Shown here in pieces: positions 1 to 64,000 of a DNA stretch of 64,000 bases. The notes beneath the pieces were generated by a model, which was not told where the DNA came from, did not search any database, and saw only the letters and a list, made by a program, of their open reading frames with translations. The stretch is from positions 1,906 to 65,905 of the forward strand of contig JAJDBK010000057.1 in the NCBI GenBank assembly GCA_029261405.1, given 5' to 3'. How positions within the stretch are numbered: the stretch's first letter is position 1; each line of letters begins with the position of its first letter. The position numbers and the translations under genes are program-made. The DNA comes from Nitrospinaceae bacterium. Its GTDB lineage: Bacteria > Nitrospinota_A > UBA7883 > JAJDBK01.

Positions 1-1097
1 TCAACCGACAACGTCCCGTAGATATCGTTCACACGGCTGAAAAAGTTGTCCAGGAGATTTTTTGAACGGCGGCGCATTATTCTGACAAAAGCGATCAAGA
101 GCGAAACAAGACCGGTCAACGCTGTCAGACAGAGGGCGATCACCTCGGCGTATCGTTCCAGAAATCCGGGGTGACGGCGGTCAAAAAAACCTGCGGCGCC
201 TTCATGTAGCGGAAGTGAGAACGCTCCGGGATTGAGGTTGTCGTTCGATATCACGTTTACCCCACTCTCAAGGGAGATAGACCCCCAGTTGTGGTAGACA
301 AGTCGCGCAAGCTCATAAGCGATATCTTCCGGCAGATCGCCTTTCGAAATGAGCGTGGTCTGGACGGAAATTGTCGAAACCGGTTTAGTAGGTCTTTCGC
401 CGAAGAGTCGTTTGGGAATCTGGAACGGTTTGTAATAAGGGTACCTTATCGACAGGCTCTCGGTTTCAGAACCGGGGCCAGAATCCCCGATGGATACATA
501 CCGTACATCGCCGGAACGGACAGCTTTCCCCACAGCGGGTGAAAAAACTCCGGTTACCAGCATGATCGCATCGACCTTGCCATCAGAGAGCATGTTGATA
601 CTTTCTGTGAATGGGGTGTCGCACAGAGTGTACGAGTCTGGCCCGATCCCGAAATGGGCGAGTACCCTGCCGTTGGTCCTGGCCATACCGCTCCCGGAAC
701 TCCCGATACAGACTTTATGCCCTTTGAAATCATCAATTGATTCGACACCGGAATCGCTTCGCACAAGAATATGTAAAACCTCCCGGAAAAGTTGTGTCAC
801 GCTCCGTTCGTTACCAGAGCTGAACACGTCACCCTGGATAATGGCAAGGTCCGCCTTTCCCTCCTGGATAAGTTTCAGGTTTTGAACCGAGCCTTCCCCT
901 GCAAGGACCGAAACATCGTAACGGCCTGTAGCGTTCATTACTCGGGCCAAACTCTGCCCGGCTTTGTAAAATGAACCAGACTTCGATCCGGTTGCGATAG
1001 TCAGCTTTTCGGAAGCGTTTTTACCGCAAGAGACAGTGGCGAGGCAGAGTAGAAGAGCGGCCAACAAGAGCGGATACCTTCGGAACGTAAAAATCAT
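1..1097 (-). CDS. TAXI-family TRAP transporter solute-binding subunit (partial; 3' end runs off window start). N-terminus MIFTFRRYPLLLAALLLCLATVSCGKNAS is lipoprotein-like.
   Basis: Manual translation of minus strand from ATG (complement of 1095-1097) gives a continuous ORF to position 1. The ORF track lists only competing + strand ORFs here because this one has no stop in the window. Signal peptide with Cys, then TAXI-like periplasmic binding fold motifs (GSSGSGMARTNG, HEGAAGFF). Confidence 0.55.
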   Translation of the reverse strand, partial: MIFTFRRYPLLLAALLLCLATVSCGKNASEKLTIATGSKSGSFYKAGQSLARVMNATGRYDVSVLAGEGSVQNLKLIQEGKADLAIIQGDVFSSGNERSVTQLFREVLHILVRSDSGVESIDDFKGHKVCIGSSGSGMARTNGRVLAHFGIGPDSYTLCDTPFTESINMLSDGKVDAIMLVTGVFSPAVGKAVRSGDVRYVSIGDSGPGSETESLSIRYPYYKPFQIPKRLFGERPTKPVSTISVQTTLISKGDLPEDIAYELARLVYHNWGSISLESGVNVISNDNLNPGAFSLPLHEGAAGFFDRRHPGFLERYAEVIALCLTALTGLVSLLIAFVRIMRRRSKNLLDNFFSRVNDIYGTLSV

Positions 1098-1238
1098 CTA
1101 TGGAGCCTCCATGGCATGATTATAATACCTTATCCGTTTTTTTTCCCTTCATTCAGAATCCATTTCATGCTTACGGAATCTGAAAGGGGAAGTTACATAA
1201 ATGAAAAAGAGTAAAAACACGTTTCTCAGGGGGAAGAC

Positions 1239-1466
1239 ATGAATGTTGACAATAGTATAGATTGCAAGGGGCTGGCGTGTCCGGAACCGATTCTTCATAC
1301 AAAAATGGCGATCAACAAGATGGAATCGGGTCAGATACTTGAGGTTTTTACCACAGACCCTGGCTCGATAAACGATATGGCCGCCTGGTCTCGCAGGACC
1401 AAAAACCCGATAGTGGATAAATCTGAAGATGGTGACGTGTTCCGTTTCCTGATTCAAAAAGCGTAA
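1239..1466 (+). CDS. tusA: TusA-like sulfurtransferase (CPxP motif: CKGLACPEP)
   Basis: 75 aa ORF with the hallmark TusA/SirA Cys-Pro-x-Pro motif near the N-terminus. Directly followed by a DsrE-like gene. Confidence 0.75.
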   Translation: MNVDNSIDCKGLACPEPILHTKMAINKMESGQILEVFTTDPGSINDMAAWSRRTKNPIVDKSEDGDVFRFLIQKA

Positions 1467-1482
1467 GCGCAGGTAAGGAAAT

Positions 1483-1956
1483 ATGTCTGAAGAAACAAAA
1501 AGTATAGCTCTGGTCGCCTCCAAGGGAACGCTGGATCAGGCTTACCCCCCATTGATTCTCGCCTCCACAGGCGCCGCAATGGATATGGAAGCGGCGATCT
1601 TTTTCACCTTCTACGGTCTCGATATCATCCACAAGGATAAATACAAGAACCTCAAGGTAGCGCCTCTGGCTAACCCGGCGGCGCCAATGCCTGTTCCCAA
1701 TATCGTAGGTGTTCTGCCAGGTATGACCTACGCCGCCACCTGGATGATGAACGACTGGATGAGCAAAGCGAACGTCGCCACCATTCCGAAACTGATAGAG
1801 CAGTGCCAGATGGCCGGAGTCAGGATGATCGGGTGCCAGATGACAATGGATGTCATGGGAGTAAAAAGATCGGACCTGATAGATGGCATAGAGCTGGGTG
1901 GAGCCGCCATGTTTCTAGACTTCGCCGCCGACTCCGACATAAACATGTTCATCTAG
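1483..1956 (+). CDS. DsrE/DsrF-like sulfur-relay family protein (often annotated as a peroxiredoxin-family protein)
   Basis: 157 aa soluble protein, 16 nt after tusA. Size and composition are consistent with the DsrE-like family, including the conserved Cys-containing GCQMTMD segment. Family call by motif recollection only. Confidence 0.55.
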   Translation: MSEETKSIALVASKGTLDQAYPPLILASTGAAMDMEAAIFFTFYGLDIIHKDKYKNLKVAPLANPAAPMPVPNIVGVLPGMTYAATWMMNDWMSKANVATIPKLIEQCQMAGVRMIGCQMTMDVMGVKRSDLIDGIELGGAAMFLDFAADSDINMFI

Positions 1957-1985
1957 GTGCGTGGCGCACTGCCAGCTACGCTAGG
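1953..1985. repeat. Single copy of a palindromic repeat unit (ctag-gtgcgtggcgcac-tgcc-agctacg-ctag), near-identical to the 27-bp tandem unit at 62638-62745. It starts at the TAG stop codon of the DsrE-like gene.
   Basis: Direct comparison of the two sequences. Both share an inner palindrome GTGCG-TGG-CGCAC. Confidence 0.6.
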
Positions 1986-2139
1986 AGCCGATAGGCTGAT
2001 TACGTTCGTTCGCCGGGGCCGGATGGCCCGGGCTTCGGTCAGTGGCAGGGCTTGCATGATAGTGATTAGGAGAAAATGAACCGGGGCGGAGGGACATAGT
2101 TACCCGGACAAACAGCGATAACAATCCCCCGCTAACGCC

Positions 2140-2487
2140 ATGCAGGCCGTCCCGGCTCTCTCCTGTCTTACCGTAAAGGACGAATTGGTCATAGCGTTTG
2201 CCGACAAGTCACGCCCGGTCGAATATGTTCCGAACAAAGAAGCTGATATTAAAAAGTGGCTCACAAAGATAGAGATCGGTTCGTTGGTGGCGATGGGGTC
2301 TGCCGGGTCGTATCACGAACTATTGATGGATTGTTGCCACTCCCACGGTTTGACACCATACCTGATCAACCAGCAAGACAGACGCAACTACGCTAAGAGC
2401 CTTGGAGCGCGGGGAAAAACAGATAGCGCCGATGACGACGCGCTAGCCCATATAAAATCTGGAGCGTTGCAAAAGATAACCTATTGA
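2140..2487 (+). pseudogene. IS110-family transposase, N-terminal (DEDD) fragment only; truncated remnant
   Basis: 115 aa ORF with a VAMGSAGSYHELL motif (IS110 consensus AMEATGxYH) and a GKTDSADDDAL motif (IS110 KTDKIDA). The C-terminal domain is missing and the ORF ends 6 nt from the 3' end of tRNA-Val. Confidence 0.55.
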
Positions 2488-2492
2488 AAACA

Positions 2493-2568
2493 TGGTGGGC
2501 GGTGAGGGGATCGAACCCCCGACATCCTGCGTGTAAAGCAGGCGCTCTCCCAGCTGAGCTAACCGCCC
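2493..2568 (-). tRNA. tRNA-Val (anticodon TAC)
   Basis: Reverse complement reads GGGCGGTTAGCTCAGCTGGGAGAGCGCCTGCTTTACACGCAGGATGTCGGGGGTTCGATCCCCTCACCGCCCACCA. Cloverleaf elements present: 7-bp acceptor stem, GTTCGATCC T-arm, anticodon loop CTTTACACG, encoded CCA. Confidence 0.85.
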
Positions 2569-2622
2569 ACGTATGAGAAGAGGGAGCATACCATATACCC
2601 CGAGGCAAAGTCCACGCACTCT

Positions 2623-3000
2623 CTATTCATCATTTTTCTTCAGGAAATCGAGAATTGCTAAAATCTCATCTGGAGTCAATTGCTCGATCTTCATTGCTGT
2701 CTCTTTCTTCTTATCTTTCCCCTTCATCCACTTCTTCAGTTCAGTGGTCTCGGAATGATCCCCCTCCCAAACCTTTTGTGGATTACTCAGCCATTCGTAA
2801 AGCCACTCTGCGCTATGTCGCTTGCTGACTCCAAGGAGTCCGGGGCCTACCTTCTTCTTTACTGTGAGGTTGTGACAATTCATGCATTTCTTGGTTCTGA
2901 AAAGCTCTTCCCCTTTGCCGACTTCCGCTCCGTGGGAAACCAGGGCGCTACAAACTACAACTAACGCCATAGCTACGAAGTTACTGACTATTTTATCCAT
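2623..3000 (-). CDS. Monoheme c-type cytochrome (class I-like), secreted
   Basis: 125 aa with N-terminal hydrophobic signal and a single CMNCH heme-binding motif. Confidence 0.7.
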   Translation of the reverse strand: MDKIVSNFVAMALVVVCSALVSHGAEVGKGEELFRTKKCMNCHNLTVKKKVGPGLLGVSKRHSAEWLYEWLSNPQKVWEGDHSETTELKKWMKGKDKKKETAMKIEQLTPDEILAILDFLKKNDE

Positions 3001-3611
3001 TACCTTATTTGCTTTGTATATCTTGCGCTATCACTGGGAAAACCATAAATCACCAGCCCGGATAAGATATTACGCATAAATAGCAAGCCTGAAAGTGAAT
3101 ATGCAATCAATTTTCAATCCGACAATATTCTCTTGGGTAGAAGTACGGTGGCCAGACAGGCGACAGAATCGATCTTTAACCAGAACGATGTTAAAGCGAC
3201 CTTGCGAGCCGTGTCAACAGATAATGAGTTTAACTGAAAAAAGCCCATATCGTTTCAAATTATAAACCACACAACACTTATTTCAATCACTGTACTATGC
3301 TTCATTTGCCACATGCCAACATTGTTTTCAAATGCAGGACGAAAGTAGCAACATCGTCACATTAGTTTAGATATTGCAACATGGGAAAAACGAGGAACTA
3401 ACATCCGCAAACTACTTCAATTAATGAACTATATTCGACACTCAGATGAGATAACCGAGATCTGGCAAAACTGAAACCGAGCAAAAAACATCGTCCGCAA
3501 GAGGTTCGCCACACACATTACTGCAGTTTCTGCATTTTCTAAAGATTAATTATTCAATGAATTAAAAAGAAGCGTTGACTATCTACAAATCAAAAACAGT
3601 ATAGTTCTAAA

Positions 3612-4553
3612 TCACCTGCTGGATGCGGCTGAAAGAATTGATCGCTCCACAAGGAGGGCCGCCCACGCGCCCACGCGAACCGTATCGGCTCTCTTGTCTC
3701 CAGTCGATACTACGAATATCATATCTCCGTCGTAGGGTGTATGTGAGGGTTCCACAGCCCTTGCTATTCCGTCGTGAGCCATGATTGCGATACGTTTCGC
3801 CTCGGCTTTCGTAAGTTGCGCGTCTGTGACCACCACACCAATCACGGTAGCGCCAAAACCTGGAGGTTGAACCGGTTTATCGAGATAATGGACGGGAGAG
3901 CCGTTCTCATCGCGCGCAACGGCAACGCAATTGCCATTAAAACGGTCAGTCACGGCTCCAAAACAGTTCGCCACCATCAAGGCTCCGACCGAAACGCCCT
4001 CTTCAATTACAGACCGTGACGCCAAACCACCCGGTGAGCTTTTTGTCGGGCCGAGATATTTCGCGACGGTCGCTCCAGTTCCAGCTCCGATCCGCCCTTC
4101 ATCCCCGACACTCTTCTTATCCGCATTTTTACACGCCAGGTACCCTTCCTGCGGGCCCGGTCTGACATCAGATGCGCCCACCGCCAGGTCGTATATAACC
4201 GCAACCGGAGCAATAGGGACAATATGATCGCCTGCCTGGAAACCTTTCCCTTGCTCCTCAAGGTATCGCCGCGCGCCATCTCCTGTAGCCAGCCCGAAAG
4301 CCGAACCACCCGACAAGAGAATAGCGTTAACCCCTCTGACCAGCGCTGATGGGTCCAGCAGATCTGTCTCCGATGCGCCGGGAGCGCCACCTGCGACATG
4401 CACACTTGCGGTGGAGAGTTGATCGAAGAGGATGGCGGTGCAACCTGTCTGGGCATTATGGTTTGACCAGTGCCCTACGCTAACACCTGGAACATCAACA
4501 AGTCTGGATACGGGGTTAATGGATATCATTCTTTCGTGAGTTCCTTGCAACAT
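3612..4553 (-). CDS. P1/DmpA-family peptidase (peptidase S58, L-aminopeptidase/D-Ala-esterase-like)
   Basis: 313 aa. Gly/Ala-rich DmpA/ArgJ-like fold signatures (GCTAILFD, SGGSAFGL, GTGATV). Confidence 0.65.
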   Translation of the reverse strand: MLQGTHERMISINPVSRLVDVPGVSVGHWSNHNAQTGCTAILFDQLSTASVHVAGGAPGASETDLLDPSALVRGVNAILLSGGSAFGLATGDGARRYLEEQGKGFQAGDHIVPIAPVAVIYDLAVGASDVRPGPQEGYLACKNADKKSVGDEGRIGAGTGATVAKYLGPTKSSPGGLASRSVIEEGVSVGALMVANCFGAVTDRFNGNCVAVARDENGSPVHYLDKPVQPPGFGATVIGVVVTDAQLTKAEAKRIAIMAHDGIARAVEPSHTPYDGDMIFVVSTGDKRADTVRVGAWAALLVERSILSAASSR

Positions 4554-4688
4554 TAAACCGCTAGGAGTCTGTCGAACTTAGGGGTTCGTTAGCGAGTAGT
4601 GCGACTACCCCGGGTGGCTCGACCACAGCAAGTGGTCGCACCACTTTGTAGCAGAATCATCATAAGTCCAACAGACTCCCAGGGCGCT

Positions 4689-5819
4689 TTATTTAAGTTC
4701 GACCAGCAGTATGGCCACATCATCATTGAAGCTGTCTTCAGAGTTAAAACCGGCCACTTCTTCAAGGATTTCATTAAGAAGAGCTTCAGGGTCAACCTCA
4801 AGACCGGCTTTGAGTTTATCCACCAGCCTTTTTTCGCCATACTGGTTCCCATCAGCGTCCATAACTTCGGTAATACCATCGGAGTAGGTTACGATCCGGT
4901 CGCCTTTATTTATTTGAACAGATTTTTCCTCAACGAAGAACTCGTCATCGAGTCCAACCACGTCTCCTGCGGCTGTAAGGTTCTCCACACTCCCCGATTC
5001 CCGTTTAACGAGGATCGGGTATGGGTGTCCAGCTCTTACATAGGTCATGACACCTGTATTTGTATCGAGCGATCCGAAAAACATGGTCAGATATTCAGGT
5101 TCAGGGGTAACTTTCAACAGTTTGATGTTAAGTTCGCTTACGATTTTCACTATAGAACTCTCGGTCGCCGTAATTTCGTTTATCATCGCTTTGGCCAGGG
5201 CGGCGATCATGGCGCCAGATGGTCCGTGTCCCGACACGTCCGCCATGATTATCCCGACCTTGCCGTCGCCAAGATCGATGACGTCATAATAGTCGCCACC
5301 GATTGATCTGGCCGCTTCGTACCTACTTGCGAAAGTAACCTTTTCTTCGTACGGGAAATGGGTTGGCAACAACGCCCTTTGCACTTCAATCGCCGTATGA
5401 AGGTCTTCTTCCATGCTTTTGTTTGCGCTGGCCACCTGGTCGTAGAGCTGTTTCATACGAAGCATGGAGTTCACCCTGGCGGCAAGCTCCGTTTCGTGGA
5501 AAGGTTTTGTCAGGTACTCCTCCGCTCCGGCGGCAAGGCCCTTGACGATATCTTCAACATCAATTTTGTTGGCGGTAAGCAGGATAATCGGTATGTGATG
5601 GGTATTCGGATCTTTCTTAAGAGTTTCGGCAACTTCAAGACCACTGATTCCTGGCATCATTACATCAAGAAGCAGAAGATCGACATGTTCGGTCCTGGCT
5701 TTTTCAATTGCGTCTTTCCCGTTGTAGGCCGAAACCACCTCATGCTCCATCCGCTCCAGAATAAGCTGTAGCAGAAAGACGTTATCTTCTATGTCGTCAA
5801 CAACCAGTATTCTCGCCAC
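4689..5819 (-). CDS. Response regulator receiver fused to PP2C/SpoIIE-type serine phosphatase (RsbU-like)
   Basis: N-terminal ILVVDD ... DLLLLDVMMPG ... TKPF receiver motifs. C-terminal GGDYYD ... SGHG ... YSDG PP2C metal-binding motifs. Confidence 0.8.
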   Translation of the reverse strand: MARILVVDDIEDNVFLLQLILERMEHEVVSAYNGKDAIEKARTEHVDLLLLDVMMPGISGLEVAETLKKDPNTHHIPIILLTANKIDVEDIVKGLAAGAEEYLTKPFHETELAARVNSMLRMKQLYDQVASANKSMEEDLHTAIEVQRALLPTHFPYEEKVTFASRYEAARSIGGDYYDVIDLGDGKVGIIMADVSGHGPSGAMIAALAKAMINEITATESSIVKIVSELNIKLLKVTPEPEYLTMFFGSLDTNTGVMTYVRAGHPYPILVKRESGSVENLTAAGDVVGLDDEFFVEEKSVQINKGDRIVTYSDGITEVMDADGNQYGEKRLVDKLKAGLEVDPEALLNEILEEVAGFNSEDSFNDDVAILLVELK

Positions 5820-5846
5820 TTCTATTCACCGCAATAATATTCGGAT

Positions 5847-6857
5847 TTAACGCCGCCTGCGCTTGAGTTGGTATTTTCTCACTGCACGGTTATGTTCCGC
5901 AAGTGTCAAAGAGAAATGATGCTCCCCGTTCTCCTTTTTGGCGACGAAATAGAGGTATTTCGTATCGGCGGGCTCCGCTACGGCCAGGAGCGATAAAAAT
6001 CCGGGATTTGCGATAGGACCGGGTGGTAAACCTCTGTGGACATATGTGTTGTAGGGAGATTTATTGAGCAGGTCTTTTTTGGTAATGTTCCCGTCAAAAT
6101 CGGGGAGGGAGTATATGACCGTCGGATCGCATTGCAGAAGCATTTTACGTTTCAACCGGTTGTAGAAGACTGACGCCACCAGTTTTCTCTCTTTTGCAAC
6201 AGAGGTCTCCTTCTCCACCAGGGAAGCCATGGTCACCATCTTGTGAAGTTCATCCCGGTTTTCGGTGGATGAGGGTGGCAGTTTTTTTACCTTCTCAAAG
6301 AAGAGTTTTGTCATGGTGTTTGCGATCTCCTTTTCCGGAACTCCTTTGCGAAACATATACGTCTCCGGAAAAAGGTATCCTTCCAGCGAATCGGCGGGAA
6401 TACGGTAATGATCGATAAGCCCTTTATCTCTTCCGGCTTTGACGAACTCCGCCGAATCGGCGAGACCGTTTTTTTCGAGCAATTCGGCTATCTCAAATAT
6501 GGTCAGACCTTCCGGGACGGTTACGGAGTGTAAAAGCGTCTCGCCTCTTGCAAGTTTTTGTACGGCTGACCGGATACTGCTATCCTTGCTGAACCTGTAC
6601 TCCCCCGCTTTGAGGGCGCCTGTGTTTCCGGTAAGTCTGGCTTCGATTTCAAACAGGACCGGGTTACCGATAACCCCTGCGGACGATAGTTTTTGGGCGA
6701 CACTGCGCAGAGAGGAGCCTTTTTCGATCTGAACCACAATCTCCCCCGGACCGGTTTTACCCGTAGCCGTAACTTGCTTTTCAAACCATCCGTATAATGC
6801 TCCCCCCAGAACGACCGCCAGGAAGAGAAGTTTTAAATAGACGCCTGCTTTCATCAT
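5847..6857 (-). CDS. mltG: Endolytic murein transglycosylase MltG (YceG family)
   Basis: 336 aa, N-terminal TM anchor and YceG-like domain motifs (FPETY, LQCDPTVIY, NTYVHRGLPPGPI). Confidence 0.85.
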   Translation of the reverse strand: MMKAGVYLKLLFLAVVLGGALYGWFEKQVTATGKTGPGEIVVQIEKGSSLRSVAQKLSSAGVIGNPVLFEIEARLTGNTGALKAGEYRFSKDSSIRSAVQKLARGETLLHSVTVPEGLTIFEIAELLEKNGLADSAEFVKAGRDKGLIDHYRIPADSLEGYLFPETYMFRKGVPEKEIANTMTKLFFEKVKKLPPSSTENRDELHKMVTMASLVEKETSVAKERKLVASVFYNRLKRKMLLQCDPTVIYSLPDFDGNITKKDLLNKSPYNTYVHRGLPPGPIANPGFLSLLAVAEPADTKYLYFVAKKENGEHHFSLTLAEHNRAVRKYQLKRRRR

Positions 6858-7276
6858 GTTGCGGGGCGGGATTGGAGCCAGCTTGAGAGTATCAGTTGGG
6901 CCGCCATCTGGTCCTTGAAGTTTTTTCTCTTTTTCCTCGATACGTTCGCTTCGATCAGAACCCTCTCGGCCATGGCGGTGGTGAGACGTTCATCCCAGGT
7001 CGCAACCGGTATGTCGAGATCCTTCTCCAGTTTTTTGGCGATATTCCCGCATAATGTCGCCATCTCGCCGTAAGAACCGTCCATGTTGCGAGGGATACCG
7101 ACCACAACCGATTCGACAGTCTCATACTCTTCGATGAGGCGGATGACGTTGCGCAGGTCGTCTTTATACCCTTTCCGGCTCCATGAACCAGCGGGTTGGG
7201 CGGTAATACCGAGTTCATCGCTTATAGCGGCGCCTGTGCGGACCGTGCCGAGATCGAGAGCCAGAGTTCTTGCCAT
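6854..7276 (-). CDS. ruvX: Holliday junction resolvase-like nuclease RuvX/YqgF
   Basis: 140 aa with the N-terminal LALDLGTVRTGAAISD motif typical of YqgF. Overlaps mltG by 4 nt. Confidence 0.85.
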   Translation of the reverse strand: MARTLALDLGTVRTGAAISDELGITAQPAGSWSRKGYKDDLRNVIRLIEEYETVESVVVGIPRNMDGSYGEMATLCGNIAKKLEKDLDIPVATWDERLTTAMAERVLIEANVSRKKRKNFKDQMAAQLILSSWLQSRPAT

Positions 7277-7277
7277 G

Positions 7278-9335
7278 TCAGTTTCCGGTTATAGCCACAA
7301 TAGATTGATGCAAAATATCGGTCATCCTGTTTAGCTCCGACTCAGTGACCACTGGCGCCGGGAACAGGACCAGGACATCTCCCAAAGGCCGAACAAGAAG
7401 CCCTCTTCTCTTCGCCTCTTCACAAACCTTGTGGCCGGTTCTGTCTGCAGAATCGAATGGCTCTTTGGTTAAGCGATCCTGCACAAGTTCGATCCCCGCA
7501 ATAAGCCCTCTTTGCCTGATATCCCCCACATGATGCAGGTCGACAAACCGGACAAGAGCCGAGGAGAGGTCCGCCCCTCTCTCCTGAAAGGTAGCGACGA
7601 TATTACGCTCTTTGTAAAGTTTCAGATTTTCAAGAGCCACTGCGGCGCCCACCTGGTTGGCGGTATATGTATGACCGTGAAAAAAAGTCTTGCCATCTTT
7701 ATGTTCGCCATCAAAAGCGTTGTAGATCATATCGGTGGTCAAGGTTGCGGCAAATGGAAGAATACCTCCGGTTATCGATTTTGAGAGGGCCATGATATCG
7801 GGTGTTACCTCTTCATGGTTACAGGCGAACATCTCACCAGTTCGACCAAAGCCGACCGCCACCTCGTCGGCGATCAGGAGCGTGTTGTGTCTACGCAATA
7901 TTTCGGCTATTTTCTTAAGATACCCGTGGGGCGCGGTGATGATACCACCGGGACACTGCACCAGCGGCTCAACGATCATGGCGGCGTATCTATCCTTGTT
8001 GGCAGTCAGTTTTTCACCCACAACATCAGCGCACGCAATGGCGCAATCGGGGTAGCTTTTGCCGAGGGGGCAACGGTAACAATAAGGGGCGGGAACAAAA
8101 TCGGTAGCAAATAGAATATCCCGGAATTCGGCGTGGTACAGATCAACACCTCCCACCGCCATGGCGCCGACCGTATCGCCATGATACGCCATGTCGAGGG
8201 CGAGAAACTTCGTCCGGTTCGATTCAGGCTCAACCCGTTTCCAGTATTGGTACGCCATTTTCAACCCCACCTCCACCGCCGTGGAGCCGTTGTCCGAATA
8301 GAAGACCTTTTTCATGCCTTCCGGGGCTATCTCTATCAATCTTTCCGCAAGCTCTATGGCCGGAACGTTCGAGAGGCCGAGAAATGTCGAGTGGGCGATT
8401 TTTCCAAGCTGGGCGTGGGCGGCGTGAATCAGGCGCGGTTCGCCATGCCCGTGGATGTTGCACCAGTAGCTTGAAAATCCGTCAAGAAACTGATCGCCGG
8501 TGACATCGCGCACCTTAACACCGTGGCCCGATTCGATAACAGTCACCCGATCCTTGCGCCACTGTTTCATCTGGGTAAACGGATGCCAGATATACTTTTT
8601 GTCCCGCTCCTCATAATAGTTCCGACGGCTGGATGAGTATCCGGTTTCAAGAGCTGTGATCAAACGGTCAACATCCACACCTTTCAGGAAATTTTCCAGC
8701 AGTTCATCGGGGTTGTCGGGATCGCTTATATGCTGTACCAGCCCGAAAACCGGGACACCACCCCGCTTCTCTATAAAGTCGAAATCGGGAACCGGGTATA
8801 CCTTTTTTTTATGTTGGGAGAAAATAACTCCCAGTACATTCACACCCTGAGTCCTCACAGCCTGAATCGTCGAAAGTGTATGGTTTATCGAACCCAGAAA
8901 GGGATGGGCGACTATTAGCGCCGGAACTCCCATCAGCCGGGCGAGGTCTCCGATATCGAGTTTGTCCGTCAGTGGCGCCAGTGGCCCCCCCGCCCCTTCC
9001 ACAAGCGTAATGTCGTGGCTTGTGGAAAGATGTTTATAGGCGGCTCTGATCTTTTCCGGGTCGATAACCAGATCTTCGGCCAGAGCGGCGTGATAAGGGG
9101 AGAGCGGCTTTTTGAGAACATAAGGCGCCACAAGGTTTTCCGGGTCGTCTGTTCCGGTCATCTTTTTCAGATACTTTGTGTCCTTGCCCTGTTCAGTTTT
9201 TGCGCCCGACTCGACCGGTTTCATGACACCAACGTCGTAGCCGTTTTTTATTAGCGTCAGAGCAAGCGCGCCGGTAATAGTGGTCTTCCCTATCCCGGTA
9301 TCAACACCTGTCACAAACAGCCCTGTTGTTATCAT
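7278..9335 (-). CDS. bioDA: Bifunctional dethiobiotin synthetase (BioD, N-terminal) fused to adenosylmethionine-8-amino-7-oxononanoate aminotransferase (BioA, C-terminal)
   Basis: N-terminal GLFVTGVDTGIGKTTITGALA P-loop plus MKPVESG is BioD. The C-terminal ~440 aa is a class-III PLP aminotransferase (EPLVQCPGG..., ADEVAVGFGRTG, SKSITGG with the PLP lysine). The in-frame start at 9335 (MITTG, preceded by GGTGA) is preferred over the track's 33-aa N-terminal extension. Confidence 0.8.
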   Translation of the reverse strand: MITTGLFVTGVDTGIGKTTITGALALTLIKNGYDVGVMKPVESGAKTEQGKDTKYLKKMTGTDDPENLVAPYVLKKPLSPYHAALAEDLVIDPEKIRAAYKHLSTSHDITLVEGAGGPLAPLTDKLDIGDLARLMGVPALIVAHPFLGSINHTLSTIQAVRTQGVNVLGVIFSQHKKKVYPVPDFDFIEKRGGVPVFGLVQHISDPDNPDELLENFLKGVDVDRLITALETGYSSSRRNYYEERDKKYIWHPFTQMKQWRKDRVTVIESGHGVKVRDVTGDQFLDGFSSYWCNIHGHGEPRLIHAAHAQLGKIAHSTFLGLSNVPAIELAERLIEIAPEGMKKVFYSDNGSTAVEVGLKMAYQYWKRVEPESNRTKFLALDMAYHGDTVGAMAVGGVDLYHAEFRDILFATDFVPAPYCYRCPLGKSYPDCAIACADVVGEKLTANKDRYAAMIVEPLVQCPGGIITAPHGYLKKIAEILRRHNTLLIADEVAVGFGRTGEMFACNHEEVTPDIMALSKSITGGILPFAATLTTDMIYNAFDGEHKDGKTFFHGHTYTANQVGAAVALENLKLYKERNIVATFQERGADLSSALVRFVDLHHVGDIRQRGLIAGIELVQDRLTKEPFDSADRTGHKVCEEAKRRGLLVRPLGDVLVLFPAPVVTESELNRMTDILHQSIVAITGN

Positions 9336-9337
9336 CT

Positions 9338-10135
9338 CTATATTTTCACCGCTCTTATATATATCACCTCGTAGGTTATCCCTACACCACCTTCGACGGC
9401 AAACTTTTGATGGTATTTCTCCATGAAGGCGCACATAACCGAACGTCTGCCGAGTCCGAGGAACGAAAGCCCCGGATTGTTCTGAACACCGCTTTTTTTC
9501 AGGGTTCGCAGTAGCTCCTTAACATCCGCATATACCTTGCGAACGGTAACGCTGGTGGTCTCTATGGCAAACAGGGAACGGCCCGCCAATTCGATTTCAT
9601 CGGCGGAGAGAAAATTTACGAATGTGTCATCCGGTATCTTTTTCCCACAAACCTCAAACCCAGCGATCATCGCATCCCTTATTTCGTGGAAAGTATTTTT
9701 ACCCAGTGTCGTTGCCATGAAAACGCCGCCGGGTATTAAAACCCTTGCCGACTCGGCAAAAACATCGCCAAGGTCAGGCGCCCACTGCAACATCAGATTG
9801 GAGGTAACAAGATCGACAGAACCCCTCTTTACTGGAAGAGATACAGCGTCAGCCTGAGCGATGTGCAAAGCTCCACCCTTCTCTTTCGCAAGCAACGCCA
9901 TCTTCATGGAGGTGTCCAACGCCACAGTTGTGTGGAACGATCCCGATTGCGCCAGTCTTTGCGTCAGCCATCCGGGGCCACATCCGAGATCGAGGCATAC
10001 ACCCGATGTTCCACTGGTGGCGACTCTCCTTGCAAGGGTGTCGGCTGTCTCTTTCTGGAAAATGGCGTACCGTTCGTAGCTCTTTGCGTTCAGATCAAAA
10101 GAACTGCGAACCGCCGCACCTACAGCGGGGGGCAT
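9338..10135 (-). CDS. bioC: Malonyl-ACP O-methyltransferase BioC (class I SAM methyltransferase)
   Basis: 265 aa with an LDLGCGPG SAM-binding motif. Sits between the bioH-like and bioDA genes, 2-nt gap. Confidence 0.7.
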   Translation of the reverse strand: MPPAVGAAVRSSFDLNAKSYERYAIFQKETADTLARRVATSGTSGVCLDLGCGPGWLTQRLAQSGSFHTTVALDTSMKMALLAKEKGGALHIAQADAVSLPVKRGSVDLVTSNLMLQWAPDLGDVFAESARVLIPGGVFMATTLGKNTFHEIRDAMIAGFEVCGKKIPDDTFVNFLSADEIELAGRSLFAIETTSVTVRKVYADVKELLRTLKKSGVQNNPGLSFLGLGRRSVMCAFMEKYHQKFAVEGGVGITYEVIYIRAVKI

Positions 10136-10957
10136 TCACTCACCTTTTGTGACATTGTAATAGACCGAATCGGCCACATCCGAAATCTTTGTAAGGTGTG
10201 GAGCGTGTCCAGATCCTTTAATGCTCTGCTCGCTCACGCCAGGGAAGATGCGTCTCCAGAGAGACTGGCCTCCGGGTGGCGTGATCGAATCCATATCCCC
10301 GCAGATGGCTGTTACCACGCCTTTGTAGGACGACCTTGCCCCGGTAAGATCGACGCTTGCAAGCTCTCGAAGAGTGTCTAACATCGCTTCCCCGCACGGG
10401 GTCAAACCGGGGGGCAGAAGGAGCCGTTCGATCTCGTTTTTCGCAAGCTCCCCCAAAGCCTCGCCGGTGGCGAAGAACATTCCGATAAACGCTTTTAACC
10501 CCGCTTCCGGGTCCGCTGACATCATGGAGAGCATTCTTCGCACCTTCGCCCCACTCTGCCCGGTGGCCCTCTCCTTGCCGGGAGCGACAAAACGGGCGGA
10601 GGCGGAGAGGAGCGTCAGTGAGAGAGGCGCCGGACCTTTCATATTGATGCAATACTTCGCCGCCACCGTTCCACCCATCGACCATCCGAGAAGATGAAAC
10701 CGTGGGATATCGAGTTTTTTTACAATGGTGGCGATATCGAGGGTGTAACGGTCGAAAGTGTATGGCCCCGGTACGTTTTTCGCCGAGCCGTGTCCCGCCA
10801 GGTCGGTTGCCACAACCCGCAATCGGTCTTTCAACCGCCCGGCAAGGGGCGCAAAGCTCTCTTTTGTCTGCCCCCAACCGTGGATCATCAGGATAACCGG
10901 CGCGTTCTTTGGGCCTTGATCGTCGATGTAATGCAAAATACCTTCACTCATAATCAA
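10136..10957 (-). CDS. bioH: Alpha/beta-hydrolase esterase, BioH-like pimeloyl-ACP methyl ester esterase
   Basis: 273 aa. HGWG oxyanion motif, GWSMGG nucleophile elbow, C-terminal His. First gene of the bio operon. Confidence 0.6.
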   Translation of the reverse strand: MIMSEGILHYIDDQGPKNAPVILMIHGWGQTKESFAPLAGRLKDRLRVVATDLAGHGSAKNVPGPYTFDRYTLDIATIVKKLDIPRFHLLGWSMGGTVAAKYCINMKGPAPLSLTLLSASARFVAPGKERATGQSGAKVRRMLSMMSADPEAGLKAFIGMFFATGEALGELAKNEIERLLLPPGLTPCGEAMLDTLRELASVDLTGARSSYKGVVTAICGDMDSITPPGGQSLWRRIFPGVSEQSIKGSGHAPHLTKISDVADSVYYNVTKGE

Positions 10958-11051
10958 TTAGCCATTTTATCAGGATAAGATCATCATTTTGGAAAAAGTC
11001 TATGCCATCATGTAGAATTGTATCCGTTAAACAATCGGAGAATAAATTCAG

Positions 11052-11528
11052 ATGAATCTTGAAGATATAGATAAAAGGATCCTCAATATAATCCAGACCG
11101 GGTTTCCCATAACCCACGCGCCTTACACCGAGATCGGTGAAAAGGTAGGAGTGGATGAGGATGAGGCCTTCAATCGGGTCAAAGCGATGTTCGACGGAGG
11201 TGTCATTCGACGCATTGGCGGTAGTTTCGACTCGCGTGGTCTCGGCTGGACATCAACATTGTGCGCATTAAAAGTCCCTTCCGACAAGATCGAGGAGGCG
11301 GCCAAAGTCGTAAGCCGATATGCGAATGTAACCCATAACTACGAACGGAACCACGAATACAACCTCTGGTTCACCGTAATAGCTCCCGACACCGACGAAG
11401 TTGACCGAATTTTGAAAGAGATCCACCGCGACTCAGGTTTCGGACCGGTAAGGAACATGCCGCTTATCAAAAAGTTCAAGATCAAGGTCGATTTCCAGTT
11501 CAAGGAAAAGAAGGAGGCGACAGCATGA
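11052..11528 (+). CDS. Siroheme decarboxylase subunit, AhbA/NirD-like (Lrp/AsnC-fold)
   Basis: 158 aa. N-terminal HTH (DKRILNIIQTGFP) and NirD/AhbA-like C-terminal domain. Paired with the next homologous gene, which is the characteristic AhbA/AhbB arrangement. Confidence 0.55.
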   Translation: MNLEDIDKRILNIIQTGFPITHAPYTEIGEKVGVDEDEAFNRVKAMFDGGVIRRIGGSFDSRGLGWTSTLCALKVPSDKIEEAAKVVSRYANVTHNYERNHEYNLWFTVIAPDTDEVDRILKEIHRDSGFGPVRNMPLIKKFKIKVDFQFKEKKEATA

Positions 11529-12031
11529 AAAAAGAGATCAAAGCTTCCGATGTAGCGATCATGAAAGAGTTGCAGGGCCATCTGCCGATGGTGAAAAACC
11601 CGTTTGCCGCTATAGCCGAAAAGCTGGGAATCGCCGAGGATGAAGTGATAAACAAAACCCGCGAGTATGGCGAAAAAAAATATTACAGAAGATTCGGCGC
11701 CACCCTGCGTCACCACAAGGCCGGGTTCACCGCCAACGGCATGGGCATATGGAGCGTTCCGAAAGAAGAGGAACGAGCGCCCATGGGTGAGCTTCTTTCA
11801 AACCGACCGGAAGTTAGCCACGCATACGAACGTCCTTCGTTCCCCGATTGGCCTTACCACCTATTCACCATGATCCACGGTGAGTCGGAGGAGGAGGTGC
11901 TAAAAATCGCAAAAGGGATGAGTGAAGAGACGGGTATAACTGAATACGACGTGCTTTTCTCCACACGCGAATTCAAAAAAAGCTCCATGAGATATTTCGA
12001 CGCCTGGCCTCTGCCGGACAATGAACAATAA
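11525..12031 (+). CDS. Siroheme decarboxylase subunit, AhbB/NirL-like
   Basis: 168 aa paralogue-like partner overlapping the previous gene by 4 nt. Similar HTH plus C-terminal domain (HAYERP ... HLFTMIHG mirrors HNYERN ... NLWFTVIA in the first gene). Confidence 0.55.
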   Translation: MKKEIKASDVAIMKELQGHLPMVKNPFAAIAEKLGIAEDEVINKTREYGEKKYYRRFGATLRHHKAGFTANGMGIWSVPKEEERAPMGELLSNRPEVSHAYERPSFPDWPYHLFTMIHGESEEEVLKIAKGMSEETGITEYDVLFSTREFKKSSMRYFDAWPLPDNEQ

Positions 12032-12052
12032 TTTTATTCTGGAAGGATTACG

Positions 12053-12979
12053 ATGAGTCTTCTTGTTGTTGGCACTATGGCGTATGACAGTGTTAAAACG
12101 CCGTTTGGCGAAAAAGAGCGCGCCCTCGGCGGTTCCGCCACATATTTTTCTTTATCCGCAGGTTTCTTTACCGATGTAAAACTTTGCGCTGTTATCGGTG
12201 AGGATTTCGAAGATGCGGATATGGACCTCCTGCATAAGCGGGGCGTTGATACCGAAGGGGTGATAAAACTTCCCGGCAAATCGTTTCACTGGAAAGGTGA
12301 ATACGGTTACGACCTTAACGAAGCGAAAACCCTCGACACACAGTTAAATGTGCTGGCCGATTTCGATCCGGTACTGCCAGAGTCTTACAAGGATGCGGAG
12401 TATGTATTCCTCGCCAACATCGACCCTGCGTTACAGGGCAAGGTTCTCGATCAGGTAAAAAACCCGAAACTCGTGGCGTGCGACACCATGAACTTCTGGA
12501 TTGATGGCGCCATTGAGGAGCTTAAAAAAACTATGGCGCGTATCGACCTTCTGATAATAAACGAAGGCGAAGCGCGGCAGTTGGCCGGGACACCGAATCT
12601 CGTACAGGCGGCCAGAACGATCCGCGACATGGGTCCGCACACCCTGATAATAAAACAGGGGGAGTATGGCGCCCTCCTTTTCAGTGGCGATAATGTCTTC
12701 TCCGCTCCTGCGTATCCGTTGGAGGAGGTGTTCGACCCGACAGGCGCGGGAGACACATTTGCTGGTGGTGTCATGGGGCATCTTGCACGGCGTAACGAAT
12801 CGGATATCGACGAAAAGGTTTTGCGGCAAGCCATCATAATGGGTTCTGTTATGGCGTCTTTTACAGTGGAGAAATTTTCGGTGGAGTCGCTTGTGGACCT
12901 GGAGCGAAAAGAAGTCGCCCAGCGGTTCCGGCAGTTTCACGCAATGACACGATTCGAAGAAGTCACGGATATAGCGTGA
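12053..12979 (+). CDS. PfkB-family carbohydrate/nucleoside kinase (ribokinase superfamily)
   Basis: 308 aa. N-terminal GG motif region and C-terminal DPTGAGDTFAGG anion-hole motif. Confidence 0.75.
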   Translation: MSLLVVGTMAYDSVKTPFGEKERALGGSATYFSLSAGFFTDVKLCAVIGEDFEDADMDLLHKRGVDTEGVIKLPGKSFHWKGEYGYDLNEAKTLDTQLNVLADFDPVLPESYKDAEYVFLANIDPALQGKVLDQVKNPKLVACDTMNFWIDGAIEELKKTMARIDLLIINEGEARQLAGTPNLVQAARTIRDMGPHTLIIKQGEYGALLFSGDNVFSAPAYPLEEVFDPTGAGDTFAGGVMGHLARRNESDIDEKVLRQAIIMGSVMASFTVEKFSVESLVDLERKEVAQRFRQFHAMTRFEEVTDIA

Positions 12980-12995
12980 GAGCAGGGGGGTTAGC

Positions 12996-13343
12996 ATGAT
13001 TGACTTTAAGCGGAATTCCGATCCCGCGCCGATTGGCATTCTTATAGTATTGTCCACGGTCTTTCCGGGGGCGGGACAACTTGCCAACGGGCAGAACTCT
13101 AAAGGGATCGGTTTTATCGCCGCCGCCGGAATCCTGCTCGCCCTCTTTTTCGTATACCTCGCTTTCACCATCGGGCCGATACTCGGAACGATAAGCGCTG
13201 GCAAGGAACCTGTCATGACCGATGATTTAATGAGCGGCGTAAAGACCCTGGCGGCGATATTCGGCGCAGGTTTCATCGTCTGGATCTGGGCGACTATCGA
13301 CGCTGTGATCGTGGGGAAGAAGAGGCTTGCCGGTAAGAAGTGA
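12996..13343 (+). CDS. Small membrane protein, 3 predicted TM helices
   Basis: 115 aa hydrophobic ORF tightly packed between the PfkB kinase and rsmD. No recognisable catalytic motif. Confidence 0.45.
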   Translation: MIDFKRNSDPAPIGILIVLSTVFPGAGQLANGQNSKGIGFIAAAGILLALFFVYLAFTIGPILGTISAGKEPVMTDDLMSGVKTLAAIFGAGFIVWIWATIDAVIVGKKRLAGKK

Positions 13344-13891
13344 GGATTATAGGAGGCGAATTTAAAGGCGCCAACATTTACGGCCCTAAAGGTAAGGAGA
13401 CCCGCCCTACCGCTTCGAGAACGCGGGAGTCGCTCTTTAACATCCTTGGCGCCGCGGTGATGGGATCGAGGTTTCTCGATCTTTTCGCAGGAGCCGGAGC
13501 TGTGGGGTTTGAGGCGTATTCGCGCGGGGCGAAACGGGTTGTGATGGTGGATAACAAACAGATCGACCTGATCGCCCGGAACTGCGCTAAGTTGAGGATC
13601 AAAACCGACGACAGGTTCCACGCCATCCGGGGCGACGCGCTTGTGTCTATGAACGCGCTGATTTCACGGTCGGAAAAATTCGATTACGTCTTCGCCGACC
13701 CTCCGTGGGGTGAGGGGTATGAGAACATCATTCTGGAAGGCGCCCTTCTCCTGCTTGATGACAATGGAACGTTGATTCTGGAGGAGGACTCGAAGATGGA
13801 TGCGCCGAAACAAAACTCGGACGGCAGTCTTGTCCTGACGAAGAGCAGACGGTACGGTTCGGCTACCCTGAATTTTTATTCCGCTCCGTAA
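13340..13891 (+). CDS. rsmD: 16S rRNA (guanine966-N2)-methyltransferase RsmD
   Basis: 183 aa with [17 protein letters not shown] motif and the DPPW catalytic motif ([10 protein letters not shown]). Confidence 0.8.
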
Positions 13892-14627
13892 TGCTTTTGA
13901 GGAACGGCCCGATAAAATCCATCGGTAACGGCACAATGTTGTTGGTGGTCCCCTCCGAAGATATCTCCCGAATGGTCTGAAGGTAACGCAGGGTGAGGGC
14001 CGCCGGGTTACGCGCCATTATCGCCGCCGCGTCAGCCAGTTTTTCCGATGCCTGAAACTCTCCTTCGGCGTTGATGATTTTTGCTCTTCGCTCTCTCTCG
14101 GCTTCGGCCTGTTTAGCCATGGCTCTCTGCATCTCGGTCGGCAGATCGACATGTTTTATCTCGACGTTTGCGACCTTGATGCCCCACGGGTCTGTCCGTG
14201 TGTCGAGGATCGTCTGTAACTCGTTGTTGATCTTTTCCCGTTCACAGAGCAGTTCGTCGAGTTCCACCTGTCCGAGTACGGATCTAAGGGATGTCTGGGC
14301 GAGCTGGCTAGTGGCGAATAAAAAATCCTCCACCTGTACCACCGCGCGATCCGGATCGAAGACGCGGAAATAGACAACGGCGTTTACTTTGACGGAGACG
14401 TTATCCTTGGTGATGATGTCCTGGGATGGAACGTCGAGCACGATAAGGCGCAGGGAGACCTTGACCATCTTATCGATGATGGGCCACACAATAACCAGCC
14501 CCGGCCCCTTGATAGCCAGCACCCGCCCCAGCCGAAACACCACCCCCCGTTCGTATTCGTTGAGCACACGAAGCGCGGAGAGAATAACAAGAAGAATCGC
14601 AATGAAGACAAACGCGCCGCCAGACAT
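13863..14627 (-). CDS. SPFH/Band-7 (stomatin/prohibitin-like) membrane protein
   Basis: 254 aa. N-terminal TM, then SPFH domain ([11 protein letters not shown] ..., coiled [10 protein letters not shown] segment). Confidence 0.8.
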
Positions 14628-14776
14628 AACCGCCTCCTGTTTTTGTCGAGAGTTTTACACGTTGATGATACACCAATTGGGGCGAGGGGATATATAAGGA
14701 TTCATCAGTTAATACAATCAGTAAATAATCGTGTTAAAATGCTCACTTATTCTGTACATAACGAAACAGGCTGACA

Positions 14777-16138
14777 ATGGACAGTTCTTACACCGATGAA
14801 GGGATCACCTCATTATCCGTTCGCGGATTTAAATCTATCGCTGACGAAAGTCGGATTGAGTTACGTCCGCTGACAATTCTTGCGGGGGCAAACAGTTCGG
14901 GTAAATCGAGCATAATACAGCCGCTTCTTTTAATGAAACAGACTTTGGAAGCTACATACGACCCAGGCGCACTATATTCGGATGGTCCGTTACTTCAATT
15001 TACATCATCAGACCAGTTGCTATCAAGCAAACCTGTTAAATCAAAATCGTTTAGTCTCTCTCTTGAGTTGTCCAATTCAGATCGTTTGGAGATTGAATTT
15101 GGCCAGGATAAGAAGGTTGCCTTTGTTGTCAATAAAATGAAATTTACCAGAAACAATAATACTTTAGATCTGAAGGTAAATATGACATCAGAGGAAATCA
15201 AAAACATCACTGCTCCTTATTTGGAAAAGGGCATTTTTTCTCTTCTTTCTGGTAATTACAATGTAATTGAAGAAATGGAAAAAGACAAAACTACGAATTG
15301 CAAAATAAAGAGGGATAGATGTTTCTTAACTGTTTTCTTTGTCGTACCAAAAGATAACTCCGAGCTTGAAAAAGAAAGGATGATGAGATGGATTAGCTGG
15401 ATACCAACCACTATCGGAGCAGACTTGAACATTTTTCAACATAATATTACAAATCTTATCCATCTACCAGCATGGAGAGGTTCACCAAAACGGATATATA
15501 ACAAAACGGCGGTTGGAGATGTTTTCCCAGGCAGGTTTACTGAATATTTTCCTGGAATTATCGTGGACTGGTATGAGAAAGACAAACTCTATAAATTAAA
15601 TGCTTGCCTGAAACAATTAGGTCTTACTTGGAAAGTAATGCCGAAAATAATTAATGAAACCCAAGTGGAACTACATGTTGGACGAACATGCAAAAGTGTG
15701 CGAGGTGGAGGAAGTGATACTGTCAATATCGCTGATGTTGGATTTGGAGTTTCACAGGTATTGCCAATACTAGTAGCGTTACTTGTCGCTAGGAAAGGTC
15801 AAACTGTACATATAGAAGAGCCGGAGATTCATTTACATCCTGCCGCCCAGCGTGATCTGGCGAAGATTATCACGACAGCCGTTAACCGAGGTGTAAGGGT
15901 CATCATGGAAACTCACAGTTCCATTCTACTCCTTGGAGTGCAGACATTGGTGGCTAAAGGTGAAATGGCGGCTGACGATGTAAAATTACACTGGTTTTCC
16001 AGAAACAAAAAAGACGGAACCGCTAAAATTGAACCGGGTGATCTTGACAAAAATGGAGCATACGGGGATTGGCCTGTGGATTTTGATGATGTCTCTCTCG
16101 AACAAGAGGAAGAGTATCTCGACACTGTTCAGCGATAA
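14777..16138 (+). CDS. AAA_21/AAA_15-type ABC-like ATPase with DUF3696-like C-terminus (OLD/Septu/PARIS-type defense ATPase class)
   Basis: 453 aa. Walker A in SVRGFKSI...LTILAGANSSGKSS; signature-like VGFGVSQVLPIL; Walker B VHIEEPEIHLHP; H-loop METHS. The gene is conspicuously AT-rich relative to its flanks. Confidence 0.7.
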   Translation: MDSSYTDEGITSLSVRGFKSIADESRIELRPLTILAGANSSGKSSIIQPLLLMKQTLEATYDPGALYSDGPLLQFTSSDQLLSSKPVKSKSFSLSLELSNSDRLEIEFGQDKKVAFVVNKMKFTRNNNTLDLKVNMTSEEIKNITAPYLEKGIFSLLSGNYNVIEEMEKDKTTNCKIKRDRCFLTVFFVVPKDNSELEKERMMRWISWIPTTIGADLNIFQHNITNLIHLPAWRGSPKRIYNKTAVGDVFPGRFTEYFPGIIVDWYEKDKLYKLNACLKQLGLTWKVMPKIINETQVELHVGRTCKSVRGGGSDTVNIADVGFGVSQVLPILVALLVARKGQTVHIEEPEIHLHPAAQRDLAKIITTAVNRGVRVIMETHSSILLLGVQTLVAKGEMAADDVKLHWFSRNKKDGTAKIEPGDLDKNGAYGDWPVDFDDVSLEQEEEYLDTVQR

Positions 16139-16149
16139 AAGCTCCTGTT

Positions 16150-16689
16150 GTGAAAAAGAAAATATCAGAGTTCGTAGTTGACGCTTCAGTAATGAGATCG
16201 GCTGGCGATGAAAATGCTATAAAGGAAGGTTCCAAAAATTGCAGGGACTTTCTTAAGGCAATGAGAGAGACAAAGTGTAAAGTTGTCCTGACTTCAGAGA
16301 TTAAGGTTGAATGGAAAAAGAACCTATCAAAATATGCTCGGAAATGGTGGTCTTTCATGACAAAGTCCGGGCGAATAACTTACCGTAAAAATACTGTTAA
16401 TGATGACTTACGAAAAACAATAGAGAATAGCGAAAAGCTTAAAACAGACAAACGAAGAAATGCGGCGTTGAAAGACGCAATTCTAATCGAAGCGGCTTTG
16501 GCTACCGACGAAGCTGTAGTGTCACAAGACGATCATGCAAGGCGGGATTTCAAGGTTATCGCAGGTGAATATAAACGAATTAAATCCATTCTATGGATTA
16601 ATCCTGTAAGCGAAGAAGATAACGCGCTTGAGTGGTTAAATAACGGCGCGAGAAAAGAAGATAAACTTCTACTTGGATTCCAAAACTAA
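16150..16689 (+). CDS. Small PIN-like nuclease-domain protein (putative effector partner of the upstream ATPase)
   Basis: 179 aa, GTG start 11 nt after the ATPase stop. All three PIN acidic motifs are spotted by eye: FVVDASV (first Asp); VVLTSEIKVE (Glu); DAILIEAALATDEAVVSQDDHARRDF (third and fourth Asp, matching D..iaA.A...lvT.D.dF). Confidence 0.45.
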   Translation: MKKKISEFVVDASVMRSAGDENAIKEGSKNCRDFLKAMRETKCKVVLTSEIKVEWKKNLSKYARKWWSFMTKSGRITYRKNTVNDDLRKTIENSEKLKTDKRRNAALKDAILIEAALATDEAVVSQDDHARRDFKVIAGEYKRIKSILWINPVSEEDNALEWLNNGARKEDKLLLGFQN

Positions 16690-17711
16690 CTAACCGGCGG
16701 CAGTGGTCCCGCTGTTTTGCCCGGTTGCAGGATCGGGTTTTTTCCATTTTTATCTACGAACCTGCCGTAGTATAGATTCTGGACGTGGTTGCCTTGCACG
16801 AAAAATAACCATCGTTCCGCGAGGCCACCTATCAGCATCGATAGCGCCGCCAACACTCCCCATGTCGAGGGGTGACCGTTGAATACCGCCACATAATCGA
16901 GCGTTAACATTGAGAGGGGCAGGATAAACAAAACCGTCATCACAAACCAGATCATGGCTCGTTCAATTTTCTTCCCCGATTTGTGGAAATATTCCCGCGT
17001 GTTGTAATTCTCATACGCGCATCCTGTATCCATCAGCACGATGTCCGACCGCCACGCGCCAATTGCGCTTTGCAATGTTGTGGAGCTGTAGGCCGTTGAA
17101 TTGTAGAGGTACGACATACCTTTGGCTGTCATGGCTATCACCGTTACCGGAATCGCCATCCTCAGCAGTATCATTATCAGGTCGTGATCCGCCTTGACCA
17201 GCTCCAGCGTCGCCAACAGAATCACCGACCCACCAGCCAGACCAATCACCACAAAGTTGATCGGTGTGTACGGGTTCGCCCACTCCCTGATATATCGAAC
17301 ACTGCAATAGATCATGCCGGAGCTTATCCCCAACGCCAGCCCAACAAAAACTCCCGCCAGTCCGCTCAAAAGCCTCAGCCATGTAGCTACGCCGATGATG
17401 GCGCATATTCCGTATACAACGGTTAATCCAATAAAGAGGGGAAGTAGTAAGACTTCGCGTGATAGCCAGGAGAAACGCCATCTTTTAATCGCTTTGATTC
17501 CCCGGCTTTTATGATGCAGATGGAAAAACGAAGCCATCGTGCCCAATCCCGCCAGAGCCACCGATAAAATCACGCCGTAGAGCATGATATCAAATGAGAC
17601 CGCGCCCCCCTTCAGCAATGTAATCGCGTCGGCGCCTACCAGAAAAAAGAGGACTCCCTCCGCCATTCCGGCAAGGACCGTAAGCAGTATGATCGAGAAT
17701 TCAGGTTTCAT
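16686..17711 (-). CDS. Membrane anchor subunit of a molybdoenzyme complex (NrfD/PsrC/DmsC-type polytopic protein, no heme motifs)
   Basis: 341 aa, about 8-9 hydrophobic helices. Third gene of the ABC operon with the FeS and molybdopterin subunits. Its 3' end overlaps the PIN-like gene convergently. Confidence 0.65.
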   Translation of the reverse strand: MKPEFSIILLTVLAGMAEGVLFFLVGADAITLLKGGAVSFDIMLYGVILSVALAGLGTMASFFHLHHKSRGIKAIKRWRFSWLSREVLLLPLFIGLTVVYGICAIIGVATWLRLLSGLAGVFVGLALGISSGMIYCSVRYIREWANPYTPINFVVIGLAGGSVILLATLELVKADHDLIMILLRMAIPVTVIAMTAKGMSYLYNSTAYSSTTLQSAIGAWRSDIVLMDTGCAYENYNTREYFHKSGKKIERAMIWFVMTVLFILPLSMLTLDYVAVFNGHPSTWGVLAALSMLIGGLAERWLFFVQGNHVQNLYYGRFVDKNGKNPILQPGKTAGPLPPVS

Positions 17712-17716
17712 ATCGG

Positions 17717-18442
17717 TTATCCCGCGAAATCGAAATATTCGGGGTCTTGTGGTCGGTCTGTTTTCTCCGCCTCTTCCACGAACTGATGTTTTTTAACAAT
17801 AACCCGCTCTTCGTCCAGCGCGGTTTTCACCGGGCGATGCGCCAGATAGCGGTTCGACGGGTTCGCCCCCGATTCGGGCATCGGCATATACCCGGCTCCA
17901 TCCCTGACTTTCACCGAAGCCGCTGAATCGGGATCATCGATATCTCCGAAGGTCCTGGCGCTTGACGGGCATGTCTTGACACAAGCGGGAACCCGTTCCT
18001 CTTCGGGAAGTTTTTCGTCGTAGATACGATCCACACAGAGGGTGCATTTTTTCATCACCCCGGCGTATTCGTCGAACTCCCGGCAACCGTAGGGGCAAGC
18101 CCACGAGCAGTATTTGCACCCGATGCACTCGTCGTAATCGACCAGCACAATGCCATCCTCCGCCCGTTTGTGAGAGGCGTTTGTCGGACAGACTTTTACG
18201 CATGGCGCGTCTTTGCAATGCATACACGATTTCGGGAAGTAGAAGACCTCGACATCAGGGTACGAGCCGACTTCATACGTCTGCACCCGGTTAAACCAGA
18301 CACCATCCGGCTCTTTTCCGTATGGCTCCCCGTCCGGCAAGGGGCCGAATGTGCCCGATGTGTTCCACTCCTTGCAGTTAACCGCGCAGGCGTGGCATCC
18401 AACGCATTTGGCAAGATCAATAACAAGAGCTAACTGTGTCAT
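17717..18442 (-). CDS. 4Fe-4S ferredoxin-type iron-sulfur subunit of molybdoenzyme (DmsB/PsrB family)
   Basis: 241 aa with four Cys clusters (CVGCHACAVNC, CMHCKDAPCVKVCP, CIGCKYCSWACP, CTLCVDR...CVKTCP). No Tat motif. Confidence 0.8.
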   Translation of the reverse strand: MTQLALVIDLAKCVGCHACAVNCKEWNTSGTFGPLPDGEPYGKEPDGVWFNRVQTYEVGSYPDVEVFYFPKSCMHCKDAPCVKVCPTNASHKRAEDGIVLVDYDECIGCKYCSWACPYGCREFDEYAGVMKKCTLCVDRIYDEKLPEEERVPACVKTCPSSARTFGDIDDPDSAASVKVRDGAGYMPMPESGANPSNRYLAHRPVKTALDEERVIVKKHQFVEEAEKTDRPQDPEYFDFAG

Positions 18443-21306
18443 TTTCCGTCAGCCTTATACGAAACAACGTTCGGGCGCTCCATCACCTGTTTCGGCGGTT
18501 TGAGTGGTTTAAACTGCGGCAATGAACCGGCTTTATCCGCTTTGTAGATTTTTACCCGCAGGTCAAACCATCCGGCTTGCCCTGTTATCGGATCGGAGTT
18601 TGATATCCGCTCTTCCATATTGTCCGGGTTGCCTATCTCTTCACTTATCAGGTGGTTGAGCAGAAATCCTTTCTGTACCTCGTCCACTTTCGGATCAAGG
18701 TTCCACGCGCCAGCCATCTTGCCAATGCCGTTCCAGGTCCATACCGTGTCGGGCTGGACTGCGTTGGAGAGTTTTATCTGGACCCTGATTTTCTTGTCGT
18801 GAGCCGATTCGACCCAGACCCAATCCATATCGACAAGCCCCAGTTCTTTAGCCTTGATCGGGTTTATATAGAGAAAATTCTGGCCGATTATCTGCCGTAA
18901 CCATGCGTTTTGCGAGTCCCACGAATGATACATCGGCATAGGTCTCTGGGTAATGGCGTGGATCGGGTACTCTTCGGTGTCGATAGACTTGTCTTCCAGC
19001 GGTTTGTACCAGAAGGGTAACGGATCGAAATAACGGCTGACTCTCTTGCGTTGCGCGTCAGTGGCCGGTTGACGACCGGGCCTTTGACCCTTGGCGGCCA
19101 GACGAAACCTTTGCAGAACCTCCGAGTAGACCTTCATGATAATCGGCTCGTTGTAACGGATCAGCTTATGGTCGAGCGCCCAGTTGAGGTATCCCCGGTT
19201 GATGTTCCTGTTCCACTGCAACGCCTCTTCTAACTCAAACTGGAAAAAACAGTCGTTCTTGATATACATATCCCACTGTTTTTCGTTCGGCTCGCCTACG
19301 ATATGATCGGTTCCATCACCTCTCCAGCCAGCCAGGAAGCCTACAGGAGTATCGGGCGCAACGGTCCAATTGGTTATCATGTCCTTATACCCGCTAAACT
19401 TCGGATTCCCTTTGTCGTCGCAAAAACCTTGCAATTTCAGCCTGTTGGCAAGTTTAATCAACGTCTCCTGAAAAGGTTCGCACCCTTCCGGTGGATCGAT
19501 AATCGGTTGCCTTATAGCGTCCACCACGCTGTTGTAATCGGAGATTGGCCGGTCGAGCAGGCTGATTACATCGTATCTTTCGAGATATGTAGTGTCGGGA
19601 AGTACCAGATCCGCATACGCCACCTGCTCGGAAAAGAAAGCGTCCGAGACAATGATGAACGGTATCTTATACTCACCATTAAAATCCTTGGCTCCGAGCA
19701 TGTCGATGGTTTTGCTTGTATTCATCGACGAGTTCCACGCCATGTTGGCCATAAAAAGGATCAGCGTGTCGATTTTGTACGGATCACCCTTATATGCGTT
19801 GGTAATGACATTTTGCAACATGCCGTGAGCCGTCAATGGGAAATCCCACGAAAACGCCTTGTCGATTCTGACCGGCGAGCCATCCGGGTATACCATCAGG
19901 TTTTCAGGTTTTGTGGGGAAACCGAGTTCAGGGTTTGGCAACGGTGTGTTCGGTTTTATAAGGTCGGGGTCGTCAATCGGTTTAGGACAGGGGGGAATCG
20001 GTTTCGGAAAGGGTGGTTTATGCCGGAACCCGCCCGGTCTGTCGATAATTCCAAGAATCATCATCAGCGAAGAGAGGGCGCGAACGGCCTGGAAACCGTT
20101 GGAGTGGGCGGCCAATCCCCTCATGGCATGGACCGAAACCGGGTTTCCGGTCACGGTTTTGTGCTGTTTACCCCATGCGTCGGTCCATTCTATAGGGAGG
20201 GTGACACTTTCGTCCCTTGCCGTCACACCCAACTCAAAAGCGAGTCTTTCTATAGTCTCTTTCGGGATAGTGGTGATTTTGGAAACCTTATCGATGTTGT
20301 ATTCGGCCAGAACGCGCTCTTTTAATAACTGGAACGATGGTTTTACATGTTTGCCATCCGGCGTTTTATACGAGCCTGTCAGAGCCGGTTTCACACCCTT
20401 GGCCCCGAACGGTTTTACGCTTTGCGTAACCTCGTCCCATACGAAGTTACCGCCCAGATCGTCATCCTTCACCCCGTCTTCCCGCCAGAAAAGACCTTCA
20501 TCCTCTCCGCCCTGATCGGTAACCACCAGTTGTGCGGAGTTTGTGCGGGTCAGCAGGAACTCGTCGTCGTAAAGACCGTTTTTTATCAATACGTTGAGTA
20601 TTCCCATGATGAATGCGCCATCGGTTCCCGGTTTGATCGGGACCCACTCGTCCGCCACGGCGCCGTAACCCGACCTGACCGGGTTTATCACTACGACCTT
20701 GGCGCCCCGCTCCTTGAGTTTACCCAAGCCTATCTTGAATGGGTTGGAGTCGTGATCCTCCGCAACACCAAATAAAATCAGGTATTTAGTCCGGTCCCAA
20801 TCGGGGCCACCAAACTCCCAACCAGTCCCGCCGACCGAATAGATCATGCCGGTTGCCATGTTCACAGAGCAGAAACCTCCGTGCGCCGCGAAGTTGGGGG
20901 TTCCGAACTGCTTGGCCCAATAAGATGTGAGCGCCTGCATCTGGTCGCGCCCGGTGAAAAACGCCAGTTTTTTCGGATCTTCGTTTCGGATCTTTTTCAG
21001 ACGTTCGGTCATGATGTCGTAGGCGCGTTCCCACGATATCTCCTCGAACTGGCTATCTCCCCGGTCGGTCCCTTTTTTTCGAAGGAGCGGTTTGGTCAGT
21101 CGGGCGGGGCTTGCCTGTTTCATGATTCCGGCGGAGCCTTTGGCGCAAAGGACACCACGATTAGTCGGGTGAGCCGGGTTCCCTTCTATATAACGTATCT
21201 TTCCGTTTCTGAGGGTAACCCTGATGCCGCATCGGCAGGCGCACATATAACAGGTGGAGTATTTTACCTCCTCGACATCATCCGCTGTATCTTTTTCAGT
21301 TGTCAC
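18439..21306 (-). CDS. Molybdopterin (bis-MGD) oxidoreductase catalytic subunit, Psr/Phs/Ttr-like (polysulfide/thiosulfate/tetrathionate reductase family); GTG start, no twin-arginine signal
   Basis: 955 aa. N-terminal FeS-binding Cys cluster CYMCACRCG, with MopB-family molybdopterin-binding domains throughout. Forms an operon with the FeS and anchor subunits. Confidence 0.75.
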   Translation of the reverse strand: MTTEKDTADDVEEVKYSTCYMCACRCGIRVTLRNGKIRYIEGNPAHPTNRGVLCAKGSAGIMKQASPARLTKPLLRKKGTDRGDSQFEEISWERAYDIMTERLKKIRNEDPKKLAFFTGRDQMQALTSYWAKQFGTPNFAAHGGFCSVNMATGMIYSVGGTGWEFGGPDWDRTKYLILFGVAEDHDSNPFKIGLGKLKERGAKVVVINPVRSGYGAVADEWVPIKPGTDGAFIMGILNVLIKNGLYDDEFLLTRTNSAQLVVTDQGGEDEGLFWREDGVKDDDLGGNFVWDEVTQSVKPFGAKGVKPALTGSYKTPDGKHVKPSFQLLKERVLAEYNIDKVSKITTIPKETIERLAFELGVTARDESVTLPIEWTDAWGKQHKTVTGNPVSVHAMRGLAAHSNGFQAVRALSSLMMILGIIDRPGGFRHKPPFPKPIPPCPKPIDDPDLIKPNTPLPNPELGFPTKPENLMVYPDGSPVRIDKAFSWDFPLTAHGMLQNVITNAYKGDPYKIDTLILFMANMAWNSSMNTSKTIDMLGAKDFNGEYKIPFIIVSDAFFSEQVAYADLVLPDTTYLERYDVISLLDRPISDYNSVVDAIRQPIIDPPEGCEPFQETLIKLANRLKLQGFCDDKGNPKFSGYKDMITNWTVAPDTPVGFLAGWRGDGTDHIVGEPNEKQWDMYIKNDCFFQFELEEALQWNRNINRGYLNWALDHKLIRYNEPIIMKVYSEVLQRFRLAAKGQRPGRQPATDAQRKRVSRYFDPLPFWYKPLEDKSIDTEEYPIHAITQRPMPMYHSWDSQNAWLRQIIGQNFLYINPIKAKELGLVDMDWVWVESAHDKKIRVQIKLSNAVQPDTVWTWNGIGKMAGAWNLDPKVDEVQKGFLLNHLISEEIGNPDNMEERISNSDPITGQAGWFDLRVKIYKADKAGSLPQFKPLKPPKQVMERPNVVSYKADGK

Positions 21307-21483
21307 TTTTCACACCGGGGGGGGGAGGTCAACATTGCCTGCAACCTGAGCATAGATTATTATTTATGCTAATGTTAGAGGTGAAATTGGTAAATTTCCA
21401 ATAGTTTTTTTTTATATACTCATAATCGGTCGGGTTTAAAGAACCTGCGAGATTCTGGGGAAAAAGGTGAAAAAGGATCATTT

Positions 21484-21516
21484 TTCTCTAATGCTCCTTT
21501 CTCCTGATACCGATAA
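21484..21516 (+). promoter_or_regulatory. Possible sigma-28 (FliA)-type promoter upstream of flgM (-10-like CCGATAA at 21510-21516; weak -35 CTAA)
   Basis: GCCGATAA-like -10 about 170 nt upstream of the flgM start. The -35 match is poor. Confidence 0.2.
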
Positions 21517-21686
21517 AGAACCAACAAGCGGATAGAATAAGAAAAAAAGAGATTCTTTTCCGGTTTCCCTAAAGTCTGGAGAGGGAAATGCCGATAGGAT
21601 TAGCAAGGAGTGGCTTGGAGCCCGCCCGGAATGTATAATCCGGGTTGACGTTACCACATTTGCATGGTGAAAGGAGGCGATATCAG

Positions 21687-22004
21687 ATGATTAAGGTTAC
21701 GGGATCGGATCACAACCTGAATCAGAACAAGGTTGATGAATCCAGGCGACGTGATAGCGCCGTAACAAAGAACACGGCGAAAGCGGCCACCAACCCGACT
21801 GCCGCAAAAACAGCGGAGACTGTTGCAGTATCGGGAATGGCGCGCGAAGTTGGCAAAGTAAGCGCCCAGGTAAAGAACGTACCTGATGTCAGGCGTGAGA
21901 AAGTTCAGGCTATCAAGGAGAAGATCGACAGCGGAAAGTATTTCGTATCGAGCAACGACATAGCCGGCAAGATGATCGAGGATATCGTGCGGCAGGGCAA
22001 ATAA
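21687..22004 (+). CDS. flgM: Anti-sigma-28 factor FlgM
   Basis: C-terminal VRREKVQAIKEKIDSGKYFVSSNDIAGKMIEDI matches the FlgM domain. The start at 21687 is preferred because it is preceded by GGAGG. Confidence 0.6.
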   Translation: MIKVTGSDHNLNQNKVDESRRRDSAVTKNTAKAATNPTAAKTAETVAVSGMAREVGKVSAQVKNVPDVRREKVQAIKEKIDSGKYFVSSNDIAGKMIEDIVRQGK

Positions 22005-22059
22005 TTGTTTAGATTACAATTTTGCCGCCGCACGAGGTTTTCTTGCCCCAAGAACAGGT

Positions 22060-23331
22060 TTAGTTCAGACTTTCAGCGATAATTCGCTCGTTCTCGTCCG
22101 AGATCGGCCCCACCGCCAATAACGAGCATCCTTTTCCCGCAATTTCAAGTTCTTCCGATAAATCCTTCACGCTCTTGACCGTTACCGCTTTTATCTCGTC
22201 CAGACTCTCCTGGAGAGACATAATCGCGCCGAAATAGATTTTTTGCTCCGCCAGATCGTACATTCTCGATGCGGGTGACTCGTGCGACATGATTATATTG
22301 TCGGTCTCCATAGTGATTGCCCGCTTGATCTCTTCAGGTGTGGGTCCGATGGAGCGGATAATGGCCATCTCTTTTCTAATGGTCTTTATCATAGGTATCA
22401 GCTTCTCCTTTGAGCAGGCTGAATAGATGGAGAAAAAACCAGCGCTCCGGTACTGTTCGTAAAAGGAGGAGATCATATAAGCCAGTCCCATCTCCTCACG
22501 AATCCGTTGGAATAGCCTTGAAGAGACACTGGAGCCTAAGATGTTATCTAGAATCGCAATCTCACCTCGCCTTGAGTCAGCTATGGGAGGGGCGGGTCCG
22601 GCCAGAAGAAGATGGACCTGCTCCAAATCTTTGCGGAAGATTTTAACAGACTGTTTATATTCCGGTTTTCCGGGTGAATCGGTAACAGGCTTTTGTGACA
22701 GGTTTCCGAAACAACGTTCAACAGCCTTTACGAGCCTGTTTGTGTCGATACCGCCACATGCTGTGATTATTATTCCGGGTGGTTTATAAAAACGTTCGCG
22801 GGCTGAGATAAGGTCGTCCCATCCGATATTCTCAACTGTCTCTTTTGTGCCTGTAATGCTGTTTCCGAGGGGATGACCGGCCCATATGGCCTCATACGTC
22901 TGGTCCTGAATGAATTCTGAAGGGTTGTCCTGACTCATCCTGATCTCTTCGAGGATTACACTCCTCTCCCGCTCCATCTCGTTTTCGGGGAATGTGGAGT
23001 TCAACACAATATCAGCCACGAGGTCGAAGGCTGTGCCAAACCTTTCCGAAACCACATGGCCGGAGTAACAGGTCGCCTCACGGCTGGTAAAAGCGTTAAT
23101 GTGGCCCCCCAACTGGTCAATGGCGACTGCGACTTCACGTTGCCCCATCCGGTCGGTCCCTTTGAAGGCCATATGCTCAATGAAATGGAAGAGTCCAGAC
23201 TTCTCTTTTTCTTCGTTGACGGAACCTGCGGTGAACCAGATCCCGAAAGAGACCGATTGGAAAAAGGGGATCGTCTCACAGATCACGGATATACCGTTGA
23301 CCTGTTCGGCCCTTACGACTCTGTCTGTCAT
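22060..23331 (-). CDS. M16-family zinc metallopeptidase (pitrilysin/insulinase-like)
   Basis: 423 aa with the inverted zinc-binding HxxEH motif (HFIEHMAFKG) and downstream Glu. Confidence 0.8.
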   Translation of the reverse strand: MTDRVVRAEQVNGISVICETIPFFQSVSFGIWFTAGSVNEEKEKSGLFHFIEHMAFKGTDRMGQREVAVAIDQLGGHINAFTSREATCYSGHVVSERFGTAFDLVADIVLNSTFPENEMERERSVILEEIRMSQDNPSEFIQDQTYEAIWAGHPLGNSITGTKETVENIGWDDLISARERFYKPPGIIITACGGIDTNRLVKAVERCFGNLSQKPVTDSPGKPEYKQSVKIFRKDLEQVHLLLAGPAPPIADSRRGEIAILDNILGSSVSSRLFQRIREEMGLAYMISSFYEQYRSAGFFSIYSACSKEKLIPMIKTIRKEMAIIRSIGPTPEEIKRAITMETDNIIMSHESPASRMYDLAEQKIYFGAIMSLQESLDEIKAVTVKSVKDLSEELEIAGKGCSLLAVGPISDENERIIAESLN

Positions 23332-23384
23332 TCCGGATTATTCACGTTGAAGAATAACCCGGAACAGATCAGATTCACTATTTG

Positions 23385-25652
23385 TTAACGTCTGCGGTGG
23401 TCTCTGTCTCCACCACCCGGGCCACGCCCACCGCCGGGGCGTCCTCCACCAGGGCGTCCTCCACCGGGGCCACCGGGACGTCCGCCGCCGCGCGGCCTGC
23501 CGCCATCTTCACTACCTGGACGAGGAGCGCCCTCACCACCTTCGGGCGGCTGTCTTCTCGAAGAGCCACCCTCCTGGGCTTCCTTTCGAGAGAGTCTGAT
23601 CTTGCCCTGCGGGTCTATCGATAGGACTTTAACCAGAACCTCGTCGCCCAGAGCCAGTTCGTCTTCTACCTTGTTGACCCTGTAATCGGCCAGTTCACTG
23701 ATATGGCACAGGCCGTCGGTTCCGGGGAAAATTTCCAGGAATGCGCCAAAATCGACGATCCTGCGGACTGTACCGACATAGATCTTGCCCGGTTCAGCCT
23801 CCTGGACAATGGCGTTGATTATGTTGAGCGCCTCCTCCATCTTGGCGCGGTCAGACGAGAAGACGCGTACCACACCCTCGTCGTTAACATCGACCTGACA
23901 ACCGGTCTCGGCAACTATGCCTTTGATCACTTTTCCGCCGGGTCCGATGAGAGCTCCGATCTTCTCCGAGTTTATCTTGATGGTCTCAATTCTGGGAGCG
24001 TGTTCTGAAAGGTCGGTACGATGGGATTCGAGAGCTGTGGCCATGGTGTCCAGAATGCTCAGACGTCCCTCTTTAGCCTGGGTAAGCGCGGCGCTGAGAA
24101 GTTCGACCTTCAGCCCGCCTTTAAGTTTGATGTCCATCTGGACAGCTGTAATGCCATCTTTTGTGCCAGCAACCTTAAAATCCATATCGCCCAGCGCGTC
24201 TTCCAACCCCAGAATGTCGGTAAGGATAGCGACCCTGTCACCATCCTGAACCATTCCCATGGCGACTCCGGCGACAGCCGATTTTATCGGCACACCCGCA
24301 TCCATAAGGGAGAGGGAGCCGCCGCATACGGAAGCCATCGACGAAGAGCCGTTCGACTCAAGGATCTCTGACACAATACGAATTGTGTAGGGGAAATCTT
24401 CATTTTTCGGAAGTACAGGCTCTAACGCCCGCTCCGCCAATGCGCCATGACCAATCTCCCTCCGGCTAACGCCCATCATGCGCTTGACTTCACCGACACA
24501 GAAGGGGGGGAAGTTGTAGTGCAACATGAATTGCCTGTTCACTCTTCCTTCGAGCTTGTCCTGAATCAGCTCATCCTTGCTGGCGCCCAGAGTGGTGGTG
24601 ACCAGAGCCTGAGTCTCGCCCCGTGTAAAGAGCGACGAACCGTGAGTCCGGGGAAGAGCGTCTACCGCTATGGTGATATCCCTGATTTCGTTGGTTTTTC
24701 TCCCGTCGGCCCTGATCCCTTCGCTTAAGATCATCTCCCGGATAACCTTTTTCTGGGCTGTACCGTAAGCCTCTTTTAAAACCGATTTCCTCGAATCGTC
24801 GTCATCATCTCCGAGCAGTCCGGCGATGATCTCATCCCTGCAAGCTTTCTGGGCGGCTGAACGCTCAAATTTGCCTGTGGTGAGGGAAGCTGTGCGAATG
24901 GCGTCTTTACCCTTTTCGAGGATTGTGGCGACATCGGCGCCGTGGTCTGCAACCGGAACCGCCATTTTCGGTTTTCCCACCTTGTCGGCAAGCTCCCGTT
25001 GCATGGCGCATATCTTCTTTACATATTCATGTCCGAATTCCAGAGCGGCGACCAGATCCTCTTCCGATATTTCGTTTCCGCCACCCTCCACCATGGTCAG
25101 AGACTCTTCAGTTCCGGCCAGGATCAGCATGAGATCAGACTCTTCAATCTGCTCCAACGTCGGGAAGACCACGAATTCGCCATCGACTCTTCCGACCTTC
25201 ACACCGCCTATGGCTTTGGTAAACGGAATTTGTGAGATCAGAAGTGAGGCGGAAGCGCCGTTCAAGGCCAGGATCTCGGTCTCGTTCTCGTAGTCGAAAG
25301 AGAGCGGATTGACTATGATCTGCGTCTCGTGGGCGTATCCCTCCGCAAACATCGGCCTGAGGGATCTGTCGATAAGCCGGGAGAGGAGAGTCTCACGATC
25401 AGAAGGACGGGCCTCCCGTTTTAAGAAGCCGCCCGGTATTCTTCCTGCGGAGGCTGTTTTGTCACGGTAATCTATGGTCAGGGGAAGAAAGTCGGCGCCT
25501 TCTCTCGGTTTGTCGTCACATGCCGCCGTAGCCAGCACCATCGACTCCTCAAGGCCAACAACAGTGGCTCCAGCGGCCTGACGCGCCAACACGCCTGTTT
25601 CTATAAAGAAGGTTTTTTCACCTATTGCTAATTCAACTCGTTCTGGTTGCAT
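23385..25652 (-). CDS. pnp: Polyribonucleotide nucleotidyltransferase (PNPase) with about 55-aa Arg/Gly-rich C-terminal extension
   Basis: 755 aa. Two RNase PH domains, KH ([11 protein letters not shown]) and S1 domains. The tail is [39 protein letters not shown]. Confidence 0.9.
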
Positions 25653-25741
25653 CGAAGATTCCCTTAATATTTGGATGGCGCTCCGGCCTTGGTTGGCCGT
25701 GAGTCGGGTAGAGCGTGATGGTCGAAGACCCCGGGCACAGG

Positions 25742-26010
25742 TTAACGCCTGATGCCGAGGGCCTCGATGATGGTTTTATAACGACCAAACTCCTTGCCAC
25801 GAACGAAGTCGAGGAGGCGGCGGCGTCTGCTGACAAGTTTTAACAGGCCGCGCCGGGAGTGATAATCTTTTTTATGTGATTTGAAGTGTTCTGTAAGCTG
25901 TGTGATCCGCTCGGTCAACAGGGCAATCTGCACTTCTGGCGAACCTGTGTCGCTTTCAGTGTTCCTGTTTTTCTCGATGATTTCCGTTTTTCGCTCTTTA
26001 ACGAGAGCCA
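25742..26010 (-). CDS. rpsO: 30S ribosomal protein S15
   Basis: [12 protein letters not shown]...[12 protein letters not shown]...LGIRR is canonical S15. Start at the internal Met, preceded by GGTGG. Located immediately upstream of pnp, as is typical. Confidence 0.9.
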
Positions 26011-26446
26011 TGTTTTTCCACCTTCTATCGTCGGAACCTGTCAAAGGTCCGCTTTATATATATCGGACTGCCCCTTCAAAAGGACTCAGCCCCGCAAGAA
26101 GCCCTATGCCCCTTACCCAACTTTTCTGTTTTCCATTCGGAAGATGAGATTTTTACCAGATTCTAAAGATAATTGCAAAGGTTTTCGACTAATGCGCGTT
26201 CATGAAGACTCCGGTTTCATCCTCTCCCCTGCGAAAATGGTCACGTCATGATCCACAGTGTGGGTGATGAACCAGATCTTCACGAACTCGATTATCTCTT
26301 CCAGGGAAATGGCGCCGACTATAGCGCGCTGGATCTTGTGGTTCAGTTCCAGTTTCAGGGCGGGATGGGGCTTCTTGCTCTTCAAGCCCGATCAACCCGG
26401 TCTTGTGGATGATGTTCTCCTCCGACAATCAGACCTTCACACTATT

Positions 26447-27253
26447 CTACTCTCTCGGGTCGATTATATCCCTTAATCCATCGCCCAGGAAGTTAACTCC
26501 CAAAACCGCCACCATAATGGCTAGACCGGGAAAGGTGGTCATGTGTGGCGCTATCAGCAAAAACTGCCGACCCTCGGCCAGCATTGCGCCCCAACTCGGT
26601 GTGGGTGGTTGCACTCCCAGCCCCAGAAAACTGAGACCAGCTTCGGCTATGATTGCCGACGCAACCCCGAAGGTCGCCTCCACTGTGACAGGCGCCACTA
26701 CATTCGGAAGAATATGAAAAACCACGATTCTCAGATCACTCGCGCCAAGACTCCGGGCCGCCAGAACAAACTCCCGTTCCCGTAGCGATAAGACCTGCCC
26801 ACGCACAAGGCGGGCGAAACCGGTCCAACCCATAATAGACAGGGCGATAATCACGTTATTAAGGCTCGGCCCCAGAATCGCCATCACCGCAATTGCCAGC
26901 AGGATGCCGGGAAAAGCCAGAAATATGTCGGTAACCCGCATCACCACCTCGTCAACCTTGCCACCCGCATACCCGGCAAAAGCCCCGATAAACGTTCCAA
27001 CAACAACCGACACCGTCACAGTGACGAACCCGACGGTGAGCGAGACCCGTGCGCCGTGGATTATTCGGCTAAGGATGTCCCGCCCCAGCCGATCCCGGCC
27101 CATGATATGTTCCGTACCCGGATCTTCGAGTCCGGCGTACAACTCCTGCTCCAGAGGTGAATAGGGCGAAACCAGAGGCGCCAACATTGCCGTGAAGATA
27201 AATAGCAGAGTCACTACGACGCCAAAGATAAAAGTTGTCGGCAATCGGCTCAT
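26447..27253 (-). CDS. ABC transporter permease, OppC/DppC type
   Basis: 268 aa, 6 TM, with the EAA-like loop of peptide/nickel ABC permeases. Confidence 0.8.
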   Translation of the reverse strand: MSRLPTTFIFGVVVTLLFIFTAMLAPLVSPYSPLEQELYAGLEDPGTEHIMGRDRLGRDILSRIIHGARVSLTVGFVTVTVSVVVGTFIGAFAGYAGGKVDEVVMRVTDIFLAFPGILLAIAVMAILGPSLNNVIIALSIMGWTGFARLVRGQVLSLREREFVLAARSLGASDLRIVVFHILPNVVAPVTVEATFGVASAIIAEAGLSFLGLGVQPPTPSWGAMLAEGRQFLLIAPHMTTFPGLAIMVAVLGVNFLGDGLRDIIDPRE

Positions 27254-28170
27254 CGCAGTCTCACTCTCGGATCGACAAACGAATAGAGGATATCAACAAC
27301 GATATTGACAAAAGTGTACGACAACGCGATGGCAAGAACACACCCTTGCACAAGTGGATAGTCCCGGGCGTTTATCGCCTGAATAGTCAGCCGCCCAATA
27401 CCGGGCCACGAAAAAATCGTCTCAGTGATAATAGCGCCGGCGAGGAGGGCGCCGAGTTGTAATCCGGCCACAGTCACTACAGGCAGAAGGGCGTTTCTCA
27501 ATGCGTGTTTGAACAGGACGACGTAATTTTCCAGCCCTTTGGCGCGGGCTGTGGTTATGTAATCTTCACCGAGCGTATCAATCATGGTCGCTCTCGTCAG
27601 TCGTGACAAAATAGCGGCCATGGCCGTACCCAGCGTTATAGCGGGCAATACCAGACTCTCAACACCTCCCCGGCCCGATACCGGAAACCATTTCAGGTCG
27701 ATGGCGAAAAAGATTATCAGAAGGGGGCCGATCCAGAAACTCGGCATGGAGACCCCGATCAACGAAAGGGCCATACCTACACGATCAACTACAGTATCCT
27801 TTCTCGCCGCCGCCATTACGCCGAGGGGAATAGCGAGCAGGATGGCAAGAGCCATCGACGCCAAGGCCAGCTCCACTGTCGCCCCGTACCGTGTACTTAT
27901 CGATTCCGCCACTGAACGGCCTGTGTATATAGAATTCCCCAGATCAAACGAGACCACGTTCAGAAGAAATTTTGCGTACTGCTCCAGGACAGGCTTATCA
28001 AGCCCCAACTCACTGCGCAAAGACTCCATGTCGGCAATGGTCGCCGACTCGCCCAGCATGATCGCCACCGGATCACCCGGTGTCATGTGGATAATCAGGA
28101 ACACCATGGTCACCACGCCCCACGCCACAGGAACAGCCAGCAGAAGTCTCCGGGTTATGTATGCTTTCAT
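27250..28170 (-). CDS. ABC transporter permease, OppB/DppB type
   Basis: 306 aa with N-terminal MKAYITRRLL typical of OppB/DppB. Overlaps the neighbouring genes by 4 nt. Confidence 0.8.
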   Translation of the reverse strand: MKAYITRRLLLAVPVAWGVVTMVFLIIHMTPGDPVAIMLGESATIADMESLRSELGLDKPVLEQYAKFLLNVVSFDLGNSIYTGRSVAESISTRYGATVELALASMALAILLAIPLGVMAAARKDTVVDRVGMALSLIGVSMPSFWIGPLLIIFFAIDLKWFPVSGRGGVESLVLPAITLGTAMAAILSRLTRATMIDTLGEDYITTARAKGLENYVVLFKHALRNALLPVVTVAGLQLGALLAGAIITETIFSWPGIGRLTIQAINARDYPLVQGCVLAIALSYTFVNIVVDILYSFVDPRVRLR

Positions 28171-29735
28171 CGCTTTATCCGTGTGGTGTGTAACGAGCCC
28201 AGGCTCTCGTCCGGGGCCACGGTAAAACCGGTCACCTTGCGATCAGATACAGCCACGTTAACCGAATGCCAGAGCGATACATAAGGAATGTCTGAGGCGA
28301 TAATTTTCTGCGCCTTCGCATAGGCCGATTCGCGTTCCTTGCCCGTTACAACCCGGCCTTTATCGAGGAGTTTGTCGATTTCGCCGCTGATGTATCTTCC
28401 CCGGTTGGCGCCACCTGGCGGAAACGATGCGGAGTGAAAGATATAGTGGAATATATCGGGATCGGATATGCCGACCCATGTAAGTGAGAAGAGCTGGAAT
28501 CGCCCCTTCTTGATATTGGCGTAGAACGTACCCCACTCGTATGAGCGGATATCGAGGCCAATTCCAACCTTCTGTAACTGCCACTGGAAAACCTCGGCGA
28601 TCCTTTTACGCAACTCGTTCCGGGAAGTCGAGTATTCTACCCTGAACCGCACCTTCGGCCCGTCACCATCCGGGTCGGGAAATCCCGCCTCGTCGAGAAT
28701 CGATTTCGCCTTTTCAGGATCGTATTCGTAAGTCTCAACGTCCGGTTCATAAAACCTGTTGGCCACAGAGAGGGGACCAGTGGCGGGTTTCGCCAACCCC
28801 TTCAGGATATATCGCACAACACTCTCCCGGTCGATGGCGTGGGCGATAGCAAGCCTTATATCGTGTCTCCCCACCAGTTCATCCTCAAGGTTGAACCCCA
28901 GATAGGAATAGTTCGTGCCAAGCTTTTTAAACACCTTTAATTGTTCGTTCTTCGCAAGCCGTGGCAGAAGATCGGGTGTAATCGGATTCATGATAAGGTG
29001 AACCGAACCGCTCTCAAGCTCCAGGGTACGCACAGTCTCGTCAGGTATGATCCTGAACAGTAGAGAGTTAAGTTTCGGGGGGCCGTCGAAATAGGCGCCG
29101 TTGGCCGTCAACAGAAGTTTTTCGTCCCGACTGTATTCCGCAAGTTTGAAAAAACCGGTCCCTACAGGATTTTCGGTAATTTCTTTCCCGCTACCCGATG
29201 GAACAATCCCCATAGTCAGGTTTCCGAGAAAAGGGGCGTTTGGCTGGCGCAGGTTGTAGACCACCGTATAGTCGTCCGGGGCCTCGACCGATTCGACCAT
29301 CAGCATGGAGCTTCGGTGAGGCGATTTGTTGGCCGGATCAATCAGGAACTTGTATTGCGCGATAACATCCGCCGAGGTGAACTCTTTTCCGTTGTGGAAT
29401 TTTACATTGCGACGCAGGTTGAGCCGGTATTGGAGAGGTGTCGCAAGCTCCCAGCTTATGGCGAGGTCTGGGCCTATCGATGTGTCATCGTTCCTTTTGA
29501 CCAGCCCGTTATATATAAGATCGAAAATTTTAACCGACGTTGCGTCGGTGGCGAGACGGGGGTCGAGAGTTCGTGGACCCGACTCTATAGCGATGACCAG
29601 GGCGCCGGGAGGTGTTTTCTGCCTCTCCACGCACGACACGCACAAAAAGGCCAACAAAAGTATGCGGGTGACGAAAAGGATCACCTGTCGATGGCCTTGC
29701 GACCGATATCCTTCCGGTAATACGCGCCATCCCAT
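28167..29735 (-). CDS. ABC transporter substrate-binding protein, family 5 (peptide/nickel/opine type)
   Basis: 522 aa with lipoprotein-like N-terminus LLLAFLCVSC. The annotated 5' end overlaps the purD 3' end by 55 nt, so the true start may be downstream (GTG/TTG). Confidence 0.75.
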   Translation of the reverse strand: MGWRVLPEGYRSQGHRQVILFVTRILLLAFLCVSCVERQKTPPGALVIAIESGPRTLDPRLATDATSVKIFDLIYNGLVKRNDDTSIGPDLAISWELATPLQYRLNLRRNVKFHNGKEFTSADVIAQYKFLIDPANKSPHRSSMLMVESVEAPDDYTVVYNLRQPNAPFLGNLTMGIVPSGSGKEITENPVGTGFFKLAEYSRDEKLLLTANGAYFDGPPKLNSLLFRIIPDETVRTLELESGSVHLIMNPITPDLLPRLAKNEQLKVFKKLGTNYSYLGFNLEDELVGRHDIRLAIAHAIDRESVVRYILKGLAKPATGPLSVANRFYEPDVETYEYDPEKAKSILDEAGFPDPDGDGPKVRFRVEYSTSRNELRKRIAEVFQWQLQKVGIGLDIRSYEWGTFYANIKKGRFQLFSLTWVGISDPDIFHYIFHSASFPPGGANRGRYISGEIDKLLDKGRVVTGKERESAYAKAQKIIASDIPYVSLWHSVNVAVSDRKVTGFTVAPDESLGSLHTTRIKR

Positions 29736-30961
29736 TCTATTTTCGCCACACCAGAGTATGCTTTTTCGATGGCGTCGGCTACGGTGGCCCCTGTAGCGGT
29801 CACACCCAGAACACGCCCACCTGTGGTAACTACTCCGTTATCTCCAAGCGCAGTCCCGGCGTGAAACACCTTTACACTCGCCAACTCTTCGGCTGATTCG
29901 ATTCCGGTAATGACCTTACCCTTCTCGTAAGAGCCGGGATAACCTTCCGAGGCCATCACCACACAGACAGCCGCCTCTTCTCTCCATTCAGAAGCGACAC
30001 CTTTCAGCTCCCCTTTGGCGCAAGCTAGCAGTATAGGGACAATATCGCTCTCAAGACGCATCAGGATCGGTTGGCACTCCGGGTCACCGAACCGGCAGTT
30101 AAACTCCAGAACTTTCGGGCCATCTTCTGTAATCATCAACCCGGCGTAGAGAATCCCCCTGTATGGCGCCCCTTCAGCCCGCATGGTCTCAAGGGTTTTG
30201 CGCATGACGTTATCGAAGATCCAGGCCGACATCTCCTCCGTCACCACCGGCGCAGGGGAGTAGGCGCCCATGCCACCTGTATTGGGGCCGGTGTCGTTCT
30301 CACCTATCCGCTTATGGTCCTGGGAGGATGGCATCATCATTACATCATTGCCATCGCAAAAAGCCAGGATAGAGGCCTCCTCACCGTCGAGGGTTTCTTC
30401 GAGAATAATGTTCGAGCCAGCGGCGCCAAAAGTGTTCTGAACCAGCATTGAGTCGATAGCCTCGACAGCCTCCGCGCGGGACGTAGCCACTACTACACCC
30501 TTGCCGGCGGCAAGCCCATCGGCTTTCACCACCACCCGCTCACCGAATTTTTCGAGGGCCAAAACAGCCTTGTCCCGGTCGTCATGGACCTCATATCTGG
30601 CTGTGGGCACACCAGCTTTTACAAGGATATCTTTCATGAACGCTTTTGACGCCTCGAGCCGGGCGGATTTCATCGAAGGGCCAAACGCCACCAGACCTTC
30701 CGCCTCGAACCTGTCTACAATACCAGCCGCCAATGGCGCCTCCGGACCCACGACAGTCAGGCCGATTTTTTTATCTTTCGCAAATGCAACGAGTCCGTCG
30801 ATATCTTCGGCGGCGATGGCGACATTGTTATTCGTTCCGGCGTTTCCGGGGGCGCAATAAAGCTCCCCCACCATATCGCTTTGACCTATCTTCCATACCA
30901 GCGCGCTCTCCCGCCCGCCAGACCCGACCACCAACACGTTAAGCACTTTTAATCTCCTCAA
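29681..30961 (-). CDS. purD: Phosphoribosylamine--glycine ligase
   Basis: 426 aa. ATP-grasp motifs and the PurD N-terminal VLVVGSGGRE. Confidence 0.9.
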   Translation of the reverse strand: MRRLKVLNVLVVGSGGRESALVWKIGQSDMVGELYCAPGNAGTNNNVAIAAEDIDGLVAFAKDKKIGLTVVGPEAPLAAGIVDRFEAEGLVAFGPSMKSARLEASKAFMKDILVKAGVPTARYEVHDDRDKAVLALEKFGERVVVKADGLAAGKGVVVATSRAEAVEAIDSMLVQNTFGAAGSNIILEETLDGEEASILAFCDGNDVMMMPSSQDHKRIGENDTGPNTGGMGAYSPAPVVTEEMSAWIFDNVMRKTLETMRAEGAPYRGILYAGLMITEDGPKVLEFNCRFGDPECQPILMRLESDIVPILLACAKGELKGVASEWREEAAVCVVMASEGYPGSYEKGKVITGIESAEELASVKVFHAGTALGDNGVVTTGGRVLGVTATGATVADAIEKAYSGVAKIEWDGAYYRKDIGRKAIDR

Positions 30962-32003
30962 CGAACTTTTTAACCTCTTCCATCAGCGCGTCCCGCATTT
31001 CATCCTCCCTGACTCTCTTCACCGTCACACCCTTTCGGAATATCAGTCCGACACCATCGCCTCCGGCAAGCCCGACATCCGCCTCCCGCGCTTCTCCCGG
31101 ACCGTTGACCACACAACCCATAATTGCCACGGTTATTTTATCTTTCATCCCGCCGAGCGCCTCCTCCACATCGGCGGCTATATTTACAAGATCGATCTTG
31201 CATCTGCCGCATGTGGGGCAGGAAACAATTTCAGGGCCAGCGTCACGCAGTCTTAACGATTTTAATATCTCAAAGGCGACCTTGATCTCCTGCACAGGGT
31301 CACCCGTGAGCGATACCCGCATGGTGTCGCCAAGCCCTGAATAGAGAAGAACGCCGATTCCGACAGCCGACTTTACCGTACCCGCCACACCGGCGCCAGC
31401 TTCCGAAATACCGATATGAAAAGGGTAATCGACCTTTTCGGCCAGCAGGTGGTACGCCTCCACCGTAACAGGAACATTCGACGCTTTAAGCGACACCTTT
31501 ATCTCGCGATAATCAAGCTCCTCCAGGATTCGGATGTGATCCAGACCCGACTCGACCATCGCCTCCGCCGTGGGCCCACCATATTTGGAGAGTAGCTCCG
31601 GGGTGAGCGATCCGGCGTTTACACCTATGCGGATCGGAATATTTTTTTCGCTGGCGGCTTTTACCACCTCTTCCACCCTGTACCGGGCGCCTATATTTCC
31701 CGGATTGAGCCGCAACCCGTCCGCTCCCTCCTCTATCGCTTTTATTGCAAGCCGGTAATCGAAATGGATATCGGCGATCAGGGGAATTTTCGTTCTTTTC
31801 TTTATCTCGCCAAGACAGTTCGCCGCTCTCATATCAGGTACGGCTACGCGCACGATCTCACATCCCGCTTCGGTCAAAGCCTCGATCTGGGAAACCGTGC
31901 TGTCTATATCAGAGGTGTCGGTGTTGGTCATCGACTGGACGCTGACCCTCTCACCACCCCCTATCGCAACACCTCCTACGGTTATCTTTCTTGTTGAGCG
32001 CAT
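30939..32003 (-). CDS. ispG: 4-hydroxy-3-methylbut-2-en-1-yl diphosphate synthase (flavodoxin) IspG/GcpE
   Basis: 354 aa. SMTNTDT motif and C-terminal CPTCGRC FeS motif. Confidence 0.9.
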   Translation of the reverse strand: MRSTRKITVGGVAIGGGERVSVQSMTNTDTSDIDSTVSQIEALTEAGCEIVRVAVPDMRAANCLGEIKKRTKIPLIADIHFDYRLAIKAIEEGADGLRLNPGNIGARYRVEEVVKAASEKNIPIRIGVNAGSLTPELLSKYGGPTAEAMVESGLDHIRILEELDYREIKVSLKASNVPVTVEAYHLLAEKVDYPFHIGISEAGAGVAGTVKSAVGIGVLLYSGLGDTMRVSLTGDPVQEIKVAFEILKSLRLRDAGPEIVSCPTCGRCKIDLVNIAADVEEALGGMKDKITVAIMGCVVNGPGEAREADVGLAGGDGVGLIFRKGVTVKRVREDEMRDALMEEVKKFVEEIKSA

Positions 32004-32012
32004 GAGAGGATT

Positions 32013-33125
32013 CTACCGTTTCGAGAAAAACGCCAGCTGTTTACCGGTCTTCTTGTTCTCGTTCTTCCAGAAAGCTATCAGGTTCTTTTCGTCCTGGTAT
32101 TCGATGACAGCCTTCGGTTCGCCGTCAAGCCACTTCGCTATGTTGCTGTGCAGGGAGACCGCCCCTTCATACTCACCCTTCTTAACCATACTGCAAAGCC
32201 TGGCCATCTTCAGACCGTAAGATACATCCGGGTATTTTTTATCCGACAGATCTTTCTTCTTGTTGATCGCCTCTATCTCACTGAACCATTTGGTCGCGTC
32301 GTCGCAACGACGCTCCACCAGGGCGACACGCCCCAAAACCCAACGCGAGATGGTGTCCCGCGTAAACTTCTCTTCCATGATGGTAGCCAGTCTCTTGGCC
32401 TCAGAGTATTTCCTGTCGTAAAGACGAATCCACATCAGGGCGGAGACCGCGTAATCATCGGAGAGGGCGTTTCTGCCGATGGCGCGTTCTATCAGACTAA
32501 TACCCTCCTTGCGCATATCCTTCCCCTTGGTGATGAATTTCGTTATTATCCATCCAAGAATTCCACCCTCCTCCCGGCTTTTGCGACTGGCGAAATAGTA
32601 GACCATGCCAAGACCGAAATAGGTGTCGGGGATGTCGGGACGCTCTTTTGCCACCTGTTCGAGGTTGTCCCTCGCCTTGATGGCTTGCCGAAACGCGCTT
32701 ATAAGGTTTCGCTGTTTAGCGTCGAGCAGACCAGTGTATCCGTGGATCGCGCCCAGGTACATCCGCGCCACAGAGTCTTTTTTATTCTTTACGAGCCGTC
32801 GTTTGCAGATATCGGAAAGTTTGGTTGAGTATTTACGATAACGGGATAGCTCGGTCAGGTCGTTATATTTCTGGATCTTCTCCTGTACCCCGACGGCGTA
32901 AAAGAAATAACCTTCGGGAGCTTTTCTGTGACTGTCTATATACTCCTGGAAAATCGTGAGCCCCTCTTCGAAATCTGTATCGGCGATCTTGAAGATTCCC
33001 TCCCTGATCCGACTCTCCCAGGCCGGGTCCATCAGGTCCGTGGCGCACCACGCCTGTTTCGCTCCGGAGATGACTGTCAGAGCGACCAACACGATTATCA
33101 GGACAGCATTTTTACAAGAGGACAT
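32013..33125 (-). CDS. Hypothetical secreted protein (signal peptide; helical repeat-like)
   Basis: 370 aa ORF, 10 nt upstream of ispG on the same strand, with an N-terminal signal sequence. No recognisable catalytic motif. Confidence 0.5.
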   Translation of the reverse strand: MSSCKNAVLIIVLVALTVISGAKQAWCATDLMDPAWESRIREGIFKIADTDFEEGLTIFQEYIDSHRKAPEGYFFYAVGVQEKIQKYNDLTELSRYRKYSTKLSDICKRRLVKNKKDSVARMYLGAIHGYTGLLDAKQRNLISAFRQAIKARDNLEQVAKERPDIPDTYFGLGMVYYFASRKSREEGGILGWIITKFITKGKDMRKEGISLIERAIGRNALSDDYAVSALMWIRLYDRKYSEAKRLATIMEEKFTRDTISRWVLGRVALVERRCDDATKWFSEIEAINKKKDLSDKKYPDVSYGLKMARLCSMVKKGEYEGAVSLHSNIAKWLDGEPKAVIEYQDEKNLIAFWKNENKKTGKQLAFFSKR

Positions 33126-33225
33126 ACAAACACACTATAAAGCCGTAGACGTTGACGCGCAACCTGTCCCGGCGGGATAATGGATGAAGAAAAGTTATAT
33201 ATTTAACCATATTTGATCGAAAACC

Positions 33226-34920
33226 ATGTCAGTTTCCTCCTTTCCGACATTGATGAAAGCGCGTAGCCGCCTGATATTTAACAATGCCACGGCGGGAGGT
33301 TATAAAAACGTCTGGAAATACACTTTTGTAGCTCTACTCGCTCTTGGGTTCGTGACAGGTGACTATCTGTTTTTCCGGCGGCTCTTTGTCTATTTCAACG
33401 ATCTTCCGATGGACGTGGGGGAGATTCTGATAATTCAGCTGGTAAACACCCTCTGCCTCACTTTTTTTTCGATGCTGATTTTCTCCAATATTATCGCATC
33501 AATCTCCACCCTTTTCCTCTCAAGGGATCTTGATCTGCTACATTCATCCCCAATTCCGATATTCAGCCTCTTCATTTCAAGACTGATCCAGACGTTGGTT
33601 AATTCATCCTGGATGGCGCTCCTCTTCGCCTTGCCGGTATTTGTGGCCTATGGAGAGCTCTATTATGCAAGTTTTGCTTATTACATCTCTCTCCCGTTTC
33701 TTTTTCTTCCGTTTCTCATTATCGCCTGCTCGTCTGGTGTAACCCTGACGTTATGCCTGATGCGGTTTTTCCCGGCCAAACGGACATACCAGATCATGTC
33801 TTTTATCGGGGTGGTATTCATCGGCGCTCTGGTTATGTTTTTTCGTTTCCTGCAACCTGAAAAATATGTCGGCAAGGATGTGCCGAAAGAGATGATTATC
33901 TCATTCGTAGAACAACTCAAGACACCCGATTATCCGTGGCTCCCCTCTTCTACTCTCGCAAGCGCCCTCAAGGCCGGGGCATTCTCCGACTGGTCAGTAT
34001 TTCTCGGCAAATTCTCCCTGCTGTGGGGTATTGCGCTTATTGCCACCACAATAGCGTCTCTGGTGGCTGTAAAAATCTACTACGCCGGATGGTCCGGGAC
34101 ATCAGGATCGGGGGAGATCGCCACTCCGGGAAAAGAGCGGCTACTCTATCGTGTTACCCGGATATTCCTTTCGACAATAAAAACTCCCCCCGACATGCGA
34201 GCGATCCTGATGAAGGATATGAAACTGTTCTGGCGGGAGACGAGTCAGTGGTCCCAGCTTTTCATGCTGGGAGCGCTGGTGGTGGTATATCTATTCAACA
34301 TAAGAAACCTCCCCTTGGAGACGTTCTACCTTCGTAACATCGTTTCGGTGATGAACATCGGTCTTGCCGGCATAGTTCTGGCCGCGGTGGCGGCGAGGTT
34401 CGTATTCGCAACCACAAGCGTCGAGGGGAGAAGTTTTTGGGCGGTCCATTCGGCTCCGATCAGTTTCACCCGATTCCTGTGGGCGAAATTTTTTCTTTAC
34501 GTCATACCGTTGCTTGTTATGGCCGAAGCCCTTGTGGTGATATCGAACATCTTCCTTGGTGTGGACGCTTTTGTCATTTCGATCTCAGCCGGGGCTATCG
34601 CATTGATGACTCTCGGCCTTACGGGGCTTGGGGTAGGTCTTGGAGCGACCTGGCCAAGGTTTGATTTCGAGAACGTAGCCGAGATTGGCGCATCCACCGG
34701 CGCTATCGTATATATGATTATCTCCCTCATATACGCTGGCGTATCGGTCAGTCTGGTGGCAAAACCGGTTCAGGCCCATCTGATGTGGATCTTCATGCAA
34801 CGCGACATAATGGGACCTGCGGTATATCTCTCCTACATCGGATTCATTTTATTGACTATACTGTTCGTTATCGTTCCGATGCGTATCGGAGTGCGAAGTC
34901 TTGATAATATGGAAACTTAG
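33226..34920 (+). CDS. Large polytopic membrane protein (12 or more TM), possible ABC-exporter-like permease; function unknown
   Basis: 564 aa, hydrophobic throughout. Followed 12 nt later by a cNMP-binding-domain protein. Confidence 0.5.
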   Translation: MSVSSFPTLMKARSRLIFNNATAGGYKNVWKYTFVALLALGFVTGDYLFFRRLFVYFNDLPMDVGEILIIQLVNTLCLTFFSMLIFSNIIASISTLFLSRDLDLLHSSPIPIFSLFISRLIQTLVNSSWMALLFALPVFVAYGELYYASFAYYISLPFLFLPFLIIACSSGVTLTLCLMRFFPAKRTYQIMSFIGVVFIGALVMFFRFLQPEKYVGKDVPKEMIISFVEQLKTPDYPWLPSSTLASALKAGAFSDWSVFLGKFSLLWGIALIATTIASLVAVKIYYAGWSGTSGSGEIATPGKERLLYRVTRIFLSTIKTPPDMRAILMKDMKLFWRETSQWSQLFMLGALVVVYLFNIRNLPLETFYLRNIVSVMNIGLAGIVLAAVAARFVFATTSVEGRSFWAVHSAPISFTRFLWAKFFLYVIPLLVMAEALVVISNIFLGVDAFVISISAGAIALMTLGLTGLGVGLGATWPRFDFENVAEIGASTGAIVYMIISLIYAGVSVSLVAKPVQAHLMWIFMQRDIMGPAVYLSYIGFILLTILFVIVPMRIGVRSLDNMET

Positions 34921-34932
34921 GAAGTAGAGACC

Positions 34933-35400
34933 ATGAAGTATAACGAGGCGGACAAAGAGCGGTGGGTGCGCCTTCTGATGGGGATCAATTTCTTCTCCGG
35001 ACTAAACAAGGAACAACTCGAGACTTTCCTGCTGGCCGGAGAGATTATGCGGTTCAAGTTTCACGAATATATTTTCAAGGAGGGGGAGGAGCGTTACTGT
35101 TTTTATGTGATTCTGAAAGGCGCCGTCAAGCTATTGAAACTAGGCACCATGAACGTGATAAAGGATATCGGCACACTGCCCGCCGGAACCTGTTTAGGTG
35201 AGATGGGCCTGTTATTGGGAGAAAAGCGGACCGCATCGGCCCTGGCGGCGGACGAATGTTATATCTACAAGGTCAACCGGGAAGAGATCGAACTTATGCC
35301 TGAAGAGCTCAAAGCGATCCTGTATTACCGGTTCGCGGTGATGCTTGCCGAGCGATTGAAAACCACCACGGAATCGCTCATCAAACCGTATACGGGATAA
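34933..35400 (+). CDS. Stand-alone cyclic-nucleotide-binding domain protein (CAP effector-domain family)
   Basis: 155 aa with GEMGLLLGEKRTASALAADE, the cNMP phosphate-binding cassette. No DNA-binding domain. Confidence 0.65.
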   Translation: MKYNEADKERWVRLLMGINFFSGLNKEQLETFLLAGEIMRFKFHEYIFKEGEERYCFYVILKGAVKLLKLGTMNVIKDIGTLPAGTCLGEMGLLLGEKRTASALAADECYIYKVNREEIELMPEELKAILYYRFAVMLAERLKTTTESLIKPYTG

Positions 35401-36730
35401 AGTTCAGGCTGACGAGGTTTTCCGGATCCGTAGCTGTAATGATTTCGGTATCGATGTAAAGTCCGGCAACGTATAAAACCCTCGATCCGCTGGCGACAAG
35501 CGGGATGGCGTCCCTTGATGGTCGCGGAACCTTTTTTTCTATCAGGAGTTTTTTGAGCTTCTTTCTCTTCTTGCTGTTCGGCAAGTAAAGAAAATCCCCC
35601 TCCCTCCTGCCTCTGACCTGTGTCTCTTCCGGGATCTTTCTGGTGTCAATGGTGATCCCTTCGGAAACTCCACCATTGGTAACCATCAGGGTTCCTGCGG
35701 AGGTGGTCACCGTCATAGGGCATGAGAAGGGACTCGCCGTTATGCGGTCCACCTGAATGTCGGCCCCTATGGATAGCCCCGCATGATCGAGACGGATCAC
35801 AATACCACCCGGACCCTCGATGACTCTCCCTAACCGGTTATTTGCGAGCATGTTGTCGATGGCCTCAATCCGCTCCATCGACATTACAGATGGATCGAAC
35901 CCGGCTTTTGTTATAGCCTGCCGGTATATCTCGTATCTGATGGCCGCTGGCTCGCAGAAGAGCAGGTCGGGAATTAACGTAACCTTGTTCGATACGTCTG
36001 AACGCAGAACGACAGACGGAAATTTCCGTTCCGCAATGCTGGTAATAACCTTACCCTGCTCACGGCATAAGAGCGCAAGCCGGGCCACGGAATCTATCGA
36101 ACCTTTGGAAAGCCCTTTCATTACCGGGATGAGCCTTCGCCGTATCCGGTTTCTCATGTAAAGATCGGTCTCGTTTGTCGGGTCGGCGCTGAATTCAACG
36201 CCTGTAGTATCGAGCCAGCGTAAAATCCAGGCTTTACTGACATCGATCAACGGTCTGATGTAGATGTCCCGCACAGGAGCGATACCGCCGAAAGCTGAAG
36301 GCCCGGCGCCCCTCAACATCCACATCAGGGATGTTTCGACACTATCATCTTTCGTATGACCTGTGGCGATGATGTCGCAATACCGCTCCTCCTTGAGACG
36401 GTCGAAGAAACGATATCGCATTTTTCGACCCTTCTCCTGTGCGCCGCTGGCCGGTTTACCATCGTTATTTCTCTCGGAAATGAATGGCGCTTCGATCTTT
36501 TCCGCAGTCTGTCGGGCGAATGTTTCGTCTTTGTCCGAGTCATCCCGGAAAGCGTGATCGAAATGGCAGGTTTTAACACTGAATCCGAGATGTGGCGCCA
36601 GTTTATGGAGGATCGCAAGTAGAGCTGTGGAATCGGGTCCGCCGGAGAGAGCCACGCAAACAACGCCCCCTTCCGGAATCATCTGGTGGCGCGTAATGGT
36701 CTCCCTGACCTTTTGTACGACCTTATCCAT
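35381..36730 (-). CDS. tilS: tRNA(Ile)-lysidine synthetase
   Basis: 449 aa with PP-loop SGGPDSTAL. Confidence 0.8.
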   Translation of the reverse strand: MDKVVQKVRETITRHQMIPEGGVVCVALSGGPDSTALLAILHKLAPHLGFSVKTCHFDHAFRDDSDKDETFARQTAEKIEAPFISERNNDGKPASGAQEKGRKMRYRFFDRLKEERYCDIIATGHTKDDSVETSLMWMLRGAGPSAFGGIAPVRDIYIRPLIDVSKAWILRWLDTTGVEFSADPTNETDLYMRNRIRRRLIPVMKGLSKGSIDSVARLALLCREQGKVITSIAERKFPSVVLRSDVSNKVTLIPDLLFCEPAAIRYEIYRQAITKAGFDPSVMSMERIEAIDNMLANNRLGRVIEGPGGIVIRLDHAGLSIGADIQVDRITASPFSCPMTVTTSAGTLMVTNGGVSEGITIDTRKIPEETQVRGRREGDFLYLPNSKKRKKLKKLLIEKKVPRPSRDAIPLVASGSRVLYVAGLYIDTEIITATDPENLVSLNFIPYTV

Positions 36731-36737
36731 CGGTCAT

Positions 36738-37718
36738 TTAAGACTTCTCCTCGCTCCAGTCGAATGTGACACGTTCGGATTCGTACCAGACACACGAATT
36801 GTTCATACCCGGATTTTTCCGTCCGATATCGACAGGAATAGAGCTTATCGGCGTTCTTGCCATCTGAAGGAACAGGTCGGCGCGCTCGTCACGACGCTCC
36901 AGGTACTCCTCCACTATTTCGATGGCCTCTCTTCGTGAATGGGCGTTTACGAAAAGGGAGGAATAAAAACCTTTCGCCACCTTGTTCGTATAGGTTACAG
37001 GAGAGCATCCTCTCAACTCCACACTCCAGCACTCCATTATGAGAGGGGAACTGGCTGAATCGGGGTCGTCCCCTTCATCCTCATCCAGATAGAGGTCGTA
37101 GGTGTCGGCCATATCCTCGAAAGCCGTGAGATAATCGACACCAGACTCCCCCTCTATCGGAAGCGGTTCGTGGTAGTGCGGTTTGTCCCAGAAGACCTCA
37201 TGGATGAACATGAAAGGTATTGCGAGTTTTTCAAGCGCCTTCTCCACCTTCTCCGGGTCCTGGTGGTAGACATTAATGGTTTTGTGCTCGTCGAGAAAAA
37301 CTTCGCTCGCCTGCCCTTCGGAGAACAGGCCTATACCTAAAAAGCCATCGTCGGTTACCACGTCCTTCCACTCGTATATCCACGACAACACTTTTTCGCG
37401 GGGTGAAGTGGTTTCGGAGAGGTAGGTGTCGCTTTCCCGGTAATAGTCGCCGGAATGGACTCTGGCCACGAGATATATATCTTTCGGAAGAAGCCTTGAT
37501 AAGGTGGTGAACAGATCCATGATCCGCTCGTGGGAGACTGTGATCTGGTAATGAAAGCAGGTCTCATCCCGAAGGTACCTTGAGTCGTATCCCTCTTTTT
37601 GGGAAAAATGACTCTCCGGGTAAACCCCGAACGGATACACAAAACCGCCCTCGGTTTTCCGGTGGAACAGGCCCTCGACCGGTTGCGCCCTCTCTTTACT
37701 CGGTTTCCTCTCTTCCAT
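36738..37718 (-). CDS. Hypothetical acidic cytoplasmic protein (unknown function)
   Basis: 326 aa ORF with good coding composition, 7 nt upstream of tilS. No recognisable motifs. Confidence 0.5.
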   Translation of the reverse strand: MEERKPSKERAQPVEGLFHRKTEGGFVYPFGVYPESHFSQKEGYDSRYLRDETCFHYQITVSHERIMDLFTTLSRLLPKDIYLVARVHSGDYYRESDTYLSETTSPREKVLSWIYEWKDVVTDDGFLGIGLFSEGQASEVFLDEHKTINVYHQDPEKVEKALEKLAIPFMFIHEVFWDKPHYHEPLPIEGESGVDYLTAFEDMADTYDLYLDEDEGDDPDSASSPLIMECWSVELRGCSPVTYTNKVAKGFYSSLFVNAHSRREAIEIVEEYLERRDERADLFLQMARTPISSIPVDIGRKNPGMNNSCVWYESERVTFDWSEEKS

Positions 37719-37785
37719 ACCTACTATTATCTGAGTTTATCCGCCTTTTGACAACCACGGAATATTAATAGCCACGCCACTCATC

Positions 37786-37880
37786 CTGGTGGCGCCACCA
37801 TATCACCGTGGTCGCGCCACCATATCGCTGTGACCGCGCCACTCGCCGTGGCCGCGCCACTCGCTGTGGCCGCGCCACTT
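37786..37880. repeat. Tandem array of about 5 imperfect 18-22-bp units, each containing the palindrome GTGGC-CGC-GCCAC (or a GTGGTCGCGCCAC variant)
   Basis: Read directly: ccgtggtcgcgccaccatatcg / ctgtgaccgcgccactcg / ccgtggccgcgccactcg / ctgtggccgcgccactt. The array abuts the TAA stop of the REC-PilZ gene. Confidence 0.7.
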
Positions 37881-38637
37881 AGCCGATATTCTCCGGCAGT
37901 TCCACCTTGATACTCTTTATCAGCGTATCCAGTAACGCCTTGTCGTAGGAGTCGATATCCCTGAACTGAACGGCTACCAGGATAAAATTACGCACGTTCG
38001 GATTATCCTTGTCCCGTTCGATCCGGACCAGTTCACCTTTCAGCCGCATGTCACCGGTTTCGACCGATATGGCAACGCTTACTTCGTCGTATATGAGAAT
38101 GCCATCCTGTTTGTTGAAATGAGGGGTTCTGACCATGCAACCTCCATCCGAGATATCTACGAGGGTTGCGGTCTGGACCTTGTTTCCGCCATCAAAAGAG
38201 AGTTGGGCCGGAAGGTCGTTACACGACTTGAAACGCTCTAAAATTCTCCGTTCGCAAGAGAGAAATATTTTCCTTATTTTCTGGATCAGCGTTGATGCGG
38301 AGAAAGGTTTTATCAATACGTCCGAAACCCCGGCCTGAACCGCCGATACCAGAGTGTATTTGTCGTCCCGGCTTGTCATTATCATGAAGGGAATATCTGT
38401 GAGATCGGGATGATTGCGGACCTTCAGGAGAAATTCGTCGCCGGTCATACCCGGCATCTCCCAGTCGCTTATGATCCAGTCGATCTTCTCGCCCGACTCG
38501 ATCAGATCCCACGCCTCCTCGCCGGTCCTTGCCTCCACAACCTTTCGGCAGTTAAGCTGGTCAATGAGGATTTTTTTCGCTACAGTCCTGGGGGTGGGGT
38601 GGTGAGCGGCGATCAGAACGGTTGTATGTCTTAACAT
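37879..38637 (-). CDS. Response regulator receiver fused to PilZ (c-di-GMP-binding) domain
   Basis: 252 aa. Receiver Asp in IISDWEMPGMTG and KPF. PilZ motifs RxxxR (CERRILERF) and DxSxGG (DISDGGCMV). Confidence 0.7.
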   Translation of the reverse strand: MLRHTTVLIAAHHPTPRTVAKKILIDQLNCRKVVEARTGEEAWDLIESGEKIDWIISDWEMPGMTGDEFLLKVRNHPDLTDIPFMIMTSRDDKYTLVSAVQAGVSDVLIKPFSASTLIQKIRKIFLSCERRILERFKSCNDLPAQLSFDGGNKVQTATLVDISDGGCMVRTPHFNKQDGILIYDEVSVAISVETGDMRLKGELVRIERDKDNPNVRNFILVAVQFRDIDSYDKALLDTLIKSIKVELPENIG

Positions 38638-38693
38638 GATAATTTCACTTTAAAGTTTCCAGGAGCCTTTTGGACTCCTTGTATTTACGCCCG

Positions 38694-39452
38694 TCAGCCA
38701 ATCTTGTCAGGTAACTTAACCTTGACACTCTCTATCAGCTTGAATAACTTTTCCCTGTTCCCGGGAGCCACTTCATTAAACTGGAAGCCGGCCATTACAA
38801 AATCCTTCGATTTCAGATTATCCCTGTCCCTCTCTACACGAACAAGCTCCCCATCGAGGCGAATTTCGTACTGGTCTACCTCGATTACAATGTCAACGGT
38901 ATCATAAACGTTGACGCTCTCACCTTTTCCGAAATGAGGCGTTTTGACCATGCAACCCCCGATGGAAACGTCCACCAGCGAAGCTGACCGGGGTTCCCCG
39001 GCGCCTTCAAAAAAAAGTTGAACCGGATACCTGCTCGAAGCCTTGAAACGCTCCAGCAACCTGCGTTCGCAAGAAAGGAATATCTTCCTCACCTTCTGTA
39101 TAAGCGTTGCGGCGGAGAACGGTTTTATCAGAAAATCGGATACTCCAGCCTGGGCCGCCGTAATAAGAGCGTCCTTGTCGTTCCGGCTCGACATCATCAT
39201 GAATGGTATGTCGGCTGTTTTCGGGTTGTTGCGGATTTTTAGCAGGAATTCGTCTCCGGTCATGCCCGGCATCTCCCAATCGCTTATTATCCAGTCAACC
39301 CTTTCCCCCTTCTCGATCATTCTCCACGCCTCGTCGGCGGTCTTTGTTTCGATCACTTCTCCGCAGTTAAGCTGGTCTACCAGAATCTTCTTCGCTATTT
39401 TCCTTGGTGTGGGGTGATCGTCAGCGATCAGCACAACCGTATGTCGCAACAT
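38694..39452 (-). CDS. Response regulator receiver fused to PilZ domain (tandem paralogue of the preceding gene)
   Basis: 252 aa, same architecture (CERRLLERF, DVSIGGCMV), roughly 60 percent identity to the neighbour by eye. Confidence 0.7.
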   Translation of the reverse strand: MLRHTVVLIADDHPTPRKIAKKILVDQLNCGEVIETKTADEAWRMIEKGERVDWIISDWEMPGMTGDEFLLKIRNNPKTADIPFMMMSSRNDKDALITAAQAGVSDFLIKPFSAATLIQKVRKIFLSCERRLLERFKASSRYPVQLFFEGAGEPRSASLVDVSIGGCMVKTPHFGKGESVNVYDTVDIVIEVDQYEIRLDGELVRVERDRDNLKSKDFVMAGFQFNEVAPGNREKLFKLIESVKVKLPDKIG

Positions 39453-39599
39453 TCAGTACAACCATTATTTTGAACATTCAATATCCCCCCTCATTATATA
39501 TTTTTATCGGGCTGGCTGGCAAACTTCAGAGTCAATCCATTTGAAGGCTGTAGGGTTGTGATGTACCATATCGGCTTTTGACAAAGTTTTAGGAACATC

Positions 39600-40946
39600 A
39601 TGGTTTTTGATCGAAAAAGTGGCGCTACCGCATGGCTCGGAATTGCGGTGGTCTCTGTGGCTTTCATGGGCGTCTACGCCTTCTTTGTGGCCTTGGCCCG
39701 CACACCAGTGATCGGCGCAATGTTCGGCGACCCCGATTTTTTCCGTACCGCCCTCGTAACCCATGTGGTGTTGGCGGTGGTTATCTGGTTTCTGGCGTTT
39801 ATCCTCTTTACCATGCATTACATTACCGCCTCAGTTCCCACCGGCAAGGGGGAGTTTCGGGCGGTGGACGGGGCGGCTATCGGAGTTGCCCTGATAGTTG
39901 CGACACCATTCACAGGCCCTGCGCATCCGATATTAAATAACTATGTTCCGGTACTCGACCGGTGGCTTTACCTGCTGGGAGTGGCGATATTTTTCATCGC
40001 TGTGGCTGTGGCGTTTTTGCTCAGGGCAAGAGCCACCCTCGACTCAGGCGCAAACGGTAATGGCCCGGCGTTGATTACCAGAGGTTCCCTGCTTACTGCC
40101 GGACTTGCCCTGATTTCGGCTATTCTCTGTTTTGTTATCTCCTGGTACGGACTTTCGACAGGTCCTGTTATGGAAGAGTCACAAAGGCGGTTTTATTTCG
40201 AGGTTCTCTTCTGGGGAGGCGGGCACACACTTCAGTTCGCTAATGGTCTGGGGCTTATGGCTGTCTGGTCGATCCTTGCAAGTAAACTTACCAGCGAGAA
40301 CATTCTGGACGACAAGGTGACAAAAGGTCTGCTGGCCGTAATCGCCCTCTTCATAATATCGGCGCCCCTCCAATATTTTATTTACGATCACGATTCGGTA
40401 GAGTTAAGGTCGTTATTTACTTCACTTAAAGGATGGGGACTCTCATTCGGGCCGATCATTCTCGGAGCTGCAATTTTCGTGAAGCGAAAGAACCTGAGCG
40501 AAAACCCGGTGGCGAGCCGGGGTCTTTTTCTTTCGATGTTCCTGTTCGCTCTGGGTGGGGCAATCGCCCTTACTCTAAGCGGTAGCGATACCAGAGTGCC
40601 TGCCCACTACCATGGGGTCATAGGTGGTGTGACCCTCTGTTTCATGACCCTTGCACAGCTTGCGGTAACAGAAAACGGCTGGCTTACCGTATCGGAAAAA
40701 TGGAAAAAAATTCAGATCACCCTCTACGGAATGGGCCAATCCCTCTTCGTTATCGGACTTTACATCGGTGGAACCCGTGGAGCGCAAAGGAAGACATTCG
40801 GCACGTCCCAGCAACTCGACGACGCCATGAAATATTTCGGTATGAGTGTCATGGGGATCGGTGGATTGATGGCGGTGACAAGTGGTGTGTTTTTTGTCAT
40901 TTTCATGCTCAAATCGTTTAACGCCGGAAGAAAAAAGGCGTTATGA
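39600..40946 (+). CDS. Polytopic membrane protein (about 12 TM) with conserved His residues; possibly a cofactor-binding integral membrane subunit
   Basis: 448 aa. Overlaps the next cytochrome c gene by 4 nt, so it is translationally coupled to the cytochrome cluster. Confidence 0.55.
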   Translation: MVFDRKSGATAWLGIAVVSVAFMGVYAFFVALARTPVIGAMFGDPDFFRTALVTHVVLAVVIWFLAFILFTMHYITASVPTGKGEFRAVDGAAIGVALIVATPFTGPAHPILNNYVPVLDRWLYLLGVAIFFIAVAVAFLLRARATLDSGANGNGPALITRGSLLTAGLALISAILCFVISWYGLSTGPVMEESQRRFYFEVLFWGGGHTLQFANGLGLMAVWSILASKLTSENILDDKVTKGLLAVIALFIISAPLQYFIYDHDSVELRSLFTSLKGWGLSFGPIILGAAIFVKRKNLSENPVASRGLFLSMFLFALGGAIALTLSGSDTRVPAHYHGVIGGVTLCFMTLAQLAVTENGWLTVSEKWKKIQITLYGMGQSLFVIGLYIGGTRGAQRKTFGTSQQLDDAMKYFGMSVMGIGGLMAVTSGVFFVIFMLKSFNAGRKKAL

Positions 40947-41257
40947 AAGGTTGGCCTCTTGTCGTAGCGATAGTTCTGGTCACCCCCACAGCAGGATTAA
41001 CGATGGAATCTTACCAGACGTGTATAAAATGCCACGATGAACCGGGTGAAGGCGGATCGCAGTTCGCCCCAGATCTCTCGGAAACGAAATACAGCCTTGA
41101 ACAGTTCACGAAACAGGTCATGAATGGTTCAAAGTGGGCGGGTAAACCTGTCAGAAAATGGAAATACCGTAAAAGAGAGATGCCGGGTGTTGTCGGTCTT
41201 GACGAAAAAGAGGTGCGACTCCTTTACGATTACATTTTATCGAAAAAACCGGACTGA
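40943..41257 (+). CDS. Monoheme cytochrome c (secreted)
   Basis: 104 aa, signal peptide, CIKCHD heme motif. Confidence 0.65.
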   Translation: MKGWPLVVAIVLVTPTAGLTMESYQTCIKCHDEPGEGGSQFAPDLSETKYSLEQFTKQVMNGSKWAGKPVRKWKYRKREMPGVVGLDEKEVRLLYDYILSKKPD

Positions 41258-41365
41258 AAAATCTCTTTTTCCCCTTTTCGTAATTTGGCTGTATCCTATT
41301 AACAAGTATGAAAATTGTGGCGTTTTTGCGCCACGGGTTGTTACTTTTACGAAGGAGATTTTGTT

Positions 41366-41698
41366 ATGAGGAAATTGATGGTGGCTATCTTGTTTGCGGT
41401 GATCGCCGTTGCGTTTACCGCTCCTCCTCTCTTTGCGGGAGACGCTCCGGCCATATATAAAAAATGCAAGATGTGCCACGGCGACGCGGGAAGCGGAAAA
41501 GGTAAATCCGGCCCTGATCTAGCCAAGAGTAGCTGGACCCTGGAACAGTGGACGCAAATTGTGGAACTCGGTAGAAAAGGGTACGCCGACGGTCCCGCAC
41601 AGATGGCCGAATACGAGAACAAGAAGATGATGAAACAGAAGGAGGTCACAGCCGACGACGTAAAAGCCATCTTCGATTATGTGCACTCCGTTAAGTAG
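41366..41698 (+). CDS. Monoheme cytochrome c (secreted)
   Basis: About 110 aa from MRKLMVAIL (AAGGAGA RBS 7 nt upstream), signal peptide, CKMCHG motif. Confidence 0.65.
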   Translation: MRKLMVAILFAVIAVAFTAPPLFAGDAPAIYKKCKMCHGDAGSGKGKSGPDLAKSSWTLEQWTQIVELGRKGYADGPAQMAEYENKKMMKQKEVTADDVKAIFDYVHSVK

Positions 41699-41714
41699 AC
41701 ACATTTTCAGGAAA

Positions 41715-41748
41715 AACCGCTGGTTGTGAAATCTGGCGGTTTTTTTTC
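41715..41748 (+). terminator. Rho-independent terminator (8-bp stem AACCGCTGG/CTGGCGGTT, 9-nt loop, T8 run)
   Basis: Hairpin followed by TTTTTTTT immediately after the second monoheme cytochrome gene. Confidence 0.6.
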
Positions 41749-41756
41749 TGACATAA

Positions 41757-42575
41757 ATGAATATCAAGTTAAAACAGCGAGCCTTTCTGGTTGTCGCCCC
41801 GGCGCTTATGGTGTTGGCGGCGTTGTTGATCTTTCCCGAAGCTCTATTTTCACCAGGTGAGATCAACCGTAAACATAAGGAGATAAAAAACTGTTTCACC
41901 TGCCATATCCCCTTTGTCAAGCCGGATAGCGGGACGTGCGGAACTGGTGGATGTCACACCCCTGAAAAGTGGAAAGAGAAAAAAGCGGCGTCGCGGAGCC
42001 ATATAACAGATGAGGCTTGCACAAAATGCCATACCGAACATCAAGGCGCCAGAAGATTGATCACCGTGGTCCCCGCCCACACAACGGATATTGATATAAA
42101 GAGTGATTGCACAAAATGCCATGTCATCGGCAAAAGCCATCTGCCGGTAAAAAAAGAGGCGTGTGAGTTATGCCATTCACTCGACGCATGGAGACCGGTA
42201 CCCAAATTCGATCACAAGGCGCTGAAGGGGAAAGGCAAATGCGCCGACTGCCATAAACCATCGAAGTTTCATTTTACGACCAAAAAAGAGTGTGAGACCT
42301 GCCACACCTCAAAGAGATGGTCACCTTCCTCCATGCGCCACCGGTTCCCTGTGCAACACAGATCGCGCAAGGGGAAGCGGAAATGCGATACATGCCACCC
42401 GGTTTCGCTTGCGGCGTATGACTGCTATACAGGTTGTCACAAACACAAGCCGAAAAAGGTTAAGCGAAAACATGTCAAACACAAGATCAAGGATTTCGCC
42501 GACTGTGTAAAATGCCACCCCACCGGCAGAGAGAAGGAAGGAAAGTACCGTAAGAAAAGACGGAAAAAGAGATGA
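41757..42575 (+). CDS. Multiheme c-type cytochrome (8 canonical CxxCH plus 2 non-canonical CX3-4CH motifs) with a strongly basic Lys/Arg-rich C-terminal tail
   Basis: 272 aa. Heme motifs CFTCH, CGTGGCH, CTKCH (x2), CELCH, CADCH, CETCH, CDTCH, CYTGCH, CVKCH. The C-terminus is KHKPKKVKRKHVKHK...KYRKKRRKKR. Confidence 0.75.
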   Translation: MNIKLKQRAFLVVAPALMVLAALLIFPEALFSPGEINRKHKEIKNCFTCHIPFVKPDSGTCGTGGCHTPEKWKEKKAASRSHITDEACTKCHTEHQGARRLITVVPAHTTDIDIKSDCTKCHVIGKSHLPVKKEACELCHSLDAWRPVPKFDHKALKGKGKCADCHKPSKFHFTTKKECETCHTSKRWSPSSMRHRFPVQHRSRKGKRKCDTCHPVSLAAYDCYTGCHKHKPKKVKRKHVKHKIKDFADCVKCHPTGREKEGKYRKKRRKKR

Positions 42576-43168
42576 TTACCGTCACAAAAGTCTTTGGAAA
42601 GTTGTCGCTGTTATTCGTCATTGTCGTCCTGACTGTTGTAATAACAATCGTTACGGAGCTTCTCATCGACAACCTGACACTTCAGGCCAGAGAGTTTCGT
42701 CACCTGATGAAACACTCCATGGGCAATATCGGAGTTTTATTCATCCTTGTTTCGATAGCGGGATATTCCCTTAAAAAACGGTTCGGTATTGGTCGTTTCA
42801 GGATCAACGAATGGCTCGATATCCACCAATGGCTAGCCGTGACCGGGGTGGTTCTGGCGGGTATCCATTCCGGCGCTCATTTCAACGCGCTACTTCCCCG
42901 ATTGACATCGATAGCCACTATCGTATGTCTCGTAAGCGGATTTGTCGGTCGGCATATATACATCAACACCAAAAAGGAGATCGCAACAAGGAGGGTCACG
43001 ATGGTGGAGGATGGATTATCCGAAGCGGTGATCGCCGAAAAACTTACATACGCCGCAGTGACCGCCGACGCCTTGTCCAACTGGCGCTACATACACAGAA
43101 TATTCTCGGTCACCTTCGCAACCCTGGTGGTGGCCCATGCTGTAACCGCCCTGCTCTTCGGAGGATAA
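42572..43168 (+). CDS. Small integral membrane protein (4-5 TM) with TM-embedded His residues, possibly a b-type cytochrome/quinol-interacting subunit
   Basis: 198 aa. Overlaps the multiheme cytochrome gene by 4 nt. His residues in predicted helices (IHQWLAV, GIHSGAH, VAHAV). Confidence 0.45.
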   Translation: MITVTKVFGKLSLLFVIVVLTVVITIVTELLIDNLTLQAREFRHLMKHSMGNIGVLFILVSIAGYSLKKRFGIGRFRINEWLDIHQWLAVTGVVLAGIHSGAHFNALLPRLTSIATIVCLVSGFVGRHIYINTKKEIATRRVTMVEDGLSEAVIAEKLTYAAVTADALSNWRYIHRIFSVTFATLVVAHAVTALLFGG

Positions 43169-43188
43169 GCCAGGCGCGATACCAGGAA

Positions 43189-44889
43189 CTAAAAGTCGTC
43201 GAAATCATCATCCATAGGGATTATCGAATCGACATCTTTTGACTTTTGTCTTGAAGCCGGGATAACGACCGGGGTGGATCTTCGTATCGTCTCACGGGGC
43301 GGAGAAATCGTGCGAACCGATGAACCTGCGCCGGGAGGTTGACCTCCGGCCGTGCCTACCCTTGACGCGGCTCCATCCACAAGCCTGTAGAGGTCACTGA
43401 CCACAGCCTTGAGCGCTTCGGCCTGCGCGGAAAGCTCTTCAGACGATGCGGCCGACTCTTCAGCTGTGGCGGCGTTTTGCTGTGTAACCTTGTCCATTCG
43501 GGAAACGGAACCACTGGCCTGATCCACCCCCTGAGCCTGAAGTTGCGACGACTTATTGATATTGTTGACAATATCAGCGATGGCGCCAACCTTGCCTAAA
43601 ATCTCATTTAACACCTTGCCAGACTGATCCGCCATTTCACCCCCTGTGGCCGCCTTATTTACGGCGTTATCGATCAGGACAGCAGTGTCTTTCGCCGCAT
43701 TCGACGAGCGTTGAGCCAGGTTACGAACCTCCTCGGCGACAACGGCAAACCCTTTGCCATGTTCTCCGGCCCGGGCCGCCTCCACAGCGGCGTTTAACGC
43801 CAGCAGGTTCGTCTGGAACGCTATAGCCTCAATAACCTTGATAATATTGGAGATCTCCTTTGAAGAGTGGTTGATCTCATGCATCGCCTCAATCATGCCC
43901 TCAACGACACGGCTCCCCCCTTCGGCGGACCTGAGTGTGTCGCTGACCAACGTATTGGCTTTATTAGCGTTGTTGGCGTTATCTCTCGACTGGGAGGCTA
44001 TTTCCGTGAGAGTCGCGGTTGTCTCCTCAAGGGAAGAAGCCTGTTCCATCGCGCCTTTGGCCATTGACTGGGATGATGAGGATATTTCGCTGGCGGCTAT
44101 CCCCAACTGTACGCCCCCTTCATCCAGACGTTTGATAATCCCGGAGATAGGGAGTGTAATACCTCTGACCACAACAACCGCCACCGACACCAATGCCGCA
44201 AGAATCAGAACTGTAACGTACAAGGCGGTGGTTTTCGAGTTCTCGGCTTCCGCAAGGGTATTTTGGGAGACCGTCGATATCCCCAAAGCCTTCTCTTGCG
44301 CGTCGCTGGCGGTTTCGACGAAGGAGTTGAGCTTCCGCTGAAACTCTGAAAGACCGGTTGTGACAAACTTGAGTTCAACCGCCGCCTTGTCCGCCCCCTC
44401 CTTTACAGTCCGTACAATGGGCAGGGCTTCCCGTTTGACACTCTCCAGTATGTCATCTACCTCAAAGAGCAGGGTGTCGAGGTCCATATCCTCCTCTTCA
44501 CTCAGTTCGGCAAACTTTGTCACAATCTCCTCGAATGTAATTTCGAGTATCTTCATATCCTGGGCGGTCGATTTCATGGCCGGAGCGAGTTTCTCCTCCG
44601 TAGAAGTCGAAAGGGCTATCGCTTCGTTGGACGCTTCCGAGGTATTGTTCGCCACCCGCTCCATCAGCTTTTTCACCTGACCGGAACTTGTGTCGATATC
44701 GGAAACACCGTCCGATAATCTTGTCAGCGAAACATACAGAATGGCGGCCAGAGCTATGTTGGCGAGGATCGAAAATCCGAAACCGATTATAAGCAGTTTT
44801 TTTACGCCAAGACGGCTTATAAACGAACTGTCACCCCCGGCGCCCGCCGATGCGTTTACGCTCATCGGACTATTTAACAGATTGCTCAA
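43189..44889 (-). CDS. Methyl-accepting chemotaxis protein
   Basis: 566 aa. HAMP plus the highly conserved MCP signalling domain ([16 protein letters not shown] ... [39 protein letters not shown]). Confidence 0.85.
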
Positions 44890-45763
44890 ACATCTTGACG
44901 GCGGTGTTCATCTCGCTGAGCAGAGGAAGATTCAATTTCGCGGCGCTTTCTATGTCAGCGGTCGGGATCGTAGCCGATGAAGACGCCACTACCTTGTCCA
45001 GCAGTGGTTTGTACGATTGCCACAGACTGCCAACCGTCCCGAGCTGGTTTCGTATATCGGCGTCCCGGGTTCCTGGCAACTCCAGGTCGGGGTCTCCATC
45101 CAAAAGACCTTTAAGGGTTCTGTCAAACAACGACGCTGTCTTCTTGAGGTTAAGCCTGTTTTTATCCCCATCGATAGCCAACGCCACAAGCAGTAGCTCC
45201 TTGGTCATTTTCTGGGTCAGCATTCTCTGTTTACCTGCAAGGTTGATAACTACCGCCATACCCGGTTTCATGGTGGAGCCGCCAGTGACTTTCGCCGCGT
45301 TTTCAAACATCTTCACACATCGGTTCATGTTTTTGAGTAGTGGCAGGTTTTCCGCCGCAATCTTTCCCAGGATCTCAGGGGATGTATCCCCTCCGAGTAC
45401 CGCCTCTATATATCTACGGAACCCGGTCCAGAGGGTTTTAACTTTTTTGAGTTGTTTGACTATTTTCGGTTTCCCCGACGCCACGAGTCCGAGGTCCGCG
45501 TCTCCTGCGATAAGACCTTTCAACGTTTTGTCAAAGAGGGTGGCGGTTTTGAATAGACTCTCCTTGTTCCCCTCAACATTGATCCCTTTGGCGATAAGGA
45601 AAGACTCTTTACTCATCTTCTGGGTCAACATCCGCTGTTTACCGGAGAGGTTGAGTATGACAGCGAATTCCTGATCGGTAACCGACCAGGCGTTCCGCCC
45701 TAAAGCCGGTATCAACAACATTGTAAATAGAGTTGTAAGAATTGTCAGTTTGACCGGTTTCAT
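44870..45763 (-). CDS. Periplasmic sensor-like protein with two PilJ/NarX P-box-type repeats ([24 protein letters not shown])
   Basis: 297 aa, signal peptide. The duplicated [10 protein letters not shown] motif is characteristic of the PilJ/NIT-type sensor N-terminal domain. Overlaps the MCP start by 20 nt. Confidence 0.55.
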
Positions 45764-46085
45764 GGGAACCTCTCCTTTTATGGTGTCAGGGGTTTAGCCC
45801 GGATATTTCGTGAAGGTTCTATTACAGGTGGCTCGGCCACAGCCATAAACTTGCCACTGCGCCACTTCATTACAAACTTTCATGAAATATCGAACCGATG
45901 TAATTATGACACAAAATCGTTGTATATACATTCAGCCTGGCTGGATTATGATGACTTTAACCCCGTTGGGGTTAGATAATACGTTTAATCGATAGATAAC
46001 CGGCGGAGCGCAGGAATCAACGCCCCGCTGGTTATCTTTTTACCGAGTCAATCAATCCGTAATATAAGTGACTCGATATATATCA

Positions 46086-46242
46086 TTAACGGTGGTGAGG
46101 TGGAGGAGGAACCCTGTTGGCCGCAGGTGGAGCCGGCTTCCCGCCGTGTCCCCCATGCCCATGATGCAAAAAAAGGCAAGATGAAGTCATCGCAAAAACA
46201 GAGGCAAGCGATATGGCTAACGCCATTTTTATAATACCCATA
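46086..46242 (-). CDS. Small His/Pro-rich putative lipoprotein or secreted peptide (51 aa: MGIIKMALAISLASVFAMTSSCLFLHHGHGGHGGKPAPPAANRVPPPPHHR)
   Basis: Not in the ORF track (under 60 aa). Found by reading the minus strand: ATG preceded by a strong AAGGAGA RBS at 6-nt spacing. Signal-like N-terminus with a Cys, then an HHGHGGHGG metal-binding-like motif. Confidence 0.35.
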
Positions 46243-46433
46243 ACATTCTCCTTATTTTTCTTTTACCAGGCCTTTATTTCAAACGCCCTGTTGAGCGTTG
46301 ACACCGTTTTCCGCCGATGTTAGTTTACCCCGGTACGGAACAAGAGATTCTGGAAATAGACGTATTTTTTCAGTACTGTAAGTTGAATTGCTCAATTTCA
46401 TCTAACACATTATCAGGAAACCTCCATATATCC

Positions 46434-47042
46434 ATGGCAAGCGATAACGTTGTATGGCATCACGCCACAGTCACAAGAACCCGTCGAGGTGATTTGAACG
46501 GACACAAGAGTGTAATTTTATGGTTCACCGGGCTTTCCGGAGCGGGCAAGTCTACCGTGGCGCACGCCCTCGAAGAGCGGCTTTATAACTCGAAACGAAG
46601 GACATTCGTCCTGGATGGCGACAACGTTCGTCATGGCCTGAATTCGGACCTCGGTTTTTCCAATCAGGACCGGGAGGAAAATATAAGACGTATAGGCGAG
46701 GTGTCGAAGCTTTTTCTTGAAGCCGGGGTAATCGTTCTTACCGCATTCATCTCACCTTTCAGATCGGACCGGAAGAAGGTTCGTGGCCTTGCGCCCCACG
46801 GTGATTTCATCGAAATTTACTGCAAATGCCCCCTCGAAATATGCGAGGAGAGGGATGTCAAGGGACTATACAAAAAGGCCAGGGAGGGAAAGATACCTGA
46901 GTTTACCGGGATATCATCCCCGTACGAAGAGCCAACCAACCCGGAGCTTACGCTGGACACGAGTAAACTTTCAGTGGAAGAGTCGGTTCAGACGGTTATC
47001 CAACTCCTGATTGAACGCTCCATCCTTCCGGACGCGCCCTGA
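46434..47042 (+). CDS. cysC: Adenylyl-sulfate kinase (APS kinase)
   Basis: P-loop [12 protein letters not shown] and APS-kinase motifs ([17 protein letters not shown]). The internal Met start gives about 202 aa, the canonical length. Confidence 0.8.
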
Positions 47043-47079
47043 AAAGACCGCCCGAAACCTGGCTCAAGAGGCGGATACG

Positions 47080-48480
47080 GTGCGCATAATAATAGTTGAC
47101 GATATGGGGCCGATGCGCAAGACCGTCAAAAGGGCGCTGGGCTTCCTTGGTTTCACCGATACTGTCGAGGCAAAAAACGGGAAGGATGGATACGACCTGC
47201 TGATCGCCAACCATGGTGTTCCCGGCAAGGATATAGGACTTGGCGTCATAGACTGGAACATGGTTCCAACTTCAGGGCTTGACCTGCTCAACATGGTGCG
47301 AAGCGATCCAAGGCTCGACGGTTTTGTCTTCATCATGCTTACAGCAGAGCAGGATCGTGACAACATTGTGCTTGCCATCCAGGGTGGAGTTGACGACTAC
47401 ATCATTAAACCGTTCACGCCGGAGACGTTAAAGACAAAGCTTGAAAACGTACTGAAACTGAAATTGTCGAGGGTAAAAAAGGAGATTGACGCTTATTTCA
47501 GGGACCTCGAATCGAGTTGGTCCGATCCGGGTGTCGTGGAGTTTAGAAATTTCGACAGCCGTGTGGAGGCTCTTGAAGGACTGGCGCCCTGGAGTCACAT
47601 GGGTCCTCTGTTTCGCGCCAGGGTAAATATTCGTTTTGAGCGGTTTAATGAAGCGGAAAAACATCTGAAAAAAGTTATCGCCACAAATTTCGGGATAGCC
47701 GACGCACACCAGCTGTTATCAAAGGTTTTCAAGGAGAAGGGGAAAACTGAAGAGTCACTCAAGGAGCTTGAGATCGCCGTTGTGGAACGCCCGGGACACC
47801 ACCCTTTCAAACAACAACTTGGGGAAAGTTATATGTTGCGGGGCAGATACAACGACGCCGTACGCCTCTTTTCGGAGGCCCTTGCGCTGATGCCAGCAGG
47901 TGTCTCCAACGATGAGACCTACCCTGACCTAATATCGACCCTCTACAACATCATGACCGCCTCCAACAAGACTGGCAGGCAAGAAGAGGCCAATCGGGCG
48001 TTGCGACGGGTGCAATCGCTGGAGCCAAAAGAGGCCACCGGGTGGGTAAATCTGGGAAGGGTTTATCTGGGTCGCCATGAGCTTTCCAAAGCTCTCTTCG
48101 CCTTCGGCAAGGGAGAGGAGATGGCGAAAGACAAGTATGTGTTTCTAAAAGAGATCGCTATAGCTCTTTTCAAGGCCAGGGCGTTCGATTCCGCTCTCGA
48201 AAGTCTCAACAAGGCGAAAAACCTTAAACCGTCCGATCCGTTCCCTTGCAACCTGAGCGGTATGATCGGCGGCAGGATAAATCTTGACGAAAAGGCGATG
48301 GCTGAGTTCAAAGAGGCTTTCCGGCTCGATCCCACCAACGGCAAAATACTTTTCAACCTTGCGGTGGCGTACGGTAACACTGGTCAAAAAGATAAAGGTC
48401 TGGCATGTTTCATCAAAGCCAGGCAACTCGCCCCAGAGCTTACCGAAGGTGATGACTATATAAACAGCGCTGAAATCTAG
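47080..48480 (+). CDS. Response regulator receiver domain fused to a TPR-repeat domain
   Basis: Receiver motifs RIIIVDD ... DWNMV ... KPF; the C-terminal half contains multiple TPR-like repeats. GTG start at 47080 (AGAGG RBS) is preferred over the track's TTG at 47011, which overlaps cysC. Confidence 0.65.
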   Translation: MRIIIVDDMGPMRKTVKRALGFLGFTDTVEAKNGKDGYDLLIANHGVPGKDIGLGVIDWNMVPTSGLDLLNMVRSDPRLDGFVFIMLTAEQDRDNIVLAIQGGVDDYIIKPFTPETLKTKLENVLKLKLSRVKKEIDAYFRDLESSWSDPGVVEFRNFDSRVEALEGLAPWSHMGPLFRARVNIRFERFNEAEKHLKKVIATNFGIADAHQLLSKVFKEKGKTEESLKELEIAVVERPGHHPFKQQLGESYMLRGRYNDAVRLFSEALALMPAGVSNDETYPDLISTLYNIMTASNKTGRQEEANRALRRVQSLEPKEATGWVNLGRVYLGRHELSKALFAFGKGEEMAKDKYVFLKEIAIALFKARAFDSALESLNKAKNLKPSDPFPCNLSGMIGGRINLDEKAMAEFKEAFRLDPTNGKILFNLAVAYGNTGQKDKGLACFIKARQLAPELTEGDDYINSAEI

Positions 48481-48583
48481 CCCGGATTATTCATGAGGTT
48501 TTGAGCCGACGATATGTTCTGTTTTTTTATTCTCAATAGATTTAATGCTGAAATCTAGCCCGGATTATTCATGAGGTTTTGAG
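48469..48583. repeat. Two 37-bp direct repeats (gctgaaatctagcccggattattcatgaggttttgag) separated by 41 bp. The first copy contains the last codons and TAG stop of the REC-TPR gene.
   Basis: Exact duplicate copies read at 48469-48505 and 48547-48583. Confidence 0.8.
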
Positions 48584-48597
48584 GGTTCACCAGGAAG

Positions 48598-48665
48598 ATC
48601 ATCAGACGCGTGGCATCATCAGACGCGTAGCATCAGCAGATGCGCGGCATCAGCAGATGCGCGGC
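48598..48665. repeat. Four tandem 17-bp units (atcatcagacgcgtggc x2, then atcagcagatgcgcggc x2). The last copy encodes the HypE C-terminal PRIC plus stop on the minus strand.
   Basis: Read directly. The hypE stop (TGA, complement of 48650-48652) lies inside the array. Confidence 0.8.
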
Positions 48666-49669
48666 AACAGTTCACCTTCTAGTCGTGAAACTATTCTCAA
48701 GCCACCTACTGTGGACCTTATTGTCACCCGTCCTTCGATCCCTTCGACGACCTCTCCGATAATCGCCGAGTCTTCTCCCTCCGGGTGGGATCGCATGATG
48801 GAGAGCGTTTTTTCCGTCTCCCGAGCCGGGACAAAAACCGTCATCTTCCCTTCGTTTGCCACCATCAACGGATCGAGGCCAAGGATTTCACACGCCGCCA
48901 TCACCTCCCGTTTCACCGGTATCGCCGACTCGTCCAGCCGGATCGACACCTTTGAACTTTCGGCAATTTCAACCATTGATGTCGCCAGCCCACCACGGGT
49001 CGGATCGCGCATGACATGAATATTAATCCCGGCTGAAACGAGGTTTGCAACCATATGGTTGAGGGAAGCGGTATCACTTCTGACGAGGGATGTCAGTCTG
49101 AAATCCTCCCTCGCAAGCATTACCGCTGAACCGTGATCGCCAACAGCGCCGTTGATTATCACCACATCCCCCACCGTCGCGTTTGTAGCGGAAATATTCA
49201 GATCGGAGCGAGCCACACCTATTCCGGCTGTGTTGATGAAAATTTTATCGCACGATCCACGAGGCGTTACTTTCGTATCTCCGCAGACGATTTTTACCCC
49301 CGCTTTTATGGCCGCTTTGCCTGCGGATGTGACCACTTTTGCGAGGTCGTCCATCGGCAGACCCTCCTCCAGTATCAGGGCGAGGCTGAGCGCCACCGGT
49401 TGCGCCCCGCGCATGGCCAGATCGTTCACTGTGCCATTCACCGAAAGGTCGCCGATGTCACCCCCCGGAAAAATGATCGGATCAACAACATAACTGTCGG
49501 TGGAAAAGAACATCTCACCATCAACCTGCGCGATGGAACTTGCGTCCTCCAGCGCGCCTTCAACAATACTATCTCCGAGAGCCGGAATAACGACCTTTTC
49601 GATAAGGCGCTGACTCATGCGACCGCCGGAGCCGTGCCCCAGCAGAACCATCTCGTCCCGTTGTTTCAT
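48650..49669 (-). CDS. hypE: [NiFe]-hydrogenase maturation protein HypE
   Basis: 339 aa, AIR-synthase-like fold, ends in the hallmark PRIC motif. Confidence 0.9.
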   Translation of the reverse strand: MKQRDEMVLLGHGSGGRMSQRLIEKVVIPALGDSIVEGALEDASSIAQVDGEMFFSTDSYVVDPIIFPGGDIGDLSVNGTVNDLAMRGAQPVALSLALILEEGLPMDDLAKVVTSAGKAAIKAGVKIVCGDTKVTPRGSCDKIFINTAGIGVARSDLNISATNATVGDVVIINGAVGDHGSAVMLAREDFRLTSLVRSDTASLNHMVANLVSAGINIHVMRDPTRGGLATSMVEIAESSKVSIRLDESAIPVKREVMAACEILGLDPLMVANEGKMTVFVPARETEKTLSIMRSHPEGEDSAIIGEVVEGIEGRVTIRSTVGGLRIVSRLEGELLPRIC

Positions 49670-50766
49670 ACAGTCTGGTGTCCATATTTGTAGGCCGCCG
49701 AGCAGGTTCCTTCGGAGGAGACCATACAGGCGCCTATAGGGGTTTCAGGGGTGCAGGCGTTTCCGAATATCCTGCAATCGGCTGGTTCTTTAAGCCCTCT
49801 GAGGATTTCACCGCAAAGGCACGCCTTGTTCTCTTTTACATCGGGGAAGGTGATGGAGAATTTTATTGCCGCATCGTATCGGGAGTAGGCGGGAGCGATG
49901 GAAAGGCCGCTATCGGGAATATCTCCCAGACCGCGCCAGCGGGCGGACGATTTGACAAAAACAGTATTAAGTGTCTCCTGAGCTTTCCGGTTCCCCTCCG
50001 GTCGCACGACCCTGCGATATTGATTCTCCACCTCCGCCCGTCCATCCACAATCTGTTTACAGAGCATGGTCACACCTTGCAGGATGTCGAGCGGTTCAAA
50101 ACCTGTAATAACACACGGGATCTTCCGTTTGGCCACCAGTGGTCGATACCCCTCCTCCCCTATGATAGCCGAGACGTGGGCGGGGCAGATGTAACCGTCT
50201 ATCTTAAGCTCCCCTTCGGTAAGGGCGTCCATCGGTTCAGGCATGACCTTGTGCGCTGTCAGCGCTGAAAAGTTTTTTACACCATCCCGCTCGGCTGTGA
50301 GGATAGCCACAGCCACCGTCGGCGCTGTTGTCTCGAATCCGACACCCAGAAAGACAAACTCCCGACCATGCTCCTTTTCGGCCATGGCAACTGCGTCGAT
50401 CGGGGAGTATACGATCCTGATATCGGCGCCCTTCGCCCGTTCTCTGGCCAGCGTGGAGTTCGACCCGGGAACTCTGGCCATGTCTCCGAAGGTCACGATA
50501 ACGATATCATTCCTGTGAGAGAGAGATATGGCGGCATCGACGTAACCCATGGGGGTGACACATACGGGACAGCCTGGTCCCGACACCAGCCTTACGTTAT
50601 CGGGAACATAAGCCGATTTAAGACCATGCCTGTATATGGCCATGGTGTGGGTGCCACACACCTCCATTAATGTTATGGGACGAGGCAGTTTTTTCGATGT
50701 CAATCGCAACTTTACCGCCAGGCTTTCAGCAAGTTCCCGGTCCCGGAAAGCGTCAAGATATTTCAT
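49666..50766 (-). CDS. hypD: [NiFe]-hydrogenase maturation protein HypD
   Basis: 366 aa with CGTHT, GPGCPVC and C-terminal Cys motifs. Confidence 0.9.
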   Translation of the reverse strand: MKYLDAFRDRELAESLAVKLRLTSKKLPRPITLMEVCGTHTMAIYRHGLKSAYVPDNVRLVSGPGCPVCVTPMGYVDAAISLSHRNDIVIVTFGDMARVPGSNSTLARERAKGADIRIVYSPIDAVAMAEKEHGREFVFLGVGFETTAPTVAVAILTAERDGVKNFSALTAHKVMPEPMDALTEGELKIDGYICPAHVSAIIGEEGYRPLVAKRKIPCVITGFEPLDILQGVTMLCKQIVDGRAEVENQYRRVVRPEGNRKAQETLNTVFVKSSARWRGLGDIPDSGLSIAPAYSRYDAAIKFSITFPDVKENKACLCGEILRGLKEPADCRIFGNACTPETPIGACMVSSEGTCSAAYKYGHQTV

Positions 50767-50986
50767 CGTCTGTCTTCTCTAAAATCTCCCGCATGAGCGA
50801 AAGAGTCTTCTCCGCCTCCGCCCCGTCCATCCGGGCGATGGCAAGGCCAGCGTGGGCCATGATGTAGTCGCCGATCTTCACGTCATCGAGAGCCATGAGG
50901 CTGACCGATTTACGGACTCCATCGATCTCGGCTACGCAGGAAAATTCCGATATCCCTACAACTTTCATCGGTACCGCGACACACAT
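50753..50986 (-). CDS. hypC: Hydrogenase assembly chaperone HypC/HupF
   Basis: 77 aa starting MCVAVP (the essential Cys2). Confidence 0.85.
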   Translation of the reverse strand: MCVAVPMKVVGISEFSCVAEIDGVRKSVSLMALDDVKIGDYIMAHAGLAIARMDGAEAEKTLSLMREILEKTDDEIS

Positions 50987-51004
50987 TTTTTTATTTCCTC
51001 TTGT

Positions 51005-53278
51005 TTACATTCGTCGGGCGGCGACAATAGCCTGTCCAAGACTTATCCCGCCATCGTTCGGAGGCACTCTTCCGTGCCGCAACACTTTAAATCCGCTATT
51101 TGTGAGACGTGAACCGAGCGTATCGGAAAGATACCTGTTCTGGAAACATCCGCCACTTAAAACCAGACGCGACAGACCACTTGCGCCACGAATCTGTTGC
51201 GCCATTCTGAACGCGCCTTCCACAACGGTATTGTGGAAACGGGTAGCCATCACACCTGGTGGGGTTTTGGCAAGTATGTCGGCTATCACGCCTCTGAAAG
51301 CTGGACGGAACGAGAGATTCATCCTGTTACCTTTTTCCTCGATGTCTACAGGGTAACCGCATTCCACCTCCGGCTCAACGAGAGCTTCAAGGGCCATGAC
51401 CGGCTGGCCTTCAAAACCGGCATTGACACATAATCCCATAAGGACCGCCGCCACATCAAAAACCCTTCCGGCGCCGTGCGAAAGAGGGGTGTTGATCCCC
51501 TTGTGGTACATTCTCAAAACAGCCCGCCTCGTCTCTTCCGGTATCGACTGAACCCAGGGGGCGTTTTGCAGTGGATGGTCTTCGCCGTAAAGCTCGTCAA
51601 TAAGAGCGATGGCGATCCGCCACGGTTCTTTTATCGCCCGGTCACCACCCGGCAGGGGGAGCGGATCAATTGCGCCAGCCCGGACAAAACCTTCGGCGCT
51701 ACCTGTAAGAAATTCACCACCCCATATGGCGCCATCGTCTCCGTAACCTGTGCCGTCGAAGACAATGCCGATACTCTCGCCCTCAAGCGCCCCTCTTTCA
51801 ACCAATGCGGAGACGAAGTGGGCGTGATGATGCTGAACCGGAACAAGAACCGCCGACCCGTATCTCTCCTTCGCCAACCTCCCCCCCGCCGAATCGGGAT
51901 GTTTGTCGAAAGCGACCACCTGCGGCTGACCTGCGTCGATCAGTTTCATAAATCGATCCAGTGAAGACTCAAGATAGGTAATGGACCGCTCCCACGAAAG
52001 GTCGCCGATATGCTGGCTGATAAAAGCCTGGTCGTCCTTGATGACGCAGAATGTGTTTTTCAGGTCCCCCCCCATGGCAAGCGTCGGAGGGTAGGCCTTG
52101 TCGAGCAGAATAGGCGTTGGTGTATAACCGCGCGACCTCCGTATTATCACAGGACCGTGGGTCATCGGCAGTTCCACCGAATCGTCGGTTCTGTGTTCTA
52201 TCGCCCGGTCGTGGGTAAGGTAAGCGTCGGCAATACCGGAAAGACCAGCCCTCGCCTCCTCTTCGGTATGTACGATCGGATCGTCAGAAAGGTTCGCCGA
52301 TGTCATGACAAGAGCGGTAAAACCCCCCTCCCGCAATATCAGGTGATGAAGAGGTGTGTAGGGGAGCATGATACCGAACCGTCCGCAACCGGGGGCCACT
52401 CCGGGCAAAGAGAACGTGTCGAGTTTTTCAGCAAGAACAATCGGATGGGGAACAGATTCCATCAGCCCGGCGGTAAAAGTGTCGATCCTTGCGATGGTTT
52501 TTGCTGTGGCGAGGTCAGAAACCATTAGCGCGAACGGTTTTTCGTCCCGTTTTTTCCGGCGACGCAATCGGTTTACCGCAGATTCGTTGTTGGCGTCTAC
52601 CGCAAGGTGATATCCGCCGATCCCTTTTGTCGCCACAATACCGCCATCGGCAATGGCTGTTACGCCAGCTTTAACAGAATCGACTCCCGCGACCGGTTCA
52701 AACCTCTCATCCCGGAATACCAGTGTCGGCCCGCACTCCGGGCAAGCTACAGGCTGAGCGTGGAACCGGCGCTCCTCCGGGTTCTCATACTCCTCCCGGC
52801 ACTTCTTGCACAGCTTGAAGTCAGCCATAGTTGTATTCGGACGATCATAAGGAACATCGAGGACAATGCTGTAACGGGGACCGCAGTTGGCGCAGTTTGT
52901 AAAGGGGTAGCGATAGCGGCGGTCCGAAGGGTCAAAAAGCTCAGTCAGGCAATCGGGGCATACATCGCAGTCGGGTGATATCAGAGCCGACCTCTCCACG
53001 CTTGATTCGCTTTTTTCGATAATAAAACCGCTCTCCCCACGCTCCTCTTTATCTTCTGACTCTACGGAAACGATATGAGCCAACGGAGGGGTTTTTGTGA
53101 CGAGATCGTTCCCGAATCTGTCGATAGCCTCCGCCGACCCCTCGACATGAATAAAAACTCCCCTGCCGTTATTTAAAACTCCCCCCGACAGATTCCTCTC
53201 CCTGGCGATCCGGTAGACAAACGGACGAAACCCGACCCCCTGCACAATACCGGTAACAGAAAACTCCCTACGAGCCAT
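51005..53278 (-). CDS. hypF: Carbamoyltransferase HypF
   Basis: 757 aa. Acylphosphatase domain, two CxxC...CxxC zinc fingers, YrdC and Kae1-like domains. Confidence 0.9.
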   Translation of the reverse strand: MARREFSVTGIVQGVGFRPFVYRIARERNLSGGVLNNGRGVFIHVEGSAEAIDRFGNDLVTKTPPLAHIVSVESEDKEERGESGFIIEKSESSVERSALISPDCDVCPDCLTELFDPSDRRYRYPFTNCANCGPRYSIVLDVPYDRPNTTMADFKLCKKCREEYENPEERRFHAQPVACPECGPTLVFRDERFEPVAGVDSVKAGVTAIADGGIVATKGIGGYHLAVDANNESAVNRLRRRKKRDEKPFALMVSDLATAKTIARIDTFTAGLMESVPHPIVLAEKLDTFSLPGVAPGCGRFGIMLPYTPLHHLILREGGFTALVMTSANLSDDPIVHTEEEARAGLSGIADAYLTHDRAIEHRTDDSVELPMTHGPVIIRRSRGYTPTPILLDKAYPPTLAMGGDLKNTFCVIKDDQAFISQHIGDLSWERSITYLESSLDRFMKLIDAGQPQVVAFDKHPDSAGGRLAKERYGSAVLVPVQHHHAHFVSALVERGALEGESIGIVFDGTGYGDDGAIWGGEFLTGSAEGFVRAGAIDPLPLPGGDRAIKEPWRIAIALIDELYGEDHPLQNAPWVQSIPEETRRAVLRMYHKGINTPLSHGAGRVFDVAAVLMGLCVNAGFEGQPVMALEALVEPEVECGYPVDIEEKGNRMNLSFRPAFRGVIADILAKTPPGVMATRFHNTVVEGAFRMAQQIRGASGLSRLVLSGGCFQNRYLSDTLGSRLTNSGFKVLRHGRVPPNDGGISLGQAIVAARRM

Positions 53279-53930
53279 TTGTCAAATCCCGCAGGAACTG
53301 ATACCACTCCTCCAGCCCGGCGCCGCTTTTAGCCGACAGCCTGAAACGTTTCTGCGCAGGGTTAACCTTGCGGGCGTACTCCATAGCCTGATCCGGATCG
53401 AAATCGAGATAAGGTAAAAGATCGGTTTTGGTGAGAACCATTGCGTCGGCCACCCGGAACGCTTTCGGATATTTTACCGGTTTGTCCTCCCCTTCCGTTA
53501 CCGACAGGAGAGTTATCTTCATCTGTTCACCCAGATCGTAAGAAGCCGGACAAACAAGGTTGCCGACATTTTCGATGAAGAGCATATCGACCGATCCGAG
53601 ATCGAGAGTATCGAGCGCCTGAAACGTCATTCCGGCGTCGAGATGGCACGCGCTTTGTGTGTTTATCTGTGTAACGGGAACACCGGTCTCCATGATCCTC
53701 CGGGCGTCATTATCGGTCCGCTGATCCCCTTCAATCACCGCAAACTTTATTTCAGACTTCAGGTCGGTGAGAGTTTTTACCAGCAGGGTGGTTTTCCCGG
53801 CGCCCGGCGAGCTTAGAAGGTTTACGACGATAACCCCCGACTCCTTAAATATCAATTGGTTATTAGCCGCCAGCGCGTCATTCTTCGCCAGAATATCCTT
53901 CTTGACCGTAATAACTCTTGGATCGTTCAT
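53268..53930 (-). CDS. hypB: Hydrogenase nickel-incorporation GTPase HypB
   Basis: 220 aa with GSPGAGKTTLL P-loop. Confidence 0.85.
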   Translation of the reverse strand: MNDPRVITVKKDILAKNDALAANNQLIFKESGVIVVNLLSSPGAGKTTLLVKTLTDLKSEIKFAVIEGDQRTDNDARRIMETGVPVTQINTQSACHLDAGMTFQALDTLDLGSVDMLFIENVGNLVCPASYDLGEQMKITLLSVTEGEDKPVKYPKAFRVADAMVLTKTDLLPYLDFDPDQAMEYARKVNPAQKRFRLSAKSGAGLEEWYQFLRDLTNGS

Positions 53931-54265
53931 GAAAGCTCCACACTACGCACCGAAAGCTCCTCCCCTTGCAACAAGCCGGCGGGGCCGCCACAGCCGGGAC
54001 AGAGAAAATAGCGATCCTTCGGCGAAAAGGAATTTTCACATGAGGGACAAGACGCCACCGCTTCTATACTGTTCACCACGAGTTCGCTCCCCGCCACTAT
54101 TTCGCTGGTGGCGCAAGCCTCGTAACAGAAGAGTACCGAATCACTCATAACCCCCGAAAGCTCCCCTATATCGACATTGACCTTAAAAACCTTGTCGGCG
54201 TTCGCCTCTCTCGCCGTCTCCTCGGCTATCTCCACAATGCTCATGGCGATCGACATTTCGTGCAT
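53927..54265 (-). CDS. hypA: Hydrogenase nickel-insertion protein HypA
   Basis: 112 aa, MHEMSIA N-terminus (Ni-binding) and CPSC...CPGC zinc finger. Confidence 0.85.
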   Translation of the reverse strand: MHEMSIAMSIVEIAEETAREANADKVFKVNVDIGELSGVMSDSVLFCYEACATSEIVAGSELVVNSIEAVASCPSCENSFSPKDRYFLCPGCGGPAGLLQGEELSVRSVELS

Positions 54266-54852
54266 TATCCACCGGAAACAGGCAAGTAGTGTAGCTGTAC
54301 CATACCACCACCAAAACTGTGGTGGCTCACAAACTCCAGGGAATGACGTTTTGTGACCCCGGCGAAAAGCGGGCGCCCTGAGCCGAGGAGAACCGGCGCC
54401 ATAGTCACTATCATCTGATCGATGAGACCAGCATCCATAGCCTGACGAATCAGGTCACCCCCATCAATGTAGACATCCTTTTCACCAGCCGCCTCACGAG
54501 CCTTGGCTACCATTGACGAGATATCACCCGTAACGGGCGCCACCGAGGATGGCGTCGGATCAAGCGGACGGTGGGTTGCCACCAGAACGGGACGATCACC
54601 GTATGGCCATGCGCCTCCAAATCCTTGTACCACATCGCAGGTTCGCCGCCCCATAAGTAGCGCCCCTACATCACTCATGAATTCCTCGAAGCCAACAACG
54701 CCTCTATCCTGATCGGTCCGCTCACGCTCATTTGCCGATTCAGCCCCGGCTCCGGGTAACCAGGAGAGGTCATCTCCCGGACCGGCGATGAAACCGTCCA
54801 GGGAGCATGCGATATAAACCCGTACACGAGAATTTTCACTCATGGATACCAT
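54265..54852 (-). CDS. Dihydrofolate-reductase-like / RibD C-terminal domain family protein
   Basis: About 195 aa with a YIACSLDGFIAGP motif typical of the RibD_C/DHFR-like family. The start is uncertain (no clear SD). Confidence 0.55.
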   Translation of the reverse strand: MVSMSENSRVRVYIACSLDGFIAGPGDDLSWLPGAGAESANERERTDQDRGVVGFEEFMSDVGALLMGRRTCDVVQGFGGAWPYGDRPVLVATHRPLDPTPSSVAPVTGDISSMVAKAREAAGEKDVYIDGGDLIRQAMDAGLIDQMIVTMAPVLLGSGRPLFAGVTKRHSLEFVSHHSFGGGMVQLHYLPVSGG

Positions 54853-55065
54853 TTTACCAAAACAGTTATTTAAATAATCAAAATAAGTCAAAAATTTCAT
54901 CCTGTTTTATTGCTCAATTATTTAAAAGAGCCTATATTCTAACTAAAGAAGGAAGTTTCATAAAAACAATACGTTATGCAAGGATAGACGATCCTGTATA
55001 TCGGGGGGCGGAAAGAGACCCTCCCCCGGATGATACGAAGCGCTGGTCATTTGCAATAAAAGGCG

Positions 55066-55881
55066 ATGGGAATCGGTAATATGACTTCACACACAGCGTC
55101 TGAAAAAGAAGTTTACGTCTTCGTGCGGGTTCGTTCGATATTTGCCTGCGCAATGCACTGGGTTCTTTTCGTCGCCATCACTGTTCTTATCGTCACAGGG
55201 TTTTATATCGGATACCCCCTTCTTCTCCATGAACATGGGGAGGCTGTGGATATTACGCTCATGGCCGATATAAGGTTTATCCATTTCATGGCCGCCTGGG
55301 CGCTCTTTATCGGGTCGTTGGTAAGGCTCTACCTCTCTTTCACTGTGTCGTGCAACAAGGACTTTCTGCAGTTTATCCCCACTCCCCACAACGTAATATC
55401 CGCAATCAAGCTGGCCTGGTTCTACGTTACGTTGCGTGGTCCGCACGAACATTACCGATTCGTAAACCCGCTTGGCGGAGGGGTGGGCATCTTTACCATG
55501 TGTGTTCTCTTCGCGGTTCAGATGGTGACAGGTCTTGCCATGTATCTTGAAGGCGCCGACCCGTCTATCTGGGGGTGGGCCTTTTTCGTGCGGAACCTTA
55601 GTGAAGATCTGATGGGTGGGAATCAGGGAGTGCGGGTAATACATCATGTTGCGATGTACGCCCTTATGGCGGTTATCGTTATCCATGTCTACATGCAGAT
55701 ATGGAAAAACTCGTTTTTCACAGAAGCTGATATCTCCTCCATCGTCGGAGGTTACAAGATTTTCCCGTACAGTCAGATCGGGCATTTTTCCGACTGGTAC
55801 GGCCTGAACATAAACGAACCCCCGCCGTCAAAAGAAGAGATGACACGGGCGTCCACAGAATCGACAGAGATAAAAATATAA
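55066..55881 (+). CDS. Ni/Fe-hydrogenase b-type cytochrome subunit (HyaC/CybH family), copy 1
   Basis: 271 aa, 4 TM, with conserved His ligands (HW..F, HHVAMYALMAVIVIHVY). Confidence 0.75.
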   Translation: MGIGNMTSHTASEKEVYVFVRVRSIFACAMHWVLFVAITVLIVTGFYIGYPLLLHEHGEAVDITLMADIRFIHFMAAWALFIGSLVRLYLSFTVSCNKDFLQFIPTPHNVISAIKLAWFYVTLRGPHEHYRFVNPLGGGVGIFTMCVLFAVQMVTGLAMYLEGADPSIWGWAFFVRNLSEDLMGGNQGVRVIHHVAMYALMAVIVIHVYMQIWKNSFFTEADISSIVGGYKIFPYSQIGHFSDWYGLNINEPPPSKEEMTRASTESTEIKI

Positions 55882-55912
55882 CCGAAATTGGAGAAGAGGA
55901 AGGGAGGATCGC

Positions 55913-57046
55913 ATGTGCCGGACCAGTAACGGGCTGATGTCAGCCACACCCGATAACCGGTTGGGTGAGCTAAACAGACTCGACCGACGAGGTTTCATGG
56001 TTTTCTGCGCCCAGATAGCGGCTATTCTAGGTCTGGCTCCATCGTTCATCCCGAAAATCGCGGAAGCTATCGAAGGGGGAGCGCGCAGACCATCGGTGAT
56101 CTGGTTGCACTTTGCAGAGTGTACCGGCGACTCGGAGGCGTTTATCCGCTCCACCTACCCCTCCATCGAAGATCTTGTTTTAAACATCCTCTCCATCGAT
56201 TATCACGAAACGATAATGACAACGTCGGGACACGCCGCCGAGGCGGCCCTTGCGCAGGCCATGAAAGATAACAAGGGGAAATATATCGTTGTCTGCGAAG
56301 GCGCCATACCGACCGGGACACCTCCGGGTCCGGCGGGAAAACCGGGCGACTTTCTGACCATCGGCGGCAAGACCGGAATCGACCTTGCCCGTGAGGTCTG
56401 CGCCGACGCCGGGGCCGTGGTCTGCGTAGGAACATGCTCAAGTTTCGGTGGTGTTCAGGCTCAAAGACCAAACCCGACAGGCGCCAAGGGAGTAGAAGAC
56501 GCTATCGGAGTTCCAACCCTAAAGATTCCCGGTTGCCCGCACAACGTTGTCAACTCTGTTGCGACGATAGTCAACTTCCTCCTGCTCGGTTCCTTGCCGA
56601 AGACCGACAGGCTCGGTCGTCCCCTCTTTGCATACGGGAAGAGGATTCACGACAACTGTCCCCGCAGAGCCCACTTTGACGCAGGTCAGTTTGTTGAAAA
56701 ATTTGGCGACAAAGCCTCTCAGGATAAATGGTGTCTCTACAAGGTCGGTTGCAAAGGCCCACAGACCTACCACAACTGCGCCTGGGTCGAATATAACGAC
56801 AACACCTCCTGGCCCATCAAGGGGGGGCATGGTTGCATCGGCTGTTCGGAGCCACAGTTCTGGGACAACATGCAACCGTTCTACGAGCGTCTGCCGAACG
56901 TGACTCTGCCGGGGGTGGAGACCACAGCGGATAGACTCGGTTTCGGACTGGTGGGAGCCGCCACAGCCGGAGTGGCCGCCCACGCGGCTTACACTTTCAT
57001 CAACCGGAAAAAATTCGACGACACCCTTAAAGAAGAAGGTGAATGA
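55913..57046 (+). CDS. hyaA: [NiFe]-hydrogenase small subunit (group 1, Tat-exported)
   Basis: 377 aa. DRRGFMVF Tat motif, FeS Cys clusters and C-terminal TM anchor. GGAGG RBS. Confidence 0.9.
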   Translation: MCRTSNGLMSATPDNRLGELNRLDRRGFMVFCAQIAAILGLAPSFIPKIAEAIEGGARRPSVIWLHFAECTGDSEAFIRSTYPSIEDLVLNILSIDYHETIMTTSGHAAEAALAQAMKDNKGKYIVVCEGAIPTGTPPGPAGKPGDFLTIGGKTGIDLAREVCADAGAVVCVGTCSSFGGVQAQRPNPTGAKGVEDAIGVPTLKIPGCPHNVVNSVATIVNFLLLGSLPKTDRLGRPLFAYGKRIHDNCPRRAHFDAGQFVEKFGDKASQDKWCLYKVGCKGPQTYHNCAWVEYNDNTSWPIKGGHGCIGCSEPQFWDNMQPFYERLPNVTLPGVETTADRLGFGLVGAATAGVAAHAAYTFINRKKFDDTLKEEGE

Positions 57047-58710
57047 TCATGGGCGAACGGCACGTTATCGATCCGATTACCCGGATCGAAGGACACCTCA
57101 GAATCGAAGTGGAGCTTGAAAACGGGAAGGTGAAAGACGCCTGGAGTAGCGGCACGTTGTGGCGCGGATTCGAGGTCTTTCTGCAAGGTCGTGATCCGCG
57201 TGACGCATGGATAATCACTCAGCGGGTCTGTGGTGTATGCACCACCGTTCATGCGCTGGCGTCGGTAAAATGTGTCGAGAACGCCGCTGGAATTCAGATA
57301 CCCGATAACGCCCGGTTGATCCGCAATCTGATTATGGGCGCACAGTATCTGCACGATCATCCTGTCCATTTCTACCACCTGCACGCCCTCGATTGGGTCG
57401 ATGTGGTCTCCTCTCTATCGGCGGACCCGAAAGCCACAAGCGCCCTTGCCAACAAGATGAATCCGAACGCTCCGAAAAGTGGTCCGGGCGACTTTAAAGT
57501 GGTTCAGGAGAAGATCAAAAAGTTCGTACAGTCGGGACAGCTCGGTCCGTTCACCAACGGATACTGGGGGCATAAGGCGTACAAACTGCCGCCGGAAGCG
57601 AACCTTATGGCGGTCTCCCACTACCTCGACGCCCTTGCCATGCAGAGCGGGATAGCGAGGATGCAGGCCGTTTTCGGCGCCAAGAATCCGCATATACAGA
57701 CCTACACCGTAGGGGGCGTCACCTGCATAAACGACCTTAACGCCAATCGGATCAGTGAGTTTCTCTTTATCCTGAAAGAAGCTAAAGAGTTTATCGACAA
57801 CGTCTATATCCCCGATGTCCTGGCGGTAGCGCCATTCTATCTCGACTGGGCCTCCATCGGTGGAGGTTTGTCCGACTACCTCTCCTACGGCATGTTCCCG
57901 CAGAACGGCGGAGCGGAGCCTGATAATCTCTGGTTCCCGCGAGGTATAGTTCGTAACCGCGACCTGTCACAGGTCCACCCTGTGGATGAGAAGAAAATCA
58001 CAGAAGATGTCACCCACTCCTGGTACAAGTATGACGGAGTGAATCCTTTGCATCCGGGTAAAGGTGAGACAAAACCCTGGTTTACAGGTATCGAAACGGC
58101 CAATAACGGCAAATATAGCTGGCTCAAAACACCTCGCTACGAAGGAAGCGCCATGGAAGTTGGCCCCCTTGCGAGGATGCTGGTCAACTATGCGTCGGGA
58201 CACAAATCGACCAAAGCCAATGTCGGCTGGTTGTTAGGTCAGCTCGGTGTAGGGCCAGAGGTTCTCTTCTCCACCCTCGGACGGACAGCGGCCCGCGCTG
58301 TGGAGACAAAAATCATCGCAGACCAGATGGAGTCGTGGATTATTGAACTGCTCGGCAACCTCAAAAAAGGCGACCTTGATATCTGCGTAGACTATCCCGC
58401 TCCACAGTCGGCAAAAGGATTCGGCATGACCGAAGCGCCTCGTGGCGCGTTGGGTCATTGGATCGAAATCGAGGGGGGCAAGATCAAGAATTATCAACTT
58501 GTGGTGCCGACCACCTGGAACGGATCGCCCCGGGACAAGAGCGGTCAACGCTCCTCTTTCGAGCAGGCGCTTATCGGCACTCCGGTGGAAGATCCGAAAC
58601 AGCCGGTGGAGATTCTGCGGACGATCCACTCATTTGATCCGTGTCTCGCCTGCGCTGTCCATATTTTCGATCCGGAGCAAAAAGAGACTTATACGGTCAA
58701 GGCGGTTTAA
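57043..58710 (+). CDS. hyaB: [NiFe]-hydrogenase large subunit
   Basis: 555 aa. N-terminal RVCGVCTTVH and C-terminal DPCLACAVH Ni-Fe ligands. Confidence 0.9.
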   Translation: MIMGERHVIDPITRIEGHLRIEVELENGKVKDAWSSGTLWRGFEVFLQGRDPRDAWIITQRVCGVCTTVHALASVKCVENAAGIQIPDNARLIRNLIMGAQYLHDHPVHFYHLHALDWVDVVSSLSADPKATSALANKMNPNAPKSGPGDFKVVQEKIKKFVQSGQLGPFTNGYWGHKAYKLPPEANLMAVSHYLDALAMQSGIARMQAVFGAKNPHIQTYTVGGVTCINDLNANRISEFLFILKEAKEFIDNVYIPDVLAVAPFYLDWASIGGGLSDYLSYGMFPQNGGAEPDNLWFPRGIVRNRDLSQVHPVDEKKITEDVTHSWYKYDGVNPLHPGKGETKPWFTGIETANNGKYSWLKTPRYEGSAMEVGPLARMLVNYASGHKSTKANVGWLLGQLGVGPEVLFSTLGRTAARAVETKIIADQMESWIIELLGNLKKGDLDICVDYPAPQSAKGFGMTEAPRGALGHWIEIEGGKIKNYQLVVPTTWNGSPRDKSGQRSSFEQALIGTPVEDPKQPVEILRTIHSFDPCLACAVHIFDPEQKETYTVKAV

Positions 58711-58728
58711 CGAGAGGGAGTAAACCTG

Positions 58729-59421
58729 ATGAAGTCCCATGCGATCTCGTTGCAGAAAAAAGAACTCTATTATGTCAGGAATTTCAGCAACCGTTTCCTG
58801 CACTGGCTGATGTTCTTTTCTGTCCTGGTCCTGATTCCGACCGGATGGTACATAGGCGACCCCACAGCTTTCTACGGGCAAGGAGAGGCTTGGGACAGTT
58901 ATGTTATGGGTTACATTCGGCTGGCCCATTTTCTCGCCGCCATGACCCTCGACATATCAATTATGGTCAGGTTCTACCTCGCTTTTTTCAGCCTCTACCA
59001 TCGGGACTGGTACGAGATTCTCCCCACCCCCAGAAATATCATCGGCGCTTTAAAAGTGGCGGGAAGCTACATAACTTTCAGGAAACCCCCTTTCTATCGT
59101 CATGTCGATCCGTTCGACGGCATACTTTTTCTGCTGTTGCATCTGCTGATGGTTTTCCAGTTGGTAACCGGGTTCCAGCTCTACGTCCACGCCCTCTCCC
59201 CCGACTACTGGTGGGCGCAGATGATACACCTCGGCACCGACTGGATAGAGTGGGTTCTAGGCGGTAACCAGATGGTTCGCCTGACCCATCACATATCGCT
59301 CTGGATAATGATCGCGGGTATCATCGTTCATATATATATACAGGTCGCCAAGACCATCATCTGGCGGGACGGGCATATCACCAGCATCGTGGGCGGCTAT
59401 AAATACCGGGACACCAAATGA
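58729..59421 (+). CDS. hyaC: Ni/Fe-hydrogenase b-type cytochrome subunit, copy 2
   Basis: 230 aa, 4 TM, His ligands. GAGGGAG RBS. A paralogue of the gene at 55066. Confidence 0.8.
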   Translation: MKSHAISLQKKELYYVRNFSNRFLHWLMFFSVLVLIPTGWYIGDPTAFYGQGEAWDSYVMGYIRLAHFLAAMTLDISIMVRFYLAFFSLYHRDWYEILPTPRNIIGALKVAGSYITFRKPPFYRHVDPFDGILFLLLHLLMVFQLVTGFQLYVHALSPDYWWAQMIHLGTDWIEWVLGGNQMVRLTHHISLWIMIAGIIVHIYIQVAKTIIWRDGHITSIVGGYKYRDTK

Positions 59422-59918
59422 ACGAACCTCCTGTCGTAGTTCTCCTCGGTATCGGCAATATCCTGCTGACGGACGAAGGCGCCGGGGTACACGCCATTAA
59501 CATGCTAATGGAGAAGTACACCTTCCCCGAAAACGTGGAGTTGTACGATGGCGGAGTCACCGGTATGGCGGGTCTGTTGCCAATTATAGAAGACGCGGAT
59601 CATCTGGTAATACTCGATGCCGCCAATGGTCCCGACGAACCGGGAACAGTACGACGATACAATCTGGATGATTTCAGGCTTACGGTACCGAAAAAACTGT
59701 CGAGCCACGATATCGGCCTGATCGATTGCCTGTCGGTCGCGGAAACCATCGGAAAAAGCCCCGAATCGGTCACAATCATCGGGATTCAACCAGAGAACAT
59801 CACTACCTACGCCATGACCCCCTCCCCTACCATCGCGAAAAATCTTGAGAAGATGGTCACGATGGTCATTGATGAGCTATGCGCCCTTGGCGTTACTCCG
59901 CTATCTGTAACCATCTGA
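59418..59918 (+). CDS. hyaD: Hydrogenase maturation endopeptidase (HyaD/HupD family)
   Basis: 166 aa with VLLGIGNILLTDEGAGVHA motif. Confidence 0.8.
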   Translation: MNEPPVVVLLGIGNILLTDEGAGVHAINMLMEKYTFPENVELYDGGVTGMAGLLPIIEDADHLVILDAANGPDEPGTVRRYNLDDFRLTVPKKLSSHDIGLIDCLSVAETIGKSPESVTIIGIQPENITTYAMTPSPTIAKNLEKMVTMVIDELCALGVTPLSVTI

Positions 59919-60012
59919 TAGCGGAAACCGATAACGATTTTTCGACCAGACCCTCCCCTTTTTTCCGCTTACGGACCCCATATTATATGTAGGTAAATAG
60001 AAGGAGATTGTC

Positions 60013-60153
60013 ATGCAAAGACTCTCAAACAACATGGATATGCTTAACAGCGTAGAGTTCGTTCCGTTGGCTATTGGATTCCTCTGGGTGTCCCTCTGCA
60101 TCACGGGGTTGTTCTTCTCGGTAGGGTGGATCGTCTACCTGTTGGTCATCTGA
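60013..60153 (+). CDS. Small hydrophobic membrane peptide (46 aa: MQRLSNNMDMLNSVEFVPLAIGFLWVSLCITGLFFSVGWIVYLLVI)
   Basis: Not in the ORF track (under 60 aa). Strong AAGGAGA RBS 5 nt upstream of the ATG; about 95 nt downstream of hyaD. Confidence 0.4.
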   Translation: MQRLSNNMDMLNSVEFVPLAIGFLWVSLCITGLFFSVGWIVYLLVI

Positions 60154-60462
60154 CCACTGTATGAGACTGAGCGGGGTGTGCTGACCCTGTTTCGGTCAGT
60201 ATGGGGGGAGGTTTGCGCTCCTGATCGAAAATAAAACCACATATCAAATCATAATTATCTTTACAACCGTAATTGTGGTATCATTTTCCCTGTGCTCGAT
60301 TTTGGCTGAAACTGACGCTAGACTACCCGCCTCAGGTTTTCCTCCCAAGATTAGCTTAACAAGCCAAAGCCCTTTTGGGGAAAGGCTAAACAGGACGCGT
60401 CCCTTTCGCAAGAAAGTTCGCGCCGAAAACTTTTTTTTTATTTTTGAGGACAACAGTCGACT

Positions 60463-60729
60463 ATGAATATCTTTGTGGGTAATCTCCCCTTTACAGTTTC
60501 AGAAGAAGATTTACGTGCGGTTTTTGAAGAATATGGTGCAGTAGAATCCGCCAAGTTAATTACAGATCGTGAAACTGGGCGATCCCGTGGTTTCGGCTTT
60601 GTAGAGATGGAAAACTCCAACGCTGATACAGCCATCAAGGCTCTCAACGAAACCGATCTTAAAGGACGCAACATAAAAGTCAATCAGGCTGAGCCTCGCA
60701 AACCGAGAGCGCCAAGACGTTCCTGGTAA
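60463..60729 (+). CDS. RRM-type RNA-binding protein
   Basis: 88 aa with RNP-2 (IFVGNL) and RNP-1 (RGFGFVEM) motifs. Long 5' leader. Confidence 0.8.
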   Translation: MNIFVGNLPFTVSEEDLRAVFEEYGAVESAKLITDRETGRSRGFGFVEMENSNADTAIKALNETDLKGRNIKVNQAEPRKPRAPRRSW

Positions 60730-60740
60730 ATTAATTACGC

Positions 60741-60773
60741 CGATCCGGTGGCGACGCTGGATCGCGTTTTTTT
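60741..60773 (+). terminator. Probable Rho-independent terminator (CGATCC/GGATCG stem, T-run)
   Basis: Hairpin followed by TTTTTTT directly after the RRM gene stop. Confidence 0.4.
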
Positions 60774-61081
60774 CTATTCAAGTGAATATCTGACGCAAAG
60801 CGGGTTCCGGCCCGCTGGTCCGACAGAGACTCGATTCGATAGCGAAGAAGAGCGGTTATCAGACAGGTTTATCGCTGATTTGAGGTGAATATTATTGTTC
60901 ACTGATGATGAGCGGTAAGCAGTGTGGATGCCGCTCTTTTTAGCTTAATCGTTATCAAGATGGCGGACCATATCGAAATAATTCCCCGACAACAGGTGGT
61001 TACCGACACTATCCGTATTGGACCGATCATAGTTTCTCTAATATAATTCTGATTTAGAGACATTCTTAAAGGAAATAAACG

Positions 61082-62383
61082 ATGAAGGCAAAGACCTTCG
61101 GCATTCTGGTAGGTGGTGGACCGGCGCCCGGAATAAACAGTGTAATCAGGGCGGCCACGATAAAGCTCAAAAACCATGGCGCCAGGGTTATCGGCATCTA
61201 CGATGGTTTCTCTCACCTTATCAAGGGGGATACCTCCCATGTGAAGGAGCTTTTCATCAATGACGTAACGGTAATCCACTTCGAGGGTGGATCAATCCTG
61301 CGCACAAGCCGAGCCAACCCTACACGCAAAGCGGAAGATATCGAATCGGTTGTGACCAGCCTGCGGAAGATCGGGATCGACTGCCTGATCACCATTGGTG
61401 GTGACGATACCTGTTTCTCCGCCCACAAAATCTCCCAGGCCGCCGATGGCAAAATACGGGTGATTCATGTACCGAAAACTATCGACAACGACTTGAACCT
61501 GCCCCACGGAATCAGGACGTTCGGATTCGCCAGCGCCCGGCATTACGGTGTCCAGATAGTCAAAAGCATCATGAACGACGCCAAATGCACCCAGCGCTGG
61601 TATTTTCTGGTGGCTATGGGAAGAAAAGCGGGGCACCTTGCGCTCGGCATAGGAAAGGCCGCCGGCGCCACCTTGACCATTATTCCGGAAGAGTGCAAAT
61701 CCGAAACCCTTGATTTCTCATGGCTGGTCGATACCCTGATTGGCGCAATAGTAAAAAGAGAAGCCTCCGGTCGCAGTCAGGGGGTCGCTATTCTGGCGGA
61801 AGGATTGGCGGAAAAACTGACGGTTGCCGAGCTTGAGAAGATGGGCCACATGGAGTATGACGACCATGGACATCCCAGACTTGCGGAGATCGACTTCGGC
61901 AAGATGGTAAAACTCGCCGTCAGAGCCGAACTCGAAAAACTTGGAATGTCGAACACAATAGTCGATAAGAACGTCGGTTACGAACTCCGATGCGTGGAAC
62001 CTGTTCCATTCGATATGGAATATACGAAAGAACTCGGATTCGCGGCGGCGAAACACGCCCTCCTTGGAGGGTCAGGTGACATGGTGACCATTCAGACCGG
62101 GCGATTCGTACCGATGCCATTTTACAGCATCATGGACCCGGCTACCGGTAAAACCGAAGTTCGACTGGTGGATATCAATACCGAAACATACGAGATGGCG
62201 CTCGAATATATGATCCGTCTTAAGAAAGATGACTTCACGAACCAGGCTTATGTGGAGAAACTTGCCAGCGTAACGAATCTGTCACCAGACGAATTCAGGG
62301 AGCGGTTCGAGCGGGTAGCGGTAAGTTTTGAGGGACCCGGCACATATATGCCCTACTACCAGCCGACTTTCGATACCCAGTAA
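61082..62383 (+). CDS. pfk: 6-phosphofructokinase, likely pyrophosphate-dependent (PPi-PFK type)
   Basis: 433 aa. GGGPAPGINS and TIGGDDT motifs (GGDDT rather than GGDGS suggests PPi dependence), then PKTIDNDL. Confidence 0.8.
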   Translation: MKAKTFGILVGGGPAPGINSVIRAATIKLKNHGARVIGIYDGFSHLIKGDTSHVKELFINDVTVIHFEGGSILRTSRANPTRKAEDIESVVTSLRKIGIDCLITIGGDDTCFSAHKISQAADGKIRVIHVPKTIDNDLNLPHGIRTFGFASARHYGVQIVKSIMNDAKCTQRWYFLVAMGRKAGHLALGIGKAAGATLTIIPEECKSETLDFSWLVDTLIGAIVKREASGRSQGVAILAEGLAEKLTVAELEKMGHMEYDDHGHPRLAEIDFGKMVKLAVRAELEKLGMSNTIVDKNVGYELRCVEPVPFDMEYTKELGFAAAKHALLGGSGDMVTIQTGRFVPMPFYSIMDPATGKTEVRLVDINTETYEMALEYMIRLKKDDFTNQAYVEKLASVTNLSPDEFRERFERVAVSFEGPGTYMPYYQPTFDTQ

Positions 62384-62452
62384 GATCAACTTTCCCTTAT
62401 TTGCGCCGATAAGTCGAATAAGGATAGTTAACACCATTAGGTCTAGGACGAT

Positions 62453-62641
62453 ATGCCCGCAGTAAATATTACTGATTTCAGTGGAAAACACCCGGCGGTT
62501 CCAATGAAACCGAAAGGCGCCGCTGGCATGAAGGAAGTAAAAACCGAATCGGGCGACCCTCAGAGAGCCGCATTGGCCCAAACCGTAAGGGATGCGGTAC
62601 CAAGCATCCCCTACGGAGGAAAAGTCTCAATTCTCGCCTAG
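62453..62641 (+). CDS. Hypothetical small protein (62 aa)
   Basis: ORF only; no motifs. Its TAG stop is the first bases of the following tandem repeat. Confidence 0.25.
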   Translation: MPAVNITDFSGKHPAVPMKPKGAAGMKEVKTESGDPQRAALAQTVRDAVPSIPYGGKVSILA

Positions 62642-62745
62642 TGCGTGGCGCACGGCCTGTTACGCTAGTGCGTGGCGCACGGCCTGTTACGCTAGTGCGT
62701 GGCGCACAGCCTGTTACGCTAGTGCGTGGCGCACAGCCTGTTACG
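62638..62745. repeat. Four exact tandem copies of a 27-bp unit (ctagtgcgtggcgcacRgcctgttacg) with an internal palindrome GTGCG-TGG-CGCAC
   Basis: Read directly; copies 1-2 have acGg, copies 3-4 have acAg. No spacers, so it is not a CRISPR array. Confidence 0.85.
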
Positions 62746-63032
62746 CTACCGCGCCGTTTGAAAGCCTTATTCAATTCGCACTGGTAGCGGGGGCTTCGCC
62801 CCCTTCCATCGGGTTTATAACGGCTGGTAAAGAAGGTGCGTGGTACCCTCTGGGGCACAGGCGTTGACGAGACATTCTGGAATTCCTTTGCCAGGGTTCC
62901 GGTAATGGCGCCGCTGTATCGCTGTGGTCGCACCACCTTAAGAATTATCCTGATTAATGTCGTGGAGGGTATATAATTCCGGTGTCTTGATCGTAAGGCA
63001 GTTTGCGCAACTAATCAGACCAATTTCTTTTT

Positions 63033-64000
63033 ATGGCTCAAGAAAAAAACGACACCGCTCCTTCCGTGGACCCTCTGGAGCCATTCAGGGGAGAGGAATT
63101 CAGGCTACTGATAAGCGACCGTACCATGCTCCAGCAGGTCGATGTCATGTTCAGCAAACTTCTCGGTTTTACAGCTGTCAAAACCTTACCGCCTGGGACA
63201 TCCAGAAACGACTCCATCGAAAAACTGGCAAAAGTATTGCTCACCACAGAGGTTCATGCGCTCGTGGACCCGACAGGTCTGCTGAAAGCTGGCGAGAACA
63301 AAAGCAAAAACGAGGCGTGGCGCGATTTTCTGGTCAGCGTCAAGGCGCGAATCGGCCAGACAAAGAGCGACGAAGAGAAGGTTTTCTCCTGTTTGTCGAG
63401 AATAGTTCCGGTCCTGGTGGAGGCCAGCAACTATCAGATAAGGGAGAAGTATGTCCGGACCTTCGCCCATTTCAGGATTCCGGGCGCTTTCATATTTCCA
63501 CACGCGGAGAGTAACAAGCTAAACGAGCAGATCAAGGAACGTCTGCCGATCCTGCGGGAGTTTCTCGAAGAACTGCTCACCGGCAAGGATACCGCCCTCG
63601 AAAAGATAAAAAACCGGGAGCGAGACGAAAAGTTAAGCGAGCGGAAAGCCAAAGCGGACAAGCTGATGGCGGAGGGCGTAAAGTTAAAGAATTCGGGTAA
63701 CTTTGAAGAGGCCATTATCCGTTTCAACAAGGCGATCGAGCTTTTCCCGGAGAATCCTGACGCATTTATGGAGAGTGGTCGCGGTTACAACAAGATCCGT
63801 AAATATACCAAAGCGATCCAACGGTTCACCGAAGCTGAAGAGGTGGCAAGAGACCTGCCAGCGCCAAACCAGGAGATCGCCGGCGCAAGGGTTTTGCAGA
63901 TTAAAGAGATGATCGATAACGGCTCCGATCCTGAAAGTCCGGAGGTGAGCAAGCTTGTGGGCGAAGTGATCAGCAACTTTAATGCGGCCTTGAAAAAAGC
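63033..64000 (+). CDS. TPR-repeat-containing protein (partial; runs off window end)
   Basis: Manual translation from ATG 63033 is open to the window end (MAQEKNDTAPS...). TPR-like NSGNFEEAIIRFNKAIELFPENPDAFMESGRGYNK. Absent from the ORF track because it has no stop in the window. The overlapping track ORF 62957-63514 in another frame is Arg-rich and judged spurious. Confidence 0.5.
   Translation, partial: MAQEKNDTAPSVDPLEPFRGEEFRLLISDRTMLQQVDVMFSKLLGFTAVKTLPPGTSRNDSIEKLAKVLLTTEVHALVDPTGLLKAGENKSKNEAWRDFLVSVKARIGQTKSDEEKVFSCLSRIVPVLVEASNYQIREKYVRTFAHFRIPGAFIFPHAESNKLNEQIKERLPILREFLEELLTGKDTALEKIKNRERDEKLSERKAKADKLMAEGVKLKNSGNFEEAIIRFNKAIELFPENPDAFMESGRGYNKIRKYTKAIQRFTEAEEVARDLPAPNQEIAGARVLQIKEMIDNGSDPESPEVSKLVGEVISNFNAALKK

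Follow-up and report, generated by a model that had tools for sequence, protein, structure and literature searches.

Genes and composition of the insert

The window, that is, the whole 64-kb stretch of DNA that was analysed, contains two adjacent plus-strand genes that are flanked by a band-7 gene on one side and by a molybdoenzyme operon on the other. The locus has the following features.

14628..14776, plus strand: leader separating gene 1 from the divergent band-7 gene, AT-rich (GC 0.383), the presumed promoter region
14777-16138, plus strand: gene 1, ATG start, 453 aa
16139..16149, plus strand: spacer of 11 nt between gene 1 and gene 2, which form an operon with probable translational coupling
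16150-16689, plus strand: gene 2, GTG start, 179 aa
16719..16748, plus strand: hairpin plus T-run, 30 nt beyond the gene 2 stop and within the 3′ end of the convergent anchor gene, a weak candidate for a terminator

Both open reading frames are real genes, as purifying selection acts on the homologues of each, which number in the hundreds to thousands. The earlier note had described the arrangement correctly, with gene 2 beginning at a GTG codon 11 nt after the gene 1 stop and overlapping the convergent molybdoenzyme anchor gene by 4 nt at its 3′ end. This overlap results from interlocking stop codons, which are TAA at 16687-16689 for gene 2 and TAG at 16686-16688 on the minus strand for the anchor gene, which is of the DmsC type. 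A consensus scan of the leader (14628..14776) revealed no plus-strand promoter of the sigma-70 type, with site counts at or below those of shuffled sequence, and terminator-like sites in the region were likewise no more numerous than in shuffled sequence.

A sharp local drop in composition had also been claimed, and a windowed GC calculation bears this out. The GC content of 14628-16689 is 39.9% versus 51.8 ± 2.1% in all other 2-kb windows (z = −5.75), making it the 2-kb stretch with the lowest GC in the window. GC3 is also low, at 0.36-0.37 in both genes versus 0.57-0.68 (about 0.62) in six neighbouring genes. The two-gene insert is foreign by composition and was probably acquired horizontally. 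Searches for an empty site returned only the same contig for an exact look-up of the band-7 protein, no record of the 4Fe-4S subunit, no match in a metagenome scan with the anchor protein, and, with band-7, 80 loci at 58-72% identity, 0 of which were syntenic. Repeats flanking the insert were short matches of chance size, with nothing longer. The insertion may be recent, as the earlier note proposed, on the basis of its composition.

The ABC ATPase and its PIN-fold partner

Gene 1 encodes an AAA_21/AAA_15 ABC ATPase with an SMC/Rad50/OLD-like head and a DUF3696-type C-terminal tail. The Walker A, signature-like, Walker B and H-loop hallmarks attributed to it are all present, and their key residues are invariant in 97 relatives.

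14879..14911, plus strand: Walker A (P-loop) LAGANSSGKSS, residues 35-45; G37, G42, K43 and S44 invariant in 97/97 family sequences
15734..15757, plus strand: ABC signature variant DVGFGVSQ, residues 320-327, in which GxG replaces SGG; D320, G322, G324 and Q327 invariant
15803..15841, plus strand: Walker B region TVHIEEPEIHLHP, residues 343-355; E347, P349, E350, H352 and H354 invariant
15908..15919, plus strand: H-loop ETHS, residues 378-381; invariant in 97/97
15971..16084, plus strand: DUF3696-type tail KLHWF...GAYGDWPVDF, residues 399-436; W406, G427, D435 and F436 invariant

The signature-like motif quoted in the earlier note, VGFGVSQVLPIL, corresponds to residues 321-332, and the Walker B quoted there, VHIEEPEIHLHP, to residues 344-355. 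Position 348 of Walker B is Gln in 86/97 relatives and Glu in gene 1. Every nucleotide-binding motif is retained, and the protein carries no coiled-coil insertion. Pfam matches to AAA_21/AAA_15 plus DUF3696 had been anticipated; the AAA match was obtained, but DUF3696 stayed under its threshold of 22 for gene 1 itself (16.6 bits), although 32/47 gene 1 family members match it at E ≤ 0.01.

Structural comparison, using models of database homologues of gene 1, identified SMC, Rad50, PtuA, AriA and GajA as neighbours, with the SMC and Rad50 heads the closest. The best PADLOC models for gene 1 are Menshen NsnB (2.1e-61, 207 bits), whose match spans 2-335 of 345 profile positions, and HEC-03 (HEC-03B, 5.7e-42); the AriA and GajA models match much more weakly than NsnB.

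Gene 2 encodes a stand-alone, single-domain PIN-fold protein of 179 aa. The fold search proposed for it recovered the Rossmann-like alpha/beta/alpha arrangement with a parallel sheet, closest to VapC toxins and resembling VapC11 (PDB 6A7V), with the HARP protein-only RNase P also among the PIN structural hits. The motifs FVVDASV (residues 8-14), TSEIKVE (48-54) and DAILIEAALATDEAVVSQDDHARRDF (109-134) contain four acidic residues.

16180-16182, plus strand: D11
16309-16311, plus strand: E54
16474-16476, plus strand: D109
16528-16530, plus strand: D127

In canonical PIN domains, the acids lie at the end of beta1, in the helix after beta2, in the 'D..hhA.A' helix and in the 'T/S-x-D' after beta4, and the positions of the gene 2 acids relative to the model secondary structure fit this pattern. 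The four acidic motifs, as had been claimed, are conserved across 150 family representatives with pairwise identity below 50% (D11 in 148/150, E54 in 148/150, D109 in 150/150, and D127 as D in 144 and E in 5). Strong purifying selection acts on these D-E-D-D positions.

The Pfam PIN hit that had been expected for gene 2 was absent, the sole PIN match being PIN_10 at E 0.27. Across the 150 members, Pfam matches were faint only, and the families matched by the largest numbers of members were PIN_3 (8 members, best 4.7e-5) and PIN_12 (7 members). Searches of gene 2 against Pfam, NCBIfam, PHROGs, PADLOC and PDB sequences gave no detection of a PIN domain at the sequence level; no PADLOC model matched at E ≤ 1, and the gene 2 family profile (A1) matched no PDB sequence. 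The PIN assignment therefore rests on fold and profile evidence, since the Pfam PIN hit is not significant.

Linkage, distribution and relation to HEC-03

Gene 1 and gene 2 constitute a strictly co-inherited, self-contained cassette. A check on the co-occurrence of the two families, which the earlier note had suggested, showed that in about 70/73 loci with upstream DNA the gene immediately preceding the PIN gene, in the same orientation, is a gene 1 homologue, and the pair is found in more than 10 phyla. In 48/50 related loci, the gene 2 tblastn match starts −10 to +27 nt from the ATPase stop, and the linkage holds in 3/3 contexts when checked in reverse. Across about 70 loci, a third gene recurs beside the pair in 8 at most. 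Clustering at 50% identity divides the gene 2 family into at least 2,305 clusters, and Cyanobacteria predominate among the reference genomes scanned.

We considered whether the two proteins might instead be a housekeeping pair for nucleic-acid processing or repair, either an SMC/Rad50-like ATPase with its nuclease or a HARP-like RNA-processing PIN. The SMC and Rad50 heads that are closest to gene 1 in structure and the HARP hit of gene 2 are compatible with such a role. However, the composition is foreign, the ATPase lacks a coiled-coil insertion, its nearest sequence relatives are defence ATPases, and the phyletic distribution is patchy, with two copies in one genome and several degraded copies. 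A housekeeping function seems very improbable.

Association with defence islands, another check suggested earlier, appeared weak in raw counts, with no enrichment evident. A PADLOC search of the 96 nearest and 82 second-nearest ORFs gave scattered defence matches (caspase, PsyrA, ShosA, REase_I, PD-T4-6, mad6 and MkoA, with 1-2 members each), and most of the 178 ORFs are housekeeping genes. TA genes (PrlF, HicB and MNT/HEPN-type pairs) occur nearby in some loci. Homologues of gene 2 were found on 0 of 72,556 plasmids and in 0 of 50,697 phage genomes.

The pairing of an ATPase with a stand-alone PIN protein had been thought undescribed, but HEC-03 already has exactly this architecture. HEC-03 (Hma-embedded candidate 03; Payne et al., bioRxiv 10.1101/2024.01.29.577857; models in PADLOC-DB v2) comes from Pseudomonas cichorii and consists of WP_025259138.1, the ATPase, and WP_025259137.1. 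When placed in E. coli, it reduces plaquing by orders of magnitude, requires both genes, and is toxic on induction (bioRxiv 10.1101/2024.01.29.577857). As in the present cassette, an ATPase gene is followed by a small PIN gene that overlaps or abuts it, and the products are a DUF3696-tailed ABC ATPase of about 450-460 aa and a stand-alone PIN-fold protein of 157-179 aa that, like gene 2, resembles VapC11 (PDB 6A7V). A pairing of OLD-type ABC ATPases with PIN endoRNases is also mentioned in PMC12839542.

By BLASTP, gene 1 aligns with WP_025259138.1 across residues 10-394 (26% identity, E 1e-22), and both proteins carry GxNSSGKSS, DVGFGVSQVLP, E(Q/E)PEIHLHP and E(T/S)HS. BLASTP of gene 2 with the HEC-03 PIN protein returned nothing, and the two are separate sequence families; the PADLOC PIN model HEC-03A reached 1/150 gene 2 family members (E 0.0047). 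Nevertheless, hhalign of the two families (A2 versus A5) gave 94.8% (E 4.9e-8) over 132 columns and paired D11 with D/E5, E54 with E52, D109 with D110 and D127 with D129, with one Cys in register. Each protein is a remote homologue of its HEC-03 counterpart, gene order and tight spacing are shared, and for the PIN protein the homology shows at profile level only.

There are also differences between the two. HEC-03 PINs end in a conserved Cys-rich 'QLCPEHGC' sequence, whereas the gene 2 family has instead a tail of ~40 aa in which W149, P152 and W162 are invariant. HEC-03 is known from Pseudomonas, Burkholderia and Aeromonas, whereas the present clade occupies Cyanobacteria, Chloroflexota, Acidobacteriota, Planctomycetota and others. 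Finally, HEC-03 is embedded in Hma, and the pair described here lies outside Hma or other defence systems.

Because both proteins are remote homologues of an experimentally validated system, the anti-phage role put forward in the earlier note is the best-supported reading. The cassette is probably a self-contained module of two genes that belongs to the HEC-03 type and arrived by horizontal transfer, composed of a DUF3696-tailed ABC ATPase and a PIN nuclease predicted to be catalytically competent.

An addiction module resembling a TA system would be organized similarly, with the ATPase restraining a VapC-like PIN toxin and the pair serving as selfish DNA or in a stress response, with no primary anti-phage role. 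Several observations fit such a module: the PIN fold is nearest VapC toxins, the cassette stands alone amid housekeeping genes in this window, as it does in most other genomes, TA genes lie close by in some loci, HEC-03 is toxic on induction, and Pfam labels AAA_21 as 'putative AbiEii toxin, Type IV TA system'. However, the validated homologue HEC-03 protects against phages and needs both genes to do so, a simple antitoxin is unlikely to take the form of a 450-aa ABC ATPase with conserved, variable insert regions, and the pair is missing from the plasmids searched, a setting in which addiction modules are common. We consider an addiction module without a primary defence role unlikely, and note that the two readings overlap because many TA modules serve as abortive-infection systems. 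Type II VapBC systems share with gene 2 the VapC-like effector fold and acidic tetrad, but here a 453-aa ABC ATPase rather than a VapB-type antitoxin lies upstream, and gene 2 has no significant match to a Pfam PIN model.

For a defence module of the HEC-03 type, a mechanism can be proposed by analogy with HEC-03 genetics, AF3 models of NsnB-NsnC, and the structures of PARIS and Septu. Oligomers of the ATPase would hold the PIN nuclease inactive via their C-terminal DUF3696 tails, the putative docking site for the PIN protein as extrapolated from the published AF3 models of Menshen NsnB-NsnC (PMC12065111). The variable inserts of the ATPase would sense a phage-derived cue, and its ATP-bound state would shift; the Gln present at the catalytic-base position of Walker B in most family members points to a switch operated by ATP binding more than to rapid turnover. 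The PIN nuclease would then be released or activated and would cleave RNA, probably tRNA, rRNA or mRNA as VapC-type PINs do, and either growth of the infected cell or phage replication would stop.

Menshen and other known systems

Several defence systems with related ATPases differ in their effectors. PARIS AriB and the C terminus of Gabija GajA are TOPRIM effectors and Septu PtuB is an HNH effector, whereas the partner here has a PIN fold. Gene 1 is further set apart from PARIS and Septu by its DUF3696 tail and by sequence similarity that is far weaker than that to NsnB or HEC-03.

Menshen (NsnABC; Millman 2022; dissected in PMC12065111) is closer. NsnB belongs to the same DUF3696-tailed ABC clade as gene 1, both have a GxG signature (a variant also described for NsnB in PMC12065111) and a non-canonical Walker B, and structural comparison ranks the SMC head 5H68 first for models of NsnB and gene 1 homologues alike. 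In both systems, the product of the gene 3′ of the ATPase has a PIN-like fold at its N terminus. However, Menshen has NsnA (ParB-DUF262 plus ParBDB) before the ATPase, and its NsnC carries an inactive PIN fused to a C-terminal nuclease or toxin, whereas gene 2 is a single domain with its acidic residues kept; NsnB is also ~100 aa shorter than the gene 1 ATPase. Identity with Menshen was rejected because NsnA and an effector fusion are missing and the PIN acidic residues are intact.

The same comparisons bear on whether the cassette might be a decayed Menshen that no longer has NsnA or, in NsnC, the C-terminal effector domain. NsnB is the best PADLOC model of gene 1, the GxG signature and DUF3696 tail are as in NsnB, NsnC has a PIN-like domain at its N terminus, and domains are reported to be lost sporadically in Menshen (PMC12065111). 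Nevertheless, no conserved DUF262/NsnA gene accompanies the pair across about 70 loci, which span more than 10 phyla, DUF262 being absent from the recurrent neighbour families, and the upstream gene in the window is band-7. Moreover, gene 2 retains the D-E-D-D residues that are absent in all 35 Menshen inPIN families (PMC12065111), and the NsnC model touches 1/150 gene 2 family members (E 0.003). A bona fide plasmid NsnC showed no similarity to the gene 2 or HEC-03 PIN profiles, a comparison of low power that used a single sequence. In tblastn, HEC-03-type ATPases cover 92% of gene 1, whereas Menshen-type ATPases match its C-terminal half only. Purifying selection also maintains the two-gene form as such, which is therefore not a remnant, and we regard decay from Menshen as very unlikely.

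The clade sits between HEC-03 and Menshen, with an ATPase that scores best against NsnB and a partner whose PIN is intact, as it is in HEC-03. This intermediate position makes it a good test case for the control of PIN-fold partners by DUF3696 ATPases. As a tentative possibility, the clade may represent the NsnA-independent, active-PIN form of a single superfamily of DUF3696 ABC ATPases with PIN partners, to which HEC-03 and the NsnB-NsnC core of Menshen would also belong. If so, the inactive PIN of NsnC would be a former effector reduced to an adaptor docking on the ATPase tail, which later acquired fused toxins and a DUF262 sensor, and a clade of at least 2,305 clusters would be a large defence set missed by annotation tools.

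The value of the finding is practical as well as evolutionary, since a very large ATPase-PIN clade stands unannotated in environmental phyla. Its PIN proteins are currently labelled 'hypothetical' and its ATPases 'AAA family ATPase', and PADLOC cannot call the clade because its PIN model falls short of the gene 2 family. With a profile for the gene 2 family in place, more defence systems would be counted in Cyanobacteria, Chloroflexota, Acidobacteriota, Planctomycetota and others. HEC-03 has already made known both this architecture and its probable function, and the pair is therefore not a new kind of system but a divergent branch of the HEC-03 kind that current detection has missed.

Layout and composition of the cassette

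The two genes of the cassette, encoding an ATPase (gene 1) and a PIN-fold protein (gene 2), lie downstream of a divergent band-7 gene.

Genes of the cassette and the gene upstream
13863-14627, minus strand: band-7 gene, upstream of the cassette and divergent
14777-16138, plus strand: gene 1, ATG start, 453 aa
16150-16689, plus strand: gene 2, GTG start, 179 aa, opening 11 nt past the gene 1 stop

On the 3′ side stands a convergent membrane anchor gene (DmsC family) that is part of a three-gene molybdoenzyme operon, and the stop codons of gene 2 and the anchor gene interlock with an overlap of 4 nt. Every motif quoted for the two genes in the earlier note is present, and the sharp drop in composition it described is large and genuine. 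By windowed GC analysis, positions 14628-16689 have a GC content of 39.9%, compared with 51.8 ± 2.1% across all other 2-kb windows (z = -5.75), making this the lowest-GC 2-kb stretch of the 64 kb. Likewise, GC3 is 0.36-0.37 for the cassette genes and 0.57-0.68 for neighbouring genes. The boundaries were checked for flanking repeats, a tRNA gene and an integrase, none of which marks them.

Two other AT-rich stretches were observed. One, at about 3000-3610 (GC 0.38-0.39), is largely ORF-free, follows the sole tRNA gene of the window (tRNA-Val, 2493-2568, minus strand) and represents the window's second compositional anomaly. The other (21250-21700, GC 0.39-0.41) is intergenic, lies upstream of the molybdoenzyme operon and is probably a regulatory region.

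Conserved features of the two proteins

Gene 1 matches Pfam AAA_21 and AAA_15 (both ~3e-27) as had been expected, whereas the DUF3696 match predicted along with them is found at its C-terminus only below the Pfam threshold; 32 of 47 gene 1 orthologues match DUF3696 at E <= 0.01. The top PADLOC model is NsnB of the Menshen system (2.1e-61, nearly the full model), followed by HEC-03B (5.7e-42), PDC-M55A (2.7e-35) and AriA (9.5e-30).

Essentially invariant motifs of the gene 1 family, scored over 97 relatives
Walker A: LTILAGANSSGKSS
GxG signature: DVGxGVSQ
Walker B: hhhE(Q/E)PEIHLHP
H-loop: ETHS
C-terminal tail: KLHWF...GAFGDWPEDF

At residue 348 (15818-15820), where Walker B classically places its catalytic base, gene 1 has Glu and 86 of the 97 relatives have Gln; the HEC-03 ATPase likewise carries E-Q here, and NsnB is reported as E-N. 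This pattern suggests that ATP hydrolysis is slow or regulated throughout the clade, and the prevalence of Gln hints that the family acts as an ATP-binding switch rather than by rapid turnover.

Gene 2 is recognized by none of the curated libraries searched. The Pfam PIN match anticipated for it is absent, and among Pfam families, PIN_3 and PIN_12 draw matches from the largest number of its family's members, though only faint ones. This family comprises 2,305 clusters at 50% identity (E <= 1e-3), with nearly all members being stand-alone proteins of 170-190 aa.

Candidate catalytic residues of gene 2, counted in 150 representatives that are pairwise <50% identical
D11: 148/150
E54: 148/150
D109: 150/150
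D127: 144 D and 5 E
D120: 141 D and 5 E

The acidic residues fall at canonical PIN sites, namely the end of strand β1, the helix after β2, the 'D..LIEAALA' helix and the 'S-x-D' after β4. In the tail (residues 140-179, window 16567-16686), W149, P152 and W162 are invariant, and N151, G166 and A167 are nearly so. Note that gene 2 as publicly annotated (165 aa, ATG at 16192) lacks β1 and the near-invariant D11. Alignment with homologues supports the GTG at 16150 as the true start, and database copies of the family may therefore often be N-terminally truncated.

Linkage and genomic neighbourhood

Scanning a single genome per species for linkage gave 75 loci, mainly from Cyanobacteria (~30), Chloroflexota (11), Acidobacteriota (10) and Planctomycetota (6), with others from Poribacteria, Beggiatoa-like Gammaproteobacteria, Armatimonadota, Spirochaetia and further taxa. 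Wherever upstream DNA exists, a full-length gene 1 homologue (38-49% identity) is located immediately upstream on the same strand, apart from a handful of copies that are split or degraded. In 48 of 50 loci, the gene 2 match begins at -10 to +27 nt relative to the ATPase stop, and reverse searches from three ATPase homologues found the small gene downstream every time. The co-occurrence of the two families, which the earlier note suggested checking, holds across these loci. Clustering of all flanking ORFs yielded no third gene common to more than 8 loci, those cases reflecting clade-level synteny, and therefore the conserved unit is a two-gene operon.

Several individual loci deserve mention. 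A Spirochaetia metagenome-assembled genome (OZ241879.1) carries two separate ATPase-PIN copies (L041 and L058) at distant sites. Degraded pairs (L076, 7450-8303; L047, 6652-8012; L059, L068 and L071) take the form of lone ATPase fragments, a C-terminal ATPase piece in inverted orientation or split ORFs, which is consistent with frequent pseudogenization of a costly or toxic module. In one metagenomic locus (L002, 4222-4791), the gene directly preceding the ATPase encodes a stand-alone EcoEI_R_C domain, which in type I restriction systems is the C-terminal part of the R subunit. Clear defence neighbours occur at few loci; at one of them (L160, 1-1613, from a 5.6-Mb genome), an AAA_21 ATPase + DUF4276 pair resembling PARIS/HEC-01 lies ~3.4 kb upstream of the ATPase-PIN pair, together with a HicB antitoxin.

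The defence-island association that the earlier note asked to have checked appears weak: in other genomes, the two closest tiers of neighbouring ORFs consist mostly of housekeeping genes, with scattered defence matches, and in the window the neighbours are metabolic genes. A toxin-antitoxin-like selfish module, a reading that partly overlaps with defence, stays a live alternative because of this weak association, because no gene 2 homologues were found in the plasmid and phage collections searched and because a search for an empty site (a locus without the cassette) found none. The full-length gene 1 relatives on plasmids are HEC-03-type pairs, and the partner in an Aeromonas plasmid pair matches the HEC-03 PIN profile at 99.7%. 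This pair (L166, 3974-6602, Aeromonas veronii conjugative plasmid NZ_AP022291.1) adjoins AbiEii and Hok/Gef genes, and the next gene after it is annotated 'RNA ligase family protein', a tentative pointer to RNA as the target, possibly with repair.

Relationship to HEC-03 and Menshen

HEC-03 from Pseudomonas cichorii consists of an ABC ATPase and a VapC-like PIN protein, protected E. coli against phages, required both genes and was toxic when induced (bioRxiv 10.1101/2024.01.29.577857). Its sequences (Table S2 of the same preprint) encode a 'DUF3696 domain-containing protein' and then a 157-aa protein, with the genes overlapping by 14 nt. Pairs of OLD-type ABC ATPases and PIN endoRNases are also mentioned in a 2026 survey (PMC12839542). 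Therefore, although the gene content and probable role assigned in the earlier note stand, the supposedly undescribed arrangement of an ATPase with a stand-alone PIN protein had already been described and validated.

Gene 1 shares 26% identity with the HEC-03 ATPase (E 1e-22), whereas BLAST revealed no similarity between gene 2 and the HEC-03 PIN protein. However, the gene 2 family profile aligns with a profile of 45 HEC-03 PIN homologues (94.8% probability, E 4.9e-8, 132 columns), pairing D11 with D/E5, C31 with C27, E54 with E52, D109 with D110 and D127 with D129. Three cysteines (C23, C27 and C150) never vary among the HEC-03 PINs, which end in 'QLCPEHGC', possibly a metal knuckle. Of these cysteines, the gene 2 family keeps only the C27 equivalent, and the W149/P152/W162 tail replaces the Cys-rich C-terminus; the alternative tails may be ATPase-docking elements. 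Because the PADLOC HEC-03 PIN model matches only 1 of 150 gene 2 family members, the cassette falls outside the operational HEC-03 family. Readers of annotations should beware that the preprint's lettering is opposite to that of PADLOC-DB v2 (models PDLC04147 and PDLC04148), where 'HEC-03B' denotes the ATPase (a model of 458 positions) and 'HEC-03A' presumably the PIN protein.

Menshen combines a DUF262 protein (NsnA), a DUF3696 ATPase (NsnB) and NsnC, which has a C-terminal toxin and, at its N-terminus, an inactive PIN predicted to dock between two DUF3696 tails (PMC12065111). Identity of the cassette with Menshen was rejected: it has neither NsnA nor a fused effector, and its intact PIN domain resembles canonical PINs far more closely than the inactive NsnC domain does. 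At a genuine plasmid Menshen locus (L168), the ATPase differs in length from gene 1, and NsnC, compared as a single sequence, shows no similarity to the gene 2 or HEC-03 PIN profiles. The Menshen survey was seeded on DUF262 (PMC12065111) and was thus blind to pairs without NsnA.

Judged from sequence, the cassette is HEC-03-like in architecture and in the remote homology of both proteins, yet outside the operational family, and we class it as a divergent HEC-03-type variant belonging to a wider DUF3696-ATPase clade that includes NsnB. Its nucleotide-binding site and PIN acidic tetrad are intact, its genes are strictly co-inherited and its composition is foreign. We propose that an ATPase oligomer would sequester the PIN nuclease via the DUF3696 tails until a phage cue shifts the ATP state of the ATPase, whereupon the freed or activated nuclease would cut RNA and cause growth arrest or abortive infection. 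The main value of the analysis lies in recognizing a large HEC-03-like clade that has gone unannotated and connects HEC-03 to Menshen.

Follow-up and report, generated by a model that had tools for sequence, protein, structure and literature searches.

A paralogue of eNOR subunit I without the helix-VII histidine pair, its monohaem cytochromes c, and an adjacent predicted dihaem-b/multihaem-c module in a Nitrospinaceae bacterium

To our knowledge, the helix-VII His pair holds CuB or FeB in all characterised members of the haem-copper oxidoreductase (HCO) superfamily, a second metal is considered essential in all of its characterised NO reductases and oxidases, and the HCO fold offers no precedent for a haem-only site that reduces NO or O2. 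Among the described systems, eNOR is a B-family-derived NO reductase of this superfamily, characterised from Rhodothermus marinus (Murali et al., 2024; PMC11214002), and gNOR has been described as the first family of HCOs in which Asp takes the place of one active-site His (PMC11214002). In Ferrigenium straubiae, gene 2878407321 encodes a 'hypothetical protein' homologous to COX1 (K02274), which has been labelled an 'eNOR scaffold protein of unknown function' (bioRxiv 10.64898/2026.01.22.701106). The same preprint, in which the HCO analysis is credited to J.H., calls the presence of the scaffold gene at that operon position 'a very common observation', reports that the gene is transcribed and that its product was detected by proteomics during denitrifying Fe(II) oxidation, and gives the operon as eNOR II-eNOR I-heme o synthase-Sco1-cyt b/FeS-hyp-X-PerM-cyt b/FeS. 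This order is that of one locus in our comparison (L037) and close to that of three others, in which X is a member of the family of p1, the first gene of the locus described here; judging from operon position and annotation only, the F. straubiae protein probably belongs to the p1 family. The preprint is probably the sole published comment on this family, made in passing, and the word 'scaffold' implies a non-catalytic role. p1 differs from the F. straubiae gene in that it is a member of a separate clade, is not part of an eNOR operon, and comes with its own cytochromes c.

The locus consists of five same-strand ORFs, p1 to p5, within the window (i.e., the whole 64,000-nt stretch of DNA analysed), and we tentatively read it as two adjacent respiratory modules, possibly a quinol-to-terminal-reductase chain, in which module A (p1-p2-p3) would be a cytochrome-c-linked member of the HCO superfamily. 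A sequence-only reading had listed these ORFs and the haem motifs CIKCH, CKMCH, CGTGGCH, and CYTGCH, all of which are present. It had also placed p1 (39600..40946, + strand; 448 aa), as a 12-TM protein, in a putative quinol-to-multihaem-cytochrome conduit and proposed a search for NrfD, NapH, and cytochrome-b families. The topology was borne out by the AlphaFold (AF2) model, which has 12 long helices (pLDDT 88.8), but p1 is not a quinol-oxidising NrfD- or cytochrome-b-like protein: it matched only COX1 (Pfam, full length, 41.6 bits against a cut-off of 34.8), and neither Pfam nor Foldseek returned NrfD, NapH, or cytochrome-b families. Foldseek placed the model at a TM of about 0.74 to subunit I of CcO, bo3, and ba3, with a range of 0.62-0.76 over subunit I of aa3, bo3, ba3, and cbb3 oxidases, and a profile search matched the Aquifex oxidase 7deg_A (5e-17). 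By sequence and by model, p1 is a full-length subunit-I homologue of the HCO superfamily and a terminal-reductase-type protein. An HMM of the p1 family, which is present in more than 570 species genomes, gave neighbouring HCOs that bear the eNOR signature GH[SP]SQQ (taken from PMC8756737) 145-193 bits, A-type oxidases about 5 bits, and a cbb3 CcoN no score, and hhalign of the family against eNOR-like neighbours gave a probability of 100% (E 9e-44). In these comparisons, the closest relatives of p1 were shown to be eNOR-type NO-reductase subunits I, of which it is a paralogue.

Across 75 members of the p1 family, H55, H209, H336, H338, E201, W205, Q212, Y337, R397, and K398 are invariant, and no further His is. 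The haem ligands are kept (H55/H338 for the low-spin haem and H336 for the high-spin haem), as are H209, the helix-VI metal-B His, and R397-K398, the basic pair for the haem propionates. The helix-VII His-His pair is absent throughout the family; three independent alignments placed hydrophobic or Tyr residues at its position, and the window protein has Q258-Y259. As shown by these alignments, the p1 family lacks two of the three His that hold the catalytic copper or iron. With eNOR, its closest sequence family, p1 shares the 12-helix fold, the ligands of both haems, the helix-VI His, a Gln at His+3, and the basic propionate-site pair. However, the p1 family has Ile/Leu/Val (Gln in the window) and Tyr/Phe where eNOR has the helix-VII His-His, and in p1 the cross-link-Tyr position (His+4), where eNOR has its diagnostic Gln, is occupied by Phe, 8 residues are missing ahead of helix X, and the whole protein is about 60-120 residues shorter. 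The window also has no cupredoxin subunit II, the partner of p1 being a monohaem cytochrome c. gNOR and p1 are both B-family-derived HCO relatives in which the His triad is incomplete, but in gNOR a single His is lost and a carboxylate ligand gained, whereas the p1 family loses two with no conserved ligand gained there, and gNOR, unlike p1, has a cupredoxin-fold subunit II.

The p1 and p2 genes overlap by 4 nt (ATGA), as do p4 and p5, so that each pair is translationally coupled. p2 (40943..41257, +; 104 aa) is a monohaem class I cytochrome c (Pfam Cytochrom_C, 3e-7) with C27-x-x-C30-H31 (CIKCH) and M80-P81, and p3 (41366..41698, +; 110 aa) is a periplasmic cytochrome c of the same class (CKMCH; Cytochrom_C, 1e-11), whose start we placed at the ATG behind a GGAG ribosome-binding site, the ORF list opening it at TTG 41315. 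Both proteins, and also p4, have a hydrophobic N-terminal segment, which in p3 is signal-peptide-like with a typical cleavage context (after ...PLFA and before GD). Of the 10 window-clade loci, 9 have a p2 orthologue after the p1 orthologue, and L083 and L082 also have a p3 orthologue in third place (48 and 44% identical, respectively); the three-gene unit is thus kept in the closest relatives (p3 in the two closest). A subunit-I-type protein with a co-translated monohaem cytochrome c also occurs in cNOR (NorBC) and cbb3 oxidase (CcoNO), but p1 is unrelated to this C branch and is without the FeB site of 3 His + Glu. The match of p2 to a NorC-like chain (4xyd_B) was marginal (E 0.008), and a profile search did not strengthen it, returning generic class I cytochromes rather than FixO or NorC. 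Since the gene coupled to p1 encodes a conserved monohaem cytochrome c dedicated to it, a redox role for p1 is suggested. We infer that p1 binds two haems and that p2 and p3, as dedicated His/Met monohaem cytochromes, would deliver electrons to it from the periplasmic side, which would pass from the low-spin to the high-spin haem and there reduce a small oxidant, in a pocket lined by His209, Gln212, Trp205, and Tyr259 with no second metal. For this substrate, NO is the leading guess, given the descent of p1 and the genes that surround its relatives, and O2, H2O2, N2O, and nitrite are less favoured candidates.

In other clades, the p1-family gene belongs to eNOR-CtaB-SCO operons and has nirS, haem-d1 biosynthesis, hemerythrin, and Crp/Fnr genes as neighbours; a search upstream of p1 for an FNR/Dnr-type box was negative. 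An unlikely but serious alternative is that p1 is a non-catalytic paralogue whose role is in the assembly (as a scaffold) or cofactor maturation of an eNOR-type NO reductase or haem-a oxidase encoded elsewhere in the genome. Such a protein, for which NifEN of the nitrogenase system is an analogy, would hold haem o/a or pre-assemble subunits, and the cytochromes c would either have nothing to do with it or set its redox poise. The loss of two of the three metal-B ligands is consistent with this role, as are the many genomes in which eNOR and the p1 family share one operon (eNOR II-eNOR I-heme O synthase-Sco1) or the p1-family gene lies directly beside CtaA/CtaB, and the label 'eNOR scaffold protein' given to the COX1-like gene at that operon position in the 2026 preprint (bioRxiv 10.64898/2026.01.22.701106). 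However, no homologue of eNOR, COX2, CtaA, CtaB, SCO, or NirS was found within the 64-kb window, and both the window clade and a deltaproteobacterial clade occur without an adjacent eNOR, the latter with heme O synthase and cytochrome c genes after the HCO-like gene. The coupling of p1 to its own cytochrome c again points to a redox role, and the invariance of H209, Q212, W205, and Y337, from Nitrospinota to Gammaproteobacteria, exceeds the needs of a passive scaffold.

The 58-nt gap between p3 and p4 contains a hairpin followed by U8 (41707..41751, +; MFE -19.2 kcal/mol, z = -4.6), and none of 200 shuffles folded as well. This terminator- or attenuator-like element marks the boundary between module A and p4-p5 (module B). 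The L082 cluster stops at the second cytochrome c, and p4/p5 never follow p1 in the 9 other window-clade loci with downstream sequence. The hairpin and these loci speak against the earlier view of the five genes as one unit.

CbcL of Geobacter sulfurreducens and related Cbc complexes join a HydC/FdnI-type dihaem cytochrome b to a multihaem cytochrome c. p4 (41757..42575, +; 272 aa) is a membrane-anchored c3/c7-class cytochrome c (Pfam Cytochrome_C7, Cytochrom_CIII, and c3_2) with 22 His and up to ten haem sites, i.e., eight CXXCH, CGTGGCH (CX4CH, the classical cytochrome c3 motif), and CYTGCH (CX3CH); ten motifs in 272 residues are not a chance occurrence. Both motifs that had been singled out as non-canonical are thus real, but the CX3CH site, part of a C-terminal module conserved among homologues (...CY(T)GCHEH...DC..CHPTGR), is a canonical CYGCH in the more distant ones. 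p5 (42572..43168, +; 198 aa) has five helices (pLDDT 90.4), in agreement with the small 4-5 TM protein proposed to be coupled to p4. Its family, membrane proteins of about 190 aa with 286 remote relatives, has four invariant His spaced i,i+14 on helices 3 and 5 (H85/H99 and H175/H189), and members matched Ni_hydr_CYTB (PF01292, the HydC/FdnI family; 16 of 40), DUF4405 (12 of 40), and Ferric_reduct (6 of 40). p5 is therefore predicted to be a dihaem cytochrome b of the cytochrome b561/FdnI-HydC/ferric-reductase-domain type. In three other loci, p4 homologues have a p5-like ORF as their immediate neighbour, and module B recurs elsewhere without the HCO-like gene. Considering the His pattern, the Pfam matches, and this conserved pairing, 'split CbcL-like' is a fair description of p4 and p5 as a gene pair that would move electrons between membrane and periplasm. 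The two are nevertheless separate polypeptides whose gene order varies between genomes, and p5, in a comparison with CbcL by description, has five helices whose His pairs resemble a ferric-reductase domain. One relative, in L085, is preceded by ferredoxin and pyridine-nucleotide-disulfide oxidoreductase genes, hinting at a cytoplasmic donor rather than quinol.

It is distinctly improbable, in our view, that the five genes form a single quinol-to-multihaem conduit of the Geobacter Cbc/CbcL type, as originally proposed, in which the 12-TM protein oxidises quinol, decahaem p4 serves periplasmic or extracellular acceptors, and its basic tail binds anionic or mineral surfaces. The dihaem-b pattern and HydC/FdnI relatives of p5, the anchored c3/c7-class nature of p4, and their conserved pairing would suit such a conduit, as would the strongly basic character of p4, whose last 45 residues do have 22 K+R against 4 D+E. 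However, this tail is lineage-specific, being mostly acidic in p4 homologues, and part of it overlaps the purine-rich ribosome-binding region of p5. Furthermore, p1 belongs with COX1 alone, the five genes are split by the terminator-like element and not conserved together, and the flanks (REC-PilZ, MCP, PilJ, and TilS genes) contain no outer-membrane porin or Omc-type gene. The locus looks like a terminal respiratory branch rather than a wire to the outside.

In the two-module reading, p5 would take electrons from quinol or the cytoplasmic side and pass them to periplasmic decahaem p4, which may in turn feed p3 and p2, so that electrons of the membrane pool would reach an HCO-like terminal site without bc1. 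Flow from module B to module A is proposed from adjacency in one genome, because p4/p5 are not beside p1 in the 9 other clade loci and the hairpin lies between. That the p1 haem pocket instead serves a non-reductive reaction (NO dismutation to N2 and O2, an O2-independent oxidation of haem o towards haem a in which the cytochromes c accept the electrons, or the sensing of NO/O2) is very improbable, since all three reactions are pure inference, two dedicated cytochromes c would be superfluous for a dismutase or sensor, and cta genes are absent from the window, even though the p1 family often adjoins CtaA, CtaB, and hemerythrin genes, the qNOR-derived NOD is a precedent for an HCO with an altered active site and a different proposed reaction, NO dismutation (PMC11214002), and the source of O2 for haem-A synthesis under anoxia has been raised as unsolved (bioRxiv 10.64898/2026.01.22.701106).

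A further gene is associated with module A by synteny only. In relatives, the divergently transcribed neighbour of the p1 orthologue is an orthologue of u326 (36738..37718, - strand), a conserved cytoplasmic protein of 326 aa; in eight loci, such an orthologue (46-58% identity) is the immediate upstream neighbour of the HCO-like gene. u326 had no match in Pfam, NCBIfam, or the PDB, and its family has invariant His and Cys residues.

The cluster at 39600-43168 consists of five genes on the + strand, which we designated p1 (39600-40946, 448 aa), p2 (40943-41257, 104 aa, with the haem motif CIKCH), p3 (41366-41698, 110 aa when read from an ATG behind a GGAG ribosome-binding site, with CKMCH), p4 (41757-42575, 272 aa), and p5 (42572-43168, 198 aa). 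Four-base overlaps join p1 to p2 and p4 to p5, and p2, p3, and p4 carry hydrophobic N-terminal segments. The cluster is bounded by opposite-strand genes, namely two tandem, paralogous REC-PilZ response regulators upstream (37879-38637 and 38694-39452, - strand, 252 aa each) and genes for an MCP and a PilJ-domain protein downstream. The sequence-only reading had proposed that the five genes form a quinol-to-multihaem cytochrome conduit. The five ORFs and all of the features it described were each found in the sequence, and its interpretation as a whole was partly supported, i.e., the conduit model held for p4 and p5 only and failed for p1, which matched COX1, and for the unity of the five genes.

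Although p1, with its 12 TM segments, had been a candidate NrfD, NapH, or cytochrome b protein, Pfam and NCBIfam scans with E values of up to 1 returned only COX1 and sub-threshold noise, and the NCBIfam scan gave nothing useful for either p1 or p5. The Pfam COX1 profile (PF00115) scored 41.6 bits on p1 against a cut-off of 34.8 and was matched from position 5 to 428 of 436. An AlphaFold model based on 24 homologues (pLDDT 88.8) showed twelve long helices and resembled subunit I of the aa3, bo3, ba3, and cbb3 oxidases (TM 0.62-0.76) at sequence identities of 12-17%. When searched against the PDB as a single sequence, p1 gave no match; a family profile was needed, and this profile recovered the Aquifex terminal oxidase (7deg_A, 5e-17). 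A word-indexed search found 236 homologues of p1 above threshold, many of which carry the NCBI name "cbb3-type cytochrome c oxidase subunit I". In all, the family occupies at least 570-578 loci in species-representative genomes, with at least 570 occurrences in metagenome contigs, and its hosts include Nitrospinota, Nitrospirota, deltaproteobacterial lineages, and many Gamma- and Betaproteobacteria (e.g., Thioalkalivibrio sulfidiphilus, Woeseiaceae, Thiogranum, and Rhodoferax).

The three histidines that ligate CuB or FeB count as a defining trait of the haem-copper oxidoreductase (HCO) superfamily. When invariance was judged over 75 sequences of the p1 family, exactly four histidines were invariant: H55 in helix II, H209 in helix VI, and H336 and H338 in helix X. 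In comparisons with eNOR-like (eNOR being a family of NO reductases within the HCOs) and A-type sequences, the positions of H55 and H338 correspond to the ligands of the low-spin haem, that of H209 to the CuB/FeB ligand of helix VI, and that of H336 to the ligand of the high-spin haem. R397-K398, equivalent to the Arg-Arg haem-propionate pair of other HCOs, is likewise invariant, as are Gln212 (His+3), Trp205, Glu201, and Tyr337. From the three-His CuB/FeB set only H209 was found, with no further invariant His among the 75 sequences. The helix-VII His-His pair (SEHH or SAHH in eNOR-like sequences and WAHH in A-type enzymes) aligns with Q258-Y259 of the window protein, and the p1 family has Ile, Leu, or Val at the first of these positions followed by Tyr (80%) or Phe (15%). 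A HMMER alignment to 7deg_A shifted the register by two residues and still left this site without histidine. The p1 product is folded like an HCO subunit I and has the haem ligands of one, but two metal-B ligands are lost.

Also missing from p1 is the cross-linked tyrosine of the oxidases, which lies at His+4 in the A and B families and in helix VII in the C family. Position His+4 is F213, a Phe in 66 of the 75 family members, and Y259 occupies a His-His position rather than that of the C-family Tyr. With Phe at His+4, p1 lacks both the tyrosine of the oxidases and the glutamine of eNOR. Eight residues that precede helix X in other HCOs are deleted. A 2024 survey of HCOs described gNOR as the first family to replace even one of the three histidines (PMC11214002); gNOR replaces one metal-B His, whereas the p1 family has lost two. 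A gNOR-type His-to-Asp exchange involving a "YDHD" motif of the window protein was considered and rejected, neither its His nor its Asp residues being conserved in the family.

Many p1-family loci hold a second, longer HCO gene nearby with GH[SP]SQQ in helix VI, and Gln at the position of the cross-linked tyrosine is a published diagnostic of eNOR (PMC8756737). These eNOR-like neighbours thus have Gln at both +3 and +4, while the p1 family, with GHxLQF, has the first of these Gln but a Phe at +4. An HMM of the p1 family scored 145-193 bits on the eNOR-like proteins, ~5 on A-type proteins from the same loci, and nothing on cbb3 CcoN, and hhalign paired the p1 family with the eNOR-like sequences over 429 columns (probability 100%, E 9e-44). 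Among the eNOR-like, A-type, and cbb3 HCOs of the loci compared, eNOR thus appears to be the family closest to p1. Together, the HMM scores and the hhalign result place p1, as judged from sequence, among the B-family-derived members of the superfamily, in a family sister to eNOR subunit I, and not on the cbb3/cNOR branch. An assignment to the C-branch "N2O reductase-like" HCOs of Murali et al. or to cbb3 CcoN is dismissed, as the family HMM scored on eNOR-like sequences only. Because the p1 family groups with eNOR-like sequences and has no metal-B site, its NCBI name as a cbb3-type subunit I is probably wrong, and such misannotation may inflate metagenomic inventories of high-affinity oxidases. 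A further difference lies in the adjoining genes, in that eNOR has a COX2-type cupredoxin subunit II beside subunit I whereas p1 is followed by a monohaem cytochrome c gene, with no COX2 in the window.

To compare gene neighbourhoods, neighbours were clustered in 80 genome loci and representatives were scanned against Pfam. Recurrent partners of the p1 family were heme O synthase, heme A synthase, and SCO1/SenC; COX2 with an eNOR-like subunit I; cytochrome b-ferredoxin-FlpD fusions; NirS with haem-d1 biosynthesis genes; and hemerythrin, a Crp/Fnr regulator, NifU, and Mrp. Distinct clades were apparent in a neighbour-joining listing. Members from Gamma- and Betaproteobacteria, along with some from deltaproteobacterial lineages, lie in or beside eNOR operons; in a deltaproteobacterial clade, genes for heme O synthase and a cytochrome c come after the HCO-like gene and eNOR is absent from the loci; and in the clade that holds the window's p1 and its closest relatives (loci L001-L003, L057, L082-L084, and L088-L092), a monohaem cytochrome c gene stands directly downstream of the HCO-like gene. 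Of the 10 window-clade loci for which downstream sequence is available, 9 have a p2 orthologue directly after that of p1. C27, C30, H31, and M80-P81 are invariant in p2, which fits a class I cytochrome c with His/Met ligation. In this clade, then, the cytochrome c partner of p1 is conserved and translated together with it. In the two closest relatives (59 and 56% identity), the third position is likewise taken by an orthologue of p3 (48 and 44% identity), after which, at L082, the cluster stops. Upstream, L083 has the ABC_tran_2-TilS-...-u326 gene order of the window, and at L084 the pair closes a COX3-SCO1-COX2-COX1-CtaA-CtaB operon. Within the 64-kb window itself, no homologues of eNOR, COX2, CtaA, CtaB, SCO, or NirS were found. 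There was also no FNR/Dnr box upstream of p1, and window-wide matches to this box were at chance level.

The likeness of p2 to a true NorC, or to a subunit II of the cbb3 CcoO type, is marginal: a single-sequence search matched a NorC-like chain (4xyd_B, E 0.008), and with a six-sequence profile all matches were to generic class I cytochromes or to CcoP domains; Pfam FixO did not match p2. Divergent from p1 lies the gene for a 326-aa acidic protein, u326 (36738-37718, - strand). Its orthologues (46-58% identity) are directly upstream and divergent in L001, L003, L057, L082, L083, L089, L090, and L092, while in the window the REC-PilZ pair, missing at that position in related loci, separates it from p1. 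Several His and one Cys are invariant in u326, and it matched nothing in Pfam, NCBIfam, or the PDB. The u326 protein may work together with p1 as a partner. In the gap between p2 and p3, a GC-rich hairpin (GTGGCG...CGCCAC, 41315-41336, + strand), weaker than that between p3 and p4, was observed; the whole 108-nt gap has a z of -3.4.

The remaining genes, p4 and p5, form a module of their own. The p4 product contains ten haem motifs, eight of them CXXCH and, as had been noted from the sequence, two non-canonical (CGTGGCH and CYTGCH), together with 22 His and an N-terminal hydrophobic anchor. Pfam Cytochrome_C7, Cytochrom_CIII, and c3_2 all scored above their cut-offs, and p4 is thus predicted to be a multihaem cytochrome c of the c3/c7 class with up to ten haem sites. 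Its few homologues have in common a C-terminal module, ...CHP...Y.CY(T)GCHEH...DC..CHPTGR; the closest keeps the CX4CH motif, and the CX3CH site is a canonical CYGCH in the others. The very basic C-terminus of p4 is present as described. However, the homologues do not conserve it, their tails being mostly acidic, which argues against the proposal that it is a functional surface-binding element; the tail is lineage-specific and probably incidental.

For p5, a word-indexed search returned only p5 itself, and an exhaustive HMMER search found 286 relatives. In 40 of these, H85, H99, H175, and H189 are invariant, and the two pairs, each fourteen residues apart, sit on helices 78-100 and 164-195 of a confident model, which is the pattern of dihaem transmembrane cytochromes b. 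On DUF4405, p5 scored 24.9 bits, below the cut-off of 26.7. Its relatives matched Ni_hydr_CYTB (16 of 40, best 2e-8), DUF4405 (12 of 40), and Ferric_reduct (6 of 40). A search of the PDB with the p5 profile gave a weak match to the NOX5 TM domain (E 0.09), and a Foldseek search gave no significant match.

A p5-like ORF lies directly upstream of a p4 homologue in each of three other loci (L085, L086, and L087), and p4 and p5 therefore make up a conserved pair in their own right. An HCO-like gene was absent at the other p4 and p5 occurrences, and neither p4 nor p5 occurred in any of the other window-clade loci; the p1-p2-p3 and p4-p5 modules are therefore independently conserved. The 58-nt gap between p3 and p4 also contains a strong hairpin followed by eight U (-19.2 kcal/mol, z -4.6), with the start of p4 eight bases past the U run. 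This hairpin looks like a terminator or attenuator, so that p1-p3 and p4-p5 may be separate or differentially expressed units. Together, the comparative loci and the hairpin speak against a single conserved five-gene operon. In L085 (2525-6251), a small ferredoxin and a pyridine-nucleotide-disulfide oxidoreductase precede the p5-like and p4-like pair, which suggests that there the dihaem-b protein may be supplied by a cytoplasmic, NAD(P)H-linked donor instead of quinol and pass the electrons across the membrane.

The only probable mention of the p1 family that we found in the literature is in a 2026 preprint on Ferrigenium straubiae. The operon described there consists of eNOR II, eNOR I, heme o synthase, Sco1, a cytochrome b/Fe-S protein, a hypothetical protein, an "eNOR scaffold protein", PerM, and another cytochrome b/Fe-S protein, and the occurrence of its first five components is termed "a very common observation" (bioRxiv 10.64898/2026.01.22.701106). 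The scaffold protein is labelled "of unknown function"; its gene, 2878407321, annotated as a hypothetical protein/K02274 cytochrome c oxidase subunit I, was transcribed under autotrophic conditions, and its product was seen in a proteome (bioRxiv 10.64898/2026.01.22.701106). The same gene order occurs in L037 and closely similar ones in L029, L039, and L077, where the last HCO gene belongs to the p1 family; equated by operon position and annotation, the preprint's scaffold gene is a probable member of that family. Many p1-family genes, those of L005, L008, L011, L016, L029, L032, L033, L037, L039, L049, and L077, stand as the COX1-like gene at the end of an eNOR II-eNOR I-heme o synthase-Sco1 operon. 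In seven of these loci (L029, L032, L033, L037, L039, L049, and L077), large fusions of a cytochrome b N-terminal domain, a 4Fe-4S dicluster, and FlpD (MvhD-like) lie between eNOR and the HCO-like gene; the preprint names such fusions "Cytbc1-like" and speculates on a supercomplex (bioRxiv 10.64898/2026.01.22.701106).

The main rival explanation, implied by the name used in the preprint, is that p1 is a non-catalytic scaffold for eNOR or haem-a enzymes, in which case it would represent a new kind of NO reductase biogenesis factor. However, neither the window gene nor its clade has the scaffold-type operon position, and the autonomy of the clade and its dedicated cytochromes argue against such a role; the 64-kb window has no eNOR, although one may be encoded elsewhere in the genome. 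As a catalytic protein, p1 would bind two haems and exchange electrons with p2 and p3, and chemistry would take place at the high-spin haem with no second metal. Considering the eNOR ancestry and the nir, hemerythrin, and Fnr neighbourhoods of its relatives, the substrate may be NO or a related small oxidant. Given their adjacency, p5 and p4 may supply electrons from quinol or the cytoplasm. It is conceivable, though on present evidence rather unlikely, that the p1 family as a whole is a catalytic HCO relative without CuB/FeB that reduces or dismutates NO or a small oxide at the high-spin haem, in a His-Gln-Tyr-Trp distal pocket, fed by dedicated cytochromes c and linked here to the membrane pool by the dihaem-b/decahaem module.

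If this catalytic role is correct, the superfamily would have its first demonstrated case of function without a binuclear site, the HCO scaffold could work without a second metal, and inventories of the nitrogen or oxygen cycle would have to include an unrecognised terminal reaction. The family occurs in hundreds of species from lineages that denitrify or oxidise sulfur, iron, or nitrite. In the p1 family, the loss of two His is widespread and both haem sites are strictly conserved, and the window lineage offers a compact form, in which p1 stands alone with its own cytochromes c outside an eNOR operon. Interest shifts from the decahaem p4 and its tail to a widespread HCO relative without a canonical binuclear centre.

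Several other genes in the window were noted. Convergent with p5, at 43189-44889 and 44870-45763 on the - strand, the MCP gene overlaps by 20 nt that of a periplasmic protein whose two sensor domains are PilJ-type four-helix bundles; PilJ-type domains include nitrate-binding sensors. A molybdopterin oxidoreductase cluster (16686-21306, - strand) encodes a 955-aa catalytic subunit and a DmsC-type membrane anchor, with an intervening 241-aa ORF. Judging from ORF sizes and N-terminal sequences, 55066-59918 holds candidate genes for the large, small, and cytochrome-b subunits of a [NiFe] hydrogenase and a protease, and 48650-54265 holds candidate hyp-type maturation genes; if correct, the hydrogenase cluster points to a hydrogen-using organism. 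Finally, adjacent ORFs of 158 and 168 aa (11052-12031, + strand) are similar to the siroheme decarboxylase, AhbA/B-like NirD/L/G/H proteins encoded beside nirS clusters elsewhere.
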